From Candidatus Sulfomarinibacteraceae bacterium (lineage in GTDB: Bacteria; Acidobacteriota; Thermoanaerobaculia; Thermoanaerobaculales; Sulfomarinibacteraceae), in NCBI GenBank assembly GCA_963714895.1, contig CAVQQC010000022.1:94746-158745 (forward strand): a stretch of DNA of 64,000 bases, given 5' to 3'. This document shows, piece by piece, positions 1-64,000 of this stretch; positions within the stretch are counted from its first letter, which is position 1; each line of letters opens with the position of its first letter. The translations under genes and the position numbers were made by a program. The notes under the pieces were generated by a model that saw only the letters and a list, made by a program, of their open reading frames with translations, did no database searches and had not been told where the DNA came from.

Positions 1-269
1 GGTACCGCGCCGATGACGAGCTCAAGATGTGGGAGGGCCGGGACCCGATCCTCAGGCTCAGACGCTATCTCGAGCAGCAGGGCCTGTGGGACGACGACCA
101 GGAGGCGGTGCTGCTCGAAGAGGCGCAGGCCTGGGTCGAGGCGCAGGTCGCGTTGCTGGAGGAGATGACTCCGCAGGAACCGGAGGCGATCTTCAACTTC
201 ATGTACGACGAAATGCCGCCCCACGTGGTCGAGCAGATGGCCGCCCTGGCCGAGGAGGTGCAGTCATGA
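1..269 (+). CDS. 2-oxo acid dehydrogenase E1 alpha subunit, C-terminal fragment (5' end outside window)
   Basis: Frame is open from base 3 (YRADDELKMWEGRDPILRLRRYLEQQGLW...), typical of an E1-alpha C-terminus. Its stop overlaps the E1-beta start (ATGA at 266-269). Confidence 0.75.
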   Translation, partial: YRADDELKMWEGRDPILRLRRYLEQQGLWDDDQEAVLLEEAQAWVEAQVALLEEMTPQEPEAIFNFMYDEMPPHVVEQMAALAEEVQS

Positions 270-1295
270 CCTCGTCGAAGGCAGACCGCAAGCTCCGTGC
301 GGTGCCCGAGGTGGCGACCGAAAAGCTGACCATCGCGCAGGCGGTGCGCGACGCCATGCTCGAGGAGATGGAGCGCGACGAGCGGGTCATCGTGCTCGGT
401 GAGGACGTCGGCATCGACGGCGGCGTCTTCCGCGCCACCGACGGTTTGTTCGAACGCTTCGGCGCCGACCGGGTGATCGACACGCCGCTGGCCGAGAGCT
501 CGATCATCGGGATGTCGGTGGGGCTGGCCGCGACCGGCTTCCGACCCATCGCCGAGATCCAGTTCATGGGCTTCGTCTATCCGGCGATCAACCAGCTCTT
601 CGCCCACGCGGCGAGGATGCGCAACCGGACCCGGGGCTCGCTTGAGCTGCCCGATGGTGGTGCGCATGCCCTACGGCGGCGGCATCCACCCACCCGAACA
701 CCACTCGGAGAGCTACGAGGCGCTGTTCCTCAACACCCCGGGTTTCAAGGTGGTCGTTCCGTCGAATCCCTACGACGCCAAGGGGCTGTTGGTCTCCGCG
801 ATCCGCGACGAGGACCCGGTGCTCTTCATGGAGCCGAAGCGGATCTACCGCGCCTTTCGCGAGGCGGTGCCGGCGGAGAGCTACACGGTGCCGATCGGGA
901 AAGCGGCGATCGCCCGCGAGGGCACCGATGTGACGCTGATCGCGTGGGGCGCCATGGTCCGGGTCTGTCTCGACGCCTCCGAGGTCCTGGCGCGCGAGAA
1001 CATCAGCGCCGAGGTCGTCGATCTGCGGACCCTCAACCCGCTCGATCGCGAGACCATGATCGAAAGCGTGGTCAAGACCGGGCGCGCGGTGGTGGTGCAC
1101 GAGGCGCCAAGGACGGGCGGTTTCGGGGCCGAGATCTCGGCCCAGATCAGCGAGCACGCGTTGCTGCAGCTCGAGGCGCCGGTGCAGCGGGTTGCGGGTT
1201 TCGACGTGGTGTTCCCGCTGGCCCACAGCGAGAAGCTCTATCTGCCGTCTCGAGAGCGGATCGTCAAGGCAGTCGAGAAGACGCTCGCCTTCTGA
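266..1295 (+). CDS. 2-oxo acid dehydrogenase E1 beta subunit (one frameshift as assembled)
   Basis: N-terminal part in one frame (LTIAQAVRDAMLEEMERDERVIVLGEDVG...TPLAESSIIGMSVGLA). C-terminal part in the next frame (LSCPMVVRMPYGGGIHPPEHHSES...VVDLRTLNPLD...). The frames join at the CCCGGGG run at about 630-636. Confidence 0.9.
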
Positions 1296-1363
1296 GCGTG
1301 CCGTTCTGAGATCCGCTATCATGTGTCAGCACAACTGAGAGATCCGAAGAAGAGGAGCAGGAG

Positions 1364-2615
1364 ATGGCGTTCGTTTTCAACTTCCCCGATGTGGGTGAAG
1401 GGATCCACGAAGGACGGGTCGTGGAGTGGCTGGTCGCCGAGGGCGACGTGGTCGCCGACGACCAGGCGCTGCTCAAGGTCGAGACCGACAAGGCGGTGGT
1501 CGAGCTGCCGTCCCCCAATGCCGGGACCGTGCTCCGGCTGCACGTGGCTGCGGACGCCGCGATCTTTGTCGGCGATGCGCTGGTGACCATCGGCGAGCCG
1601 GGTGAGGATGCCGGCGGCGAACCCGCCGCAGCGGCCGAGCCGCAGCCCGATGCGCGCGCGGCTGCACCGGCGGCGCAGACTGAGGCCCCGGTCGCGAACG
1701 CGGATGCCAAGAGACCGTTGGCGACGCCGCGCACCCGCGCCCTGGCGCGCAAGCTGGGTGTCGATCTCGCTCACGTGCGAGGTTCCGGTTCAGGCGGGCG
1801 CATCACCGACGAGGACGTTCAGCGCGCCTCCGAGGGGGGCGGTACCGGCGCCCGCACCGGCGGTGACGAAGGCGTCCGCTCCCGCGGGGGTGACCGCAGC
1901 AACCGTCGACGGCGAGGTGGAGCGGGTGCCGATCACCCACCTCCGCAAGGTCATCGCCAACGCCATGCGCTACTCGAAACAGAACTCGGCCCACGTGACC
2001 CACGTCGACGAAGCCGACGTCACCGATCTCATGGACCACTACCGCCGCGCCAAACCGGTGATCGAGGAGCGCACCGGCGTCCGTTTCACGGTGCTGCCCT
2101 TCTTCATCAAGGCGCTGGTGGCGACGCTCAAGAAGTACCCGATCTTCAACGCCTCGGTCGACGAGGAACGGCAGGAGATCCTGTTCAAGAAGTACTACAA
2201 CATCGGGATCGCGGTGGACACGCCGGAAGGGCTGATCGTGCCGGTGATCCGCAACGCCGACCGCAAGGACATGGTCGAGATCGCGGCCGAGGTCGCCGAC
2301 AAGGCCGAACGCGCCCGCGACCGGCAGCTCACGCTCGACGAGCTCAAGGGCGGCACCTGCACCATCACCAACATCGGCCCGTTGGGCGGGGTGTTCGCGA
2401 CGCCGATCATCAACCAGCCGGAGCTGGCCATCGTCGGGCTGCACGCCATCAAGGAACGGCCGGAGGTCGTGGACGGCGAGATCGCGATCCGCAAGATGAT
2501 GTATCTCAGTCTTTCGTTCGATCACCGCTATGTCGACGGCGCCGAGGCCGCGAGGTTCATGAGCGACCTCGTGCGTCTGGTGTCGCAACCGATGTTGCTG
2601 ATGGCGAGGTTGTAA
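1364..2615 (+). CDS. Dihydrolipoamide acyltransferase E2 (one frameshift as assembled)
   Basis: Lipoyl domain (LLKVETDKAVVELPSP), E3-binding domain (ATPRTRALARKLGVDLAHVRGSGSGGRITDEDV) and catalytic domain (LSLSFDHRYVDGAEAARF). The frame changes at the G6 run 1834-1839. Confidence 0.9.
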
Positions 2616-4030
2616 TGGTTGTAGGTTCTGTTTCCCGCGGGTGTCAGGTAGTTGTGATCGGCGCAGGTCCGGGCGGTTACGTGGCCGCCATCCGGCTCGC
2701 CCAGCTCGGCAAGGACGTCATTCTGGTGGAGAAGAACCCGACCCTCGGCGGTGTCTGCCTCAACGTCGGCTGCATCCCCTCGAAGGCCATGATCCACGCC
2801 GCGGACCTCGCCCACGAGATCCGCCACGCGGGCAACATGGGTCTCACGGTCGAGGGGCTGACGGTGGACCTGCCGAAGATGGTCGAGTGGAAGGACGGCA
2901 TCGTCACCCGTCTCACCACGGGCGTCGAGTTCCTGTGCAAGGGCAACGGCGTCGACGTCGTGAGCGGTGCGGCCGAGTTTCTGAGCGACCGGTCGCTGGC
3001 GGTGTCCACCGACGAAGGGCGCATCGAGATCGAGTTCGAGCAGGCGGTGATCGCCACCGGTTCGCGGCCGATGCAGCTCGATGGCTTCCCGCACGACGGC
3101 GTCAGGATCATCGGTTCGACCGAGGCCCTGTCGCTGCAAAGCGTGCCCGAGCGTCTCGTGATCATCGGCGCCGGCTATATCGGCCTCGAGCTCGGTACCG
3201 TCTACGCCAAGCTCGGCTCGAAGGTGTCGGTGGTGGAGTTTCTGCCCAAGGTCGTTCCGAACCTCGACCCCGAGGTCGGCAAGGCCCTGACCCGCCAGCT
3301 CAAGAAGCTCGGAGTCACGCTGCACCTCAGCCACCGCGCCGAGGCCTTCGAGCCCGGCGACCCGTCGATCGTGGTGGCCCGCGGACCCAAGGACGAGGAA
3401 TTGCGGCTCGAAGCCGACGTCGTGATGATGACGGTGGGCCGGGTTCCCAATACCGAGAACATCGGGCTCGAGGCGGCGGGCGTCACGACCGATGCCAAGG
3501 GCTTCATCACGGTCAACGACCGCATGCAGACCTCGGCCGCAGGCATCTACGCCATCGGCGACGTGGTCGGCGGCGCCCTGCTCGCCCACAAGGCCTACCA
3601 GGAGGGCAAGGTCGCTGCGGATGTCATCGCCGGAGAACCGGCGGCCTTCGACAGCTTCGTCCCGGCGGTGATCTACACCGACCCCGAGGTGGCGTGGGTC
3701 GGACTCGGCGAGGAAGAGGCGAAGGAAAAGGGCTACGACGTCGTCACCGGCGCCTTCCAGTTCAAGGCCTCGGGCCGCGCCATGTCCCTCGACTCGACCG
3801 ACGGCTTCGTCAAGGCCATCGCCGACGCCGGCACCAAGCAGCTGCTGGGAATCGTCGCGGTCGGCCGCGGGGTCAGCGAGTTCATCGGCGAGGCCACTCT
3901 GGCCCTCGAGATGGGCGCCTTCCTCGAGGACGTGGCCCTCACTATCCATCCCCACCCGACCATGTCCGAGGCCCTGCAGGAGGCGATCGAGGGCGCCCTC
4001 GGGCAGGCGGTGCATATGGTGAATAAGTAG
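2615..4030 (+). CDS. lpdA: Dihydrolipoyl dehydrogenase E3
   Basis: [24 protein letters not shown] motif, redox-active [15 protein letters not shown]-terminal [13 protein letters not shown] overlap with the E2 stop. Confidence 0.92.
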
Positions 4031-4134
4031 AATTCGGATTTCGGATTTCGGATTTCGGATTTGCCTTCGGCCCCGTTCACGGGCGGAGGGCGGGGGCTGG
4101 AAATCCGAAATCCGAAATCCGAAATCCGAAATTG
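4031..4134. repeat. Inverted tandem-heptamer element: (CGGATTT)4 ... (AAATCCG)4 around a spacer of about 38 nt
   Basis: Read directly: aattcggatttcggatttcggatttcggattt ... ggaaatccgaaatccgaaatccgaaatccgaaatt. Lies between lpdA and tdk, so a possible terminator hairpin. Confidence 0.85.
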
Positions 4135-4170
4135 ATCCCTGCTAATCTGTACGCCTCGAAGGGAGCGCGG

Positions 4171-4797
4171 ATGAATCCAACCCGTCCTGGTGCAGGCTGG
4201 ATCGAGGTCATTGCCGGGCCCATGTTTTCGGGCAAGTCGGAGGAGCTGATCCGGCTCCTCAAGCGGGCGATGATCGCCCGCCAGAGGGTCCAGGTCTTCA
4301 AACCGAGGCTCGACAACCGCTACTCGGAGGGGGATGTGGTCTCCCACTCGCAGATGCGGGTGCCGTGCGAGTTGGTGGAGCGCGCGGACGAGATCAGACC
4401 GCGGCTCGATCCCCGAACCGAGGTCGTCGGCATCGACGAGGCGCAGTTCTTCGACGATGCGCTGCCCGGAGTGTGCGGGCACCTGGCCAACCTCGGCAAG
4501 AGGGTCATCGTCGCCGGTCTCGACATGGACTACCGCGGGGTGCCCTTCGGACCCATGCCGAGACTCCTGGCGGTGGCGGAAGAGGTCCACAAGATCCACG
4601 CCATCTGCACCTGCTGCGGATCCCCGGCCGCCTACACCCAACGCCTGATCGAGTCCGACGAACTTGTGGTGGTCGGCGCCACGGGAGCTTACGAAGCCCG
4701 TTGCCGGCGCTGCCACGAGCCCGAGGGCGCGCCGCCGGCCTCCGAGCCGTGGTTGTTCCAGTCGACCGACGCCGTGGACGGGGAGCCCGAAAGTTGA
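4171..4797 (+). CDS. tdk: Thymidine kinase
   Basis: [14 protein letters not shown]-loop, [11 protein letters not shown]-terminal zinc motif CTCCG...CRRCH. GGGAG ribosome-binding site upstream of the ATG at 4171. Confidence 0.9.
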
Positions 4798-6783
4798 GAC
4801 TTCGCGCGCGATGGTGGTGGCTCACAGGAGCGGTCATCATCGTGACCACAGCGGCCACCCTGGCCATCGCCCCGGAATCCGGGTTCGCACAGCTGGTGTT
4901 CGCCCTATCGCTCCTGTGGGCCGTTCTCAGTGCCTTTTGGGTGGGCATCAGGGTCTGGCGGTGGATGACCTATCGGGTCGGCGTGCGCCTGTTCGTCACC
5001 TATCTGGGGGTCGGGGTGCTGCCGGTGCTCTTTGCCATCACCTTCGGGATGGCGGGTCTCTACATCCTGATGGGCCAGTACACCTCGGTGCAATTGGGTT
5101 CGGAACTCCGCCGGGTGCGCTGGGAGCTCGCACACCAGTGCGACTCGGTTCTGCAGCGGGCGGAGCTCCAGGGCGTCGATTCCGCCGTCGGGCTGCTCGA
5201 AGAGTTCGCGGCAGCCACCCACGAACCGTTGCCGCAGGTCGTGTGGCAGGCGCGGTTCGGTGATCGGATTGTCGGTCTGGAGGGCGGCGAAGACCTGCCG
5301 GAAATAGACTGGCTCACGGCAAGCGAGCGCGACCTGACGGCTCGATACGGCGATCGAGCTTTCGGCGTTGTCTCCTCGGCTTCCGCCGCCGGAGATCGGG
5401 TGACGGCGCTTATCCCCTTGGACGAGGCCTCTTCTCGTGCCATCAGCAGTGAGTGGTGGTTTGACGTCGCGTTTCTGGTCGAGAACGGTGGCGGCGAGGG
5501 CGGAGACGCCGAAGACGCCGAGAATGAAATCGAGATCTCGACCGCCCGGCGAGGGACCATGAATTTCTCCGTGAGTGGTCGCGAGGTTTCTGGGAGCGAC
5601 CTCTGGCCCCAGTGGTCAGAGGAGGGCTCGTCACTTCTCGCCCAACCGTGGGTGGTGTGGTTTCGAGTCGAGCCCGACCTGGTCGATCTGGCGACCGGTG
5701 AGCCGCTCGAGGGCGCCAGTTTGCTGGCGCTGCTGCGGACCTCTCCGGTCAAAGTCTGGGAGGATTTCACCCTTTCCCGCTACGAGCTCGGGCGCGAACT
5801 GTGGGGCGTCCTGGCGGGTCTCGCGGCTTTCTTTCTCGTCGGCTACGGGCTGGCGCTGGCGGCCGCGGCGGCGGTTGTCTTCTCCATCGCCCGATCGACT
5901 TCGAGGCTGACCCAGGGTGCGCGGCAGGTGGAGCGGGGGAACCTCGATCACCGGGTGCCGGTCAAACGCTCAGACCAGCTCGGCGACCTCGCGCGGTCGT
6001 TCAACCACATGACCGATGCGGTGCAGTCGATGCTGGTGGACGTCGCCGAGAAGGAGCGGCTGGCGCGCGAGCTCGAGCTCGCCCGCGAGATCCAACAGAG
6101 CCTGCTGCCGGCCCGCCGCCTCGAGCTGGGGCGGCTTCGCGTGCGCGCCACCTTTCAACCGGCGGCCGAGGTCGGCGGCGACTACTTCGACGTTTTCTCG
6201 GTGGCGGACGATCGCCTCGTGGTCACCGTGGGCGATGTCGCGGGCCACGGCCTTTCCACCGGGCTCCTGATGGCGAGCCTCAAGTCGTCGGTTGCGGCGT
6301 TGGTGCACGAGGGCTACGCGGGATCGGAGCTGATCGACAAGGCCAACCGGTTGTTGATGGGGCACGGCCGGGCGCGGACGATGGTCACCATGGTGGTCGT
6401 CGACGTGGATCCTGTGCGGGGGCGCCTCGCGCTGGCCAATGCGGGGCACCCGCCGCCCTTCCTGATCCGCCGCGACCGCGGTCCCCGCGAGCTCCTTGCG
6501 GGCGCCCTCCCGATGGGCAACCGCTTGTGCAGCCCGGCGTCGACGGAGTGCGACTTCCCCGACGGTGCACGCCTGTTTCGTGTATTCGGACGGGTTGGTC
6601 GAGGCGGTCGCGGCGGACGGCGAGCCGTTCGGCTACGACCGTCTGCTTCGACTGCTCGAAGAGAACGCCGACCTCGACGGCGACGCCTTGATTGCCCGCG
6701 TCCTCGAGGCTCTCGCCGACTACACCGCGGGTGTGCCGCTGGCCGACGACCTGACGCTTCTCGTGGTCGAACGATGCGACTGA
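4794..6783 (+). CDS. Membrane sensor with HAMP domain and PP2C (SpoIIE/RsbU-type) phosphatase (one frameshift as assembled)
   Basis: TTG start overlapping the tdk stop, N-terminal TM helices, HAMP ([17 protein letters not shown]), PP2C motifs ([35 protein letters not shown]). The frame changes at the TTT run at about 6576-6578. Confidence 0.75.
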
Positions 6784-6926
6784 TCATGGAGCGCCTCGTC
6801 AGCAACGCTCGTGAGCGGGTTTGCGGGCGGTCGCAAACAAATGGGAGGGGATAAAAACCCTTCCCCTACGATCGTAAATGATGCGAGAGGCTGCATTTCG
6901 AACGGGCGTCGTATCATGGAAGGGTC

Positions 6927-9560
6927 ATGATCAAGGAACTGCGCCCCGGGATGAAGATCTGGAGGTTCAGCCTCCAGCGGCGGCTGGCTCGCGGCGGCAT
7001 GGGCACCGTGTGGGCGGCGTGGGACGAGCGTCTGGACCGGGAGGTGGCCCTCAAACTGCTGCCGCGGGTGCTGGTGACCGAACCGTCCGCCGAGGCCCGG
7101 TTCGAACGCGAAGCGTTGGCGATGGCCAGGCTCCAACACCCCAACGTGGTCGCCATCTTCGACATCGGCACCTTCGACCCCGGGGTCGGCGAAGAATTGC
7201 CGTATCTCGTCATGGAGCTGATCCACGGCAGTTCGCTCAACGAGATGTTGACCGAAGGCGCGCTGCCGGCACGTCTGGCGGCACGGATCATCGAGCAGGT
7301 GGGGTTGGCTCTGTCCGCCGCGCACAAGGTCGGGGTCATCCACCGCGATCTCAAGCCCTCCAACATCATGGTCGGAGACGGGGGCCACGTCACCGTTCTC
7401 GACTTCGGACTCGCGCGTCTTGCGGATCGGGATGGCGAGACCCCGGTCGAGACCTTGACCTCGCCGGGTATGGTCCTCGGCAGTTGTCCCTACATGGCGC
7501 CGGAGCAGGCCCTCGGTCAGGGCGTGACCCAGGCCTCGGATATTTTTTCCTGCGGGGCGGTGCTGTACGAGTGTCTGTCGGGCACCCGTGCTTTTGACGG
7601 TCCGACTCCGATGAAGGTCCTGCAGGCGGTGGTGAGGACCGAGTACCCGCCGTTGCAGGAGGTCGCTCCATACGTGCCCTCTGAACTGGTGGCGGTGGTC
7701 GAACGCTGTCTGGAGAAGGATCCGGGGAAACGTTACCGGACCTGTGCCGACCTCGCACACGATCTCGCGGTGTTTCAAGGCACCGACGCGGTGAGCCTCG
7801 CGGAGGCCCCGACCATGGCCATCAGTTCGGGCAAGCTGGAGGCCGTGGTTGCGAAACGCCGGCGGCTCGCGATCCGCGGCGCGGCGATCGCGGGGGTCGC
7901 GTTGGCGGTGGGGCTGTCAGGGGGCCTGTTGGGCGGCCGCCTCGGCACCGAGCCGCTGCGCCCGGATCCCGGACGGTGGGAGGCGCGGGCTGTGATGGAC
8001 ACGGTCGGCACGCTGGTCGATCCGTCGTGGCGCCCGGACGGATCCGAAATCGTGGTGGCCCGAAACCAGGTCGGCGTCAGTGAAATTCTCGCGGTCGATC
8101 CGTCGACCGGAAACACCCGCACCCTCCTCGAGGCGGAACCTCCGGAGATTCTCAGCTCGCCGCGAGTGTCGCCGGACGGCAAGGCCATGTTGGTGGAGGT
8201 TGTGGTCGCAGGCGAACCGGCAATCCGGGTTTTCCCGGCCGTCGGCGGGCAGGCGACGACCGAGGTCATCAACGCCGTGGGGGCGACCTGGGTTGATGCC
8301 GGTTCGTTTCTGTTTTCCCGTGAGGAGGTTGAGGGCTTCGGTCTGTACCGCTACTCGCTGAGCCGGCGGGAAACCACGAGGCTGCGCGCAGCCGAGGGCG
8401 CCGTGTCGTGGTTGAGCGCACAACCTCGACCGGGCGGAGGGTTCGCCCTGTTGTCGGGATCTTCGGGGATTCCCAATGGCCTCTTCGTCGTCAACGAGAT
8501 CGACTCGAAACCGCAGACCTGGCAAGCGCCCGACAAGCAGATCTTCGGTACGTCGTGGGCGCCCTCCGGACGCTCGCTGGTGGCGTCGATCGAAGGCCGG
8601 TTGGTGCGGATCACGGCCGAGGGGTCGCTGCCGTTGATCCCGAGAATCGACCGTCTGTGGCATCCGGCCTTTTCGCCGTCGGCGGAGAGGCTGGCGGTTG
8701 TCCGCAGGAGCTCCACCAACGATCTGGTGGCGGTCGACCCCGACGGCGGTGGTTGGAGATGTCTTCTGTGCGGTGTCGCGGACAGCGGGTGGGGGAGTGT
8801 CGATGCCAACGGGGTGGTCGTGTATCGACGCTACATGGCGGGCAGCGCGACCCTGTTTTTACGAGAACAATCGGGGGTCGAGGCGGCTGTGAGCGATCCG
8901 GCTGAAGACGCGTCCTGCCCGTCGCTGTCGCCGGACGGGGGCCGGATCGCCTATCTGGCGCGGGTGCCCGAAAGCGGTACGGAACTGCGGGTCGTGGCGA
9001 GGTCCGGCGGCCAGCCGGTGACCCTGGCGGCCGATGTCGAGTCATCCGAGTACCCCAGCTGGTCGCCCGACGGGCGGTTCATCACCTTTGCCGCCGGTTC
9101 TCCGGTCAAGGTGATGGTGGTCCCCGCATCGGGCGGGCAGCCCCGGGAACTGACGCCGAACGGCGGCGACTATCCGCAGTGGAGCCCCGACGGCCGTTGG
9201 ATCGCCTATTCGGTGTGGACCCAGGATTCCGACCCCGACCAGGGCGCCTGGGTGGTCGAGGCCGAGGGTGGAGCGCCGGTCATGATCGGCCGCGAGGCGA
9301 CGCGGATGGTGTGGAGCCGGGATGGCGATCTTCTGTGGCAGCTGCGGCGCGTCGGAGACTCGATCGAACTCTGGGAGGCGGAAACCGGCGTGTGGAACTG
9401 GCGGCGGCGTTCGATCCTCGATCTCGGGCGGCCCGCCGTGTCGCACCTCGAGCACCTGCCGCTGACGGTCAATCCGGCCACCGGCGAGCTGGTCATGAAC
9501 CGGCGCACCAATCTCGCGAGCCTCCTGGTTTTCGAGGGTGTCGACCCGGCGCGGTGGTAG
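6927..9560 (+). CDS. Ser/Thr protein kinase with a TM segment and C-terminal TolB-like beta-propeller repeats
   Basis: GGMGTVWAA...VALK, HRDLKPSNIMV, DFGLA, then a TM helix and repeated SPDG/WSPDG propeller blades. Confidence 0.85.
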   Translation: MIKELRPGMKIWRFSLQRRLARGGMGTVWAAWDERLDREVALKLLPRVLVTEPSAEARFEREALAMARLQHPNVVAIFDIGTFDPGVGEELPYLVMELIHGSSLNEMLTEGALPARLAARIIEQVGLALSAAHKVGVIHRDLKPSNIMVGDGGHVTVLDFGLARLADRDGETPVETLTSPGMVLGSCPYMAPEQALGQGVTQASDIFSCGAVLYECLSGTRAFDGPTPMKVLQAVVRTEYPPLQEVAPYVPSELVAVVERCLEKDPGKRYRTCADLAHDLAVFQGTDAVSLAEAPTMAISSGKLEAVVAKRRRLAIRGAAIAGVALAVGLSGGLLGGRLGTEPLRPDPGRWEARAVMDTVGTLVDPSWRPDGSEIVVARNQVGVSEILAVDPSTGNTRTLLEAEPPEILSSPRVSPDGKAMLVEVVVAGEPAIRVFPAVGGQATTEVINAVGATWVDAGSFLFSREEVEGFGLYRYSLSRRETTRLRAAEGAVSWLSAQPRPGGGFALLSGSSGIPNGLFVVNEIDSKPQTWQAPDKQIFGTSWAPSGRSLVASIEGRLVRITAEGSLPLIPRIDRLWHPAFSPSAERLAVVRRSSTNDLVAVDPDGGGWRCLLCGVADSGWGSVDANGVVVYRRYMAGSATLFLREQSGVEAAVSDPAEDASCPSLSPDGGRIAYLARVPESGTELRVVARSGGQPVTLAADVESSEYPSWSPDGRFITFAAGSPVKVMVVPASGGQPRELTPNGGDYPQWSPDGRWIAYSVWTQDSDPDQGAWVVEAEGGAPVMIGREATRMVWSRDGDLLWQLRRVGDSIELWEAETGVWNWRRRSILDLGRPAVSHLEHLPLTVNPATGELVMNRRTNLASLLVFEGVDPARW

Positions 9561-9780
9561 AACCGGCCTCGAATTTTTCCCGTAAACCTATTCCTTCGAG
9601 TGGCTTCAATACCGATTTCGAGGTAGCTCCCGGACCGGCGGTGGGGCTTGGGGAATTCCGCGCCATCCGCGGACGTACTGTCACATGAGTGTCGTTCTTG
9701 AATACCCGTTGCGACGGTGGTAGATTCGGCTGGTGCCGGCGCCCGCCTACGGGGCGACACGGAGAAATGGAGGATATTTG

Positions 9781-10251
9781 ATGAGAAGCAAGACTCTTTG
9801 GACGGCTTTCGCACTGACGGCCATGGTGTTGGTTACGTTCTCCGCCCAGGCGGGTGACCACGAGTACGTCGGTGCTGACAAGTGCAAGATGTGCCACAAG
9901 GTGCAGTACTCGTCATGGGAGACCACGACGCACGCCAAGGCGACCGAGTCGGCCAAGGCCTCGACCGAGCGCGCCTTCACCCCCGACTGCCTCAAGTGCC
10001 ACGCCACCAACGCCAGCGAGGACTTCGCAGGTGTGCAGTGCGAGGCCTGCCACGGTGCGGGCGGCGACTACAAGAAGATGAGCATCATGAAGGACGCGGA
10101 AGCCGCCAAGGCCAACGGGCTGGTGATCCCGACCCAGGCGACCTGCGACGGCTGCCACACCGGCGCCGATCACGCCAAGAAGGTCGTGCTGGCCGACAAT
10201 ATCAACAACAAGGCCGCCATCCACGAGTTCAAGAATCCGCCGGGCGAGTAA
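9781..10251 (+). CDS. Periplasmic tetraheme c-type cytochrome
   Basis: Signal peptide plus four CxxCH motifs (CKMCH, CLKCH, CEACH, CDGCH). GGAGG upstream of the ATG at 9781. Confidence 0.8.
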   Translation: MRSKTLWTAFALTAMVLVTFSAQAGDHEYVGADKCKMCHKVQYSSWETTTHAKATESAKASTERAFTPDCLKCHATNASEDFAGVQCEACHGAGGDYKKMSIMKDAEAAKANGLVIPTQATCDGCHTGADHAKKVVLADNINNKAAIHEFKNPPGE

Positions 10252-10271
10252 GCTCGTCACTCTGTGACTCG

Positions 10272-10302
10272 CAAAAGCGCGGCTTCGGCCGCGCTTTTTT
10301 TT
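10272..10302 (+). terminator. Rho-independent terminator
   Basis: aaaaGCGCGGCttcgGCCGCGCttttttttt directly after the cytochrome c stop. Confidence 0.8.
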
Positions 10303-10307
10303 GGCGT

Positions 10308-10420
10308 GAGGCTTGGGGCTTGAGGCTTGAAATCCGAACTGAGGTTACGGAGCGCCAACTCCGCAGGGCCCCAGGCCCCAAGCCCCAGGTCTCAAGCCCC
10401 AGGCCCCAAGCCCCAAGCCC
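10308..10420. repeat. Inverted tandem-heptamer element (GGGGCTT)n ... (AAGCCCC)n
   Basis: gaggcttggggcttgaggcttga ... ccccaggccccaagccccaggtctcaagccccaggccccaagccccaagccc. Confidence 0.7.
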
Positions 10421-10480
10421 TTCTTGGCATCCCCCGGGAGGCCGTGTATCGTGCTCTATCGCTGCCGCGAGCGGAGGACC

Positions 10481-12109
10481 ATGCCGACCGAAGACAAACG
10501 CTCTGCCATTTCCGTCGACGAGGCGCGGCACCGGGCCGGGATGACGGCTTTCCCCGATCGGGGTGAGGTTCCGCGAATCGGCGGTGTCGGTCTCGAGCCC
10601 GAGCTCTTCCCGATCGTGCGCGACGGCGAGGGCCGTCCGGCGGGTCGGGCGTTGCTGACGCAGCCTGGCGGTCACGGCGTGCTCGAGATCATCGACGAGC
10701 TTGCGACATCCGACGACAGGATCGAGCCCCGCGACGGCAACGCACCCGGACCGGTGGAATACCCGGTTGAGGGCGGTGGAAGGCTCACCTTCGAACCCGG
10801 AGGGCAGGTCGAACACTCGACGGCGGTCTACTCGTGTGTGGCTTCGGCGGTCGCCGACGTCGCCGACGTGCTGGGCCGCGTGCGGCGAGCGTTCGATCAC
10901 CACAACATGTCGCTTGCCGCCATCGGCATGGATATCTGGCACGACGTGGAAACGGTGCCGCAACAGCTTCGGGCGGGCCGCTACACGGCCCAGGCCGCCT
11001 ACTACCGGCAACGCGGACACTGGGGCGCGGTGATGATGCGCCACACCGCCAGCCTGCAGATCAACCTCGATCTCGGTCCGAGTGATACGTGGAAGGAGAG
11101 GTGGTTGCTCTCCAACCTCGCCAGCCCGTTGATGACGGCGACCTTTGCCAGCAGTCCGAGCGAGAGCGCGGTGTGCACCCGGGCGCGGGCGTGGCAGGAA
11201 CTCGATCCGACGCGGAGCGGTTTCCCTTCCCTCCTCGTTCACGGTGAGGGCGACGATCCCCGCGGCGAGTGGGGCCAGGCGGCGCTCGACGCAGATGTCA
11301 TGCTCTACCGGGTCGACGACGGCCATTACGAACCGGGGTGCGTCGGCTGTACCTTTGAAAAGTGGATCGTCGAGGGTCATCCCCGCTGGGGCTGGCCGAC
11401 CGCTGCGGACCTCGATTACCACCTCACCACCCTGTTCTTCGAGGTGCGGCCGCGGGGTTTCCTCGAGTTGCGGGCCGGCGAGGCGCTGCCGAACCAGTGG
11501 CGGCCGGTGCCGGTGGCACTGATGGCAGCGCTCTTCTACGACGATCGCGCGCGGACGGCCGCGTTGGATCTGCTCGGCGACCTCCGCGGCCGCCTTCCCG
11601 AACTGTGGCGGCGCGCGGCCCTCGACGGGGTCCGCGATTCCGATCTGCGAGACCTCGCGTGCAGGCTGTGGAAGATCGGTCTCGACGGCATGCAGGCGCT
11701 GCCGTCCGGTTATGTGGCGGAGGATCAAGTAGCGACGACGCGCGCCTACCTCGAGCACTTCACCGAACAAGGCCGGACGCCGGGGGATGATCTTCTCGAT
11801 CTCAACAACGAAGACCCCGCGGTGGCGTTGGAGTGGGCGAGTTCGCTAAGGCGCGAAATTTCGGATTTCGGATTTCGGATTTCGGAATTCCGGACCGAAC
11901 CTTCACGGCACGTCGATGGCATGGCTCGCCGCCTTCGTCGGCTGGCAATGCGGCAATGGCCGGCCGCGTTGCGGCCTGGCGATGAGGTCATGGTGCACGA
12001 GCACTCCTCACTCTGGGATAGTTGCACCGCCTCACAGCCTCACGACTGCCTCACGGCCTCACTGCCTCAACTGCGCTATTCTCGTTCAGGCCCTTGGAGG
12101 ATGAGATGA
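10481..12109 (+). CDS. Glutamate--cysteine ligase family protein (GCS2/EgtA-like); C-terminus uncertain
   Basis: [46 protein letters not shown]. The ORF has no stop until 12109 because it reads through the heptamer repeat ([11 protein letters not shown]), so it overlaps the pgi start. Confidence 0.7.
11857..11891. repeat. Tandem heptamer (TTTCGGA)n
   Basis: aaatttcggatttcggatttcggatttcggaattcc. Confidence 0.8.
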
Positions 12110-13803
12110 TCTTCGATTCTGAAATCGATCGCGAAGTTCGCACCGGCACGCCGCTGACCGAAACCGCGCCGTGGTTGGCGTTGGCGGCTCACCACCGTGA
12201 GATCGCCGGTGTTCACATGCGCGATCTCTTTGCCCGCGACCCCGGGAGGGCCGACCGGTTCTCGCTGGAACTCGACGACCTGGTGTTCGACTACTCGAAG
12301 AACCGCATCACCGACGAGACCGTCCGCCTGCTGTGCGATCTGGCGCGGGCGAGCGGTGTGCGGGAGGCCGCGGCGGCGATGTTCGCAGGTGAGAGGATCA
12401 ACTGGACCGAGGACCGCGCCGTGCTCCACGTGGCGCTGCGCAACCGGTCCAACACGCCGATCCTGGTCGACGGCGCCGACGTCATGCCGCAGGTCAACAT
12501 CGTTTTGGAAAAGATGCGGAGGTTTTCGGAAGCCGTGCGGGGCGGGGAGTGGACCGGGTTCACCGGTAAGGCCATCACCGACGTGGTCAACATCGGGATC
12601 GGCGGTTCCGATCTCGGCCCGGCGATGATCTGCGAGGCTCTCGGTCCGTATTGCGACGGCCCGCAGGTCCGTTTCATTTCCAACGTCGATGCCACCGATT
12701 TCGTCGAAAAGACCCGCGGCCTCGACCCCGCCCGGACCCTTTTCGTCGTCGCCTCGAAGACCTTCACGACCCAGGAGACCATGACCAATGCCCACACCGC
12801 GCGGCGCTGGCTGGTAGACGCCCTCGGCGACGAGGCGGCGGTGGCCCGGCATTTCGTGGCCCTCTCCACCAACCGCCCGGCGGTGGAGGCCTTCGGCATC
12901 GACCCCGACAACATCTTCGAGTTCTGGGACTGGGTGGGGGGCCGCTACTCCAGTTGGTCGGCGATCGGTCTGACGGTGGCGATCGCGGTCGGGTTCGACC
13001 GATTCGTGGAACTGCTCGAGGGGGCCCATGCCGCGGACCTCCACCTGGTCAAGCAGCCATTCGAGAGCAACATCCCCGTCCTGATGGCCATGCTGGGGAT
13101 CTGGTACCGCGACTTCTTCGGTGCGACGACCCGGGCGGTGCTGCCCTATGACCAGTACCTCCGCCGTTTCCCGGCCTATCTGCAGCAGGCGGACATGGAG
13201 TCCAACGGCAAGTCGGTGGACCGCGACGGCAACCGGGTCGCCTACCAGACGGGTCCGGTGGTGTGGGGCGAACCCGGCACCAACGGCCAGCACGCCTTCT
13301 ACCAGCTGATCCACCAGGGAACATCGTTGGTGCCGTGCGACTTCATCGGCGTGGTGAACTCGCACAATCCGATCGGCGACCACCACGAGAAATTGATGTC
13401 GAATTTCTTCGCCCAGACCGAGGCCTTGATGCTGGGTCGCACCGCGGCCGAGGTCGAGGCGGAGCTGACCGCGAAAGGGCTCGATCCGGAACAAATCGCG
13501 GCCCTCGTTCCGCACAAGGTGTTCGAGGGCAATCGTCCGAGCAATTCGTTCCTGCTCGACCGGGTGACGCCGCGGTCGTTGGGGACCCTGATCGCTCTTT
13601 ACGAGCATGCGATCTTCGTCGAAGGGGTGGTGTGGCGGATCAACAGCTTCGACCAGTGGGGCGTCGAGCTCGGCAAGGTCCTCGCCGGCACCATCCTCGA
13701 CGAGGAGCAACGTCTGCTCGCCGGCGACGCCGTGGATCTGTCCCACCACGACAGCTCGACCCAGGCGCTGATCGAGCGTTACGCGTCGCGACGAGACCGG
13801 TAG
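12106..13803 (+). CDS. pgi: Glucose-6-phosphate isomerase
   Basis: Full-length PGI similarity: [58 protein letters not shown]. Confidence 0.93.
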
Positions 13804-13814
13804 CGGAGAGACAA

Positions 13815-13882
13815 CCGCAGATAACGCAGATAGACGCAGATCCATCGCACCGTCGCAACCACAGAGACACAGAGACACAGAG
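13815..13882. repeat. Short tandem repeats (CGCAGATAN)3 and (CACAGAGA)3
   Basis: cgcagataacgcagatagacgcagat ... cacagagacacagagacacagag. Confidence 0.7.
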
Positions 13883-14069
13883 GGGCGTCGCCTGCGTCAA
13901 TGAGGTCGCCTGGAGTGGCCGGCGGAAGGCCGGTGATCTCGCGATCACCGGCCCCCGGTGAAAAGCCCGACCGCTCCGAACGCGAGCGTTCGTCACGGTC
14001 GATCTTCACCCCGGCCGACGCGCAGGAAGCGCGTCGGTCCCGCCTGGGTTGCTCTCATGATGTCGATCC

Positions 14070-14098
14070 GTAGGGTGGGCTTCAGCCCACCATCAGAG
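14070..14098. repeat. REP-like hairpin GTAG-GGTGGGC-ttca-GCCCACC
   Basis: gtagggtgggcttcagcccaccatcagag. The same unit recurs at 27064-27090 (inverted) and 27118-27146. Confidence 0.75.
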
Positions 14099-14144
14099 TT
14101 GTTCAAGTAGGTGCCAACTTCGAGGGACCTTGTAACAATTCATC

Positions 14145-14328
14145 GCAGGGGAGCAGGGCAGAGCAGGGGAGCAGGGGAGCAGGGGCGAGCAGGGGAGCAG
14201 GGGAAACAAGCCCCTTATCACGAAGCGGCGATCAAATTCGAAATCCGAAATCCGAAATCCGAAATCTGCGATGGCTCCCTTTCTCCCTTTCTCCCTTTCT
14301 CCCTTTCCCCCTTTCGCCTTTTCTCCCG
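14145..14328. repeat. Composite block of three different tandem repeats: (CAGGGGAG)n, (AAATCCG)n, (CTCCCTTT)n
   Basis: 14145-14204 octamer array, 14236-14266 heptamer array, 14276-14327 octamer array, read directly. Confidence 0.75.
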
Positions 14329-14413
14329 TGCCCCACTGCACTTCTGCTATTTCTCAGGTTTCTCCGGGCGGCCGGGTTAGAATGCCGGTTCCCCGTAGCG
14401 GGCTGGAGGATCC

Positions 14414-15245
14414 ATGACCCTGATTCGCGTGGCGCACTCGCCGGACTCCGACGACGCCTTCATGTTCTACGCCCTGGCCAACGGACTCATCGACACCGGC
14501 GATCTGCAGTTCGAACACATGCTGTCCGACATCGAGACCCTCAACAAGGCGGCCTTCGAAGGCACCTACGAGGTGACGGCGGTGTCGATCCACGCCTACG
14601 CCCACCTCGACGACCGCTACGCGCTGCTCGGATCGGGCGCCTCCATGGGAGACGGCTACGGCCCGGTGCTGGTGGCGCGCGAGCCGGTCGGCGATGAGGA
14701 ATTACGTTCGATCAGGGTGGCCATCCCCGGCCGTCTGACCTCGGCGGCGCTGGCCCTCAAGATGTGGAACCCGTCTTTGCAGACCGTCATCTACGATTTC
14801 GACGCCATCATGCCGGCGGTTCGCTCGGGCGAGGTGGATGCCGGGGTCGTGATCCACGAAGGGCCAGCTCACCTGGCAGGACGAGGGCTTTGCCAAGATC
14901 GTCGACCTCGGCGTGTGGTGGGCCGAGGAGACCGGCGGCCTGCCGTTGCCGCTCGGCGGCAACGTGATCCGCCGGGATCTTGGCAGCGAGACGTGTCAGC
15001 GCGCCGCGGCGCTGCTCAGGGCCTCCATCGAGTACTCGCTCGCCAACCGGGAGAAGGCCCTCGACTACGCCCTCGACTACGGCCGCGGTCTCGACCGCGA
15101 CAAGGCGGACCGGTTCGTCGGGATGTACGTCAACGAGCTGACGGTCGACTACGGCGAACGCGGGCGCGCGGGGATGAAGACCTTTCTCGATCGCGCTTTC
15201 GCCGCAGGCCTCATCCCGAAGGTGCCGCAGCTCGATTACCTCTGA
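14414..15245 (+). CDS. MqnA/MqnD/SBP-family protein (futalosine-pathway menaquinone biosynthesis family; one frameshift as assembled)
   Basis: N-terminal VAHSPDSDDAFMFYALANGLIDTGDLQFEHMLSDIETLN. The C-terminal part continues in the next frame (QLTWQDEGFAKIVDLGVWWAEETGGLPLPLGGNVIRRDLG). The join is at GGG 14861-14863. Confidence 0.7.
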
Positions 15246-16389
15246 TCTCGACCACGAGCGCTGCGATCGCGCCGAGGACCGCGCAAGCGGCGAGCAGCAT
15301 CCAGACCAGGCTCCAGTTTCCGGTACGGTCGTGGACCGCGCCGGCGATCGCCGGGCCGGCGAGGTTGCCGAGATTTGAAAACGCGGTGATGAAACCGAAG
15401 GCGAAGCCGACCCGGGTGGCCGCTACGAGCGTCGCCGGCAGCGAGTAGGTTGCGGTTGCGACGGTGGCGAAGGTCGCACCGACGAGGAGCATGGCGGGCG
15501 CCGGCGGGAGAAATTGAAACGCCATGCCCGCGAGGACGATGGTCAGCAGCAGTTGGCCTGCCAGCAGCCAGCGCCCGGCGCGTCCGGTGCGGTCGATCAG
15601 CATCCCGGTGATCGGGCCGAGGAAGATCGCGACCCAGGGAATCAGACTCACGGTCAGGAGCGCGCCGGCGCCGCCGCCGGCCCACTCGGGCGCGAAGGTG
15701 AAGATCGAGGCGTAGGCGGCGAAGAAGAGCAGCCAGGAGAGGGCCAGGGCGACCAGGGGTGTCGACAACCACGGCTGCCGGCGCTGATCTTCGGTTGCGG
15801 CTTCGCCGCGAAGGTCGCGCGGCACGGCGAGGTTGTGGAGGGGGATCGCTAGGATCACCATGACCGCCAACGCCGCCAGTTCGCCGCGCCAGCCGAACGC
15901 GGCCAGCAGTCTCGGGTGGAGGGTAAACATCACGATCATGCTCGCCGGGTAGACCGCGTTGAAGATGCCCATTGCCAATGCCAGTTCCCGGCCGGCGAAT
16001 GCCGTCGAAACGAGACGGGCGAGCAGCAGGTTGATGGCCAGCCCGCCGACCCCGAAGAGCAATCGCCCCGCGACCAGCACGGTGTAGCTTGGCGCGAGGG
16101 CGAACAACCCCGCGCCGATGGCCATCAACCCGAGGGCCACGTTGCCGGTGGCGCGCGCGGGCCAGCGGTCGATGGCGGCACCGAGCGGGATCGAGAACAG
16201 AATCGCCGGTACCGAGATCGCTCCCATCAACACGCCGATGGCGAGGTGCGAAAGTCCGAACCTGGACACCAGTTCGGGGACCAGCGGCGGGACGGCGAAG
16301 AAGGTCACGCCGACGGAGAAGAAGCTCACGACGGTCGAGGCGAGGATCAGCCAGCGGCGGGCGGAGAGGTCGTTGTGCATGGGGGGCAT
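15211..16389 (-). CDS. MFS transporter
   Basis: About 12 predicted TM helices. Start taken at MPPMHNDLSARRW (16389). The longer ORF upstream only translates the tandem repeat. 35-bp convergent overlap with the previous gene. Confidence 0.8.
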   Translation of the reverse strand: MPPMHNDLSARRWLILASTVVSFFSVGVTFFAVPPLVPELVSRFGLSHLAIGVLMGAISVPAILFSIPLGAAIDRWPARATGNVALGLMAIGAGLFALAPSYTVLVAGRLLFGVGGLAINLLLARLVSTAFAGRELALAMGIFNAVYPASMIVMFTLHPRLLAAFGWRGELAALAVMVILAIPLHNLAVPRDLRGEAATEDQRRQPWLSTPLVALALSWLLFFAAYASIFTFAPEWAGGGAGALLTVSLIPWVAIFLGPITGMLIDRTGRAGRWLLAGQLLLTIVLAGMAFQFLPPAPAMLLVGATFATVATATYSLPATLVAATRVGFAFGFITAFSNLGNLAGPAIAGAVHDRTGNWSLVWMLLAACAVLGAIAALVVEIRGNRAAAPSG

Positions 16390-16430
16390 GATACAGGCAA
16401 CGGAAAGGCATTGAGGCAGTGAGGCAGTGA

Positions 16431-16640
16431 GGCAATGGGGCAGTGGTCGGCCGCGTTGCGGCCTGGCAATGGGGCAATGAGGCAGTGGTCGGCCGCTCTG
16501 CGGCCTGGCAATGAGGCCATGGGTCAGTGGTCGCCCGCGCTGCAGCCTGGCAATGGGGCAATGAGGCAGGGTCGGCCGCTCTGCGGCCTGGCAAGGGCCA
16601 TGGGCGGTGGTCGGCCGCGCTGCAGCCTGGCATGAGGCCG
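16431..16640. repeat. Tandem array, about 42-bp unit x5, each unit with a GGCCGC-nnn-GCGGCC hairpin
   Basis: Units such as ggcaatgRggcagtggtcggccgcKYtgcggcctggcaat. Flanked by (GAGGCAGT)n at 16411-16430 and (GCCTCACT)n at 16644-16685. A single related unit lies at about 11935-11990. Confidence 0.8.
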
Positions 16641-16750
16641 CGGGCCTCACTGCCTCACTGCCACACCGCCTCACTGCCTCACTGCCCATCCACACCGCCC
16701 GATGGAAGCCTCACGCCATCCCCGACGTTGACCTGCAGTCGAGCCTGCCG

Positions 16751-16791
16751 TTGACACTTTGAAACATCTGTTTAATACTCTCGTTTGAAAC
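16751..16791 (+). promoter_or_regulatory. Putative sigma70-type promoter with palindromic TetR operators
   Basis: TTGACA (16751-16756), 17 nt, AATACT (16774-16779). Palindromes AAACA-TC-TGTTT (16762-16773) and GTTT-G-AAAC (16783-16791). Confidence 0.4.
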
Positions 16792-16794
16792 AGG

Positions 16795-17514
16795 TGTTGG
16801 GAGTGTGTATGGAGACTGAAATGGACGCGGTGGTCGGAGGCGCACGAGGCGGAGGACACCCGGGACAGGATCCTCGAGTCGTCGCGCAAGCTCTTTGCTG
16901 AGAAGGGTTTCGATCTGACTTCGGTGCGCGACATCACGACTGATGCCGGGTGCAACGTGGCTTCGGTGAACTACCATTTCGGCGGCAAGGACAATCTCTA
17001 CCTGGAGACCTTCCGCTCGATGTTGGCTTTTCTCCGGGAACAGCGGCTGTCAGTCCTCGACAAAATCATGGAACGCAAGCCGCCGCCGACGCTCGAGGAG
17101 TTCCTGCGGTCGTTCGCGGAGGGCTTTGTCGACCCCCTGACCGACGAGAGCCGGGGTCGGCTCTTCATGGCGCTGGTATCGAGGGAAATGTCGGACGCCC
17201 GGTTGCCGCACGATGTCTTCCTCAACGAGTTCATCCACCCGATCCTCGAACGGGCGATGGTGGCCCTGGCCGAGTTCGGGCCGCAACTCGAGCCCGCCGC
17301 GGCCCGCATGTGCATCATGTCGATGGTCGGTCAGCTGTTGCACGCCCTGAGGGCGCACCACCTGTTCACCGCGCAGGGAGCCTCGGAGCTGATGCCCGAG
17401 CGTCTTTCGGACTACGTTGCCCACTTCGTCACATTCTCGGTCGGCGGGATCAACGCGTGCGCCGTCGCACCTGCGACTGACGGCAGCGCACTTGCCGGGG
17501 AGGCCCATTCATGA
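16795..17514 (+). CDS. TetR/AcrR family transcriptional regulator (start uncertain)
   Basis: HTH region DTRDRILESSRKLFAEKGFDLTSVRDITTDAGCNVASVNYHFGGKDNLY. First possible in-frame start is GTG 16795. Confidence 0.8.
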   Translation, partial: CWECVWRLKWTRWSEAHEAEDTRDRILESSRKLFAEKGFDLTSVRDITTDAGCNVASVNYHFGGKDNLYLETFRSMLAFLREQRLSVLDKIMERKPPPTLEEFLRSFAEGFVDPLTDESRGRLFMALVSREMSDARLPHDVFLNEFIHPILERAMVALAEFGPQLEPAAARMCIMSMVGQLLHALRAHHLFTAQGASELMPERLSDYVAHFVTFSVGGINACAVAPATDGSALAGEAHS

Positions 17515-19136
17515 TCAACCGAAGAATTACCCGACGGGCGGTCGCGGCCGTCGCCCTGGTCTTCGCGGTGGGGTGCACACTCGGCCCCGATCCCGAACGC
17601 CCGACGACTGCGGCCGATGTCGGCTCGAGCTACGTCTACGCGCCCGAAGACTCCACGGGGCCGTTGCCGGAGGTGACGCCGTGGTGGCGGGAATTCGGCG
17701 ACGAGACCACCACCGAGCTCGTCGAGCTCGCCCTCGCCCACAACACCGATCTGCGGGCGGCGGCGGCGCGGGTCCTGGAGGCCGAGGCCAACCTGAGCCG
17801 CGCGGGCGGCGCGAGATTGCCCCAGGTCGGCTACGGCGCCGCGGCATCAACCCAACGGAACTCGTTCGTGCTGCCGAACATCGGGCGCCAGGACATTGAC
17901 TCCACGACCTACTCCTACAACTTCAACGTGTCCTGGCAGGCCGATCTCTTCGGCCGCCTCAAGCGAACCCAGCAGTCGACCTGGGCCACCCTGCTGGCTG
18001 AAGAGGCGGCGCGAGAAGCCGTGGTCCACTCGGTGGTCGCCGCGGTCGTCCGCGCGCGGGTTCTGGTCGCCACGACCGCGTGGGCGCTGGACATCAACCG
18101 GCAGATCACCGCGAGTTGGGAGTCGACCACGCGAACGGTCGACCGCCGCTATCGGGCCGGCATCGCCGGCGCTGTCGAGCTCCACCTGGCGCGCGAAAAC
18201 CTGGCATCGGCGCGTGCTTCCGAAGCGACTTTGGAGGGCCAGCTCGAACTGGCGCGGCTCGCTCTGGACGTGCTCGTCGGCCGCCGACCAGGCAGCGCCG
18301 AGATGCTTCCGGCCACCATGCCGCAGCTCCCGTCGCTCGATCCCGTACCGCTCGGTCTACCGGCGGCCCTCCTCGACCGCCGGCCCGATCTGCGGCGCGC
18401 CGAGATGCAGCTTTCAGCCGCCACCTACGGCGTCGGCGCGGCGATCGCAAACCTCTATCCGGATCTCAGTCTGACCGGTTCGGTCGGAGAGTCTGCAGAT
18501 TCGTTCAACCAACTCGATCTGACAAACTTCGTCTACAACATCGTCGCCAACCTCACCGGTCCGCTCTTCAGCGGCGGTCAGCGGCGGGCGGATGTCGATG
18601 CAGCCAAGGCGCGGGCCGAACAGGCTGCGGCGGTGTACGCGGGGGCGGTGTTGAACGCGCTTCGCGAGGTCGAGGATGCGCTGGTGCTCGGCGACTCGTC
18701 GGTTCAGAATTTCTACCTGACGACCGATCGCGTTGCCGAGGCCCGTGCAGCGGACAGCCTCGCGAAACAGCGTTATCAGCGCGGCGTGGAGACCCTGCTC
18801 ACGGTTCTCGAGACCGAGCGTCGGCTGCGTCTCGCCGAACAGGCGATCGTCAACAGCACCATCAGCGTGTGGAACGCACGCATCGATCTCTTCCTCGCCC
18901 TCGGCGGCGACTGGGGCACCGATCCCCCGGATGCCGAACCCGATCGCAGTCGTTGCGAGCCGAGACCCAAGCCGATTCCGAAAATCCGAAATCCGAAATC
19001 CGAAATCCGAAATCTGAAGAGGTACTCTGATGTCTTCCAAAACCCTCAAGTTCGTCATTCCCGTTCTCGTCGTCATCGCCGGTTTCGCCGCAGCAGCAGT
19101 CATCACGTCGGCCCGCAAAGCGCCGCCCAGGGTTGA
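17511..19136 (+). CDS. RND efflux outer-membrane lipoprotein (NodT family); C-terminus uncertain
   Basis: Lipobox VFAVGC and two TolC-like repeats ending ...IDLFLALGGDWG. The ORF then reads through the (AAATCCG)n repeat and 107 nt into the next gene. Confidence 0.85.
   Translation: MINRRITRRAVAAVALVFAVGCTLGPDPERPTTAADVGSSYVYAPEDSTGPLPEVTPWWREFGDETTTELVELALAHNTDLRAAAARVLEAEANLSRAGGARLPQVGYGAAASTQRNSFVLPNIGRQDIDSTTYSYNFNVSWQADLFGRLKRTQQSTWATLLAEEAAREAVVHSVVAAVVRARVLVATTAWALDINRQITASWESTTRTVDRRYRAGIAGAVELHLARENLASARASEATLEGQLELARLALDVLVGRRPGSAEMLPATMPQLPSLDPVPLGLPAALLDRRPDLRRAEMQLSAATYGVGAAIANLYPDLSLTGSVGESADSFNQLDLTNFVYNIVANLTGPLFSGGQRRADVDAAKARAEQAAAVYAGAVLNALREVEDALVLGDSSVQNFYLTTDRVAEARAADSLAKQRYQRGVETLLTVLETERRLRLAEQAIVNSTISVWNARIDLFLALGGDWGTDPPDAEPDRSRCEPRPKPIPKIRNPKSEIRNLKRYSDVFQNPQVRHSRSRRHRRFRRSSSHHVGPQSAAQG
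18976..19016. repeat. Tandem heptamer (AAATCCG)n
   Basis: ccgaaaatccgaaatccgaaatccgaaatccgaaatctg. Confidence 0.85.
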
Positions 19137-20226
19137 CCGTCCGGCCCTCGGACCCCTGGTCGAGGTCATGCCGGTCGAGATCACCGATGTGCCGGTGGTC
19201 GTTTCCGGCCACGGCGAGGTCGTGGCGAAGGTGTCGGTGGACATCGTCCCGCAGGTTGCGGGCCAGGTGGTCGCGACCCATCGCTCGCTGGTGGCCGGTG
19301 GGTTCTTCAGGAGTGGTGAGGTTCTGGTGGAAATCGACCCCCGAGACTACGAGCTCGCGGTGGAGCGCGCGCAGGCGGCGGTGGCGCGGGCCAAGGTCAC
19401 GCTCGAACGCGAGCAGGCGGAGGCCGAGGTCGCCCGCGAGGAGTGGAACGGGCTGCATCCGGACGAGGAGCCGACCGCGCTGGTGATCCGCGAGCCCCAG
19501 ATCCGCCAGGCCGAGGCCGAGTACGCGGCCGCGGTTGCCGATCTCAGTGTCGCCAAGCTCAACCTCGAAAGGACCAGGTTGTCGTTGCCCTTCGACGGCG
19601 TGGTCGTGTCCGAGAACGTCGATGTCGGGCAGTTCGTCGGCAACGGCAGCAGGTTGGCCACCGTCTACGGAACGGACGTGGTCGAGGTTCGGGTTCCGCT
19701 GGACAGCGGCGAGATGGCGTGGTTCGACGTGCCCTCACGCCGAGGTGGCACGGGCGCGATCGCAGAGGTGAGCGTCGATTCCGGCAGCGCCCGCTCCGTT
19801 TGGGAGGGCAGGGTGACGCGGATGGAGGCGCAGGTCGACCAGATGTCGCGCATGGTGCACGTCGTGATCGAGGTGCCGCGCCCGTATGAGATCTCGACCG
19901 ACCACGCGGCGCTGCTTCCCGGAACTTTTGTTGATGTCCGCATCTTGGGGCGCACATTGGAAGGGATTGCCGCGGTGCCCAGATACGCCATCCATGACGG
20001 CGACCGGGTGTGGGTGTTCGCGGACGGCGCGCTCGAGGTCCGTGATGTCGAGGTGGTTCGTGCCGACCGTCAACAGACGCTCCTGTCTTCGGGCCTTGAC
20101 GAAGGCGATCTGGTGATCTTGAGCTCGCTCGACGCGGTCACCGACGGAATGACGATTCGCCGCGCCGAGACGCCGATCGCCCCTGTTTTGGAAGTGAAAA
20201 ACCCTGAGGCTGGAGGCGCGGTATGA
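19030..20226 (+). CDS. RND efflux membrane fusion protein (HlyD/AcrA family)
   Basis: N-terminal TM anchor, coiled-coil (ELAVERAQAAVARAKVTLEREQAEAEVAR) and beta-barrel domain. ATGA overlap with the RND pump gene. Confidence 0.9.
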   Translation: MSSKTLKFVIPVLVVIAGFAAAAVITSARKAPPRVDRPALGPLVEVMPVEITDVPVVVSGHGEVVAKVSVDIVPQVAGQVVATHRSLVAGGFFRSGEVLVEIDPRDYELAVERAQAAVARAKVTLEREQAEAEVAREEWNGLHPDEEPTALVIREPQIRQAEAEYAAAVADLSVAKLNLERTRLSLPFDGVVVSENVDVGQFVGNGSRLATVYGTDVVEVRVPLDSGEMAWFDVPSRRGGTGAIAEVSVDSGSARSVWEGRVTRMEAQVDQMSRMVHVVIEVPRPYEISTDHAALLPGTFVDVRILGRTLEGIAAVPRYAIHDGDRVWVFADGALEVRDVEVVRADRQQTLLSSGLDEGDLVILSSLDAVTDGMTIRRAETPIAPVLEVKNPEAGGAV

Positions 20227-23200
20227 ACGACAGCCGCAAGGGGCCGCTGGCCTGGTTTGCCGCCAACCACGTGGCGGCCAACATCCTGATGATCTTCATC
20301 CTGGTCTCGGGTGCTTTATCGCTGTTTTCGGTTGTTATCGAGGTTTTCCCCGAGATCGAGACCGACACCGTCACGGTCAGGGTGCCCTACCGAGGCGCCT
20401 CCCCGGCCGAGGCGGAGGAGGGGGTCTGCATCCGCGTCGAGGAGGCCATCGCCTCGATCGAAGGCATCAAACGCATCCGTTCGTCCGCCCAGGAAAACCT
20501 CGGGACGGTGACCGCTGAGCTCGAGGAGGACGCCGATAACCGCAAGGTGCTCGACGACATCAAGGCCGCGGTCGACCGCATCGAGACCTTTCCGGTCGAG
20601 ACCGAGAAACCGGTGGTCTCCGAGGTCGACACCCGCCGCCGTGTCATCACCATCGTGCTCTACGGTGAAGCGTCGGAGAAGACGCTGAAGGCGCTCGCCG
20701 AGAGGGTCCGCGACGAGGTCACCGCCCTCGAAGGCATCTCCCAGGTCGAAATTGCCGGAGTCCGCAACTATGAGATCTCCATTGAAGTGTCGGAGGACGC
20801 TCTGCGCCGCTACGGTCTCAGTTTCGAAACCGTCGCGAATGCCGTTTCCATGTCGTCGCTCGACCTCCCTGGTGGAGCGGTCAAGACCCGGGGTGGTGAG
20901 ATCCTGCTGCGGACCAAGGGACAGCTCTACCGCGGTTCGGAGTTCGAGGACATCGTCGTGGTCACGCGACCTGACGGCACCAGGGTGGAGTTGTCAGACG
21001 TAGCCACCGTGATCGACGGGTTTGAGGACACCGACACTGCGACCCGGTTCGACGGCAAGCGAGCGGCACTTATCCAGGTCTACCGGGTCGGCGACGAGGG
21101 CGCCCTGAACGTGGCCGGGACCACCAAGGAGTATCTTGCCGACCTCGCACCGGAACTGCCGGCGGGGGTCTCCGTCGACACCTGGGACGACGACTCCATC
21201 ATCCTCAAACAGCGCATCGGTCTGCTGCTCCGTAACGCCCGGCTCGGTCTTTTCCTGGTCTTCATCTGTCTCGCGCTCTTCCTCAACACCAGGCTCGCCT
21301 TCTGGACCACCATGGGGATCCCGATCTCCTTTCTCGGTGGTCTGTGGCTGCTTCCCTATGCCGACGTCACCATCAACATGATTTCGCTCTTTGCATTCAT
21401 CGTCGTCCTCGGCATCGTGGTGGACGACGCAATCGTTGTCGGCGAAAACATCTTCAACTATCTCGAAGCCGGTATGAAACCGATTGATGCGGCCATTACC
21501 GGCGTCCGCGAAATGGCGATGCCGGTGACTTTCGCCATCATCACCACGGTGGCCGCCTTCGCGCCGCTGCTCTTCGTGGCCGGCACGATGGGCAAGATCA
21601 TGCGGCAGATCCCGGTCGTGGTGATCGCGGTCCTCCTGATGTCGTTGGTCGAAGCTCTGTTGATTCTCCCGGCCCACCTTTCCGGCGAGGGAAGGATCTT
21701 CAACCGGATCGTCGGGCCGTTCCTCGGACCGGTCGAGCGGGTGCAAAGCAGGGTTCAGGACCTTCTTCAGCGCTGGATCAGGGGGCCGTATCGGAAGAGC
21801 CTCGCATTCGCTCTCGAGTGGCGGTACCTGACGGTGGCAGTTGCCCTGGTCTTTTTGATCCTGAGTGCGTCGATGGTGGTCGGTGGGTTCCTGAAGTTCA
21901 GCTTCATGCCGCGGGTGGATTCCGACAACATGGTCGCCTCGCTGACCATGCCGCAGGGGACGCCGGTCTCTCAGACCGAGACGATTCTGGCGCGGATCGA
22001 AGCCGCCGCGGAGGTTCTCGCCCGCGACCACGACGAGGCGCAGCCGGACGGCTCGCCTTCGATCATCCGCCACATCTCGACCACCGTCGGGCAGCAGCCC
22101 TCGTCCGCCGGAGGAGGGCCGACGGCCCAACGCGTCTCGGGTGGCGATTCGTCCCACGTCGGAGAGGTCAACGTCGAGCTGCTGGGGGCGGAGGATCGCG
22201 ATGTGGGCTCCGCTGAGTTGGTCAGCCGCTGGCGCGAAATCGTCGGCGAGGTGCCGGGAGCGGTCTCGCTGACCTTCAAGGCGAACATGTTCTCCGCCGG
22301 CGATCCGGTCAGCGTCCAGCTGGCCCACCGCAATTTCGACACGCTGCTCGCGGCGGTCGATCGGCTCAAGGTCATCATCGCCGAATACCCCGGCACCAAG
22401 GACGTGGCGGACTCGTTCCTGCCCGGAAAGAAGGAACTCAAGCTGACGTTGACGCCCGAGGGCCGGGCGGCGGGTCTGACCTTGTCGGATCTCGCGCGCC
22501 AGGTTCGCGCGGGCTTCTACGGCCAGGAGGTGCAGCGGATCCAGCGCGGCCGCGACGACATTCGGGTGATGGTTCGCTATCCCGAGGCCGAGCGGCAGTC
22601 GCGAGGCGACATCGACGAGATGCGGGTGCGGCTTCCCGGCGGCGCCGAGGTCCCCTTTGGGACGGTGGCGGTGGTCGAGGAGGGTCGCGGCTATGCGGTC
22701 ATCAACCGCACCGACCGGCGCAGGGTGGTGACCGTCAGCTCCGATGTCGAGGAGGCGGTGGCCAACGCCAACGAGATCTCGAGCGACCTGCGCGCCAAGG
22801 TTCTGCCCGCCCTGGCCAGGGACTATCCGGGTCTGACCTTCGACTTCGAGGGCGAGCAGCGCCAGCAGAAGGAGTCGCTGGACAGCATGAAGATCAACTT
22901 CCTGGTTGCGCAGTTGGCGATCTTCGCCCTGCTGGCCATTCCCTTCAAGTCCTACTCGCAGCCGCTGATCATCATGTCGGCGATCCCCTTCGGGCTGGTC
23001 GGCGCGGTCTTCGGCCACATGGTGATGGGGCTCGATCTGACCATGCTGTCGATGTTCGGGATGGTCGCCCTGACCGGTGTCGTCGTCAACGATTCGCTGA
23101 TCCTGGTCGACCTCATCAACCGCATGCGGGCCGAGGGCGCGACGGTCGATCAGGCGATCCGCGAATCGGGCGAACGCCGCTTCCGGCCGATCATGCTGAC

Positions 23201-23432
23201 GACCGCGACGACCTTTCTCGGTCTGACCCCGATGATCTTCGAGACCAGCATGCAGGCCAGGTTCCTGATCCCGATGGCGGTGAGCCTGGGCTACGGCATC
23301 GTCTTCGCCACCGCGATCACCTTGATCCTGATCCCGACCCTGTACCGCATTCTCGAGGACCTGAAGAGCTGGGTCGGGGCGACGACCGAAGAGGTCAGGG
23401 TGAGCCGGCAGGTGACGACGGCGGAAGGCTGA
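20223..23432 (+). CDS. RND efflux transporter permease (AcrB/AcrD/AcrF family)
   Basis: 1069 aa, 12-TM/2-loop architecture. VVLGIVVDDAIVVGENI and ALTGVVVNDSLILVD motifs. Confidence 0.93.
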   Translation: MNDSRKGPLAWFAANHVAANILMIFILVSGALSLFSVVIEVFPEIETDTVTVRVPYRGASPAEAEEGVCIRVEEAIASIEGIKRIRSSAQENLGTVTAELEEDADNRKVLDDIKAAVDRIETFPVETEKPVVSEVDTRRRVITIVLYGEASEKTLKALAERVRDEVTALEGISQVEIAGVRNYEISIEVSEDALRRYGLSFETVANAVSMSSLDLPGGAVKTRGGEILLRTKGQLYRGSEFEDIVVVTRPDGTRVELSDVATVIDGFEDTDTATRFDGKRAALIQVYRVGDEGALNVAGTTKEYLADLAPELPAGVSVDTWDDDSIILKQRIGLLLRNARLGLFLVFICLALFLNTRLAFWTTMGIPISFLGGLWLLPYADVTINMISLFAFIVVLGIVVDDAIVVGENIFNYLEAGMKPIDAAITGVREMAMPVTFAIITTVAAFAPLLFVAGTMGKIMRQIPVVVIAVLLMSLVEALLILPAHLSGEGRIFNRIVGPFLGPVERVQSRVQDLLQRWIRGPYRKSLAFALEWRYLTVAVALVFLILSASMVVGGFLKFSFMPRVDSDNMVASLTMPQGTPVSQTETILARIEAAAEVLARDHDEAQPDGSPSIIRHISTTVGQQPSSAGGGPTAQRVSGGDSSHVGEVNVELLGAEDRDVGSAELVSRWREIVGEVPGAVSLTFKANMFSAGDPVSVQLAHRNFDTLLAAVDRLKVIIAEYPGTKDVADSFLPGKKELKLTLTPEGRAAGLTLSDLARQVRAGFYGQEVQRIQRGRDDIRVMVRYPEAERQSRGDIDEMRVRLPGGAEVPFGTVAVVEEGRGYAVINRTDRRRVVTVSSDVEEAVANANEISSDLRAKVLPALARDYPGLTFDFEGEQRQQKESLDSMKINFLVAQLAIFALLAIPFKSYSQPLIIMSAIPFGLVGAVFGHMVMGLDLTMLSMFGMVALTGVVVNDSLILVDLINRMRAEGATVDQAIRESGERRFRPIMLTTATTFLGLTPMIFETSMQARFLIPMAVSLGYGIVFATAITLILIPTLYRILEDLKSWVGATTEEVRVSRQVTTAEG

Positions 23433-23433
23433 A

Positions 23434-23490
23434 GAATTCGGAATTCGGAATTAGGAATTTGTGAATTTCGGATTTCGGATTTCGGATTTT
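23434..23490. repeat. Tandem heptamers (GAATTCG)n followed by (ATTTCGG)n
   Basis: gaattcggaattcggaattaggaatttgtgaatttcggatttcggatttcggatttt. Confidence 0.85.
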
Positions 23491-23550
23491 CCATCACACT
23501 CCCTACGAGAAAGTCAGAGTGCTCACGACGGAAAGCCGTGCGGATACGAG

Positions 23551-23668
23551 TCGCGTGCGGCGGCGGTGCCATTTTTGACATTGTCGGAAGCTCGACGGCG
23601 CCCGTCGGCTGGTCGTTCCGGGCAGACAATGTCAAAGGTGGCTCCGCACGGGAAGCGAGCTCGGAAGG
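23551..23668 (+). other. Conserved structured element, copy A (candidate ncRNA or mosaic repeat)
   Basis: Shares cgcgtgcggcggNggtgccatt...attgtcgg...gacaatgt..aggtggctcc.cgggaagcgagc with 31980-32095. Long helix 23568-23587/23625-23642 with compensatory changes relative to copy B. Confidence 0.5.
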
Positions 23669-23879
23669 TCATGTTCGGTGGCGGGACATTGACGGTCCAG
23701 CCGATTGAGGCGTCGGTGGTGGCAGGCCCTGAAGGACCTGCCTACGGCTTTCAGAAGGGCCATCGAAGGCACGCGGGGCGCGTGCCTCACAGTTGCTCCG
23801 GGTCCCTTTTGTGGGGCAGCCGTCCCGGCTGCCATAGGCACGGGTTTTTCTCGAGCCGTGAACGCAACCGGAACATGAT

Positions 23880-26800
23880 TTGCAGGTATATAGGTTATAT
23901 GTATGTGCGGCGATCATGGTGATGGTTCGGGGAGGTTTGGTGCGAACAACTCAGTTGAGTTTCTTTGTGCTCGCTGCGGTCTCGGCTGTCGCTCGTTTGC
24001 GGCGGCGGCGGGGCCGGCGATTCTCACGGCGCCGCTCGGGTCTGGTCAACGGCGTGATCGAGGTCGAGGTCGACCTCGGTGGCTCGACCGAACCGGCGAC
24101 CCTGTATCTCGACGGCGTCGAGGCGTGTGCGCCGACCGCCGCCGAACCGACCTGCCGCGTTGATCTCGGTCCCGGCCTTCACGTCCACCTGCTGGAATTG
24201 GTGGTGACGGGGACCGACGGGCCGCGTGCAGCGGGTGGAGCGTTGGCTCAATCGCCCGGGCCACGAGGCCGACCTCGAGATCGAGCTCGCGTCGCGACCG
24301 ATCGGCAACGTCTGCGGCGGCCGGCTCAACTGGTTCGACGTCCACGGGCGACAGCCCGCCGCCCTCGAGGCGGAGGCAGCCGGCGAGCGCATGGCGGTGT
24401 CGCCCGACACCAGGACCTTCGGTTATCCCTGCGCCGAGGTCGGCTCGACCGAGGTGGTGACCGCGGAGGTCGTGTTCGACGACGGACGGCGGGCGGCGCG
24501 GTGGCGCTGACCACCGACAGCGGGAGATCGGCCGGCAGCGAACCGCAATCGCTGGTCCTCGAGGCGGCGTCGTCCGGGACCGATCCCTGTGCACCGGCGT
24601 AGCGACCGTCACCGGCGCCGTCCCCGGTGCGGAGCCGCAAGGGTTCGAGGTGGCCTTCGTGCTCGATCCCACGGTGGACGCCGCGGCGCTCGCGGGGCTC
24701 GGCGGCGGTGGGATGACCTCCGCGTGGGACCTCGCGACGACCGCCCTGTCCGACGCCGACCGCTTGTGGTACGTGCGGCCCGACAGTTCCCTGGAGCGGA
24801 TCGACGGTTTTGCCGGGGGCAGGGACATCTGGCTCGGCGGCTTTTTTCAACTCGCCTCGAGCCCGGCGCCCGCCGAATTGCGTCTGGCCGATGCGGTGGC
24901 AACGGCGGGGCTGACCGCCGGCGCCGCTCCTCGCCGACGGGCGGTGGTGCTGGTTCTTGCATCCGGCCAGTCCGCAGACACGAGCCGTTTTTCGGTCGCG
25001 CAGGTGAGGTCATACCTCGCCGAAATCGGGGTGCCGCTGCAGGTCATCCGTACCGAGCGAGGCCCGCTCGGACGGCTGGCCGACGGGCGTCGAGGCGGGT
25101 TCTCTCGATGGGTTCGCGGTTGCCCTCGAAGGCATCAGGGACCGGATCGATGCTCAATGCGTCGCGTGGTTTCCCGCCCTGCTGGAGCAGCGGCAGATCG
25201 CGGCGTTGCTCCCTCGAGGCGTCGCGGTTGCGGGGCGGAGCGACAGCGGTAGCAGTGGCGAACCGGTGTGGCGGCGGGCGGATCTGACCGGTACCGCGTC
25301 CGACAGCCAGCCGAACTCGGGCGAGCCGTTCGAGGGCGAGCAGGTCGAGGTGACGGCCGTCGAGGTGCTGGTCAGAGCGCACGACGGCAAGGGCAACCCG
25401 ATCACCGATCTCGATCGCCGGGGACCTCCAGGTCGCCGAGGACGGCAACACCGTGCCCGTGCTGCAGTTGGAGGCGATCAATTCGCTCGGATGATCCGTC
25501 GAGACGCCGCCGGCGGCCGCCGCAACCAAACCTCAGGCGCCGCTGCCGGCCCGCAAGATCGTTCCGGTTTCGATCTACGTCGAACGCCGGCTCTCGGGTG
25601 CGACCGATATCCAGCCCGCCATCAACGCGCTGAAGGACCAGGCGGACTGGTTGACCTCCCTCGGCCCGGTCGACATCGTGGTCGCCGAGAGCGGGATCGA
25701 GCCCGTTCTCGTGGGCGCGACCGATCCCGAGGTGGTTCGAAATGCTCTCGACGAAGTGAACTCCCTGCCGTCCCACGGTCACGCCATCGAACGCATCCGC
25801 ACCGACTATCTGCGCTACATCCGGGTCTACCCGGACCGCGGCCAGACCTCGCAGTCGGACGCGTCCGAACCTGCGGCAGGCGGATCCTCTTCATCGAGCA
25901 CCCCGGACAACCGGCTTCGGGTCCGCACCATGACCATCGCCCGGACGGCCATCTTCGAAGAGGATGCGCTGCTGACCAGCACCATGGAGCGGATGAACGA
26001 CTGGGCATTGGGGTTGCAGTCCTCCGGGCCGCGGCTCCTGTTCCTCGTGGGGACCGGTTTTGACGAGGACCCGATCGATTTCTACCTGCGCTTTCTCGAG
26101 CAGAAGGACCCCTCGCTCGGGACCGCGGCGCGCGCCGAGTTCATCCGCTACAACCAGGCGGCCCGGGTCGGTTCGGTGGGACGCGAACTGGCGGCCGCCG
26201 GTTGGATGGTGGTTCCGGTCGCGACGCGGATCGCCGGGCAGCAGCGATCGTCGGCGGAGTTTTCGGGCGGCGAGACCTTCCAGTCGTTCATGGGGGTCGG
26301 GGACTCGAACTACCTCCGCGCTGTGGACTTCATGTTGCTGGATCCGCTGGGTTCGCAGCAGCACCTGGCCGAGCCGAGCGGCGGCAAGGTGGTGCTCGGC
26401 GGTGGCGGTCTGAAGAAGCTGATTTCAGAGAGTGCCGGGTGGTACCGGTTGACCTACCAGGTCGCGCGGGCGCCGGACGGGGTGCTGCACGAAGTCGCGG
26501 TCACCAGCGATCGCTCCGAGGTCTCGGTCGAGAGCACCGGCGTGGTGGTGTCGGGCACGTCCGAAGGTCGGGCGGCCATGCGGTTGCGCAAGCTGCTCGA
26601 CGACCCGTCGGCTGCGGGCGAACTGCCGGTGCGGGTGGATGTGGGACCGGCGCGTCCGACCGACGGCAATGTGGTCGAGGCGTCGCTGATCGCCAGCGTC
26701 GAACTGGCTCCGATCGCGCCGCTCTTCTCCGCGGATGGCGCACGCGCCCTGCGCTTTTCGATCGGCGTCCGCTCGGGGCCGGGCGTGCCCTTCGTCTCCC

Positions 26801-26949
26801 ACTCGGTGGTCACGGCGACCGGGGCCGTCGGCGGCATGCAGTTCGAAGCCCCCATCCAGTGGTCGGGCGATGACGCCGAGTTGGCGGTGGTCGTCGAGGA
26901 CCTGGGATCGGGAGCGTGGGGGGGAACCGTCAGTCGGCTCACGAACTGA
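23880..26949 (+). pseudogene. Large secreted protein with VWA-like modules (resembles the VWFA-related Acidobacterial domain family); several frameshifts as assembled
   Basis: Fragments in three frames join sensibly (VIEVEVDLGG...; GFEVAFVLDPTVDAA...VVLVLASGQSADTSRFS; GEQVEVTAVEVLVRAHDGKGNPITDLDRRDLQVAEDGNTVPV; IVPVSIYVERRLSG...). Longest intact piece is 25651-26949. Confidence 0.4.
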
Positions 26950-26968
26950 CCGGCACGCAGGCGACCGG

Positions 26969-27001
<33 letters not shown>

Positions 27002-27063
27002 GGCGGCCCACTCACGCGCCCCTCCGAAACACAGCAGCTTCGCTCCGCGTGCTCATGACGATC

Positions 27064-27146
27064 CTGAAGGTGGGCCAAGGCCCACCCTACTTTGGACCCA
27101 AACCTCGAGTCGAATTGTAGGGTGGGCTTCAGCCCACCTTCAGAGC
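27064..27146. repeat. REPIN-like doublet: two inverted copies of the GTAGGGTGGGC...GCCCACC REP
   Basis: ctgaaggtgggccaaggcccaccctac (27064-27090) and gtagggtgggcttcagcccaccttcagag (27118-27146) are reverse complements of each other. Confidence 0.75.
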
Positions 27147-27200
27147 TGTCGGCCGTGATTCGAGCGGTAATTTTCGGCGCTGGTCGGCTCAATCCTCAAG

Positions 27201-27611
27201 TCAACCCAAGCCCCAAGCCCCTAAAACTGTCGACCCCGGTCCGGTCGGAAGACGTTTTGGTAGTGGCGGACGCGCCACGGGAAGCAATCCGCCGATCCGT
27301 TCGATGGTGACGAGATCGAAACGGCACGGCCGGTCCCACAGCGAGAACCGGCCGAGATAGGCGGCCGAGACCCGGGTCAGGATCCTTTTCTTTTTGTCGT
27401 CGAGCGCGGCGGCGGCGCCGCCGAAGTCATCGCTCGATCGCGCCTTGACCTCGACGAAGACGATCTCGCCGCGGCGCTCCATCACCAGGTCGAGCTCGCC
27501 GCCGGCGCCGCGCCAGTTGCGGTGGCGCAGCCGGTAGCCCTTGCCGAGGAGCAATAGCAGCGCGAACCACTCGGCGGTACGTCCGAAATGGTGGCGGCGG
27601 AGCGGGGACAT
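27201..27611 (-). CDS. yraN: YraN family endonuclease (UPF0102)
   Basis: GRTAEWFALLLLLGKGYRLRHRNWRGAGGELDLVMERRGEIVFVEVKARS...CRFDLVTI. The C-terminal tail runs into the AAGCCCC repeat. Confidence 0.8.
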   Translation of the reverse strand: MSPLRRHHFGRTAEWFALLLLLGKGYRLRHRNWRGAGGELDLVMERRGEIVFVEVKARSSDDFGGAAAALDDKKKRILTRVSAAYLGRFSLWDRPCRFDLVTIERIGGLLPVARPPLPKRLPTGPGSTVLGAWGLG

Positions 27612-27659
27612 GGGTGGATTGTAGTGCCCCCTGAAGATCCTCGCTGGAATGTGCAGGCG

Positions 27660-27734
27660 GGACGCCCGCACCACAAGTCCGAACGGATCGTGGAGACGGA
27701 ATTGTGGGGCACGCGTCTCGCGGCCGAAACCGTT
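27660..27734. repeat. Paired inverted hairpins: GTGCAGGCGGGACGCCCGCAC-CACAA ... TTGTGG-GGCACGCGTCTCGCGGCC
   Basis: Same architecture at 29350-29417 and 52896-52971, and a single unit at 23811-23833. Stems differ but stay complementary. The GGGAC/GTCCC loop and CCACAA tail are conserved. Confidence 0.7.
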
Positions 27735-27745
27735 ATCATGCGCCG

Positions 27746-28774
27746 GTGCGAACCGATGATTTCGACTTCGATCTCCCTCAGGAGCTGATCGCGCAACACC
27801 CGGCGCCGCGGGGCACTTCGCGGTTGATGGTGCTCGATCGTGCCTCGGGTGCGGTGAGCCATCGCGATGTGAGCTGCCTGCCGGAGCTGTTGCGCCCCGA
27901 CGATCTGCTGCTGCTCAACGACACCCGGGTGATCCCGGCGCGGCTCTTCGCCCACCGCCCGACGGGGCGGAAGTTCGAGCTGCTGCTCCTGCGGCAGATC
28001 GACGGCGGCGAGTGGGAGGCGCTGCTGCGGCCCTCCGCCCGGGCCCGCACCGGCGAGCGGCTGGAGCTGGCCGACGGTGGTGCAGTGATTCCGGCCGAGC
28101 GAAGAGGGGAGGGCCGGTGGCTTGTCCGTTTCGACCCGGTCCTCGACCTCGAGCGGCTCGACCGCCTCGGTGAGATGCCGCTGCCGCCCTATATCGAGCG
28201 CCCCGAGGGCGGAGTCGACGAGGATCGAACCACCTACCAGACGGTCTACGCCGCCAACCCGGGCGCGGTGGCCGCGCCGACCGCCGGTCTCCACTTCACG
28301 GGCGAACTGCTCGACACGATCCGCGCGGCGGGCGTCGAGATCGCCTTTCTGACCCTCCACGTCGGTCTCGGCACCTTCCGCCCGGTGAAGGTCGAGGACA
28401 TCGCCGACCACGAGATGCACGAGGAGTGGTTCAACGTCTCAGAGGCCACGGCGGCGGCGGTCAATCGCGCTCTCGACCAGGGGCGCCGGATCGTCTGCGT
28501 CGGCACCACCTCGGTGCGCGCTCTCGAAGGGGCGCTGGCGGTGGGGGAGGGCCGGCTGCAACCGGGCGACGGGTGGACCCGGATCTTCATCACACCCGGC
28601 TTCGAATTTCGCGGCGCCGGCGCCCTGCTCACCAACTTCCACCTGCCGCGCTCGACCCTGCTGATGATGATCAGCGCCTTCGCCGGCCGCGACCACGTCC
28701 TTGCCGCCTACGCCGAGGCCGTCGCCGAGCGCTACCGTTTCTTCTCCTACGGCGACGCGATGTTCATCGGGTAA
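27746..28774 (+). CDS. queA: S-adenosylmethionine:tRNA ribosyltransferase-isomerase
   Basis: DFDFDLPQELIAQHP, LLLNDTRVIPARL, GEMPLPPYI, AAPTAGLHFT, VGTTSVRALE, TNFHLPRSTLLMM, FFSYGDAMFI. Confidence 0.93.
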   Translation: MRTDDFDFDLPQELIAQHPAPRGTSRLMVLDRASGAVSHRDVSCLPELLRPDDLLLLNDTRVIPARLFAHRPTGRKFELLLLRQIDGGEWEALLRPSARARTGERLELADGGAVIPAERRGEGRWLVRFDPVLDLERLDRLGEMPLPPYIERPEGGVDEDRTTYQTVYAANPGAVAAPTAGLHFTGELLDTIRAAGVEIAFLTLHVGLGTFRPVKVEDIADHEMHEEWFNVSEATAAAVNRALDQGRRIVCVGTTSVRALEGALAVGEGRLQPGDGWTRIFITPGFEFRGAGALLTNFHLPRSTLLMMISAFAGRDHVLAAYAEAVAERYRFFSYGDAMFIG

Positions 28775-29024
28775 AACGCGGCGATCTATGCCGCCTACCA
28801 GGCGTTGATTCAAGGGGGTAGGGGCGGGGCATGCCCCGCCCTGTGTCGCACGATATTCGGCAGTGAACCGCAGCATTCAACAGCGTTGTTAAATTATGTA
28901 TTCAATGTCTTTACCATTGCCAAAGGAAATTGACTGTCAACTCGTGAGGACTCGCGACTGCTGACTGTCAATAAGATCCGGTCCGGCGCCCGGACGCCTT
29001 GGGCAGGTTCCAGAGTGACCCGAG

Positions 29025-29213
29025 TCAGTCGGCATCGTCGCCCGGCTTCTTTGGGTCGGGCGGCGCCTTCCGTTCGTCGTCCTCGCCGAAGATCCGCAGC
29101 GCGGGCGTCTCGAGATCGTCCATCTGACCGCTCCGCACCGACCAGATGAAGGCCATCACCCCGACCAGGGCGAGGAGCAGGGCGATCGGCAGGGCGATGT
29201 AGATGGCTGACAT
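29025..29213 (-). CDS. ccoS: cbb3-type cytochrome oxidase maturation protein CcoS/FixS
   Basis: 62 aa, single TM helix, [41 protein letters not shown]. Confidence 0.85.
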
Positions 29214-29234
29214 GGGAGTTTGATTGTAGAGTCA

Positions 29235-29462
<228 letters not shown>

Positions 29463-29468
<6 letters not shown>

Positions 29469-31877
29469 CGTCCGTGCCCGGTACGAACTCAGCACGACCG
29501 TCATCGACTGAGAGCGGCATCAGGATGGCGGCGAGGATCGGGCTCATGTGGCCGGTGATGGCGAAGGCCACGGCGACGATGTTGTAGGCGAGTGAAAACA
29601 CGAGGTTGCGGCGGATGACGCCGAGCGTCCGCCGCGATCCCTCGAGCAGCTCCACCACCGGGGTGAGCCCGGGCCGGCCGAGATAGACATCGGCCGCCGC
29701 CAGCACCGCCTCGGCGCCGCCGTGGACGCCGATGCCGACCGTCGCTGCAGCCAGCGCCGCCGCGTCGTTGACGCCGTCGCCGACCATGGCCACGGTTTCG
29801 TCGCCGCTGTGACCGAACCGCCTCGAGCTTGTCCTCGGGGGTCGCCGCACCGCGCGCTGCCTCGGGCGGCACCCCGACCTGGCGGGCGATCGTCTGCACC
29901 ACCACCGGGTGGTCGCCCGACAGGATCTCCACCCGCCATCCGCCGTCGCGGATCGCCGACGATGGAATCCGGCGGTGTCGGGGCGCAGACGGGTCGCCGA
30001 CCCCAGCGACCGCCAGCGACTCGCGCCGATCGACAGCCGCCACCACCGGGCTCAGACCTTCGGCGGCGAAGGCCGCCACCGCCTCGGCGGCATCTGCCGG
30101 CAGCTCGCCGAGGCTGCGCTCGACGATAGGCCGCCGAGCCGACGATGCATCGCCGGCCGTCGACCACGCCCTCGATTCCGGCGCCGGTGGTCTCGCGGAC
30201 CTCGGTCCGCCTCGAGCGCCGAGCCGTCGCCCAGCCGCCGCCACCAGGGCGCGCGCCACCGGGTGGGCCGAGTGACGCTCCACCGCCGCCACCAGCGGCC
30301 GCAGATCTTCGTCGCCCCACCACCGGATCACCGCCAGCCGGCCCTCGGTGAGGGTCCCGGTCTTGTCGAGGATCATCAGCCCGGGCCGGGCGAGATTCTC
30401 CAGCGCATCGCCGCCCTTGATGAGGATCTTCTTGCGGGCGGCGCGGCCGATGGCGGCGCTCACCGCCAGGGGCGTCGCGAGGCCGAGCGCGCACGGGCAG
30501 CTGACGATCAGCAGCGCCACCGCGTGCTGGATCGCGTTGGCCGGGTCGAGCCGCAACCAGATCACGACCGTGGCCAGCGCCAGCGCCAGCACGATGGCGA
30601 CAAACCACCCCGAGATCCGGTCGGCCAGCAACACCACCGGCGCGCGCCGCTGCGCGCCCTCCTCGACCAGCCGCATCAGGCGGCCCGACGCGGGTGTCTT
30701 CGCCGGTCGACCGCACCTCCACCAGGAGGCGGCGCCGAGAGATTGACGGTGCCCGCGTGCACCGGGTCGCCGGCCACGACCTCCTCGGGCAGCGACTCGC
30801 CGGTGAGCAGCGAGCGGTCGAGCGTCGACGTGCCGTCGATCACGACCCCGTCGGCGGGGATCGAGTCCCCGGCTCGTACCTCGACCACCGCACCCGCCGC
30901 CAGGGACTCGAGCGGGACCTCGCGCACAGCTGTTGCCCTCGACCAGCCGGGCGGTCGACGGCGCCAGCGAGAACATCAGCTCGGTCGAGCTCGCCGCCTT
31001 GAGCTGCTGCCGCCGCTGCAGGAATCGCCCCACCAGCAGAAAGAAGATCAGCGCCGTCACCGACTCGAAGTAGATCTCGCCCGAGCCGCGCACCGTGTTG
31101 ACCGCGCCCTGGGTGAAGCCGGCGAGGATGCCGATGGCGATGGGCAGGTCCATGTGGAGGCTGCGGGTGCGCAGCGCCCCCCACGCGCCGCGGTAGAAGA
31201 CCGATGCGCACCACAAGACCGAGGGCAGGGCGAGACCGAGGCTGACCCAGCGGAAGAGCGTGCTGTACTCGTCGGCGATCGAGTGGAAGTGGCCGCCGTA
31301 GAGAGCGAAGGCGATCAGCATGACGTTGCCGGCGATCGCCCCCGCCACCGCAATGCGAACCAGCAGCGATCGTTCCTCGCGCCGCGCCATGTCGCGCGCC
31401 TCGACCCCGCGGAAGGGGTGGGGGACATAGCCGATGGAGTCGAGGAACCGCGCCACGTCCGAAAGCGGGGTCGTTCGCGGGTCCCAGGTCACCGTGGCCA
31501 GCGCGCGGCCGAGATCGAGGCGGACCTCGGCCACCCCGTCCACCACCACCGTCAGCTTCTCCACCAGCCACACGCAGGCCGCGCAGTGGACCCCCTCGAG
31601 ATAGAGCTCGACGGTCTCGAGCCCCGACGGCAGCGTCCGGCAGTAGAGGCGGTGGAAGGCGGGGTCGTCGAACTCCGAGAACGTCTTGCCCGGAGACCCG
31701 CGCCGCCTGCTCCGGCGCCTCGATCCGCGACTTGATGTCGTAGTAGCCGTCGAGCCCGTGCCCGCGGATCACCTCGTACGCCACCCGGCACCCCGAGCAG
31801 CAGAACTGGTGTTCGGCGCCGTCCTCCACCAGCCCGGCGGGGACCGGCAGACCGCAGTGATCACACTCGACGGACAC
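29463..31877 (-). pseudogene. ccoI: Copper-translocating P-type ATPase CcoI/FixI (at least 5 frameshifts as assembled)
   Basis: N-terminal MSVECDHCGLPV, HMA domain LYLEGVHCAACVWLVE, TGESLP, SCPCALGLATP, ILDKTGTLTEG, MVGDGVNDAAAL and ILMPLS are distributed over three reading frames on the minus strand. Confidence 0.85.
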
Positions 31878-31905
31878 GGTCGGATTGTCTCATGGGAGCA
31901 GTCGC

Positions 31906-31927
31906 GGAATTCGGAATTCGGAATTCC
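31906..31927. repeat. Tandem heptamer (GGAATTC)3
   Basis: gcggaattcggaattcggaattccatcaca. The same 'ccatcaca' junction occurs at 23490-23497. Confidence 0.8.
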
Positions 31928-31979
31928 ATCACAGATTCCGACCGACAGGAGATGCTCGAGTGCTGAGAGCTGGGCGAAA

Positions 31980-32095
31980 CCGCGTGCGGCGGAGGTGCCA
32001 TTCTCAATATTGTCGGACTCTCGATTACCCACTTCGGCAGGGTGATGCGGGCCGACAATGTTGAGGTGGCTCCTCGCGGGAAGCGAGCCCGAAAG
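31980..32095 (+). other. Conserved structured element, copy B (candidate ncRNA or mosaic repeat), about 270 nt upstream of intI
   Basis: Helix 31997-32016/32052-32070 and internal hairpin ATTACCC-acttcggca-GGGTGAT. Sequence and structure are related to 23551-23668. Confidence 0.5.
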
Positions 32096-32321
32096 ACGGT
32101 GATTCAGAATCCTATCCGTTCCCCGAACCTCGGCGCTGGGTGTATCATTGAAAAGAAGGCTCTCGAACACCAACCGACTGAGACGAGGCGTGGTCTCAAA
32201 ATCAAATCGCACTTCTGCACGCCAGGAGAGCCTAAGACATTATGGCTCAACAGGTTGCATGAGCAATCATAGTGCGGAAGCTACGTTCACCCGATCAACA
32301 CCCCGCTCCGAATCGAGATTC

Positions 32322-32350
32322 TTGACAACTCCAGAATCCTGTTTTATGCT
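32322..32350 (+). promoter_or_regulatory. Putative intI promoter
   Basis: TTGACA (32322-32327), 17 nt, TATGCT (32345-32350). The ATG at 32365 would leave a very short leader. Confidence 0.45.
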
Positions 32351-32364
32351 CCATTTACACCATC

Positions 32365-33376
32365 ATGGGAAACGTTCAACAGTTCCCCGTCGCCGCCTCC
32401 CGGCGCCCCCGGCGCCTCATGGACCGGGTCATTTCCGAGATCCGGGTCCGCCACTACTCGATCCGGACCGAAGAGGCCTACACCGCCTGGATCCGGCGCT
32501 ACATCCGGTTTCACCGCAGCCACCCGCGCGATCTCGACGGCGACGACCTCAACCGCTTTCTGACCCACCTCGCCGAACACGACCGGGTCGCGGTCTCGAC
32601 CCAGCGCCAGGCCATGTCCGCCATCCTCTTCCTCTACCGCCACGTGCTCAAGACCAACTTCGAGTGGCTCGACGACGTGGTGCGCGCCCGCCAACCGCGC
32701 CGCCTGCCCAACGTCCTCAGCCGCGAAGAAGTGGCGGCCGTGCTCTCCCGTCTCGAGGGCATCCCACAGCTCGTGGTGCTGCTGCTCTACGGCACCGGCA
32801 TGCGGATCCTCGAGTGCCTGCGGCTTCGCGTCCAGGACATCGACTTCGATCTCGGCCACATCACCATCCGCCGACCCAAGGGCGGCCGCGACCGGGTGAC
32901 CATGCTTCCGGAATCCACCCGCGACCGCCTGCAGCGACCACCTGATCAACGGTCCGCACTCTCCACGAACAGGACCTCGCGGAAGGCTTCGGCAACGTCT
33001 ACCTGCCGGACGCCCTCGCCCGCAAGTATCCCCACGCCGACCGCGACTGGAAATGGCAGTACGTCTTCCCGGCCGCCAGCCGCGGCATCGATCCGCGCAC
33101 CGGCATCGATCGCCGCCACCACCTCCACGAGTCGGTCATCCGAAAGGCCGTCTACGCCGCGGCTCGCGCTGCAGCCATTCCGAAGAAGGTCAGCTGCCAC
33201 ACCTTTCGCCACAGCTTCGCGACCCACCTCCTGATGGCCGGCCACGACATCCGCACCATCCAGGAACTGCTCGGCCACAAAGACGTCAAGACCACCATGA
33301 TCTACACCCACATCCTCGGCAACTCGGCGGGCGCGGCGTCACCAGCCCGGCCGACACCCTCGGGACGGCAGCGTGA
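32365..33376 (+). pseudogene. intI: Integron integrase IntI (three single-base indels as assembled; probably intact in reality)
   Basis: RVRHYSIRTEEAYTAWIRRYIRFH; box I GTGMRILECLRLRVQDID; IntI-specific insert [23 protein letters not shown]; box [15 protein letters not shown]; catalytic Tyr in [13 protein letters not shown]; C-terminal [10 protein letters not shown]. Frame changes at about 32937, 32952 and 33325-33330. Confidence 0.85.
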
Positions 33377-33377
33377 G

Positions 33378-33404
33378 CACGCTAACATCCGTCGTGTTAG
33401 CGTG
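33378..33404 (+). other. 9-bp perfect inverted repeat CACGCTAAC-N9-GTTAGCGTG (attI/attC-like core; candidate recombination site)
   Basis: Contains AAC...GTT cores right after the corrected intI stop (33374-33376). Confidence 0.3.
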
Positions 33405-33465
33405 CGATCCAAGCACGATAACACGACCATCGGTTGTTGAAAAAGAACTGATCTGAAATCAATTA

Positions 33466-33494
33466 TTGACTTGAGATCAATTGCGATATAGATT
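33466..33494 (+). promoter_or_regulatory. Putative outward promoter downstream of intI (Pc-like, or the TA-pair promoter)
   Basis: TTGACT (33466-33471), 17 nt, TAGATT (33489-33494). 12 nt upstream of the ATG at 33506. Confidence 0.45.
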
Positions 33495-33505
33495 GGAAAC
33501 TGGCC

Positions 33506-33820
33506 ATGGTGGGCAGGCCGGACATCACGGAGCAGTTGCCTGGCGGCCAGGCGTTGCGTCTCGCGAAGACGGTCATTCGCGATGGGTCGACGGTCTTCAC
33601 CCGGCACGCGCGCGACGAGATGGAGAATGACGATCTTCTGGAAACAGACGTGGTCAACGCCATCAGCGGGGGAGTGATCAGCGAGCCGGGAGAGCTAGGG
33701 CACAGGGGCGACTGGTGCTATCGAGTCAGGACCGGCAGGGTGACCGTGGTGATCATGTTCCGAAGTGTCGGGGAGATGGTGGTTGTGACGGCATGGCGAG
33801 AGCGGCGGAGAGGACGATGA
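33506..33820 (+). CDS. DUF4258-like small protein (putative toxin)
   Basis: 104 aa, FTRHARDEMENDDLLETDVVNAI...VTVVIMFRSVGEMVVVTAW. ATGA overlap with the downstream antitoxin-like gene. Confidence 0.6.
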   Translation: MVGRPDITEQLPGGQALRLAKTVIRDGSTVFTRHARDEMENDDLLETDVVNAISGGVISEPGELGHRGDWCYRVRTGRVTVVIMFRSVGEMVVVTAWRERRRGR

Positions 33821-34317
33821 AAGAAAAGGTCTCGTGTCTGGAGTGTGGCGCCTTCATGGAGATCACGTTGGGCCCATATCGTTACGGCCGAGGGCTCGAC
33901 GTAGTGGTCCACGACGTCGAGACCAGGCGTTGCCCGGAGTGCGGCCACGACGAGGTGGTGATCCCAAGAATCGAGGAGCTCCACAGGACCATCGCGCGCG
34001 CGATCTCTCAGAGACCGGCCCGCCTCGAGCCCAATGAGATCCGTTTTCTGAGAACCTACCTGGGGTACTCGAGCATGGATTTCGCCGCGTTGCTGGGGGT
34101 GACGCCGGAAACCGTGTCGCGATGGGAACGGACGTCGAAGCCGCAGAAGATGGGGAAAGTGGCTGAACGCCTGCTCCGGATGCTGGCCCAGTACGGGGAA
34201 CCCGATCGGATCTACGACCTCGAGGCCGTGCTGCTGACTGACGGTAACGCTCGCGGAACGGGCCCGGTCATGATCGCCCAATCGAGCGGATCGTGGAAGG
34301 TCGCCGAGGCATGTTGA
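33817..34317 (+). CDS. MqsA/YgiT-type antitoxin-like protein (zinc ribbon + XRE HTH)
   Basis: CLECG...CPECG zinc ribbon followed by the HTH IRFLRTYLGYSSMDFAALLGVTPETVSRWE. Confidence 0.7.
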   Translation: MKEKVSCLECGAFMEITLGPYRYGRGLDVVVHDVETRRCPECGHDEVVIPRIEELHRTIARAISQRPARLEPNEIRFLRTYLGYSSMDFAALLGVTPETVSRWERTSKPQKMGKVAERLLRMLAQYGEPDRIYDLEAVLLTDGNARGTGPVMIAQSSGSWKVAEAC

Positions 34318-34393
34318 GTCGCGCTACCCGTCCTGTTCGCAACGGAATGTTATTTCGTCGAATCCGTACGTCTCGTTCCCTAGCTTTAGTATC

Positions 34394-34410
34394 GCTAATA
34401 TGAGTTAGGC
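34394..34410 (+). other. Candidate attI simple site (GCTAA-N5-GTTAGGC)
   Basis: gctaatatgaGTTAGGC. The layout resembles the L-box/R-box arrangement of known attI sites, and the R box is identical to the array's attC R' core. Confidence 0.35.
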
Positions 34411-34440
34411 AATAGTACTTTCCGCGCACATAGAGTCTTT

Positions 34441-34641
34441 ATGGAAGATCTGCGGCACCGAATCAAAGAAGTGGCGAAAAGGGCTGAAGCGGCCGGGAGG
34501 ACGAATTTCTCATGGCGCAATCTCCTGGTTGAGCTATTGCAAATAACCGAAACGCTCCAATCGAGGGTTAAACCTCCGTCTGGCGAAATGGGACGATCGC
34601 TGGGTTCGCCCATCAATTGCGAAGATCAGCACGATGTGTAA
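34441..34641 (+). CDS. Hypothetical protein (first cassette-like unit)
   Basis: 66-aa ORF only; no recognisable motifs. The rest of 34635-34960 holds only short or broken ORFs. Confidence 0.3.
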   Translation: MEDLRHRIKEVAKRAEAAGRTNFSWRNLLVELLQITETLQSRVKPPSGEMGRSLGSPINCEDQHDV

Positions 34642-34968
34642 CCCGAAGTTGGCGCGTATACTCCGTGCTGAGGCAACGGCACAGAGCAAGCCTCCCAGCC
34701 GGCTCGTCGCCGACATTGTGAAGCAATTCGTGTCAAATCCCCAGCAGAGGAGACTGACACGTGGTGGAATGCGCCGACCAAAGTTGTCCGCGCCCTAATG
34801 GGACGCGAAACGTTGACTGCCGCCGTCGATCCGCCCATTAAGGAGATGTTTGAATCCATGATTCCTCGTGTAAAGGGCGTCTTGCAAACAAAAGTCAGCT
34901 TCTCGCTTGGGTCATCTGGAATCATCTAGGCCGCCCCACAGACCGAAGTTGACAATGACAAATGATCT

Positions 34969-35035
34969 GCCTAACACCTCATTCCAGCGGACCCTCACCG
35001 CCGCGGTTCGGTCCGCTGAATTGGGGCCGTTAGGC
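34969..35035 (+). other. attC site (family 1)
   Basis: GCCTAAC acctcattccagcggacc...ggtccgctgaattggggcc GTTAGGC. Confidence 0.85.
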
Positions 35036-35130
35036 TCTGAAAAACATGAGCGATTGCAAACCCCGAATCGCAACTGACCTGGACTGATCTCATTATCGAA
35101 GATGTCAAACCGGAAGACGCCGGTCGCTGG

Positions 35131-35506
35131 TTGGCAGAATGGGACTGGCTCGTGTCTGGACGATTGGCTCGGTGTTTGATCACGATGTTCGGAGACTGGT
35201 TCCTGCCAGAAGCCCGACGGATCTACGCAGATGCTCGATGTCCTGGAAGGCACGGTGAAGACTGTCGCCAATACTCCTGGAGAGTTCCGGTTGTTGGTCA
35301 ACGATCAGACCTGGCAAGAAGAAAATCTGCTCTCACCGCTCGTACTCAGACTCCACGAGGGCGGGATGATTCTCGGTAAACACCAATGCTATGCGGTGGC
35401 ACCGCATCCGCTCTTGGTCGGGAAGACTGAGCCGGAATTCATCATGGTCATGGATCTCTCCGTGTGGCAATCAATCTGTTCTCAGACGTTTTATCGGAAG
35501 GCCTAG
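35131..35506 (+). pseudogene. DUF1851/Tdi1-like cassette protein, frame-disrupted as assembled
   Basis: GDWFLPEARRIYADA in one frame joins MLDVLEGTVKTVANTPGEF...QCYAVAPHPLLVGKTEPEFIMVMDLSVWQSICSQ in the next (about 35225). The N-terminus is also broken. Confidence 0.4.
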
Positions 35507-35529
35507 ATTCGGTATGAGTTGCGATATGC

Positions 35530-35598
35530 GCCTAACACCTCATTCCAGCGGACCCCCACCCGCGGCGGGTGGTGTCCGCTGAATTCGGACCGTTAGGC
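35530..35598 (+). other. attC site (family 1)
   Basis: GCCTAAC...cccacccgcggcgggtgg...GTTAGGC, 69 bp. Confidence 0.88.
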
Positions 35599-35619
35599 CA
35601 TCGCTGGGAGGACAACGTC

Positions 35620-35940
35620 GTGATTTGGACACTCTCGAGAGACAGCGCTCCGCTCGAGGCACCGTTAGTTCGGCACTGTGATCATTGCGGTGGCGATGAA
35701 CTCTCGCAGGACTACTTGTGGTACAGCTTTGTTTCGGTCTACGGACTCTTCCCGTTTATTAAATCGAAATCACTTGTTCGAGTTTGTGCCAGGTGCGGCA
35801 CGGAACACGACCTCGGCCCGGAAGCAGTTCCCAACCATGCAAGTCGCGAGATTCCGTTTTTTCGGCGGTTTGGGTGTTTGCTCTTGGTCGGCTTTCTTGT
35901 GGTCTTTGCAGGGGTTTCATTTGTTATCAACAACCCGTAG
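35620..35940 (+). CDS. Hypothetical cassette protein: zinc-ribbon-like CxxC pairs plus a C-terminal TM helix
   Basis: HCDHCGG...CARCG, then FGCLLLVGFLVVFAGVSFVI. GTG start just after the attC. Confidence 0.5.
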   Translation: MIWTLSRDSAPLEAPLVRHCDHCGGDELSQDYLWYSFVSVYGLFPFIKSKSLVRVCARCGTEHDLGPEAVPNHASREIPFFRRFGCLLLVGFLVVFAGVSFVINNP

Positions 35941-35950
35941 GATTCTGCGT

Positions 35951-36019
35951 GCCTAACACCTCATTCCAGCGGACCCCCACCCGCGGCGGGTGGTGTCCGC
36001 TGAATTCGGACCGTTAGGC
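35951..36019 (+). other. attC site (family 1)
   Basis: GCCTAAC...GTTAGGC, 69 bp. Confidence 0.88.
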
Positions 36020-36151
36020 CGGTCAGGTAGGTAAGGTGAGTAGCAGGAACATCACACACCGTTGGGGCAAGTGCAGTGCCAAACCGGAGGCGCGGTTTCG
36101 GACACCGTCAGTGGAACGCGCTTCCGACGTGAACGCGGAAATATTGTCCGC
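36020..36151 (+). other. ORF-less 132-bp cassette
   Basis: Bounded by two canonical attC sites. The only ORF (36036-36218) runs into the attC. Contains the hairpin AAACCG-gaggcg-CGGTTT. Confidence 0.6.
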
Positions 36152-36220
36152 GCCTAACACCTCATTCCAGCGGACCCCCACCCGCGGCGGGTGTGGTCCG
36201 CTGAATTCGGACCGTTAGGC
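36152..36220 (+). other. attC site (family 1)
   Basis: GCCTAAC...GTTAGGC, 69 bp. Confidence 0.88.
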
Positions 36221-36236
36221 CAGCAGGAAACGAGAC

Positions 36237-36914
36237 ATGGGCACAAGCGTAGACATCGTAGCCTTTGCAGATACCGGCGAGCCTCTTGATGTTTGGGCCC
36301 ATCGGTTGGTCGCAATCTCGACCGCCGCCGAACCGTCTGGTGATGTTGTCGTTCATCTCACCCGAACACCGGCTGGTTCTCATCGCTTCCTTTGGATCGG
36401 GATCTCGGATGACCGCGGTATTAACGCTGGGCTCTACGAGGAAGCTGCCCGGATCGCGAGCGAGTATTCCGAGAATCCCGTGATCGCCGCCTGGTACTCG
36501 GATTCAGCAGGGATGGCTGGATACAAGGTCTTTGAACAGGGCAGGTGTTCGTCTTCAAATGATACTGAGTTGTCCCCGGAAATCGACATCGTCAACCTAT
36601 TCTGCAGACCCTTTGGCGAAGCCTATCCCGGGTCAGAGATTGGCTGTCCTGACGATGTCTTTGACTTATGCTACGGCGAGAACGCAACCGAGGAATCCTA
36701 TGTAATTGGGTCATCCGGGACGCCGCTAGAATCTCCGCAATCTTGGCTTCCACCTCCGCCCGAACCGCAGGGCTGGCGAATCCCACATGAGTTTCGGTGG
36801 GGCAGAAAACCCCGTTCGTTCCTCAAGGGCTTGGCAGTAGTCTTTGGGCTTCTGTCCACAGGTTTGATTCTATTCACCGTCGGTTGGTTCTTGTATGAGA
36901 CAGTATTGAAATAG
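36237..36914 (+). CDS. Hypothetical cassette protein with a C-terminal TM anchor
   Basis: 225-aa ORF filling the cassette. C-terminal LAVVFGLLSTGLILFTVGWFLY. No recognisable family. Confidence 0.55.
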   Translation: MGTSVDIVAFADTGEPLDVWAHRLVAISTAAEPSGDVVVHLTRTPAGSHRFLWIGISDDRGINAGLYEEAARIASEYSENPVIAAWYSDSAGMAGYKVFEQGRCSSSNDTELSPEIDIVNLFCRPFGEAYPGSEIGCPDDVFDLCYGENATEESYVIGSSGTPLESPQSWLPPPPEPQGWRIPHEFRWGRKPRSFLKGLAVVFGLLSTGLILFTVGWFLYETVLK

Positions 36915-36923
36915 GCATGCGAT

Positions 36924-36998
36924 GCCTAACACCTCATTCCAGCGGACCCGAGTCCGCGGCGGCCGCGGCCTCGGTCCGCTGAATTCGGACCGTTAGGT
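36924..36998 (+). other. attC site (family 1 variant, 75 bp)
   Basis: GCCTAAC...GTTAGGT. Confidence 0.85.
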
Positions 36999-37010
36999 AG
37001 AATTCCCTAA

Positions 37011-37463
37011 ATGAAAAGAACTGACCCTGTTTTGCGCCGCTATCTCGCCGTTGGACCCTTGTATCTGCCGATCGCCACAATCGTTGTTCATATCATCGGC
37101 AGCATGGTTTTGGACGTGGCAACTGGCGGGTTCGGCGGTATTCTAGCCGCCCCGATTCTGGCGATTTTCGGTTTGGTTGTTCTGCCCGTCGAACTCCTTG
37201 CTGTCACTCTGCAGTGGTACCTTTACTATGCGCTGTCCTTTTCGAAACGAGCATTCCGGATGCTGTTTGTCGTTTCGGCCGTTCTCGTGCCGGCTCTGGT
37301 TGCGATCCTGGGACCAAAGGAAGAAAATTCTGAAGTCCAATGGGCAGTTGGCTTCGGGATAGGTGCGGCGGTGGCCGGAATTTCGACACTCCTGGCGCTT
37401 CGGTGGATCGTTAGAGCTATTTCGAAAAGCCTCGAAAGGGGAATTCCGGCGACATCAGAATAA
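37011..37463 (+). CDS. Hypothetical integral membrane cassette protein
   Basis: 150 aa with about 4 TM helices. No recognisable family. Confidence 0.55.
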   Translation: MKRTDPVLRRYLAVGPLYLPIATIVVHIIGSMVLDVATGGFGGILAAPILAIFGLVVLPVELLAVTLQWYLYYALSFSKRAFRMLFVVSAVLVPALVAILGPKEENSEVQWAVGFGIGAAVAGISTLLALRWIVRAISKSLERGIPATSE

Positions 37464-37483
37464 TTGGGGAGCAAAATACGTAC

Positions 37484-37553
37484 ACCTAACACCTCATTCC
37501 AGCGGACCCTCACCCGCGGCGGGTGGCGGTCCGCTGAATTCGGACCGTTACGT
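37484..37553 (+). other. attC site (family 1, degenerate R' GTTACGT)
   Basis: ACCTAAC acctcattccagcggaccc...GTTACGT. Confidence 0.8.
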
Positions 37554-37572
37554 CGTCAATCGAAGTACATGG

Positions 37573-37601
37573 TTGCACGGTTACCGTGAAAGCATTATAT
37601 T
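37573..37601 (+). promoter_or_regulatory. Putative cassette-borne promoter (higBA-1)
   Basis: TTGCAC, 17 nt, TATATT. Confidence 0.4.
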
Positions 37602-37621
37602 GAAACGAGAGGTGGCAGGCC

Positions 37622-37915
37622 GTGATCGTCTCGTTCGGTGACAAGGCAACCGAGGCCGTTTTTGACGGAACCCCTGTTCGATTGCTGAAGAGGTTTCCGG
37701 CCGATGTTCTGAAGAGAGCGATTCAAAAACTCGACTACCTCAACGGTATTTCTGAGCTCGCTGATCTTGAAGCCCCTCCGGGGAATCGACTCGAAGCGCT
37801 CAAGGGCGACCTGAAGGGTATGCATAGCATTCGAGTAAACGACCAATGGAGAATCGTATTTCGTTGGCATGGCTCTGATGCTCGTGAGGTCAGACTCGTG
37901 GACTACCACCGGTAA
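37622..37915 (+). CDS. higB: HigB-type toxin (RelE superfamily, plasmid maintenance killer protein)
   Basis: LEAPPGNRLEALKGDLKGMHSIRVNDQWRIVFRW...VRLVDYH. Confidence 0.8.
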   Translation: MIVSFGDKATEAVFDGTPVRLLKRFPADVLKRAIQKLDYLNGISELADLEAPPGNRLEALKGDLKGMHSIRVNDQWRIVFRWHGSDAREVRLVDYHR

Positions 37916-37928
37916 AGGAGAGAATCCG

Positions 37929-38216
37929 ATGATCCCCAAGAACCGTGTTCCGACGCATCCGGGAGAGATTCTCCTTGAGGAGTTCTTGATTCCCATGGGT
38001 CTTTCCCAAGTCAAATTCGCCGCACATATCGGTGTTCCGGTACAGCGGGTCAATGAAATCGTCCGTGGCAAGCGTGGCATCACGCCTGAGACTGCCTGGT
38101 TGTTCGCCCAGGCATTTGGCACCACTCCGCAGCTTTGGGTCAACCTGCAGACAAACTATGATCTCGCACAGAGCAAACCTGATCGAAAGGTGCGGCAACT
38201 CAGAAAGGCTGGATAG
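37929..38216 (+). CDS. higA: HigA antitoxin (XRE HTH)
   Basis: THPGEILLEEFLIPMGLSQVKFAAHIGVPVQRVNEIVRGKRGITPETAWLFAQAFGTTPQLWVNLQ. Confidence 0.85.
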   Translation: MIPKNRVPTHPGEILLEEFLIPMGLSQVKFAAHIGVPVQRVNEIVRGKRGITPETAWLFAQAFGTTPQLWVNLQTNYDLAQSKPDRKVRQLRKAG

Positions 38217-38224
38217 TACGTGAT

Positions 38225-38293
38225 ACCTAACACCTCATTCCAGCGGACCCTCACCCGCGTTGGGTGCGGTCCGCTGAATTCGGACCGCTAGGC
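38225..38293 (+). other. attC site (family 1, degenerate R' GCTAGGC)
   Basis: ACCTAAC...GCTAGGC. Confidence 0.8.
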
Positions 38294-38303
38294 GTTTAAC
38301 GCC

Positions 38304-38332
38304 TTGACATCAAAGCGTCATGACGCTATAAC
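38304..38332 (+). promoter_or_regulatory. Putative cassette-borne promoter with palindromic operator
   Basis: TTGACA, 17 nt, TATAAC. The spacer contains the perfect palindrome GCGTCATGACGC. Confidence 0.5.
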
Positions 38333-38338
38333 GTTTTT

Positions 38339-38569
38339 ATGAGTGATCCCAAACGTACGACGGTCTATTTTGACCCTGAAATCCACCAGGCGCTGCGGCT
38401 GAAATCGGCAGTCTCTGAACGGTCCATATCTGAAATGGTCAACGACGCCGTCCGTAGCTCGTTGGCAGAGGACGCCGAGGATCTTGCGGCCTTCGATGAC
38501 AGGGCGGATGAACCTGCAGTCGACTTCGAGGATTTTGTAAAGAAGATGAAACGCAGTGGCAAGCTTTAA
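38339..38569 (+). CDS. Ribbon-helix-helix (CopG-like) antitoxin
   Basis: KRTTVYFDPEIHQALRLKSAVSERSISEMVNDAV. Overlaps the toxin gene start. Confidence 0.7.
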   Translation: MSDPKRTTVYFDPEIHQALRLKSAVSERSISEMVNDAVRSSLAEDAEDLAAFDDRADEPAVDFEDFVKKMKRSGKL

Positions 38570-38828
38570 GCTGGTCATCAAGCGTTCTGCGGCAAAAGAG
38601 ATCGAATCGATCGGTCAAAAGAAAACGCGTCAACGCATAGTTGAGAGAATCCGAGGGCTTGCCGACGATCCGCGACCCCGTGGTTGCGAAAAGCTCTCGG
38701 GGAAGCATTCGCGCTATAGAATCCGTCAAGGATCTTTCAGGATTCTCTACGAAATCAAGGATGCCGAACTTATCGTTTTCGTCGTCAGGGTGGCGGATCG
38801 TCGTGAAGTGTATAGAGACCTCACCTAA
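38556..38828 (+). CDS. relE: RelE/ParE family toxin
   Basis: KLSGKHSRYRIRQGSFRILYEIKDAELIVFVVRVADRREVY. The stop is the TAA inside the attC R''. Confidence 0.8.
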   Translation: MASFKLVIKRSAAKEIESIGQKKTRQRIVERIRGLADDPRPRGCEKLSGKHSRYRIRQGSFRILYEIKDAELIVFVVRVADRREVYRDLT

Positions 38829-38891
38829 CACCTCGTTCCTGCGGACCCTCACCCGCGGCGGGTTCGGTCCGCTGAACTCGGACCGTTAGGC
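38823..38891 (+). other. attC site (family 1)
   Basis: ACCTAAC...GTTAGGC. Confidence 0.85.
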
Positions 38892-38893
38892 CC

Positions 38894-38922
38894 TTGACTC
38901 CGTGGTGCGATACATGTACATT
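38894..38922 (+). promoter_or_regulatory. Putative cassette-borne promoter with operator
   Basis: TTGACT, 17 nt, TACATT. Overlaps the 9-bp inverted repeat ACATGTACA-N7-TGTACATGT. Confidence 0.5.
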
Positions 38923-38952
38923 AATCCTGTACATGTGAGACGGGAGGCAGAT

Positions 38953-39243
38953 ATGCCGACAGTGACAACCTACACAAACGCCAGAGCCACTCTCGCAGCG
39001 CTTTGTGAGAAAGTGTCATCGACTCGGGAGCCGGTGATCATTCGGCGCCGCAACGCGGAGGATGTCGCACTGGTTTCTGCGGACGAGCTTGAGAGTATTT
39101 TGGAAACCGCCCATCTGATGCGTTCCCCGAAGAACGCGGAGCGGCTCTTAGCTGCTCTCACGCGAGCGCAAGCCAGTGAGCTGCCTCCGTCATCGATCGA
39201 GGAACTTCGAAAAGAGCTCGGACTTGGCCAAGAAACGAAGTAG
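38953..39243 (+). CDS. yefM: Phd/YefM family antitoxin
   Basis: TYTNARATLAALCEKVSSTREPVIIRRRNAEDVALVSADELESILETAHLMRSPKNAERL. Confidence 0.8.
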   Translation: MPTVTTYTNARATLAALCEKVSSTREPVIIRRRNAEDVALVSADELESILETAHLMRSPKNAERLLAALTRAQASELPPSSIEELRKELGLGQETK

Positions 39244-39259
39244 GGGCGACAAGACAACG

Positions 39260-39526
39260 GTGACTCGCGAATGGGTAGCTGTATTTCAGCCCGAATTCGT
39301 GGAGGACCTCAAGTTCTGGGTGAAAACGAATCGAAAGGTGGCTCTTCGCGCACTCGACCTCGTTCAAGCTGTTTTGCGCGACCCGTTTGCAGGCATCGGG
39401 AAACCTGAACCGCTCAAGTACCTTCCTAGCGGTTCATGGTCGCGCCGTCTCACTGAAGAGCACCGAATTGTCTACCTTGTGAGTGACGGTCGGATCGACT
39501 TCCTGCAAGCCCGCTATCACTATTGA
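39260..39526 (+). CDS. yoeB: Txe/YoeB family toxin
   Basis: DPFAGIGKPEPLKYLPSGSWSRRLTEEHRIVYLVSDGRIDFLQARYHY. Start is uncertain (GTG 39260). Confidence 0.8.
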   Translation: MTREWVAVFQPEFVEDLKFWVKTNRKVALRALDLVQAVLRDPFAGIGKPEPLKYLPSGSWSRRLTEEHRIVYLVSDGRIDFLQARYHY

Positions 39527-39533
39527 TGTGCCT

Positions 39534-39602
39534 GCCTAACACCTCATTCCAGCGGACCCCCACCCGCGGCGGGTGGTGTCCGCTGAACTCGGACCGTTGG
39601 CG
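39534..39602 (+). other. attC site (family 1) whose R' reads GTTGGCG because of the downstream insertion
   Basis: GCCTAAC...ggaccG|TTggcg. Confidence 0.8.
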
Positions 39603-39755
39603 CGGCGCTACGCGCCGCCCCAACAGACGGGAGTTAAATGTACGCCCGGTGTCCGGCGCGGCGCCGGCCAACCGTGCGTTCAAGCTGGCGGACGCAGGCT
39701 ACAGTCGCACGCGGCGTGCGCCTGATATCCTGCGCCGCAGCTTAACTCCCGCCCG
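39597..39755 (+). mobile_element. 159-nt ORF-less structured element / micro-cassette, copy 1
   Basis: Starts TTGGCGCGGCGCTACGCGCCGCC, ends TTAACTCCCGCCCG, followed by TTAGC. The long-range stem AACAGACGGGAGTTAA/TTAACTCCCGYCYGTT encloses branched hairpins. Confidence 0.7.
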
Positions 39756-39778
39756 TTAGCTGATCTTCAGATCCGACC

Positions 39779-39807
39779 TTGACAAGGTGTACAAATGTAC
39801 ATACATT
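39779..39807 (+). promoter_or_regulatory. Putative cassette-borne promoter (brnTA)
   Basis: TTGACA, 17 nt, TACATT. The spacer contains TGTACA-AA-TGTACA. Confidence 0.5.
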
Positions 39808-39814
39808 TATTTCA

Positions 39815-40087
39815 GTGACAGTTGAGTGGGATCCCGCCAAGGCTCGTTCCAATCTAGCGAAGCATGGGATTGATTTCGCCGACGCTTCAATCGCTCTTGA
39901 AGACGAATTCGCGCTCACGATCGAAGACAAATCTGCTGGTGGCGAGCAACGATTCCTTACTCTGTGTCGTGATCCAAATAGTCAGGTGATTGTCGTCGTC
40001 CACACGTATCGTGGCGAGACGGTCAGGATTATCTCGGCTCGGAAGGCCACGAACCGCGAACGTCAGACCTACGAGGTGAAAACATGA
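39815..40087 (+). CDS. brnT: BrnT toxin (DUF497)
   Basis: VEWDPAKARSNLAKHGIDFADA...RIISARKATNRERQTY. Confidence 0.8.
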   Translation: MTVEWDPAKARSNLAKHGIDFADASIALEDEFALTIEDKSAGGEQRFLTLCRDPNSQVIVVVHTYRGETVRIISARKATNRERQTYEVKT

Positions 40088-40338
40088 AACGAGAGTATGA
40101 CTTCAAGAACGGAAAGCGTGGGGCGGTTGTCCGGCCGGCGGCCGGGAAGACACGAATCACTATCCGAATTGATGACGATGTCTTGGCGTGGTTCAAGGAC
40201 GAGGTGCGTGAAGCGGGCGGTGGGAATTACCAATCCCTTATCAACGCTGCTCTGCGGGAACATATCGATTATCAGGAGGAACCCCTGGAAGACACCCTTC
40301 GCAAGGTAATTCGCGAAGAGCTCAGGAATGCCAGCTAA
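40084..40338 (+). CDS. brnA: BrnA antitoxin
   Basis: EYDFKNGKRGAVV...RITIRIDDDVLAWFKDEVREAGGGNYQSLINAALREHI. ATGA overlap with brnT. The stop is the TAA in the attC R''. Confidence 0.8.
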   Translation: MKREYDFKNGKRGAVVRPAAGKTRITIRIDDDVLAWFKDEVREAGGGNYQSLINAALREHIDYQEEPLEDTLRKVIREELRNAS

Positions 40339-40401
40339 CACCTCATTCCAGCGGACCCCCACCCGCGGCGGGTGGTGTCCGCTGAACTCGGACCGTTGGC
40401 G
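40333..40401 (+). other. attC site (family 1; R'' AGCTAAC, R' GTTGGCG)
   Basis: AGCTAAC acctcattccagcggacc...ggaccG|TTggcg. Confidence 0.8.
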
Positions 40402-40554
40402 CGGCGCTACGCGCCGCCCCAACAGACGGGAGTTAAATGTACGCCCGGTGTCCGGCGCGGCGCCGGCCACCCGTGCGTTCAAGCTGACGGACGCAGGCTA
40501 CAGTCGCACGCGGCGTGCGCCTGATATCCTGCGCCGCAGCTTAACTCCCGCCTG
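40396..40554 (+). mobile_element. 159-nt ORF-less structured element / micro-cassette, copy 2
   Basis: Near-identical to 39597-39755. Ends ...ctcccgcctG followed by TCAGGC. Confidence 0.7.
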
Positions 40555-40588
40555 TCAGGCCTTTCACGGTGTCGAGTACAATCCTCAT

Positions 40589-40822
40589 GTGTACTTCGAA
40601 ATAGTTGGTGAAATCAGTGACGTCGAGACGATTGCTGCGGGGAACGCGATCCGGGAACTCGATCGCCTCCACAAACTGTATGGCAAGGCAAAGTGGCGAA
40701 AGGTAAAGGGTGTGTGCGAGATTCGGCTCTTGAGTGGTCTCGTGGTCAAGGCGGAGTTACATTGGTATGAGGCGCATGGGATTGGCAGGCGGGAATTCAA
40801 GGTCAAGCGCCTGATGGATTGA
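40589..40822 (+). CDS. Hypothetical small protein (first gene of an uncharacterised two-gene cassette)
   Basis: YGKAKWRKVKGVCEIRLLSGLVVKAELHWYEAHGIGRREFKVKRL. Start is uncertain (GTG 40589). Confidence 0.5.
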   Translation: MYFEIVGEISDVETIAAGNAIRELDRLHKLYGKAKWRKVKGVCEIRLLSGLVVKAELHWYEAHGIGRREFKVKRLMD

Positions 40823-40825
40823 AAA

Positions 40826-41059
40826 ATGATGATTGAGCAAGATATTTCATTCGTGTTGTGCGTTGAAAACGAGGGTTTCGAAGTCTCCCTCGAGAAGCGT
40901 AAGGTCTATCTTCGGTTGGCCGGTGAACCGGATGGCGATGATCGATTGATCCGCGTCATCGATGAGTCAGGCGAGGACTATCTTTTCCCTTCGGAGTTTT
41001 TTGTTCCGATCATCCTCCCTAAAGCTGCAACGGCCGTATTCGAAGAAGCTTCAGCCTAA
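40826..41059 (+). CDS. Hypothetical small acidic protein (second gene of the two-gene cassette)
   Basis: VENEGFEVSLEKRKVYLRL...LIRVIDESGEDYLFPSEFFVPIILP. 3-nt gap from the upstream ORF. The stop is the TAA in the attC R''. Confidence 0.55.
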   Translation: MMIEQDISFVLCVENEGFEVSLEKRKVYLRLAGEPDGDDRLIRVIDESGEDYLFPSEFFVPIILPKAATAVFEEASA

Positions 41060-41122
41060 CACCTCATTCCAGCGGACCCCCACCCGCGGCGAGTGTGGTC
41101 CGCTGAACTCGGACCGTTAGGG
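41054..41122 (+). other. attC site (family 1)
   Basis: GCCTAAC...GTTAGGG. Confidence 0.85.
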
Positions 41123-41132
41123 ACGACCTGGC

Positions 41133-41161
41133 TTGACAGTTGATTCGCCAGAATGTATCTT
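41133..41161 (+). promoter_or_regulatory. Putative cassette-borne promoter (mazEF)
   Basis: TTGACA, 17 nt, TATCTT. Confidence 0.45.
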
Positions 41162-41182
41162 CTTTGTAGATACGGAGGCGTT

Positions 41183-41425
41183 ATGAAAACTCAGGTCCAA
41201 AAATGGGGAAACAGCCTGGCTCTCAGGATTCCGAAAGCCTTTGCGGCTGACCTGGGATTGGCACACGACACCCCGGTTGAGCTTTCTCTTGAAGACGGCA
41301 ATCTTGTAATCCGCCCGTCGTCGATTCAGCGTTATGAACTCAGCAGCCTATTGACGCGAGTCACGGAAGCAAACGTGCATGGTGAGCAGGACAACGGCGA
41401 CGCTGTCGGATCCGAAGAGTGGTAG
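41183..41425 (+). CDS. mazE: MazE/AbrB-type antitoxin (SpoVT-AbrB domain)
   Basis: MKTQVQKWGNSLALRIPKAFAADLGL...LVIRP. Confidence 0.8.
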   Translation: MKTQVQKWGNSLALRIPKAFAADLGLAHDTPVELSLEDGNLVIRPSSIQRYELSSLLTRVTEANVHGEQDNGDAVGSEEW

Positions 41426-41760
41426 CTGGAAAAGAGGCCCCGCAACGTGGTGACGTGGTCTGGGTTTCGCTGAACCCGCAGGCCGGCCACGAACAGGAAG
41501 GTCGAAGGCCTGCGCTGGTTCTGTCGCCGGTTGAGTACAACGAACGGGTCGGTTTGGCGCTGATGTGTCCGGTGACGAGCAAAGTCAAAGGCTATCCGTT
41601 CGAGGTACCTCTTCCAGAAGACCTCGATATTGGAGGCGTGGTACTGGCCGATCAGGTCAAGAGTCTCGATTGGAGAGTTCGCAGAGCTGAGCATGCTTGC
41701 ACCGTGCCTCAGTCCGTCATGAATGAAGTGCTCGGAAAACTCAATGCGCTCCTCACGTGA
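41419..41760 (+). CDS. mazF: MazF/PemK family endoribonuclease toxin
   Basis: PQRGDVVWVSLNPQAGHEQEGRRPALVLSP...CPVTSKVKGYPFEV...VLADQVKSLDW. Confidence 0.85.
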   Translation: MVAGKEAPQRGDVVWVSLNPQAGHEQEGRRPALVLSPVEYNERVGLALMCPVTSKVKGYPFEVPLPEDLDIGGVVLADQVKSLDWRVRRAEHACTVPQSVMNEVLGKLNALLT

Positions 41761-41785
41761 TGAAGGACCGCTTGATGACTGTGAG

Positions 41786-41854
41786 CCCTAACACCTCATT
41801 CCATCGGACCCCCACCCGCGGCGGGTGTGGTCCGCTGAACTCGGACCGTTAGGT
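41786..41854 (+). other. attC site (family 1)
   Basis: (G)CCCTAAC...GTTAGGT. Confidence 0.85.
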
Positions 41855-41879
41855 TTACAATGGGTTTGGAGACACAGCC

Positions 41880-42077
41880 ATGAAGTACAAAGTAGCCCTT
41901 CACGAAGACGAAGAAGGCTTCGCCGTTTCTGTACCCGGACTTCCAGGATGTTGGTCTCAAGGTGGCACCGAAAGGGAAGCTCTCGAAAATATCGAAGCAG
42001 CGATTCGTGAGTACCTTGAGGTCGTTGACGATCTCATCGGTGACTCAATGGTTCGCGAGATCGAAATCGCGGTCTGA
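41880..42077 (+). CDS. hicB: HicB antitoxin (short form)
   Basis: YKVALHEDEEGFAVSVPGLPGCWSQGGTEREALENIEAAIREYLE. Confidence 0.8.
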   Translation: MKYKVALHEDEEGFAVSVPGLPGCWSQGGTEREALENIEAAIREYLEVVDDLIGDSMVREIEIAV

Positions 42078-42079
42078 AG

Positions 42080-42292
42080 TTGCCTCGAATACCTGGCGTC
42101 AACCACCTTGCGGCCGTCAGGGCACTCGAAAAGGCCGGATTTCGCATCGCCCGCCAGAGCAAACATATCGTTATGACCGACGGCACGCGAATTGTCACGA
42201 TTCCGCGGCACAATCCTGTCAACGCATTCACGCTGGGTGGAATCGTCCGAGACGCCGGCCTCACCGTTGAGGAGTTCAGGGCGTTGCTGTGA
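42080..42292 (+). CDS. hicA: HicA toxin
   Basis: AVRALEKAGFRIARQSKHIVMTDGTRIVTIPRHNPVNAFTLGGIVRDAGLTVEEF. Confidence 0.8.
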   Translation: MPRIPGVNHLAAVRALEKAGFRIARQSKHIVMTDGTRIVTIPRHNPVNAFTLGGIVRDAGLTVEEFRALL

Positions 42293-42299
42293 TCCATCC

Positions 42300-42374
42300 A
42301 CCTAACTCCTCATTCCAGCGGACCCCCACCCCCACCCGCGGCGGGTGTGGTCCGCTGAACTCGGACCGTTGGCG
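42300..42374 (+). other. attC site (family 1 variant, 75 bp; R' GTTGGCG)
   Basis: ACCTAAC tcctcattccagcggacccccacccccacccgcgg...ggaccG|TTggcg. Confidence 0.8.
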
Positions 42375-42527
42375 CGGCGCTTCGCGCCGCCCCAACAGAC
42401 GGGAGTTTAATGTGCGCCCGGTGTCCGGCGCGGCGCCGGCCAACCGTGCGTTCAAGCTGACGGACGCAGGCTACAGTCGCACGCGGCGTGCGCCTGATAT
42501 CCTGCGCCGCAGCTTAACTCCCGTCTG
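42369..42527 (+). mobile_element. 159-nt ORF-less structured element / micro-cassette, copy 3
   Basis: Near-identical to copies 1 and 2. Here the closing stem is perfect (aacagacgggagtt/aactcccgtctgtt). Followed by TTAGGG. Confidence 0.7.
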
Positions 42528-42552
42528 TTAGGGTATGAAAGAAACGTAACGC

Positions 42553-42581
42553 TTGACGTTATTAACGCGACGCATTATTAT
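42553..42581 (+). promoter_or_regulatory. Putative cassette-borne promoter (higBA-2)
   Basis: TTGACG, 17 nt, TATTAT. Confidence 0.5.
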
Positions 42582-42587
42582 AGTACT

Positions 42588-42869
42588 GTGATTCGGAGCT
42601 TCAAAGACCCAGAGGCCGAACGGATTTTCAAGCGTGAACGTTCTAGAAAGCTCCCGCAGAACATCTACCGCTCGGCTTTGAAGAAGCTTCTCGTGCTTGA
42701 CGCCGCCGATGCTTTGGCCGATCTGAGAGTTCCGCCCGGGAATCGCCTTGAAAAGCTGTCCGGGGATCGAAAGGGTCAACACAGCATCCGGATCAACGAT
42801 CAGTGGAGGATCTGCTTCCGCTGGAGAAACGGCGATGCCCTCGATGTGGAAATCGCCGACTATCACTAA
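42588..42869 (+). CDS. higB: HigB-type toxin (second copy, divergent)
   Basis: LRVPPGNRLEKLSGDRKGQHSIRINDQWRICFRW...VEIADYH. Confidence 0.8.
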   Translation: MIRSFKDPEAERIFKRERSRKLPQNIYRSALKKLLVLDAADALADLRVPPGNRLEKLSGDRKGQHSIRINDQWRICFRWRNGDALDVEIADYH

Positions 42870-42876
42870 GGACGGA

Positions 42877-43185
42877 ATGATGGCGAAGAAACTGGTGGAC
42901 CCAATTCACCCTGGCGAGATCTTGATGGAGGAGTTCCTTGAGCCTCTGGGTGTCAGTCAGTATCGGCTGTCCAAGGACATCAGTGTGCCTCCACGTCGCA
43001 TCAACGAGATTGTCCATGGCAAGCGCTCGATTACAGCGGACACGGCGCTTCGGCTTGCACGTTTCTTTGGAACGACTGAGCGGTTCTGGCTCAATCTCCA
43101 GGTTCGTTATGACCTCGAAGTCGAAAAGGACCGTCTTGAAGACGTGCTCGATCGCGATGTAACAGTGTTCCAGGCCGTTGGGTAA
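42877..43185 (+). CDS. higA: HigA antitoxin (second copy)
   Basis: IHPGEILMEEFLEPLGVSQYRLSKDISVPPRRINEIVHGKRSITADTALRLARFFGTTERFWLNLQ. Confidence 0.85.
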   Translation: MMAKKLVDPIHPGEILMEEFLEPLGVSQYRLSKDISVPPRRINEIVHGKRSITADTALRLARFFGTTERFWLNLQVRYDLEVEKDRLEDVLDRDVTVFQAVG

Positions 43186-43194
43186 AGTAATGAG

Positions 43195-43269
43195 CCCTAA
43201 CACCTCATTCCAGCGGACCCCCACCCCCACCCGCGGCGGGTGTGGTCCGCTGAACTCGGACCGTTAGGC
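43195..43269 (+). other. attC site (family 1 variant, 75 bp)
   Basis: (G)CCCTAAC...cccacccccacccgcgg...GTTAGGC. Confidence 0.85.
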
Positions 43270-43282
43270 CAGAGACGAAAAC

Positions 43283-44032
43283 GTGGATGACACCTTCCAC
43301 CTCTACACAGACCTAGCGTGGCTGTGGCCAATGTGGGGCGATGCCACCACTGAATACGCGCACTATTGCCGGCACGTTACAGGCCTGATTCGACAGCACG
43401 CCAAGCGCCCGGTAGGCACCTTGCTGGACATTGGGTGCGGGGGCGGAAAAAACGTCTTGAATCTGAAGCGGGAGTTCAACGTCACCGGTGTTGATCTGAG
43501 TTCCGCCATGCTCGCACAGGCGAAAGAATTGAATCCAGAGTGCACGTTCATCCAAGGGGATATGCGAACGTTCAGGCTCGACAGTACCTTCGACGCCGTA
43601 ATGATGGATGATGCAATATCGTACATGAGTTGCCTCGCCGACTTCGTGGCGGCGTTTCGGACGGCGTATGCTCACCTGAACCCTGGCGGCGTTCTGGTCG
43701 CGACTCCGGATGCGACGACCGAGACTTTCCAGCAAAACAAGACGATCGTTACCCCCGCGACGCCCAAGGCCACACCGGCCGGCGTCGAGGTCGTGTTCGT
43801 TGAGAACACGTATGATCCCGACCCCACGGATGAGCAGTACGAAACGACGGTTTTGTATCTCATTCGTGTCCATGGGCGCCTCCGGATTGAGACCGACCAC
43901 TGGACCATGGGGATATTCAGTCTGGACACATGGAGGCGTGTTCTGCGCGAGGCCGGTTTCGAGGTGCATGAGGGACAGTACAGCACGGGCGAGGATGACT
44001 ACATGGTTTTCACCTGCGTTAAGGCAGGATGA
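43283..44032 (+). CDS. Class I SAM-dependent methyltransferase
   Basis: LLDIGCGGGKNV motif I, DAVMMDDAISYM, LNPGGVLV. Confidence 0.8.
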   Translation: MDDTFHLYTDLAWLWPMWGDATTEYAHYCRHVTGLIRQHAKRPVGTLLDIGCGGGKNVLNLKREFNVTGVDLSSAMLAQAKELNPECTFIQGDMRTFRLDSTFDAVMMDDAISYMSCLADFVAAFRTAYAHLNPGGVLVATPDATTETFQQNKTIVTPATPKATPAGVEVVFVENTYDPDPTDEQYETTVLYLIRVHGRLRIETDHWTMGIFSLDTWRRVLREAGFEVHEGQYSTGEDDYMVFTCVKAG

Positions 44033-44037
44033 AGGCC

Positions 44038-44090
44038 GCACAACGCGTTGCAGGCGACGCTTGACAGCGCGCCTGAACGCCACGTTAGGC
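44038..44090 (+). other. attC site of a different, shorter type (53 bp)
   Basis: GCACAAC-GCGTTGCAGGCG-acgcttgacagcg-CGCCTGAACGC-cac-GTTAGGC. The stem has one unpaired base, as attC sites typically do. Confidence 0.65.
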
Positions 44091-44123
44091 GACAACGATC
44101 GTTTCTCGGTACATAATTGACCC

Positions 44124-44364
44124 GTGAGTCCTACCGTCTTTCGAAGCGGCCCGTACCGGTTTTATTTCTTTTCCAGGGAAGAGCCGCGATTGCACATCCA
44201 TGTCGATTCAGCCAAACGGGGAGGCCAAGTACTGGATCGAACCGGCTGTAGAATTGGCTCGAAGTCACGGTCTTTCAGAACCCGAGTTGGTTCGGGTACG
44301 TAAACTAGTAGAGGAGCACGAGGATGTCATCCGTACAGCATGGGACAAGCAATTCGGTGGCTGA
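44124..44364 (+). CDS. DUF4160 family protein (one frameshift as assembled)
   Basis: VSPTVFRSGPYRFYFFSREEPRLHIHVDSA..., then in the next frame AKYWIEPAVELARSHGLSEPELVRVRKLVEEHEDVIRTAWDKQFGG. The join is at the GGGG run at about 44218-44221. Confidence 0.6.
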
Positions 44365-44590
44365 GGTCACCAACATCTCCAGGCACGGCGTCTGGCTGCT
44401 GGTGGACGACCGCGAGCTCTTCATGCCCTTCGATGAGTTTCCCTGGTTCAAAAACGCGCCGGTCAATTCCGTCCTCAAGCTCGAGCGCCCCGGTCACAAT
44501 CACCTTTATTGGCCTGCTCTCGATGTCGACCTCACGGTTGAATCAATCGAGCATCCTGAGAGATACCCGCTCAAAGCCAAGCATGCCTAA
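44324..44590 (+). CDS. DUF2442 family protein
   Basis: VAEVTNISRHGVWLLVDDRELFMPFDEFPWFKNA. Usual partner of DUF4160. The stop is the TAA in the attC R''. Confidence 0.7.
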   Translation: MSSVQHGTSNSVAEVTNISRHGVWLLVDDRELFMPFDEFPWFKNAPVNSVLKLERPGHNHLYWPALDVDLTVESIEHPERYPLKAKHA

Positions 44591-44653
44591 CACCTCGTTC
44601 CAGCGGACCCCCACCCGCGGCGGGTGCGGTCCGCTGAAATCGAACCGTTAGGA
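44585..44653 (+). other. attC site (family 1)
   Basis: GCCTAAC acctcgttccagcggacc...GTTAGGA. Confidence 0.85.
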
Positions 44654-44660
44654 GTCGCAG

Positions 44661-45083
44661 ATGGCTGATTCGATTCTCCACGGTGGTTGTTTCTGCAATT
44701 CCGTGCGTTACAAACTCAACGGGTCATTGCAGAACGCCAGGGCCTGCCATTGCTCCCGCTGCCGCAAGGCCTTCAGCGGCGCATCTTCGGCCTATGCGGA
44801 AATCCCACCATCCGGTTCACTCGAATGGCTGACGGGCGAGGACCTTCTTTCGATCCACGATACGGGAGGCGGGTGGGGAATGGCGTTCTGCTCGAAATGC
44901 GGCTCCACCCTGTGTGGGATGCATGGCGGAAAAGTCCATGGCCTGGCATTGGGGTGCATCGACGGTGACCCGGGTGTCGAGATCGAGATGCACATCTTCG
45001 TGGGTTCGAAGGCGCCGTGGGACCATATTGGCGGTAACGCAAGACAGTATGCCGAACACGCTCAATCTGACGATGACGACTGA
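44661..45083 (+). CDS. GFA family protein (glutathione-dependent formaldehyde-activating/CENP-V-like)
   Basis: GGCFCNSVRYKL...CHCSRCRK...FCSKCGSTL zinc-binding cysteines. Confidence 0.8.
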   Translation: MADSILHGGCFCNSVRYKLNGSLQNARACHCSRCRKAFSGASSAYAEIPPSGSLEWLTGEDLLSIHDTGGGWGMAFCSKCGSTLCGMHGGKVHGLALGCIDGDPGVEIEMHIFVGSKAPWDHIGGNARQYAEHAQSDDDD

Positions 45084-45092
45084 CGTGGGGGC

Positions 45093-45135
45093 GTCGAACA
45101 CCTCAAGTCAGCGAGAGCCGGACCGCCGGTTCGCC
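45093..45135 (+). other. Possible degenerate, short attC remnant
   Basis: GTCGAAC acctcaagtcagcgagagccggaccgccg GTTCGCC. It shares 'aacacctca' and 'cggaccg' with family 1 but is only 43 bp. Confidence 0.3.
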
Positions 45136-45173
45136 GATAATCCTTCGAAGCCCCGGAATAGGAGAAACGTCAG

Positions 45174-45584
45174 GTGACGAACTCGAAGATATGGCTGCGG
45201 ATCAGCTTCCGGGTGGGGGCGATCGCAGATGGCATCGTCGCTCTTGCCATGTTCGCAGAGGCGATACTCTCGCGGCCCAGTCCCTTGACTCATTACGTGC
45301 CGGACACCCCTTATCGATACGCCATCGGTCTTGCGGGCTCCCTGATGCTGGGCTGGACCGTTCTCCTGTTGTGGGCCGATCGGAGGCCCGAAGAGAGGCG
45401 CGGTATCTTGCTGTTGACCATCGCTGTTGTGTTGGGTCTCATGGGGAGCGGCTTGTTTGCACTGTCGACCGGCTTCATGCCCATGGCGACCGGGGTCCCA
45501 ATTCTGTTCTTTCAGGGACTGCTCATTGTGCTCTTCAGTTCGAGCTATGTTGCATCCAGACGGCAACGACCAGATACTCGGTAG
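45174..45584 (+). CDS. Hypothetical integral membrane protein
   Basis: 136 aa, about 4 TM helices, GTG start. Confidence 0.5.
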   Translation: MTNSKIWLRISFRVGAIADGIVALAMFAEAILSRPSPLTHYVPDTPYRYAIGLAGSLMLGWTVLLLWADRRPEERRGILLLTIAVVLGLMGSGLFALSTGFMPMATGVPILFFQGLLIVLFSSSYVASRRQRPDTR

Positions 45585-45672
45585 GCAGTCGTTTCGGCGC
45601 GCCCACCGGGCCGTTCAACCCGGATGATCTGCCGTTTGCGGGAATTCCAGGACAAAGGACCGAGCCATTTCA

Positions 45673-45903
45673 ATGAAAATCGAACACCCCGACGACCCAC
45701 TCCACGGCCACACCCTGGAGATGATCGTGGAGAGCCTGGTCGCGCATTACGGCTGGGGCGAGTTGGGCAAACGAATCAAGATCCGGTGTTTCACCAGCGA
45801 CCCTTCAGTGAGGTCCAGCCTGAAGTTCCTCCGCAAGACACCGTGGGCGAGGAAAAAGGTGGAGGACCAATTTGTCGCCATGAACAAGAAGACACGCCGA
45901 TGA
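45673..45903 (+). CDS. DUF2132 (VF530-like) small protein
   Basis: [57 protein letters not shown]. Confidence 0.6.
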
Positions 45904-45916
45904 TTGGACGGTCTCA

Positions 45917-46249
45917 TTGAAAATCTCGATCTTCCAGATCAAGGTCGCCCACACGGTCATCTTCTGGGTTCTGAGCCTCTGTGTCGTGTACGCCCTTTTC
46001 AGCGGGGTTGCCGACCGCATCACGATCTGGACCTGGGTCGCGGTGGGTCTGCTTTTGGTCGAGAGTGTCGTGCTGGCGTTCTTCGGTTGGATCTGCCCGC
46101 TGACGATTCTGGCCGAGCGCCAGGGTGCACCGCGGGGGTCGGTGGCCGACATCTTCCTGCCGAAGTGGTTTGCCGACCGTATCTTCCCGGTCTGCGGCAC
46201 CCTCTATGTGATTGCGTTGGTGATCATCGCGGTTCGTGTATTGCTGTAG
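45917..46249 (+). CDS. Small membrane protein with GWICPLT motif (DUF2784-like)
   Basis: 110 aa, 3-4 TM helices, FFGWICPLTILAERQG. TTG start. Confidence 0.5.
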   Translation: MKISIFQIKVAHTVIFWVLSLCVVYALFSGVADRITIWTWVAVGLLLVESVVLAFFGWICPLTILAERQGAPRGSVADIFLPKWFADRIFPVCGTLYVIALVIIAVRVLL

Positions 46250-46312
46250 CCGGGACCGTTCCGGCTCTGGAAAAAAGCCCATCGAATCGGAAGATCTGCG
46301 AAAGGGTGAGAC

Positions 46313-46732
46313 ATGGCTTTCAGCTTCTTCGATGACAGGGAACACCAACCCGATGACGCCGATCTGGCTGAGGCTCTGGCCCAGACACAGCGGTATTGGG
46401 ATGACTTGAAGTCCACCATGGCCGGGAAATTCCAGCCGCTGTCCGCGGACTGGGGCTTCTCGGGAAAGAAGTGGGGATGGTCCTTTCGGCTCAAACAGAA
46501 GGCGCGGACGATTCTGTACATGACGCCCCGCGCCGGCCATTTCGTGGTCGGGTTCGCTCTCGGGCAAAAGGCGGTGGATGCAGCGCACACGACAGATTTG
46601 CCGCGTTCCGTGTTCGAACAGATCGATGCCGCACCGAAATACGCCGAGGGGCGCGGGGTGCGGCTCGAGGTTCGAACTGAAGAAGATCTGCGATCGGTTG
46701 TGAAGTTGGCAGATGTCAAAATGGCGAACTGA
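46313..46732 (+). CDS. DUF3788 family protein
   Basis: FFDDREHQPDDADLAEALAQTQRYWDDL...WGWSFRLKQKARTILYMTPRAGHFVVGFALG. Confidence 0.6.
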   Translation: MAFSFFDDREHQPDDADLAEALAQTQRYWDDLKSTMAGKFQPLSADWGFSGKKWGWSFRLKQKARTILYMTPRAGHFVVGFALGQKAVDAAHTTDLPRSVFEQIDAAPKYAEGRGVRLEVRTEEDLRSVVKLADVKMAN

Positions 46733-46771
46733 TCTTCGATTTGTGAAGACCGCCTCAACGAGAGGATCAAC

Positions 46772-47119
46772 ATGGGTTCTGACCTGGATTTTGTCGAATT
46801 TGTGACCGAACAGATAGCAGAGGATTGCGGCATCTCGTTCAAGAAAATGTTCGGTGAATATGCTCTCTATTCGAGTGGGAAAGTCGTCGCTCTGATCTGT
46901 GATAATCAGCTTTTCATCAAACCCACTGATGCCGGCAAACAGTACATCGGTGAGTACGTTGAAGCGCCTCCCTACCCCGGCGCGAAGAACTCACTGCTCA
47001 TTCAGGATCGAATCGAGGATTCCGAATGGTTGTCGGAATTGATACGGGTCACGGAGAAGGGACTTCCCATACCGAAAGAGAAGAAAAACGGCAGAAGAAA
47101 TCGTCGAAATAGCGCGTAG
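46772..47119 (+). CDS. TfoX N-terminal domain protein
   Basis: LDFVEFVTEQIAE...SFKKMFGEYALYSSGKVVALICDNQLFIKPT. Confidence 0.7.
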   Translation: MGSDLDFVEFVTEQIAEDCGISFKKMFGEYALYSSGKVVALICDNQLFIKPTDAGKQYIGEYVEAPPYPGAKNSLLIQDRIEDSEWLSELIRVTEKGLPIPKEKKNGRRNRRNSA

Positions 47120-47214
47120 AAATCGTGAAATTACAACGCGGATGCGGTGTCGGAGATAATTGTTATGTGGGTTCAAAAAATTCGAGAAATTCTGGATGAA
47201 AGCAGCCCGAAATT

Positions 47215-47646
47215 GTGATTATTGAAATCAACGAGCGGTTCAGCCTCCCGGCCGGCGAGATCTATGCCTATTTCCGGACTCCCGCCGACTGGCCCCGGCT
47301 GTTCGGTATGGCCGGGGGCACCAGGGACCTGGGTGATGGTTGGTACGCGGTCGCTTTGAAGCGTTTCCCGTTTCCGCTGGTGGCGAAGAACACGGATCAG
47401 GAACCGAACCGGATGGCCAGGTGGGTCTTCCGGGGGTTCTGGCGGGGCAGGGGAGAGGTTCGATTCCTCGAGACTACTGAAGGAGTCACGGTCGTGGGCT
47501 TCGAAGAGATTGCGGTGAGAGCGCTCTTCTTCTTGTCACCCGTGGTTGAACGGCTGTTCCTCGAAAAGGGCTTCCGAGCGATCTGGGAGATCGGTTGGCG
47601 CCGGTTGCGCAAGAGAGAGGCCTCGGCGGGCGGGACCGCGCGGTAG
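47215..47646 (+). CDS. SRPBCC (START/polyketide cyclase-like) domain protein
   Basis: Size and an N-terminal pattern (IEINERFSLPAGEIYAYFRTPADWPRLF) typical of SRPBCC proteins. Weak call. Confidence 0.5.
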   Translation: MIIEINERFSLPAGEIYAYFRTPADWPRLFGMAGGTRDLGDGWYAVALKRFPFPLVAKNTDQEPNRMARWVFRGFWRGRGEVRFLETTEGVTVVGFEEIAVRALFFLSPVVERLFLEKGFRAIWEIGWRRLRKREASAGGTAR

Positions 47647-47974
47647 GTCCGGCGGTTGATCCGAACCCTGATCCCGGTCGAACGCCCCTGAACGGTATCG
47701 TGCCTCGTGCCCGCAGGCCCTGAGAGCGCCTCACAAAAGGCTGTTCTGATTCCCCGCCTCAGGTCCGGAAGGTATGATGTGTCGGTGCATCAACCGAACA
47801 CTTCCGCGTCGATCGCTCTTCTCGGGGCGTTCTCCGTTGCCGTGACGGTTGTCGGCACCAGCTGCGGGGTGCTCGTCCGGCCCGTTCTGACGAGTCTGAA
47901 ATGATACCCCGCCGAACCGGCTCGTTGCCTGTCGGTCTGGCGGCTGCCGGTTTCCCGGGCCGGGGGCGTCCGTC

Positions 47975-48310
47975 ATGAGGCTGGTCGAGGCTTTGCAGGT
48001 CGCCGGTGCCATTCTGGGCAGCGCGGCGTCTCTGTTTACCGTGATCGAGAAGCGACTCCTCATGCGTTTCCGGCGTGCCGATGCGACTGCACCGGAGAAC
48101 GCAGTCGAACTACCGCGGCTCGGGGTGCTCTCTCGTTGGAGGCTGTCCCGGCTCCGTTCAGTCCGAGCGGTTGTCGAGGTCGACGATCGGCGCACCTATC
48201 TCGACGAGAGAACATACGCGTCGCTTCGCAGGAAACGCGCGGTCTTCGGAATCATACTGGTCGTCGTCGCGTTGGCGCTCGTCGTCCTGCTGCACGCGGC
48301 CCTGAGCTGA
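47975..48310 (+). CDS. Hypothetical protein with terminal hydrophobic segments
   Basis: ORF only. Confidence 0.35.
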   Translation: MRLVEALQVAGAILGSAASLFTVIEKRLLMRFRRADATAPENAVELPRLGVLSRWRLSRLRSVRAVVEVDDRRTYLDERTYASLRRKRAVFGIILVVVALALVVLLHAALS

Positions 48311-48366
48311 ATCGAGGTTCTGCAATACATGGTGGACAGCCGCCATCCACGAGTGGAGGAATCTTC

Positions 48367-48768
48367 ATGGGTCAACGCGTCTTACATCCGGGAATCGCGC
48401 TCCTTACCTTCTGCCTGTTTGCGACATCCGGGGCTGCACAGGATCTCCCGATCCCCGAAGAGTGGAGCACCCATTACGCCTGGTTCCTGGTGGTGAACCC
48501 GGAGTACGTTTCCGCTGATAAGGAGGGGGAGGGCGCCATCACCGCGGCCCACATCCAGTATCAGCTGCACCTTCAAGAGAACGGCGTGGCGATTGCCGCG
48601 GGCGGCCTCGGCGAGGGACCGGGTGAGTCGATCGTCGGGTTGACGTTGCTTCGGGCAGAGAGCCTCGCCGGGGCGAAAGAAATCGCGGCGGCCGACCCGG
48701 CGGTGGAGGCCGGTCGCCTCATCGCCTGGGTGCGAGAGTGGTGGGTGCCTGCGGAGAGGTTGCCGTGA
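48367..48768 (+). CDS. YciI-like protein with signal peptide
   Basis: Signal-like N-terminus, then YAWFLVVNP...HIQYQLHLQENGVAIAAGGL...DPAVEAGRL. Confidence 0.6.
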   Translation: MGQRVLHPGIALLTFCLFATSGAAQDLPIPEEWSTHYAWFLVVNPEYVSADKEGEGAITAAHIQYQLHLQENGVAIAAGGLGEGPGESIVGLTLLRAESLAGAKEIAAADPAVEAGRLIAWVREWWVPAERLP

Positions 48769-48829
48769 CGCTTGTGTGAGCCGTGCATCTCTGGAGATCA
48801 CGGGTTATGATCCGATCAAGGAGCCGACC

Positions 48830-49235
48830 ATGCCCAACCTCGTACCAGGTGCTTCGGCCTCTCGAACCTGCACGATCAGCGATGAGATGATCCGCGGGTT
48901 TGCGGAGCTGACCGGCGACACCAACCCCGTCCATCTCGACGACGCCTATGCCGCGGGCACGCGCTTCGGCCGACGGATCGCCCACGGGATGATCGCAGCT
49001 GGGATGATTTCGGCAACCCTGGCCAATGACCTTCCGGGGCCAGGAACGGTCTACCTTGGCCAGTCGTTGAAGTTCAAACAGCCGGTCTACCCGGGCGACA
49101 CGATCACGGCGACCGTCGAGGTCCTCATCGGTGCGGCCCGACAAACCGATCGTGACCCTCGCGACCGTCTGCACCAATCAGGACGGCGAGGTGGTGCTGG
49201 AAGGCGAGGCGGTGGTCCGGGCGGGCGCCGAATAA
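48830..49235 (+). CDS. MaoC-like (R)-specific enoyl-CoA hydratase (one frameshift as assembled)
   Basis: FAELTGDTNPVHLDDAYA...RIAHGM...YLGQSLKFKQPVYPGDTITATVEVL, then in the next frame RPDKPIVTLATVCTNQDGEVVLEGEAVV. The join is at about 49130. Confidence 0.8.
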
Positions 49236-49325
49236 CCGGCTGCAGCGGGCCGGTCCGGGGCGCCGGATCCACGATTCAAAACCGGCACCCGGAGACCGGA
49301 GCGCCGACTCGAGGAAGGGTAGAAG

Positions 49326-49989
49326 ATGTTTCTCGGGCATTTCGGAGTCGGGTTCGGGGCCAAGGCGGCTGCGCCCAAAACCTCGCTCGGAACGTTGTTT
49401 CTGGCGGCGCAGTTCATCGATCTCCTGTGGCCGACGTTGCTCCTGGTCGGGCTCGAGCGGGTTGCGATCTGCGCCGGGCATCACGCGGGTGACGCCGCTT
49501 GATTTCACCCACTACCCCATATCCCACAGCCTGCTGGCGGTGCTCCTCTGGGGAGCTGGTTTCGGCCTCGTCTACTTCCTGTTGCGTCGCTATCCGCGCG
49601 GCGCGTGGGTCTGCGTTCTTGCGGTGTTCAGCCACTGGGTGTTGGATCTCGTGGTGCACCGGCCCGACCTGCCGCTGGCTCCCGGTCTGCAGGTGTTCGT
49701 GGGTCTCGGGCTGTGGAACTCGCTCCCGATCACCTTGGTTCTCGAACTCGGGATCTTCGCGGTTGGTGTCTGCCTGTATGTGCGGACGACCACGGCGTCG
49801 ACCGCGTGGGGACCGATCGCTCTCTGGAGCCTGGTCGGATTCCTGCTCCTGATCTACGTCGGAAATGTGTTCGGCGAACCGCCGCCGAACGTCGGTGCCA
49901 TCGCGTGGGTGGGCCACGCGCAGTGGCTGCTGGTGGCCTGGGGCTTCTGGATCGATCGGCATCGCACGACCAGGGAGACTGAAGATTGA
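49326..49989 (+). CDS. Membrane-bound metal-dependent hydrolase-like protein (YdjM/DUF457-like; one frameshift as assembled)
   Basis: MFLGHFGVGFGAK...FIDLLWP joins ...TPLDFTHYPISHSLL...HWVLDLVVHRPDLPL at about 49465. Confidence 0.55.
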
Positions 49990-50471
49990 CCACCCATACG
50001 CTCAGGCGTCGGCTGTTGCGTGTCGTCGTGATGGCCGCCCTGGTGGTCTGGATTGTGGTGTGGCTGCGGGTCTTCGGTTTTTCATTCAGCGCGAACTCTT
50101 TTCGACATCTCCACGGCACCCGTCTGGTCATCCTGATCATGGCGATGGCTGCCGTGACGGCGCCGGTGGTTTCAGGTTATTGGGCTGTGACCCGCACGAC
50201 GCGCCGCGAAGAGGGCGCCCTCAAGGCCTGTATCGTCAACCTGGTGGTGTCCGGGCTGCCGTTGGCCGTCTTCTGGTCGGTTCTTGCGGTTTGGATCAGG
50301 GTTGCTCGCCGGGCCGGAGAACTTGCCTTCGAAGCGGACGAGGCGATGGGCATCGGCATCGTGTTTCTGTTCTGCCAGGCCGCCTGGATTGCAGCCAACC
50401 TGGTCGCTGTCTGCACCATCGTTGTGTTGAAGCTGATCGAAGGTAAGAGCAACGACGGTCGGGTCGTGTAG
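49986..50471 (+). CDS. Hypothetical integral membrane protein
   Basis: 161 aa, 4 TM helices. Overlaps the previous stop. Confidence 0.45.
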   Translation: MTTHTLRRRLLRVVVMAALVVWIVVWLRVFGFSFSANSFRHLHGTRLVILIMAMAAVTAPVVSGYWAVTRTTRREEGALKACIVNLVVSGLPLAVFWSVLAVWIRVARRAGELAFEADEAMGIGIVFLFCQAAWIAANLVAVCTIVVLKLIEGKSNDGRVV

Positions 50472-50517
50472 ACTTCGAGACCTGTCAACACCTTTTTGAA
50501 CACCACCCGGAGGTTTT

Positions 50518-51483
50518 GTGGACTCCTTTGTCGATGCGGTGCTGACCCGTCTGCGAGAACAGTTCGATCCGGCGGTGATGGGGCCGGTGCTGGTCTCGAT
50601 GCTGACCAATCTCGTGATCGGTTTTCTGACCTTTGCGGGCTTCTATGCTCTGTGGTGGGTCATCGATCGTTTTGCGGGCGTGGTCTTGAGGCGAGGCAAG
50701 GTCGACCAGACATCCGCCAGTTTCGCCCGGACGATACTCAAGTTTCTCGTCCTCGCCTTTGGTGTCGTCCAGGCCTTGTCCGCAATCGGGGTCAACACCG
50801 CCGCGCTTGTCACCAGTCTGGGGGTGGCCGGTCTGACGATTGGCTTTGCGGCGCGCGACGCGTTGTCCAACTTGATCTCGGGCATCCTCATTTTCTGGGA
50901 CCGACCGTTTGTGATCGGAGATCTCGTCGAGGTCGAAGGACACTATGGACGGGTGGATCGGATCACCCCGCGGTCGACCCGGATCGTCACCGTCGACGGT
51001 CGGATGCTCGCCGTGCCGAATGCGACGGTGATCAACTCGACCGTGGCTTCCTACACCAACTTCCCGCACCTGCGACTCGACATCTCGGTCACGGTCGCTG
51101 TGACTGAGGACATCGATCGAACTCGTGAAATCCTGTTGAACCTGGTTCGAGACGATCCGAGCATCATGAACGACCCTCCTCCTCGGGTCGTGGTGACCGC
51201 CCTCAACGACTACAACGTGAACCTCCAGTTGCAGGCCTGGATCGAGGACGAAAAACAGCACATTCCAAAGACGTTCGAACTGCGGGAGGCGATCTTCACG
51301 ACCTTGACCGGCGCGGGCATTGACATGCCCTTCGAAACGCTGCAGTTGGCACCGATTGATGTGAGGGCGACGCCGGGAGAATCGAGGCCGCGGTCTGAAC
51401 GATGGCGCTGCTTCCGGTTGTATGATTCCGGTCCGGAGCCGGACCGTGCTGCTCCCGCGACCGCGCCCGAACGAGGTTCCTGA
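50518..51483 (+). CDS. Mechanosensitive ion channel (MscS family)
   Basis: 3 TM helices, then GVAGLTIGFAARDALSNLISGILIFWDRPFVIGDLVEVEGHYGRVDRITPRSTRI. Confidence 0.85.
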   Translation: MDSFVDAVLTRLREQFDPAVMGPVLVSMLTNLVIGFLTFAGFYALWWVIDRFAGVVLRRGKVDQTSASFARTILKFLVLAFGVVQALSAIGVNTAALVTSLGVAGLTIGFAARDALSNLISGILIFWDRPFVIGDLVEVEGHYGRVDRITPRSTRIVTVDGRMLAVPNATVINSTVASYTNFPHLRLDISVTVAVTEDIDRTREILLNLVRDDPSIMNDPPPRVVVTALNDYNVNLQLQAWIEDEKQHIPKTFELREAIFTTLTGAGIDMPFETLQLAPIDVRATPGESRPRSERWRCFRLYDSGPEPDRAAPATAPERGS

Positions 51484-51609
51484 ACGGAGGATGCGCGTGC
51501 CGAATCCTGGTGCCAGAATCTGGCGAATGATCACCGTGTCCTATCGTCCGCGCCCGGATGAGAGGACTTTTCTGGATCGCGTGAAAAGCCGCAGAAGGAC
51601 GATCTGACG

Positions 51610-52773
51610 GTGGAGGCGGCGGCGTTGAGCGCGCACGAGAGTCAACGGTTCTTCGGAGTGCGGATGGCCCGACGGGGTATCCAGCCGGTGTGGGTCCGCA
51701 TCGTCAACGGATCGGATCGGCCGCATCGTCTCGATCTGCTGAGCGTGGATCCCGGTTACTACACGTCGCTCGAGGCTGCCTACGTCAACCACTTCTCGGT
51801 CGGCAGGCGGCTCTTGAGTTTCGGGCTGCTCGGGTGGATGTTCCTGCCGTTGATGCCCCTCGTGCCGTTCAAGTTGCTCGGGGCCAGGGCGGCCAACCAC
51901 CGCATGAACGACTTTTTCAAGAACCACGGTTATCGACCGGGGCCCATCCGACCGGGGAGCGAAACGGCAGGATTCGTTTTCGTCAGTGTCGACGAGGGCA
52001 TCAAGAACGTGGACCTCAAGATCGTGGCGGCGGGCGGCCTCGTGGATTTCAGTTTTTCGCTCGAGGTGCCGGGTCTGACCCTCGACGATGTTGATGGCGC
52101 CTCGTCGCCGCAGACGAAGTTGCAGGAACTCGACGAGCCGGCGCTGCGGGATCTTCTCGAGAGTCAGCCTCGTTGCACGACCAACCAGGTGGGGACTCGC
52201 GAAGGCGACCCGCTCAACCTTGTGGTGATCGGCAATCGGGCGACGATTCTGCGATGCTTCGGCGCCCGCTGGGATGAGGTCGAATCGATCACCATCGCCA
52301 CCAGTCTGAAGACCTTCAAGGCCTTTCTCTTCGATTCCGAATACCGGTATTCTCCGGTGAGTCCGCTGTATCTGGACGGACACCGTCAGGAGCTGGCCCT
52401 GCAGAAGGCCAGGGCCAGCATCAACGAGCGGATTCACCTCAGGCTGTGGCCGACTCCACATTCCTTCATGGGGCAACCGGTGTGGATAGGACAGTGCAGC
52501 CGCGATATCGGGGTGCGCTACACGCTGAGGACCTGGAACCTGACGACGCACAAGATCGACCCGGATGTCGACGAGGCGAGGGACTACGTGATCGACGATC
52601 TGGTGGCGAGGGGGCGTGTGTCGCAAGTCGGTTACGTCAAGGGCGTCGGGGCGGCGCCACCCTCGGCACCGAGGCACAATCTGACCGGCGACCCCTACTT
52701 CACGGACGGCTCGAGAGCGGTCGTGGTGCTGTCGAAGAGCCGGACCGACGTGTCATACCTGAGCTGGGGGTGA
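51610..52773 (+). CDS. LssY C-terminal domain-containing protein (start uncertain)
   Basis: GDPLNLVVIGNRATILRCFGARWDE...YRYSPVSPLYLDGHRQELALQKA...ERIHLRLW. An upstream ORF (51422-51607) may be its frame-shifted N-terminus. Confidence 0.65.
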   Translation: MEAAALSAHESQRFFGVRMARRGIQPVWVRIVNGSDRPHRLDLLSVDPGYYTSLEAAYVNHFSVGRRLLSFGLLGWMFLPLMPLVPFKLLGARAANHRMNDFFKNHGYRPGPIRPGSETAGFVFVSVDEGIKNVDLKIVAAGGLVDFSFSLEVPGLTLDDVDGASSPQTKLQELDEPALRDLLESQPRCTTNQVGTREGDPLNLVVIGNRATILRCFGARWDEVESITIATSLKTFKAFLFDSEYRYSPVSPLYLDGHRQELALQKARASINERIHLRLWPTPHSFMGQPVWIGQCSRDIGVRYTLRTWNLTTHKIDPDVDEARDYVIDDLVARGRVSQVGYVKGVGAAPPSAPRHNLTGDPYFTDGSRAVVVLSKSRTDVSYLSWG

Positions 52774-52875
52774 GGCGCCCAGCTGCAGGTGGCTTGTTTC
52801 TGAAAGCGGTTCCCGAGATGAGCTGCAGAGCGGCGACAGTGCCGGCTCATCTGTCGCTCCTCCGGGGCTGTTCGG

Positions 52876-52971
52876 TGCGACCGTCCCGGCCGCACGTGCA
52901 GGCGGGACGCCTGCACCACAAATTCCTGCAACAACGATTGCGAAGGTTGTGGGGCACGCGTCCCGCGTGCC
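52876..52971. repeat. Cluster of three hairpin-CCACAA family units (two direct, one inverted)
   Basis: gtgcgaccgtcccggccgcac / gtgcaggcgggacgcctgcaccacaa / ttgtggggcacgcgtcccgcgtgcc. Followed by the direct repeat (aactcaacactaag)x2 at 52996-53025. Confidence 0.7.
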
Positions 52972-53028
52972 GGCTTGAAAAGTCGAACACTCACAGAACT
53001 CAACACTAAGAACTCAACACTAAGATAC

Positions 53029-55740
53029 TCATCCCGTGTTCTGCATCCCCCTGGCAATGCCCCTCACGGTCACTTTGAGCGCTTCTTCGAGTTCGAGGTC
53101 CTCTCGGTCGCCCGCTCGCCAACGCCGCAACAGATCGACCTGGAGGATGCTGATGGGGTCGACGTAGGGATTGCGAAGGCGAATCGAGCGCCGTAACACC
53201 GGTTCCCGCTCGAGCGGTTCCCTGATTCCCCGCAGACGACAGATCAGCTCCCGGGTGCGGCCGTACTCGGCCAGGATCCCGGGGAACAGCTTCTCGCCGG
53301 CCTCGCCCGCCAACCCGGCATACCGTTCGGCGATCCCCATGTCGGCCTTGGCGAGCACCATCTCGACATCGGCCAGGAGATTCTCAAAGAACGGCCAGTC
53401 ACGAGCCATCTCGCCGAGCAGGTCCTCGCCGTGGGCGTCGATAGCTGCAGCGAGACCCGCACCGACGCCGTACCAGCCCGGAAGCAGATGGCGGTTCTGC
53501 ACCCAGGAGAAGACCCAGGGGATGGCGCGCAGGCTTTCGACGCCGCCGCCCGAACGGCGGGAGGCCGGACGCGAGCCGATCTCGAGCCGCTCGATGATGT
53601 CGATCGGAGTGGCGGAGCGGAAGTAGGGGATGAAGTCCGGGTCCTCGTACACCAGGGCGCGGTAGGTCGACCGTCCGGTGCGTGCGATCGTCGTCATGAC
53701 GTCGGCGAATTCGCCGCTTGGAGTGTTTTCGTCACCGCCGCCGACGCTCGCTTCGAGCACGGCGCCCGTCATCAGTTCGAGAGTTCGCAAGGCGATGCCG
53801 CGCAGGCCGTACTTGGCATGGATGATTTCACCCTGTTCGGTGAGCCGCATGCGCCCGTGCATGACGCCGGGCGGCTGCGCGAGAATGCCCGCCCTCGGTT
53901 TGCTGCCGCCTCGGCTCGGTGTGCCGCCGCGACCGTGGAACAGGGTGAGCTCGACCCCGGCCCGGTCGGCGACCTCTGACAGCGTCGATTCCGCTCGGTA
54001 GAGTGCCCACCGCGAGGCCGCGAGACCGGATTCCTTGCTGGAGTCTGAATACCCCAGCATCACGATCTGCCGGTCGCCTCGTGCCGCGACGTGTGCCCGG
54101 TAGAGAGGATTGTCGAGAAGGGCGGTCAGAGTTTCGGAGGCTTGATCGAGATCACCGACGGTCTCAAACAGCGGCGCGACGTCCAGCGGAACGCCCCCGC
54201 CGGAATCGATCAGCCCCGCGCACCTCGCGAGATAGAGGACCGCCAGCGCGTCATCCGGCCCCTGTGCCATCGAGATGATGTAGGGACCGATGGCTTCTTG
54301 ACCGAAGACCTCTCGCGCCTCGGCGAGTGCTCGGAAGACACCAAGAGTCTTGGCAACGCCAGGATCGCTGGGGACATCGGCTTCAACCACCGACTCCAGG
54401 GCTTCGCGCAGCATCGCGGTGCGTTTGAGGGAGCCGGAATCTTCGAATTCGGCGTCGTCGAGAAGGACGCCGACCGCCGCCCGATGGACGGCGGCGTCCT
54501 GCCGGATATCGAGGGTCGCCATGTGGAATCCAAAGGCGGCGACCCGTTGCGCGAGTCTGGAGGTCCTGAGGAGGCCGGCGTGCTCACCCTTGTGACGGCG
54601 AAGACTGGCGGTCACCAACTCGAGGTCTTCAAGGAAACCGGATGCCGACCGGTAGGCGTGGTCGCCTCCGGCCAGGATTTCCTCCAATCGCGCCCAACAA
54701 AACCACAGCAGGATCCGGTGCGGCATATCGTCATAGCGATCCGGAATCCCAGCCGCCACCTCAGGCATGGTTTGGCGATAGAAGACGCATCGCTGTTCGA
54801 GTTCTGGGTCAACTTCGACTCGCGATCGAGATTGGCTGAGGTGACCGAAGAGTTCGCGGACCTCGGTGATGTAGCGGCCGATAATCATCTCGCGCTGACG
54901 GTCGAGGGTGCGACGGATGGTGTCGGGCCCGACATTGGGGTTGCCGTCCATATCGCCGCCGACCCACGATCCGAAACGCACGAACGGGCCCGGGAGGGCG
55001 TTCACGGCGTCGCCGCCGAAGGCCGTGAGAAACGATGCGGCCATCGCTTCGTCGAGCGCCGGCACCACGCGGTAGATGACGTCGATGAGGTAGAACAGAA
55101 CATGCTCGGTCTCGTCGGCCACCGTGCGCCTGACACCGGGGTGTTCGGCGGTCTGCCACATCAGCGTGATCTCGTCGCGAAGCCGGCCCGTTAGCGCTGC
55201 GTCCTCGGTCGGTGTGCGGTCGGTGTGCTGCAGTCGGTCGATCAGGAGGGCTGCGACGCGCTGCTCCTTGGCGAGGATCGTGCGGCGGATGGCTTCGGTG
55301 GGGTGCGCGGTGAAGACGGGTTCTACAAGCATTTTCCCGAGCACTGCGCGGACTTCGCCTGGCGTCGCTCCGGAAGCCGCGAGTCGACGCATGACGTCGT
55401 CGAGGCTGCCGGGTTGTGGCGTGCCCGACCGGAGATATTCGCGGCGGCGCCGGATGCGTTGGACCCGTTCCGCCATGTTGACGAGCGCGAAATAGCCGGA
55501 AAAAGCACGTGCCACCTCGGAGGCATCCGCGGGTGCGAGCCCGGTCAGCAGGTCGTCAAGCGTTTTTTCGGCGTCAGTGTCGCCTTCACGTCGTGACCGC
55601 GCCGCCACCCGCGCGCCCTCGACGATTTCGAAGAACTCATCACCGTCCTGTTCACGCAGCACTTCGCCGAGGAGGGCGCCGAGAAAACTGACGTCTCGCC
55701 GCAACCCGTCGGCGGCTTCAATTGGAGCGGTGTTATTCAT
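53029..55740 (-). CDS. ppc: Phosphoenolpyruvate carboxylase
   Basis: 903 aa. VFTAHPTE, GYSDSSKESG, FHGRGGTPSRGG, C-terminal RGIARGMQNTG. Confidence 0.95.
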   Translation of the reverse strand: MNNTAPIEAADGLRRDVSFLGALLGEVLREQDGDEFFEIVEGARVAARSRREGDTDAEKTLDDLLTGLAPADASEVARAFSGYFALVNMAERVQRIRRRREYLRSGTPQPGSLDDVMRRLAASGATPGEVRAVLGKMLVEPVFTAHPTEAIRRTILAKEQRVAALLIDRLQHTDRTPTEDAALTGRLRDEITLMWQTAEHPGVRRTVADETEHVLFYLIDVIYRVVPALDEAMAASFLTAFGGDAVNALPGPFVRFGSWVGGDMDGNPNVGPDTIRRTLDRQREMIIGRYITEVRELFGHLSQSRSRVEVDPELEQRCVFYRQTMPEVAAGIPDRYDDMPHRILLWFCWARLEEILAGGDHAYRSASGFLEDLELVTASLRRHKGEHAGLLRTSRLAQRVAAFGFHMATLDIRQDAAVHRAAVGVLLDDAEFEDSGSLKRTAMLREALESVVEADVPSDPGVAKTLGVFRALAEAREVFGQEAIGPYIISMAQGPDDALAVLYLARCAGLIDSGGGVPLDVAPLFETVGDLDQASETLTALLDNPLYRAHVAARGDRQIVMLGYSDSSKESGLAASRWALYRAESTLSEVADRAGVELTLFHGRGGTPSRGGSKPRAGILAQPPGVMHGRMRLTEQGEIIHAKYGLRGIALRTLELMTGAVLEASVGGGDENTPSGEFADVMTTIARTGRSTYRALVYEDPDFIPYFRSATPIDIIERLEIGSRPASRRSGGGVESLRAIPWVFSWVQNRHLLPGWYGVGAGLAAAIDAHGEDLLGEMARDWPFFENLLADVEMVLAKADMGIAERYAGLAGEAGEKLFPGILAEYGRTRELICRLRGIREPLEREPVLRRSIRLRNPYVDPISILQVDLLRRWRAGDREDLELEEALKVTVRGIARGMQNTG

Positions 55741-55746
55741 CGGGCG

Positions 55747-56643
55747 TCACCGAGGCATTTTCTCTACCGCCGCCCGGTCTGAGGACACTCCTGACACAGC
55801 TGGAACTTCGAAGAAGACCGTGCTGTTCTTGCCCGATTTCTTGGCCTCGTACATCAGATGGTCGGCGCGCGAGATGGCCTCTTCGGGGTTTCCGGGGGGG
55901 TCGAGAAACACCGCCGCGCCGATGCTGGCGCCGATCGGCCACTCGGCGGCGGCAGCAGCGGTGAGGTTGGCGCGAATCTTCTCGATCACCTCGCGAGCGC
56001 CGCTCTCGGCGGTTTCCGGCAGGAGGACGGCGAACTCGTCGCCGCCCAGCCGCCCGACGATGTCGGTGCGGCGGACCGAATTCATGAGGGCCGAGGCGAC
56101 CGCCTTGAGCGCGCGATCTCCCTCCGCGTGGCCGCGGGTGTCGTTGACCTTCTTGAAGTCGTCGAGATCGACGTAGACCAGGGTGAACGGCTTTTCGTTG
56201 CGCCCGGCCAGACCGATGATTTCGGCGGCCGAGTGTCGGAAGGAACGTCCGGACATGACTCCCGTGAGGCCGTCGATCCGAGCCAGCTTTTCCTCCATCC
56301 TCAGGTGGCGGTGGAGGTTGGTGAGAAGCGCTGCGACCAGAACGAAGAAACCGAGCCGCACCGCCGCGTTCCAGTACGGAATGAAGGGCGAGCTGTAGAC
56401 GCCGCCGTCGATGGCGTCGATCGCAAACCAGGTCCCCGCCGCGAGGACGCTGATGGTCGGGCCGCTCCAGCCTCCGACGTACCAGGCTGCAAGCGAGACC
56501 GGCAGCAGGTAGAAGATCGAAAATGACAACTCGGAACCGGTGGCGCTGTCGAGGGTGGCGACCGCTCCCACGAGAAGGACCGAGATGACGATGATCACCG
56601 TTCGCGGGGTGCGGCGAAATAGTCTATCGAATGTCTTCAGCAT
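55747..56643 (-). CDS. Membrane-anchored diguanylate cyclase (GGDEF)
   Basis: 4 N-terminal TM helices, then DGLTGV...DLDDFKKVNDTRGHAEGD...RLGGDEFAVLLP. Confidence 0.85.
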   Translation of the reverse strand: MLKTFDRLFRRTPRTVIIVISVLLVGAVATLDSATGSELSFSIFYLLPVSLAAWYVGGWSGPTISVLAAGTWFAIDAIDGGVYSSPFIPYWNAAVRLGFFVLVAALLTNLHRHLRMEEKLARIDGLTGVMSGRSFRHSAAEIIGLAGRNEKPFTLVYVDLDDFKKVNDTRGHAEGDRALKAVASALMNSVRRTDIVGRLGGDEFAVLLPETAESGAREVIEKIRANLTAAAAAEWPIGASIGAAVFLDPPGNPEEAISRADHLMYEAKKSGKNSTVFFEVPAVSGVSSDRAAVEKMPR

Positions 56644-56746
56644 GGTCGCGATCCGGCGCTTTCGGTTTCCGGGAACTGCATCATGGTTTCAATGTACCTG
56701 ATTCGGCGGTGAGCCGTTCGGCCGGGCGCCGCTTCCCGGGGGAAGG

Positions 56747-57505
56747 TCAGCCGCCGTCGCAACAACCGGCACCGGCGCCGTCGGGCGAAGGAACGCCGCT
56801 CTGCATCCCCTCGTGCTTGTGGATGGCGGCGGTGACCGATGCCGGGCGGCCGAGGATGGCGAAGAGACCCAGGGCCACCAGCAGGACGGCGGTGACGGCG
56901 GGCACGTGGCGGCGCAAAGGTGCGCTCAACAATTGAGTGCCGAACCCCACCGCCAACAGCGCGGGGACGGTGCCCGCCCAGAATGCGGTCATGACGGCTG
57001 CGCCCTCGATCGCGCCGCCGGTACCAGCAGCGGTGACCACGAAGGCCCACAACCAGCCGCAGGGCAGAAAGCCAGACAGCAGCCCGACGACGGAGGCGCG
57101 GACCAGCGGAGGTTTGTCGCTGACCAGCGAAAATCCGCGCCGGAAGAGGCGCGCCAACCGTCCGTTGCCGCTGCCGTGTTTGAAGATGCGGACGCCGCGA
57201 ATCTGGAGCAGGGCGAGCACGCCCCACAGGATCATGGTCGCTCCGGCGACCATCGCGGCGACGCGCTGAAAACCGGCCAACGACCCGGCGACGTCGAGGG
57301 CGGCGCCGACGGCTCCCGCGGCGAGCCCGAAGAGCACGTAGGTGACCAACCGTCCACCGGAGTAGGCGGCGTGGCTGAGCATCCGGCGGGTGCCCGCCGA
57401 CCCGTCGGACCCGCTGTAGAAGGCGACGAAGGGGCCGCACATGCCGACGCAGTGCAGCGAGCCGACCACGCTCGCGACGAAGACGGTGGCGAGAAGTGGG
57501 CTCAT
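56747..57505 (-). CDS. TauE/SafE-like (DsbD_2-type) membrane protein associated with the cco cluster
   Basis: GSLHCVGMCGPF and SGFLPCGWLW motifs, about 6 TM helices. Start taken at MSPLLATVF; the longer ORF only translates the repeat. Confidence 0.7.
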   Translation of the reverse strand: MSPLLATVFVASVVGSLHCVGMCGPFVAFYSGSDGSAGTRRMLSHAAYSGGRLVTYVLFGLAAGAVGAALDVAGSLAGFQRVAAMVAGATMILWGVLALLQIRGVRIFKHGSGNGRLARLFRRGFSLVSDKPPLVRASVVGLLSGFLPCGWLWAFVVTAAGTGGAIEGAAVMTAFWAGTVPALLAVGFGTQLLSAPLRRHVPAVTAVLLVALGLFAILGRPASVTAAIHKHEGMQSGVPSPDGAGAGCCDGG

Positions 57506-57522
57506 GGAGCGGTCCGTACAAA

Positions 57523-57696
57523 ATTCGGAATTCGGAATTCGGAATTTTGAATTTCGAACCCGTCGCTGCACCACACGGGAAGCGCTGTCCGCCATTCCGA
57601 ATTTCGGATTTCGGATTTCGGATTTGGCTCCGCCCTCCCCAAGAAACCTGGGTGGCTGGTTGAAAATCCGAAATCCGAAATCCGAAATCCGAAATC
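57523..57696. repeat. Composite heptamer element: (GGAATTC)n, then inverted (CGGATTT)n ... (AAATCCG)n
   Basis: 57523-57547 ggaattc array. 57596-57625 cggattt array. 57664-57696 aaatccg array (inverted partner, spacer of about 38 nt). Confidence 0.85.
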
Positions 57697-57701
57697 TTCT
57701 C

Positions 57702-58199
57702 TCATTCCCAGCTTCCTTCTACGAAGAGGTGCCGGGTCTCGGTGCTCGTGAACTCCTGGCCGCCGTGGTCGACGGTGAAACGCAGTTCCCAGCGTCCGTT
57801 GCGCTGCATCGGCAGCGTCGCGCGGTAGACCCCGGGCTCGTCGGTCGGCGTGAGAGCGGCGCGGAGGATGTCGCCGCTCGAGGAATTGTGGAAGGCCTCG
57901 ACCGTGATCGTGGCGCCGGTCAGTGGGGCCCCCTCGGCATCGGCGAGCGTGACCTCGAGCCGCGGCTGGTCGTCCGGCCGCTCCGGCGGCGTGACTTCGA
58001 ATTCGAAGCGCCACCCGAGGTTCTCGTTGGTGCGGTCCTGGGCCCTTTTCAGGTCCCAGTCGATGGCTTTCTGGTAATAGTCCTCTTCGACCGCGTAGGA
58101 CGGGTCCGAGGTCGCGATGAACACGACGATCAGCGAGACCACCACGTGGAGCGCGAGGGCGCCGGCGATGAGGTACGGCCAGACAGCGCCCTTCTTCAC
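57702..58199 (-). CDS. ccoH: FixH/CcoH family protein
   Basis: N-terminal TM helix, then SYAVEEDYYQKAIDWD and a beta-rich periplasmic domain. Overlaps the ccoG stop. Confidence 0.8.
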   Translation of the reverse strand: MKKGAVWPYLIAGALALHVVVSLIVVFIATSDPSYAVEEDYYQKAIDWDLKRAQDRTNENLGWRFEFEVTPPERPDDQPRLEVTLADAEGAPLTGATITVEAFHNSSSGDILRAALTPTDEPGVYRATLPMQRNGRWELRFTVDHGGQEFTSTETRHLFVEGSWE

Positions 58200-59599
58200 G
58201 ACCCACCTCCGGTTCCCGAGGGCCCGAGGATGCGGTAGTCGAGGTCGCGGCTGAAGTCGACACCGTCGTCGATGCGCAGGGTGACCGACACTTCATCGGC
58301 CGAAAACGTCGACGGCGGCGCGGTGATGAATGCGCCGGTCATCTCGGTCTCGCCGCCGGCGACCACCAGCGGGTTTTCCGGCGCCACGAGGGTGATGCCG
58401 TCGCCGTCCACCAGTTCGATGAGGTAGGAACGCTCCTCGGGTGAACGGTTGGCGATCTTGAGCCGGATCTGGTTGGAGATGTCGCCGTTGGGAAGCACGG
58501 TGAAGGGCGCGCCGAGGCCGCGCAGCAGGGTCACGTCGGCTGAGGTCTTTCCGGCGAGCGAAACGCCGAAGGCGCCGAACATCACGAGCAGGATGGCCGA
58601 GTAGACCACCAGCCGCGGCCGTAGGAAGGACCGCTTGCCGGTCTCCAGCTCGGCCTGCGAGGTGTAGGAGATGAGCCCCGGCTCGAGACCGATGCGGTCC
58701 ATCACGGCGTCGCAGGCGTCGATGCACTGGGTGCAGTGGATGCACTCCATCTGCAGACCTTCGCGGATGTCGATGCCGGTGGGGCAGGTGCTGACGCAGA
58801 GGCCGCAGTCGATGCAGTCACCGGCGGTGCGTTCTTCCTTCTTGCGCCACGGCGCCCGCTCCTCGCCGCGCTTCGGGTCGTAGCCGACGATCAGCGACTG
58901 CCGGTCGAGCAGAACCGACTGGAAGCGGCCGTAGGGACAGGCCACGATGCAGGTCTGCTCGCGGAAGTAGGCGAAGTCGAAGAACATCAGAAGCGTCGTT
59001 CCGAGCATCACGGCAAAGGCCGCCGGGTGGTGGGTCGGCGGGCTGGTCATCCAGCCGAGAAGGCGGTCCCAACCCACGAAATAGGCGAGAAAGGTGTTGG
59101 CGAGAAAGGCCGAGACGACGAAGAACACCGCGTACTTGATGAGGCGGCGTGCGTCGGGTCCGGATTCGTCGAGCTCCATCTGCCGTTTGCGGCCGCCTTC
59201 GATGAGGTTTTCGAGCGGCCGGTAGAGAAACTCCATGTAGACGGTCTGCGGACAGCCCCAGCCGCACCACACCCGGCCGAGCACGGCGGTGATCAGGAAG
59301 ATCCCGATGAAGATCGAGAACAGGAGCAGCATCAGGAGAAAGGTGTCGGTGGGCAGAAAGGTCGCGCCGAACAAGGTGAACTCGCGTTTCGGGATGTCGA
59401 ACAGCATCAGCGGTTTGCCGCCGATCTTGAGGATCGGGATCAGGGTGAAGGTGGCGATCAACGCCCACGCGGTCACCAACCGTCGCTTGTGGTAGTGACC
59501 TTTCGAAAGCTTGGGCCGGATCCAGCGCCGGCTGCCGTCCCGGTTGAGGGTCGAGAGGACCCTCTCCTGGGCTTCGGGCGCATTCGATGTGGTCGTCAC
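58196..59599 (-). CDS. ccoG: cbb3 oxidase accessory protein CcoG/FixG (4Fe-4S ferredoxin)
   Basis: VWCGWGCPQTV, CIVACPYGRFQ, CIDCGLCVSTCPTGIDIREGLQMECIHCTQCIDACD. Confidence 0.9.
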   Translation of the reverse strand: MTTTSNAPEAQERVLSTLNRDGSRRWIRPKLSKGHYHKRRLVTAWALIATFTLIPILKIGGKPLMLFDIPKREFTLFGATFLPTDTFLLMLLLFSIFIGIFLITAVLGRVWCGWGCPQTVYMEFLYRPLENLIEGGRKRQMELDESGPDARRLIKYAVFFVVSAFLANTFLAYFVGWDRLLGWMTSPPTHHPAAFAVMLGTTLLMFFDFAYFREQTCIVACPYGRFQSVLLDRQSLIVGYDPKRGEERAPWRKKEERTAGDCIDCGLCVSTCPTGIDIREGLQMECIHCTQCIDACDAVMDRIGLEPGLISYTSQAELETGKRSFLRPRLVVYSAILLVMFGAFGVSLAGKTSADVTLLRGLGAPFTVLPNGDISNQIRLKIANRSPEERSYLIELVDGDGITLVAPENPLVVAGGETEMTGAFITAPPSTFSADEVSVTLRIDDGVDFSRDLDYRILGPSGTGGGS

Positions 59600-59656
59600 G
59601 GCGTGCCTCAGGATTCGGTTGGTTGGCTGTCAGCCTCGGCGACGATTTCGGCCCCT

Positions 59657-60268
59657 TCACTTTGCGCCGGCGCCGACCCTCGCGGTGACCTGACCCTGCG
59701 GATCTTTCGGGTTCGGCGGATCGCTGCCGAGCAGGGTGCCGACATAGGCGCTGACCGCCATCAGTTCGGCCGGCCGCAGCTGCCGTTCCCACGCCAGCAT
59801 GCCCTTGGCGGTCACGCCGTCGCGCACGGTCGCGTAGATATCCATCAACTGGGCGCCGTGCAGCCAGTACTGGTCGGTGAGGTTGGGGCCGATGCCGCCC
59901 TCGCCGAACATCCCGTGGCAGGTGGCGCACTTGGTGTGGAAGATCTTCTTGCCGCCGTTCATCATGCTCGCGTCGGCGGTCAGATCGACCAGGGTCCCCT
60001 CGCTGATGTCGCCGAGGGCCAGGAGTTGCTCCGCCTGCCTGTCGTAGAAGGCGATCATCTCGGCATCGTATTTCTCGGTGGCGAGCATACCGCCCCCGAA
60101 GTGGAAGTAGAGGATGTAGAGCGGCGAAAAGACGATGGTCAGCCAGAAGATGGCCAGCCACCACCGCGGCAGCGGATTGTCGTACTCCTGGATGCCGTCG
60201 TAGGCGTGGTCCAGCAGGGAGTCCTGGTCGGCCGCTGTCGGATCGTGATCGGTGTGCTCGTGGCTCAC
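59657..60268 (-). CDS. ccoP: cbb3-type cytochrome c oxidase subunit III CcoP (only one CxxCH visible)
   Basis: GIQEYDNPLPRWWLAIFWLTIVFS N-terminal domain, single heme motif CATCHG. GTG start with AAGGAGG ribosome-binding site. Confidence 0.8.
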   Translation of the reverse strand: MSHEHTDHDPTAADQDSLLDHAYDGIQEYDNPLPRWWLAIFWLTIVFSPLYILYFHFGGGMLATEKYDAEMIAFYDRQAEQLLALGDISEGTLVDLTADASMMNGGKKIFHTKCATCHGMFGEGGIGPNLTDQYWLHGAQLMDIYATVRDGVTAKGMLAWERQLRPAELMAVSAYVGTLLGSDPPNPKDPQGQVTARVGAGAK

Positions 60269-60471
60269 GAGTGTTCGCCTCCTTTTGCGGCGGCGGTGAG
60301 GTCGTCGGCGCCGTCCTCGAGCGGCAGGTTCCGCAGGTGATCGTACGAGGGCTTGCTGCGCACGAAAAAGACCCAGACGACGATCGCCGCAAAGGTGATG
60401 AAACAGAGAATCAAGGCCACCTCGGTCCACGAGGAGAGACCGGCCGCGGACATGACGTCGGTGAGGCTCAT
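60265..60471 (-). CDS. ccoQ: CcoQ-like small membrane subunit
   Basis: 68 aa, one TM helix (WTEVALILCFITFAAIVVWVFFV), located between ccoNO and ccoP. Overlapping start/stop codons. Confidence 0.6.
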   Translation of the reverse strand: MSLTDVMSAAGLSSWTEVALILCFITFAAIVVWVFFVRSKPSYDHLRNLPLEDGADDLTAAAKGGEHS

Positions 60472-62748
60472 GACGCCTCCCCGATGACGACCGATTCTTC
60501 AACCTCGACGGCGGCCTCCGCGGGGCCGATCTCCTCTTCGATCGCCACCGGTTCGGGCTTTGTGATGTCGGTTCCCATGCGCTGCAGGTAGGCGATGAGG
60601 GCGACGATCTGTTTGTCCGCAAGCCCGTCGGGCCCGCCCTGAATGACGATCTCGGCGGCGATCGCAGCGGCTTGCTCGCGGGCGGCGGCCATGCCGTTGG
60701 CGACCTCCTCGTCGCTGTAGGGCACGCCGAGGATCTGGTGGGCGCGCATGACGGGTTCGACGCTTTCCCAGTCGAGGTCGTCGGTCAGCATCCACGGATA
60801 GGCGGGCATGATCGAGCCGGCGGTGATGGACCGCGGGTCGTCCATGTGGCGGACGTGCCACAGATCGGGGTACTTGCCGCCGATCCGCTGCAGATCGGGG
60901 CCGATCCGCCGCGAGCCCCACTGGAAGGGGTGGTCCCAGACGAATTCGCCGGGTTTGGAGTACTCGCCGTAGCGCTCGGTCTCGGCGCGGATCGGGCGGA
61001 TCATCTGCGAGTGGCAGTTGTAGCAGCCCTCCGCGAGGTAGATGTCGCGGCCGGCGAGCTCGAGCGGTGTGTAGGGCGTGACCGTGGCGATGGTCGGGAC
61101 GTTGGATTTGATGAGGAAGGTCGGGATGATCTCGAAGAACGAGGCCACCACGACCGCGATCAGCACCGCGACGGTGAATTTCAGCGGCAGACGCTCCCAG
61201 CGCCGGTGCCAGGTGGTCGAGAAGAAGCGGTCGAGCTTGTAGGCGAGGTTGACGACGTGGGCGCCGCTGGTCTTCAACTGGCCGGCCGGCTCCGGAGGAT
61301 CGGCGTACTCCTTCGACAGGGCCGGCGCTTCGTGCACCGGGACCTCGTAGGTCGAGGGCCGGTTCTTCCAGGTCATGAAGAAGTTGACGCCGAGCATGAG
61401 CGCGCCGGCGAGATAGGCGACGCCGCCGATGACCCGCACCCAGTACATCGGGATCAGCCGCAGGGTGGTTTCGACGAAGTCGCCGTACTTGAGGTAGCCC
61501 TCGGAGTCGAAGGCGAGCCACATCAGACCCTGGGTGAGACCGGCGGCGTAGATGGCGACGATGTAGAGGAGGATCCCGATCGTGCCGAGCCAGAAGTGCG
61601 CCTCGGCGAGCTTGCGGCTCCACAGCTCGGTCTGGAAGAGTCGCGGCAGCAGCCAGTAGATCATGCCGAAGATCAGGAACCCGACCCAGCCGAGCGCGCC
61701 GGCGTGGACGTGGGCGATGGTCCAGTCGGTGTAGTGGGAGAGCAGGTTGACGGACCTGACCGACAGCAGCGGCCCCTCGAAGGTCGACATGCCGTAGAAG
61801 GTGATGGCGACGACGAAGAACTTGAGCACCGGGTCCGAGGCGACCTTGTCCCACGCCCCGCGCAGGGTCAGGAGGCCGTTGAGCATGCCGCCCCACGAGG
61901 GCATCCACAGCATGACCGAGAAGAGCATCCCGAGGGTCGAGGCCCAGGCGGGGAGGGCGGTGTAGTGGAGGTGGTGCGGCCCGGCCCAGATGTAGATGAA
62001 GACCAGCGACCAGAAGTGGATGATCGACAACCGGTAGGAGAAGACCGGGCGGTTGGCGGCCTTGGGCAGGAAGTAGTACATGATGCCGAGGAAGGGCGTG
62101 GTCAGCAGGAAACCGACCGCGTTGTGGCCGTACCACCACTGCATGAAGGCGTCCTGGACGCCGGCGTAGATGGGGTAGGAGCGCCACAGCCCGGCGGGCA
62201 CCACGAGGTTGTTGAAGACGTGGAGCACCGTGATGGTGACGATGGTCGCGATGTAGAACCAGATCGCGACGTAGATGTGGCGCTCGCGGCGTTTGGCGAT
62301 GGTGCCGAAGGCGTTGATGGCGAAGGCGATCCACACCAGCGCGATGGCGATGTCGATCGGCCACTGCAGCTCGGCGTACTCCTTGCCCTGGGTGATGCCG
62401 AGGGGCAGGGTGACGGCGGCGGCGACGATGATCAGCTGCCAGCCCCAGAAGTGAATGGCGCTCAGAGTCTTCGAGAACATCGGGGTCTTGAGGAGCCGCT
62501 GCATGGAGTAGTAGACGCCGGCAAACACCGCGTTGCCCGCAAAGGCGAAGATGACCGCGTTGGTGTGGAGCGGCCGCAGCCGCCCGAAGGAGAGAAAGGC
62601 GAGCTCGAAATTGAAGAAGGGCGCCGCCAGCTGCGAGGGCGACGATCACGCCCACCAGCATGCCGACGACGCCCCAGATCAAGGTCACCAGGGTGAATTT
62701 GCGGACGATCGCGTCGTCGTAGGAAAACTGTTCGATCTTGACGGTCAT
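60468..62748 (-). CDS. ccoNO: Fused cbb3-type cytochrome c oxidase subunits I+II (CcoN-CcoO) (one frameshift as assembled)
   Basis: CcoN motifs (WWYGHNAVGF, HHLHYT, HVHAGALGW), then the CcoO part (GRDIYLAEGCYNCHSQMIRP, GPDLQRIGGKY). The N-terminal 40 aa (MTVKIEQFSYDDAIVRKF...) are in another frame; the join is at about 62630-62640. Confidence 0.9.
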
Positions 62749-62803
62749 CAAGCTCCTCCGGGCCTTCGATTGTCGGGTCGCCGCGGACCGAATGTACTTG
62801 GTC

Positions 62804-63859
62804 TCAAGTGGCGTCGCGAATAATAACAGGAATCGTTCCTTCAAGTGAGTACCAGGAGAACCAGAATGCCGACCGCACCGCTCCCAGGCGTAGGGGTTCG
62901 GCGAGTGGTTCGACATCGGCCACGCCCACAACAGTGTCGAAAGAGATGCGCAGCGGCAGGTCCCGGACCGTCACCTCGTACGAGCCGGCCGCCGTTCCGG
63001 CGGCCGCCGCCATCTGCGAGAACGAGAAGGCGAAGTCCTCACCGTCGACGGTGACGATCAGCAAGCGGTCCTTGAGCCCCGGGCCACCGGCAGGGGGCAG
63101 GGGGTCGACCGGGAACCTGAGCAGGTCGGATCCGAAGTACGAGTGGTAGGGGTCGCGTTTGTAGAGCATTTTCATGTCGGGAAGTGGCGCGAGAACGGCG
63201 GTTTCCGGGTGGCGGGCGCGCCAGTCGGCCCAGGTCGTCAGGCGCGCGCTGCGCAACGGCAGCCGAGGCTGCGAGGCGGGCGCGGGTCCGGCGACCGCTC
63301 GGCCGTCGAGTTGGGTCCACAGCGGGGTGGCCTCTGCATTGACTCGCCGGTCGTAGAGCATGGTGTTCGAGTTGTAGAGCAGCCCCGAGACTCCGAGGTC
63401 GACTTCTTCGCCTGCGATCTCCCGGCCGAAGACGGCGACGCTGTCGCACAGAGGGCTGTAGGTAACGGCGATGGGCTCGCCGCCGACGACATCGTTGACC
63501 ACTTCGTGCCACCGCATCAGCCGCAGCGGGTAGGCTCGTGCCTCGCCGCCGATCTCGATCCCGATGACCCGGTCGTCCGGCACCAACATCTTGCCGCGTT
63601 CCTCGCGGTTGAAACGATCGACCTCGGCGGCGTCCACCATCGCGGGTGCGGTCAGGGCCATCACGCCGTCGCGGTTCATGGCGCGCACGATGAGGTCTCT
63701 CGAAACCAGTGGTTCCGAAAGATCGAAGTCAGCGCCGGGATCGTGCGGCGGCGCCCGACCGAGGAGGGGGGCGATGATGACCGCGCCGACGGCCAGGGTC
63801 AGCGCGATCGCCGCCAGCGCCACCCACCAGCCGCTGCGGATGATGGACGGTGCAGCCAC
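62804..63859 (-). CDS. DUF3179 domain protein
   Basis: ARAYPLRLMRWHEVVNDVVGGEPIAVTYSPLCDSVAVF...GVSGLLYNSNTMLYD...LWTQLDGRAV. N-terminal TM helix. Confidence 0.8.
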   Translation of the reverse strand: MAAPSIIRSGWWVALAAIALTLAVGAVIIAPLLGRAPPHDPGADFDLSEPLVSRDLIVRAMNRDGVMALTAPAMVDAAEVDRFNREERGKMLVPDDRVIGIEIGGEARAYPLRLMRWHEVVNDVVGGEPIAVTYSPLCDSVAVFGREIAGEEVDLGVSGLLYNSNTMLYDRRVNAEATPLWTQLDGRAVAGPAPASQPRLPLRSARLTTWADWRARHPETAVLAPLPDMKMLYKRDPYHSYFGSDLLRFPVDPLPPAGGPGLKDRLLIVTVDGEDFAFSFSQMAAAAGTAAGSYEVTVRDLPLRISFDTVVGVADVEPLAEPLRLGAVRSAFWFSWYSLEGTIPVIIRDAT

Positions 63860-63861
63860 GG

Positions 63862-63999
63862 GTCAGAACTCCGTGGCGTCGGACGGAGGCGAGGTCTGCA
63901 CGACCGGTTCGGCAGAGCGAACCAGTGTGGCGACAGCCGCCCCCGACGGTGGCGCCGTGCCGTCGTGGCGGTGGTCGATGTCGGCGACCCCGAAACCGA
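63862..63999 (-). CDS. 3' end of an unidentified gene (5' end outside window)
   Basis: Open frame to the window edge ending ...SPPSDATEF*. The stop abuts the DUF3179 start. Confidence 0.3.
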
Positions 64000-64000
64000 G

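Follow-up and report, generated by a model that had tools for sequence, protein, structure and literature searches.

A family of gene-free units at integron cassette junctions, probably cargo-less cassettes of the integron integrase

Gene-free cassettes and mobile DNA in attC sites

Gene-less cassettes have been described in Vibrio superintegrons and Treponema integrons, where a non-coding body is followed by the ordinary attC of the host and many of the cassettes are promoters; both selfish spread and service to the array (as promoters) have been proposed for them (Boucher, 2006, PMC1382264; Tansirichaiya, 2019, PMC6557892; Blanco, 2024, PMC11014356). The element family described here is probably a variant of these cassettes, itself new. 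Like them, it holds no gene, is often paralogous within an array and is conserved between species. Unlike them, it has a body of only 69 nt with no promoter-like site and with an antisense copy of the flanks of its own attC, this attC is not of the host's type, and the family is spread over more than one attC type and IntI class and is often found as the first cassette. With the standard attC (59-base element) the element shares the order and spacing of the R'', L'', L' and R' boxes and the crossover at G↓TT (the arrow marks the crossover here and below). In the aadA-type attC, a substrate of IntI1, these boxes read GTCTAAC-AATTC-GTTCAAGC...GCTTAAC-TCAGGC-GTTAGAT (PMC2117344), with L'' and L' identical to those of the element and one extrahelical base in L'', for which the element has a candidate. 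The element departs from the standard site in its R'' (GGCCAAC), in a 3' spacer of 8-10 nt instead of 6, in a long variable region (54 nt) and in a leader that holds dedicated complementary partners for both spacers and both R half-sites, so that the standard hairpin is not its most stable fold.

Other mobile DNA is also known to lie specifically inside the attC sites of cassette arrays. For example, both IS1111-attC elements and group IIC-attC introns enter attC in antisense, close to its 5' (R''/L'') end (PMC3001079). These are 1.3-2 kb long and encode their own enzyme, whereas the present element has 159 nt and encodes nothing, neither a DEDD transposase nor a reverse transcriptase nor any other ORF being found in it. 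MITEs and REP-type repeats are likewise short, non-coding, highly structured and multi-copy, with the enzyme supplied in trans; in contrast to them, the element lacks terminal inverted repeats, does not duplicate its target site, is confined to the G↓TT of att sites, and would depend on a tyrosine recombinase acting on folded single strands. Finally, a precedent for a cassette-borne small RNA is sRNA-Xcc1, as cited in Tansirichaiya (2019, PMC6557892).

Copies in the window and in related arrays

In the window (the whole stretch of DNA analysed, 64,000 nt), a chromosomal integron array carries three copies of a gene-free unit of 159 nt, all at cassette junctions (Table 1). The copies are as alike as the first-pass annotation had claimed, with 3-6 differing positions and zero indels between them, and its description of their boundaries is borne out in all three. 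Each starts directly after the ...GGACCG of a host attC, that is, between the G and the TT of the R' box, which consequently reads GTTGGCG and not GTTAGGC; the ends are CTCCCGCCCG↓TTAGCT, CTCCCGCCTG↓TCAGGC and CTCCCGTCTG↓TTAGGG in copies 1, 2 and 3, TTAGCT being the start of a BrnT/BrnA-like cassette. Since the array has 16 host attCs (34969-44653) and an attI, 3 of its 17 junctions carry the element. The host attCs at the three copies score 67-73 bits with a covariance model derived from 49 host-type attCs, all from this integron lineage. Because the upstream attC is identical for copies 1 and 2 (a 224-nt repeat, 98%), these two could stem from segmental duplication or gene conversion and not from two insertions. 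Copy 2 is probably immobilised, given that both its inner R'' and its downstream R' are mutated, and all three copies may be fossils, as the intI of the window is broken by two frameshifts from 1-nt insertions.

Table 1. Location of the integron features and of the parts of the element in the window.
Feature	Coordinates	Strand	Remarks
intI	32365..33371	+ (cassette strand)	IntI-specific patch present; two 1-nt insertions near 32930-32947
attI	34387..34406	+	TAGTATCGCTAATATGAG↓TTAGGC; empty of element in the window
Host attC upstream of copy 1	39534..39602	+	R' now GTTGGCG
Element copy 1	39597..39755	+	159 nt, size class T1; between G of host attC 39534-39597 and TTAGCT
Inner attC, copy 1	39666..39761	+	Equivalent of 42438-42533
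Host attC upstream of copy 2	40333..40401	+	R' GTTGGCG
Element copy 2	40396..40554	+	Mutated inner R'' GGCCACC (40465-40471); mutated downstream R' GTCAGGC (40554-40560)
Inner attC, copy 2	40465..40560	+	Equivalent of 42438-42533
Host attC upstream of copy 3	42300..42374	+	R' GTTGGCG
Element copy 3	42369..42527	+	Followed by TTAGGG and a HigB/HigA-like cassette
Hairpin H1, copy 3	42369..42395	+	TTGG CGCGGCGC-TTC-GCGCCG CCCCAA; from folding, compensatory variant in L090; copies 1 and 2: 39597-39623 and 40396-40422
Closing stem P1, 5' arm	42396..42407	+	CAGACGGGAGTT; pairs with 42516-42527
Hairpin A	42412..42453	+	Covarying lower stem; TGT/CCAA internal loop conserved; CCGGCGC/GCGCCGG upper stem invariant
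Inner attC, copy 3	42438..42533	+	96 nt, standard layout
Hairpin B (L box and variable terminal structure)	42454..42515	+	Covaries within T1; unrelated sequence in T2 and T3

No credible ORF is present in the window copies or in the family alignment, in agreement with the earlier reading; the alignment contains 1- and 2-nt indels and paired substitutions, and the long ORF that runs across copy 2 is solely the result of a mutation of GTTAGG to GTCAGG in that copy. A consensus scan gave no promoter inside the three copies, promoter-like sites being found in the neighbouring toxin-antitoxin cassettes. The impression that no known RNA family is involved was confirmed by an Rfam search of the whole window, with 0 matches and a best permissive match of 22.7 bits against a gathering score of 100.

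About 100 further copies have been found at 83 loci in related arrays and metagenomes. They fall into size classes of 150, 157-162 and 195-198 nt, together with deletion derivatives of 52, 53, 38 and 23 nt and one chimera, and decayed or truncated copies are common. The metagenome search required the sequence of hairpin H1, so the conservation of H1 is partly built in. The insertion contexts in this larger set bear out a position at the crossover: a G lies directly upstream in 94 of 94 matches to the H1 pattern and TT directly downstream in 62 of 64 complete copies (60 as TTRRRY-like hexamers), the two exceptions being TC (window copy 2) and CACGAA (L065). The scorable downstream flanks (n=61) form 52 distinct groups, and the element is found behind several attC sequence types; the IntI next to size class T3 is divergently oriented and shows only 44% identity. 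The array lies downstream of intI and attI, in cassette orientation, in the window and in L010, L012, L013 and L015, and none of the ~100 copies has the opposite orientation. An empty version of one junction exists as well, since the HigBA-like cassette that follows copy 3 in the window follows a plain attC directly in L075 and L039.

The element also occupies attI. At least 13 copies stand as first cassette at the attI insertion site, behind the motif ..TAGTATCGCTAACAGTAG↓TT (also given as ..TAGTAYCGCTAAY....G↓TT); tblastn places intI ~190-250 nt upstream of the element in L012, L015, L085, L030, L054, L087 and L079, with the insertion point about 190 nt past the intI stop, and the same attI motif carries it in L025, L034, L043, L075, L062 and L063. 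The site equivalent to the attI of the window is filled in this way in L012, L015, L025, L034, L043, L075 and L085. Among arrays fetched via IntI alone, the element occupies 2 of 7 attI sites vs about 5 of ~100 attC junctions. Three H1 matches could not be placed at a recognisable att site (L042, L021:852 and L090:2351), and in L048 and L058 H1 is present at a putative class-2 attI with the rest of the element absent. No copies were found in viral contigs or plasmids, no junction of an excised circle was seen, and the 3 kb around each copy gave no longer relative with the same ends. In two cases the same downstream cassette is preceded by the element, or by what remains of it, both in the window and in L012.

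The inner attC and its complementary leader

The unit is composed of a 7-nt remainder of R' (TTGGCGC), a 62-nt non-coding leader and an attC of its own of ~96 nt. In copy 3, the 5' half of this attC consists of R''2 GGCCAAC (42438-42444), the spacer CGTGC and L'' GTT[C]AAGC (42450-42457), and the 3' half of L' GCTTAAC (42512-42518), the spacer TCCCGTCT and R' G↓TTAGGG (42527-42533), the variable central structure (VTS) being the interior of hairpin B. Across the family, R''2, L'' and L' vary little or not at all, and the distance from L' to R' is 8-9 nt; R' reads GTTAGGN in the array and would read GTTGGCG in the circle. L'' GTTCAAGC and L' are identical to those in the attCs of ORF-bearing cassettes of the same arrays. 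The first-pass annotation had taken CCCCAAC as the R'' of the unit. This box does close the stable fold, as part of the 5' hairpin, but a second R'', the invariant GGCCAAC at element positions 70-76, matches 6 of 7 consensus positions (RYYYAAC) and lies at the standard place, 5 nt before L''. With R' (consensus GTTRRRY) it makes up an inverted pair, and L'' and L' are an imperfect inverted repeat. The covariance model of host-type attCs, which gives 67-85 bits for 15 of 15 scored host attCs, does not score the element as an ordinary one: it gives 9 bits (E about 1) over L'-R' only, a value that means just that this is not the host's attC type.

Both spacers of the attC, its R', its inner R'' and the end of its L' have complementary partners in the first 69 nt, and the resulting fold has a hairpin at the 5' end, a closing stem and a three-way junction. 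Its z-scores are -6.7 to -9.8 for DNA and RNA and for both strands, with 0 of 200 shuffles equally good. In the homolog alignment, the 60 pairs are formed in 98.1% of cells, compared with 36-44% when the partners are slid as a control, and compensatory changes occur at 18 of them, where the slid controls have 3-6; none of 500 shuffles gives values as high. The same architecture recurs in T2, T3 and the 52-nt mini form. All the hairpins listed in the first-pass annotation are present; its 16-bp closing stem, said to be perfect in copy 3, has one bulged T (GAGTTTAA vs TTAACTC), and in copies 1 and 2 it has one or two A.C mismatches beside AAC/GTT. H1 consists of 13 nt between the R' remainder on one side and the outer R''1 (CCCCAAC, 42390-42396) on the other, and in the joined circle it would continue the closing stem as one 23-bp rod. 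A compensatory variant of H1 occurs in L090 (TTAGC/GCTAA), and in the one variant with R' GTTAGC both R'' boxes read CTAAC. The 3' partner of P1 runs from the last bases of L' through the 3' spacer to the crossover G, and the 4-6 bp adjoining AAC/GTT covary strongly across the family (pairs 30-33/160-163). Hairpin A, kept in T1, T2 and T3, masks the inner R'' and its spacer.

The standard attC fold leaves the spacer unpaired (5 x 8-9 nt), and it is only in this alternative fold that the invariant C87 becomes the candidate extrahelical base of L''. By contrast, covariation supports the three-way-junction fold, which pairs both spacers with the leader and has no unpaired spacer or bulged base, and which is 13-14 kcal/mol more stable than the standard fold on either strand. 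On the top strand G:T makes up 1.1% of cells and A:C 0.6%, both being rare, and invariance is concentrated in the helices, with loops and junction variable. This rarity of both mismatches, together with the location of the conserved bases in helices, points to a conserved fold that acts as DNA rather than RNA.

Mobility and rival explanations

We consider it likely (probability roughly 0.7), from sequence comparison, that the 159-nt unit is a cargo-less integron cassette moved by the integron integrase IntI. A proposal of this kind was already made in the first-pass annotation, as a micro-cassette bounded by G↓TT in which a second attC type, branched at its centre, takes up nearly the whole length, and it has gained from the ~100 relatives, their flanks, the attI copies and the empty site. 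IntI would excise the unit by recombining the upstream attC or attI with the unit's own attC, and would re-insert the small circle at the G↓TT of attI (the preferred site) or of other attCs. As single-strand excision would be resolved by replication, the copy number could rise and the family would therefore behave as a selfish, MITE-like passenger of integrons; the copies are probably selfish passengers of the integrase. The leader may be regarded as an 'anti-attC' that base-pairs with the attC's own functional parts, so that the ground state would be a fully paired rod (H1 and P1) ending in the three-way junction, and the excised single-stranded circle a closed, viroid-like rod. The standard attC conformer, with its unpaired spacer and extrahelical base, would then be the rarer form and presumably the one that IntI recombines. 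A bolder version, which we hold only tentatively and think more doubtful than probable, is that the leader works as a built-in conformational lock, switching between the closed rod, in which R'', R' and both spacers would be masked, and an attC hairpin usable by IntI, the element being a true IntI parasite spread across integron classes. If so, this would be the first attC with its folding, and hence its mobility, controlled in cis, and the element would be a minimal self-sufficient substrate of the integron system.

An unlikely alternative, though the least unlikely of those weighed here, is that the cassette is kept because it serves the array, for instance by stopping read-through (as an insulator or roadblock), by slowing the excision of the upstream neighbour or by acting as a promoter. 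Insertion does turn the neighbour's R' into GTTGGCG, which H1 can sequester, only 24-26 nt separate window copies 1 and 3 from downstream cassettes with promoter-like sites of their own, and the two downstream cassettes shared with L012 are preceded by the element or a remnant in both arrays. Against such a role, the scan found neither a sigma-70-like promoter nor an intrinsic terminator in the element, its downstream neighbours form 52 different groups, the same downstream cassette also exists without it, and decayed and truncated copies are common. A service of this kind is compatible with mobility by IntI. Improbable to a somewhat greater degree is that the cassette carries a structured non-coding RNA, whether an sRNA, a ribozyme or a cis-regulatory leader, with the three-way junction as an RNA fold, an option also raised in the first-pass annotation. 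Cassette arrays are usually transcribed, the covariation is strong, the sense-strand fold is very stable and sRNA-Xcc1 provides a precedent; however, G:U is about as rare among paired cells as A:C, both strands fold equally well, and the conserved nucleotides lie in helices that coincide with the R and L boxes of attC, the loops and junction being variable. In addition, no promoter-like or terminator-like site occurs inside the element, and no Rfam match reaches the gathering score (best permissive E-value 0.19). The substitution pattern thus disfavours an RNA.

Less probable still is a non-autonomous, MITE-like element that owes its movement not to IntI but to some other recombinase with the GTT of att sites as its target. 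IS110/IS1111 with a guide RNA, or an IS200/IS605-type enzyme, would be the candidates. IS1111-attC elements and group IIC-attC introns do target attC, a DEDD/IS110 transposase fragment is present in one related array (L013), and the flanking TT might conceivably serve as a core dinucleotide. The earlier suggestion of an attC-targeting mobile element is nevertheless disfavoured: the known ones enter near the 5' end and in antisense, whereas this one invariably has the sense orientation and lies at the 3' crossover, attI, with just G↓TTRRRY in common with attC, is among its sites too, it lacks both terminal inverted repeats and a longer same-ended relative nearby, and it has an attC layout of its own. 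We give an equally slight chance to immobile debris, that is, ordinary cassettes that have lost their ORF and have spread by descent and within-array duplication only. The deletion derivatives and the chimera, the upstream attC common to copies 1 and 2 and the broken intI of the window would fit such an origin. Mobility by IntI, on the other hand, is favoured over debris by the same minimal architecture in ~100 copies, with compensatory evolution in the leader, and by the spread over 52 different downstream neighbours, several attC types and two IntI classes; independent deletions of ORFs would not all leave the same 69-nt self-complementary leader.

Distribution of the element and its insertion sites

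The three window copies of the element, a 159-nt gene-free integron unit, have been confirmed as described in the first-pass annotation, each of them placed between the G and TT of an attC R′ box and differing from the others at only 3–6 positions, with zero indels. Copies 1 and 2 may come from one duplication, since their upstream attC is common to both. Patterns derived from the window gave no genuine match in any collection searched: the closing-stem pattern produced a single chance match among the genome representatives, within an archaeal coding region; five patterns against viral contigs gave eight chance matches for one and none for the other four; a 20-mer had zero matches in metagenomes; and blastn against plasmids returned no match to the element. 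Relatives were reached by means of the integron integrase IntI. With its window frame repaired, a protein search found many relatives at 80–94% identity, among them P0001 and P0004 with intact IntI at 92–94%, and six of the corresponding contigs were taken with 10-kb flanks (L010–L015). These contigs have the attC type and co-oriented layout of the window, and the element is present in five of the seven arrays (window included). For example, L010 carries a copy of 96% identity behind an attC, L015 a copy of 162 nt directly at attI, L012 a variant of 195 nt at attI, and L013 another of 198 nt after a different attC. The 5′ hairpin (H1) was taken as the constant part because the copies in these four contigs showed it to be so, and a metagenome scan with its pattern TTGGCGCGGCGNNNCGCGCCRCNCCAAC, in which H1 is thus required, returned 77 loci. 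Profile searches raised the count to about 101 copies, spread over 83 loci, window included.

Complete elements have been sorted into three size classes: T1 (157–162 nt; 37 distinct sequences with 64–99% pairwise identity, window copies included), T2 (195–198 nt; 13 distinct sequences) and T3 (150 nt; three distinct sequences). Besides these, shortened copies are found, with lengths of 52, 53, 38 and 23 nt. A nested cassette, with an inner unit excised at a G|T(T/G) inside hairpin A, was considered and rejected on the short forms of L051, L075 and L091, which look like slippage rather than site-specific excision, since their deletion endpoints differ and lie at short direct repeats. Likewise, an inverted copy suspected in L084 was an ordinary one on the other strand, mistaken because H1 is nearly palindromic. 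L012 has a 23-nt unit resembling what would remain of a collapsed element, and the cassette behind it is the BrnT/BrnA-like one found behind window copy 1; the same contig contains enlarged host attCs, and a chimera whose downstream cassette is the HigBA-like one of window copy 3. A T1 copy in L017 has 5′ and 3′ stem arms from different subtypes, and is a recombinant of two copies.

The base preceding the element is G in 94 of 94 pattern matches (CG 72, AG 12, TG 9 and GG 1). Stem complementarity located the 3′ end in 64 of these 94, and TT follows in 62 of the 64 complete copies (most commonly as TTAGGC, 38, or TTAGGT, 10), the exceptions being TCAGGC after window copy 2 and CACGAA after L065. 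The neighbours are almost all different, as the 61 scorable downstream flanks form 52 groups. Most copies are preceded by attC hairpins of several sequence types; these upstream contexts were tallied by eye, and classification by minimum-energy folds misfiled obvious attCs. At least 13 copies lie at the attI motif ..TAGTAYCGCTAAY....G|TT, and tblastn placed intI just upstream of attI-sited copies in L012, L015, L085, L030, L054/L087 and L079. Another motif, ..AATAAC(A)(C)TG|TT, is the site of six further copies; in L066 it adjoins an IntI in divergent orientation whose identity to that of the window is only 44%. Three H1 matches have no recognisable att site (L042, L021:852 and L090:2351), and in L048/L058 H1 alone, without the rest of the element, is found at a putative class-2 attI motif. 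In L075 and L039, a plain attC directly precedes the HigBA-like cassette known from behind copy 3, an arrangement that is the unoccupied state of the copy-3 junction. A strain-level comparison of occupied and empty sites was sought in L093, which covers the distal conserved array only and ends about 0.5–1 kb short of copy 3.

Coordinates of features in the window and in related loci
Locus	Feature	Position	Strand	Remarks
Window	intI	32365–33371	+	IntI-specific patch (20 protein letters not shown)
Window	1-nt insertions in intI	32925–32950		CAG|C|GACC and CAAC|G|GTCC
Window	intI–attI gap	33372–34386		about 1 kb; HTH/MqsA-like ORF at 33715–34317
Window	attI	34387–34406		TAGTATCGCTAATATGAG|TTAGGC
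Window	Host attCs (n = 16)	34969–44653	+	single 67–75-nt type, GCCTAAC...GTTAGGC
Window	Second very short cassette	36017–36217		201 nt: 132 nt plus ordinary host attC
Window	Element copies 1, 2, 3	39597–39755, 40396–40554, 42369–42527
Window	Distal gene order	45.6–49.5 kb		matches L093 16.9–20.5 kb (92% nucleotide identity) and partly L015 17.8–20.2 kb
Window	Heptamer arrays	4033–4062/4100–4132, 11858–11890, 14234–14266, 18977–19018, 23434–23486, 26970–27001, 29235–29267, 31905–31926, 57522–57546, 57601–57625/57664–57696
Window	Tandem array, 42-nt unit	16423–16632		about 5 copies (GGCAATGGGGCAATGAGGCAGTGGTCGGCCGCGCTGCGGCCT)
Window	81-nt direct repeat	23552–23632, 31981–32061		77% identity, 8.4 kb apart
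L012	Enlarged host attCs	13406–13596, 14084–14298, 18692–18881		185–210 nt; branched 110–140-nt insert in central loop
L012	Chimera	16590–16782		enlarged host attC fused at shared GCCCTCGGC to 3′ half of T2 element
L012	23-nt unit	17519–17541		TTGGCGCGGCGCGGCGCGGCGCG; G|TT at either side; following cassette starts TTAGCT
L013	Transposase fragment	16083–16541	−	152 aa, DEDD/IS110 family
L017	T1 copy	517–680		5′ stem arm GGGCA, 3′ stem arm GTGCC
L042	(GGTTTTA)n array abutting solo H1 hairpin	6596	−	

Conserved fold and inner attC

The predicted fold of the window copies is far more stable than that of shuffled sequence on both strands (z −6.7 to −9.8). The closing stem (P1) noticed by the first-pass annotation is present, although not perfect in copy 3 as had been claimed, since a bulged T is found there; copies 1 and 2 have one or two A·C mismatches. 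Alignment of the 37 T1 sequences (A2) gave a consensus fold made up of H1, P1 and a three-way junction from which hairpins A and B emerge. Standard pairs occupy 98.1% of the cells in this consensus, compared with 36–44% when partners are slid by 1–3 columns; two-sided changes occur in 18 of 60 pairs (3–6 in the slid controls), and the observed values were reached by 0 of 500 shuffles. Covariation is strongest in the 4–6 bp beside AAC/GTT, the covarying variants being AGAC/GTCT, GGCAC/GTGCC, GGGCA/TGCCC, GCATC/GATGC and others. The same folding is found in T2, T3 and the 52-nt mini form. Because H1 and P1 form a single 23-bp helix once the ends are joined at G|TT, the circle would be a closed rod with a forked end.

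In functional RNA, G:U is far better tolerated than A:C. In the element, top-strand G:T occupies 25 of 2211 cells (10 of these at one doubtful pair) and A:C, equivalent to G:T on the opposite strand, 14 of 2211. The invariant nucleotides are found within helices (the H1 stem, GGGAGT/ACTCCC, CCGGCGC/GCGCCGG and GTTCAAGC/GCTTAAC), and the variable parts of T1 are the terminal loops and the junction strand. Rfam gave no match for the element, and no promoter-like or terminator-like sites were found within it. On account of this rarity of G:T and A:C, the helix-borne conservation and these negative results, the structure is taken to be a feature of the DNA that some protein recognises.

The 3′ two-thirds of T1 read linearly as GGCCAAC-CGTGC-GTTCAAGC...GCTTAAC-TCCCGTCT-G|TTAGGG. 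This inner attC has a standard layout and agrees with an attC used as substrate by IntI1, GTCTAAC-AATTC-GTTCAAGC...GCTTAAC-TCAGGC-GTTAGAT (PMC2117344), in its order, 5-nt spacer, both L boxes and additional C in L″. The same L boxes are found in attCs of ORF-bearing cassettes from these arrays, as in GCCTAAC-CCCTC-ATTCAAGCGGACC...GTCCGCTTAAC-TCGAAATC-GTTAGGC. The inner box R″2 (GGCCAAC), the candidate extrahelical base C87 and L′ are invariant across T1; T2 and T3 retain GGCCAAC and 5 nt, with L boxes of their own. Counting against full membership as an attC, the element reaches no more than 9 bits under a covariance model whose 49 training sites were all host-type attCs; its attC is therefore not of the host type.

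The first 69 nt of the element, its leader, contain, in this order, TTGGCGC (left from an R′ once crossover has taken place), a mini-hairpin of 13 nt, another R″ (CCCCAAC), a stretch exactly complementary to the 3′ spacer and to the end of L′, and a complement of the 5′ spacer and R″2 that forms the 5′ arm of hairpin A. Therefore, the element has two mutually exclusive folds. The standard attC pairs, if forced, cost 13–14 kcal/mol on either strand. The three-way-junction fold is under selection, since the covariation belongs to it, and the standard fold matters too, since the attC boxes are conserved. One copy with R′ GTTAGC has CTAAC in both R″ boxes and the R″2 partner in hairpin A without compensation, which suggests, for this single lineage, that R″2 pairs with R′ at some stage. 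The rod would be the resting state, stable whether in the array or as a single-stranded circle, and the standard conformer would be the form captured by IntI; the excised circle would carry the junction ...CCCGTCTG|TTGGCGC. This reading is supported by box spacing, as AAC/GTT and GTTAA/TTAAC are 9 bp apart in the rod and the usual 5 nt, on one strand, in the standard fold.

Proposed mobility and alternative explanations

Integron cassettes are usually viewed as consisting of a gene and its attC. Non-coding cassettes are well known, may be paralogous and have been suspected to be selfish (PMC1382264), and many work as promoters (PMC11014356, PMC6557892). In the part of the literature covered, no cassette reduced to an attC and an antisense leader was found described, nor any attC with a conserved competing fold. 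The distribution of the element across arrays points to its mobility as a cassette. An alternative is movement as an attC-targeting mobile element; however, those known insert near the opposite attC end, in antisense, and encode their own enzymes, and no parent was found, nor any longer element that shares the ends of this one within 3 kb of any copy. A mini-IS guided by bridge RNA or seekRNA was dropped, its insertion point and orientation being unlike those of IS1111-attC elements. As a separate observation, the L013 array contains a transposase fragment antisense to the cassettes, possibly the footprint of an IS1111-attC element. The copies might also be debris, a reading that fails to account for the compensatory evolution of the leader and for the 52 different neighbours. 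Conceivably, the element serves the array, for instance through insulation or slower excision of its upstream neighbour, a role compatible with mobility.

If the element does move as a cassette, an attC with a 69-nt self-complementary leader would suffice to persist and to spread into numerous arrays and no fewer than two integrase classes, and the family would thus define a natural minimal cassette of 150–200 nt, a concrete and testable case for the old idea of selfish non-coding cassettes. The family is also a test of how attC sites are currently understood to be recognised, as its conserved fold masks both the unpaired spacer and the extrahelical base. Every insertion alters its neighbour, since the upstream attC gains a new R′. 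Such units will confuse cassette counts and attC-based taxonomic assignment in metagenomes, and the element could be a compact scaffold for engineered cassettes.

The window integron and its surroundings

The window integron is chromosomal, and toxin–antitoxin pairs are the products of most of its cassettes; exact look-up of two cassette proteins found neither recorded. The reading frame of its intI is broken by two separate 1-nt insertions that lie 17 nt from each other and are absent from six relatives; either the gene is a true pseudogene or the assembly is in error, and intI is otherwise intact. A gap between intI and attI similar to that of the window is found in L063, and the distance in L010–L015 is only about 190 nt. 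The sole ORF of the second very short cassette is a 60-codon GTG frame running into the attC. The low-GC region continues beyond the last recognisable attC with DUF3788, TfoX_N, YCII and MaoC genes, and the part with gene order matching L093 looks like an old, fixed distal array with decayed attCs. For PEP carboxylase, the nearest named relatives come from metagenome-assembled genomes of Acidobacteria or Myxococcota, with identities no higher than 73%.

Many intergenic tandem arrays in the window consist of 4–7 copies of related heptamers (GAATTCG, TTCGGAT, ATTTCGG and AAATCCG), some of them paired in inverted orientation about 40 nt apart; the array of L042 is similar. Octamer arrays lie on the flanks of the 42-nt tandem array. 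Finally, one copy of the 81-nt direct repeat is located just upstream of intI.
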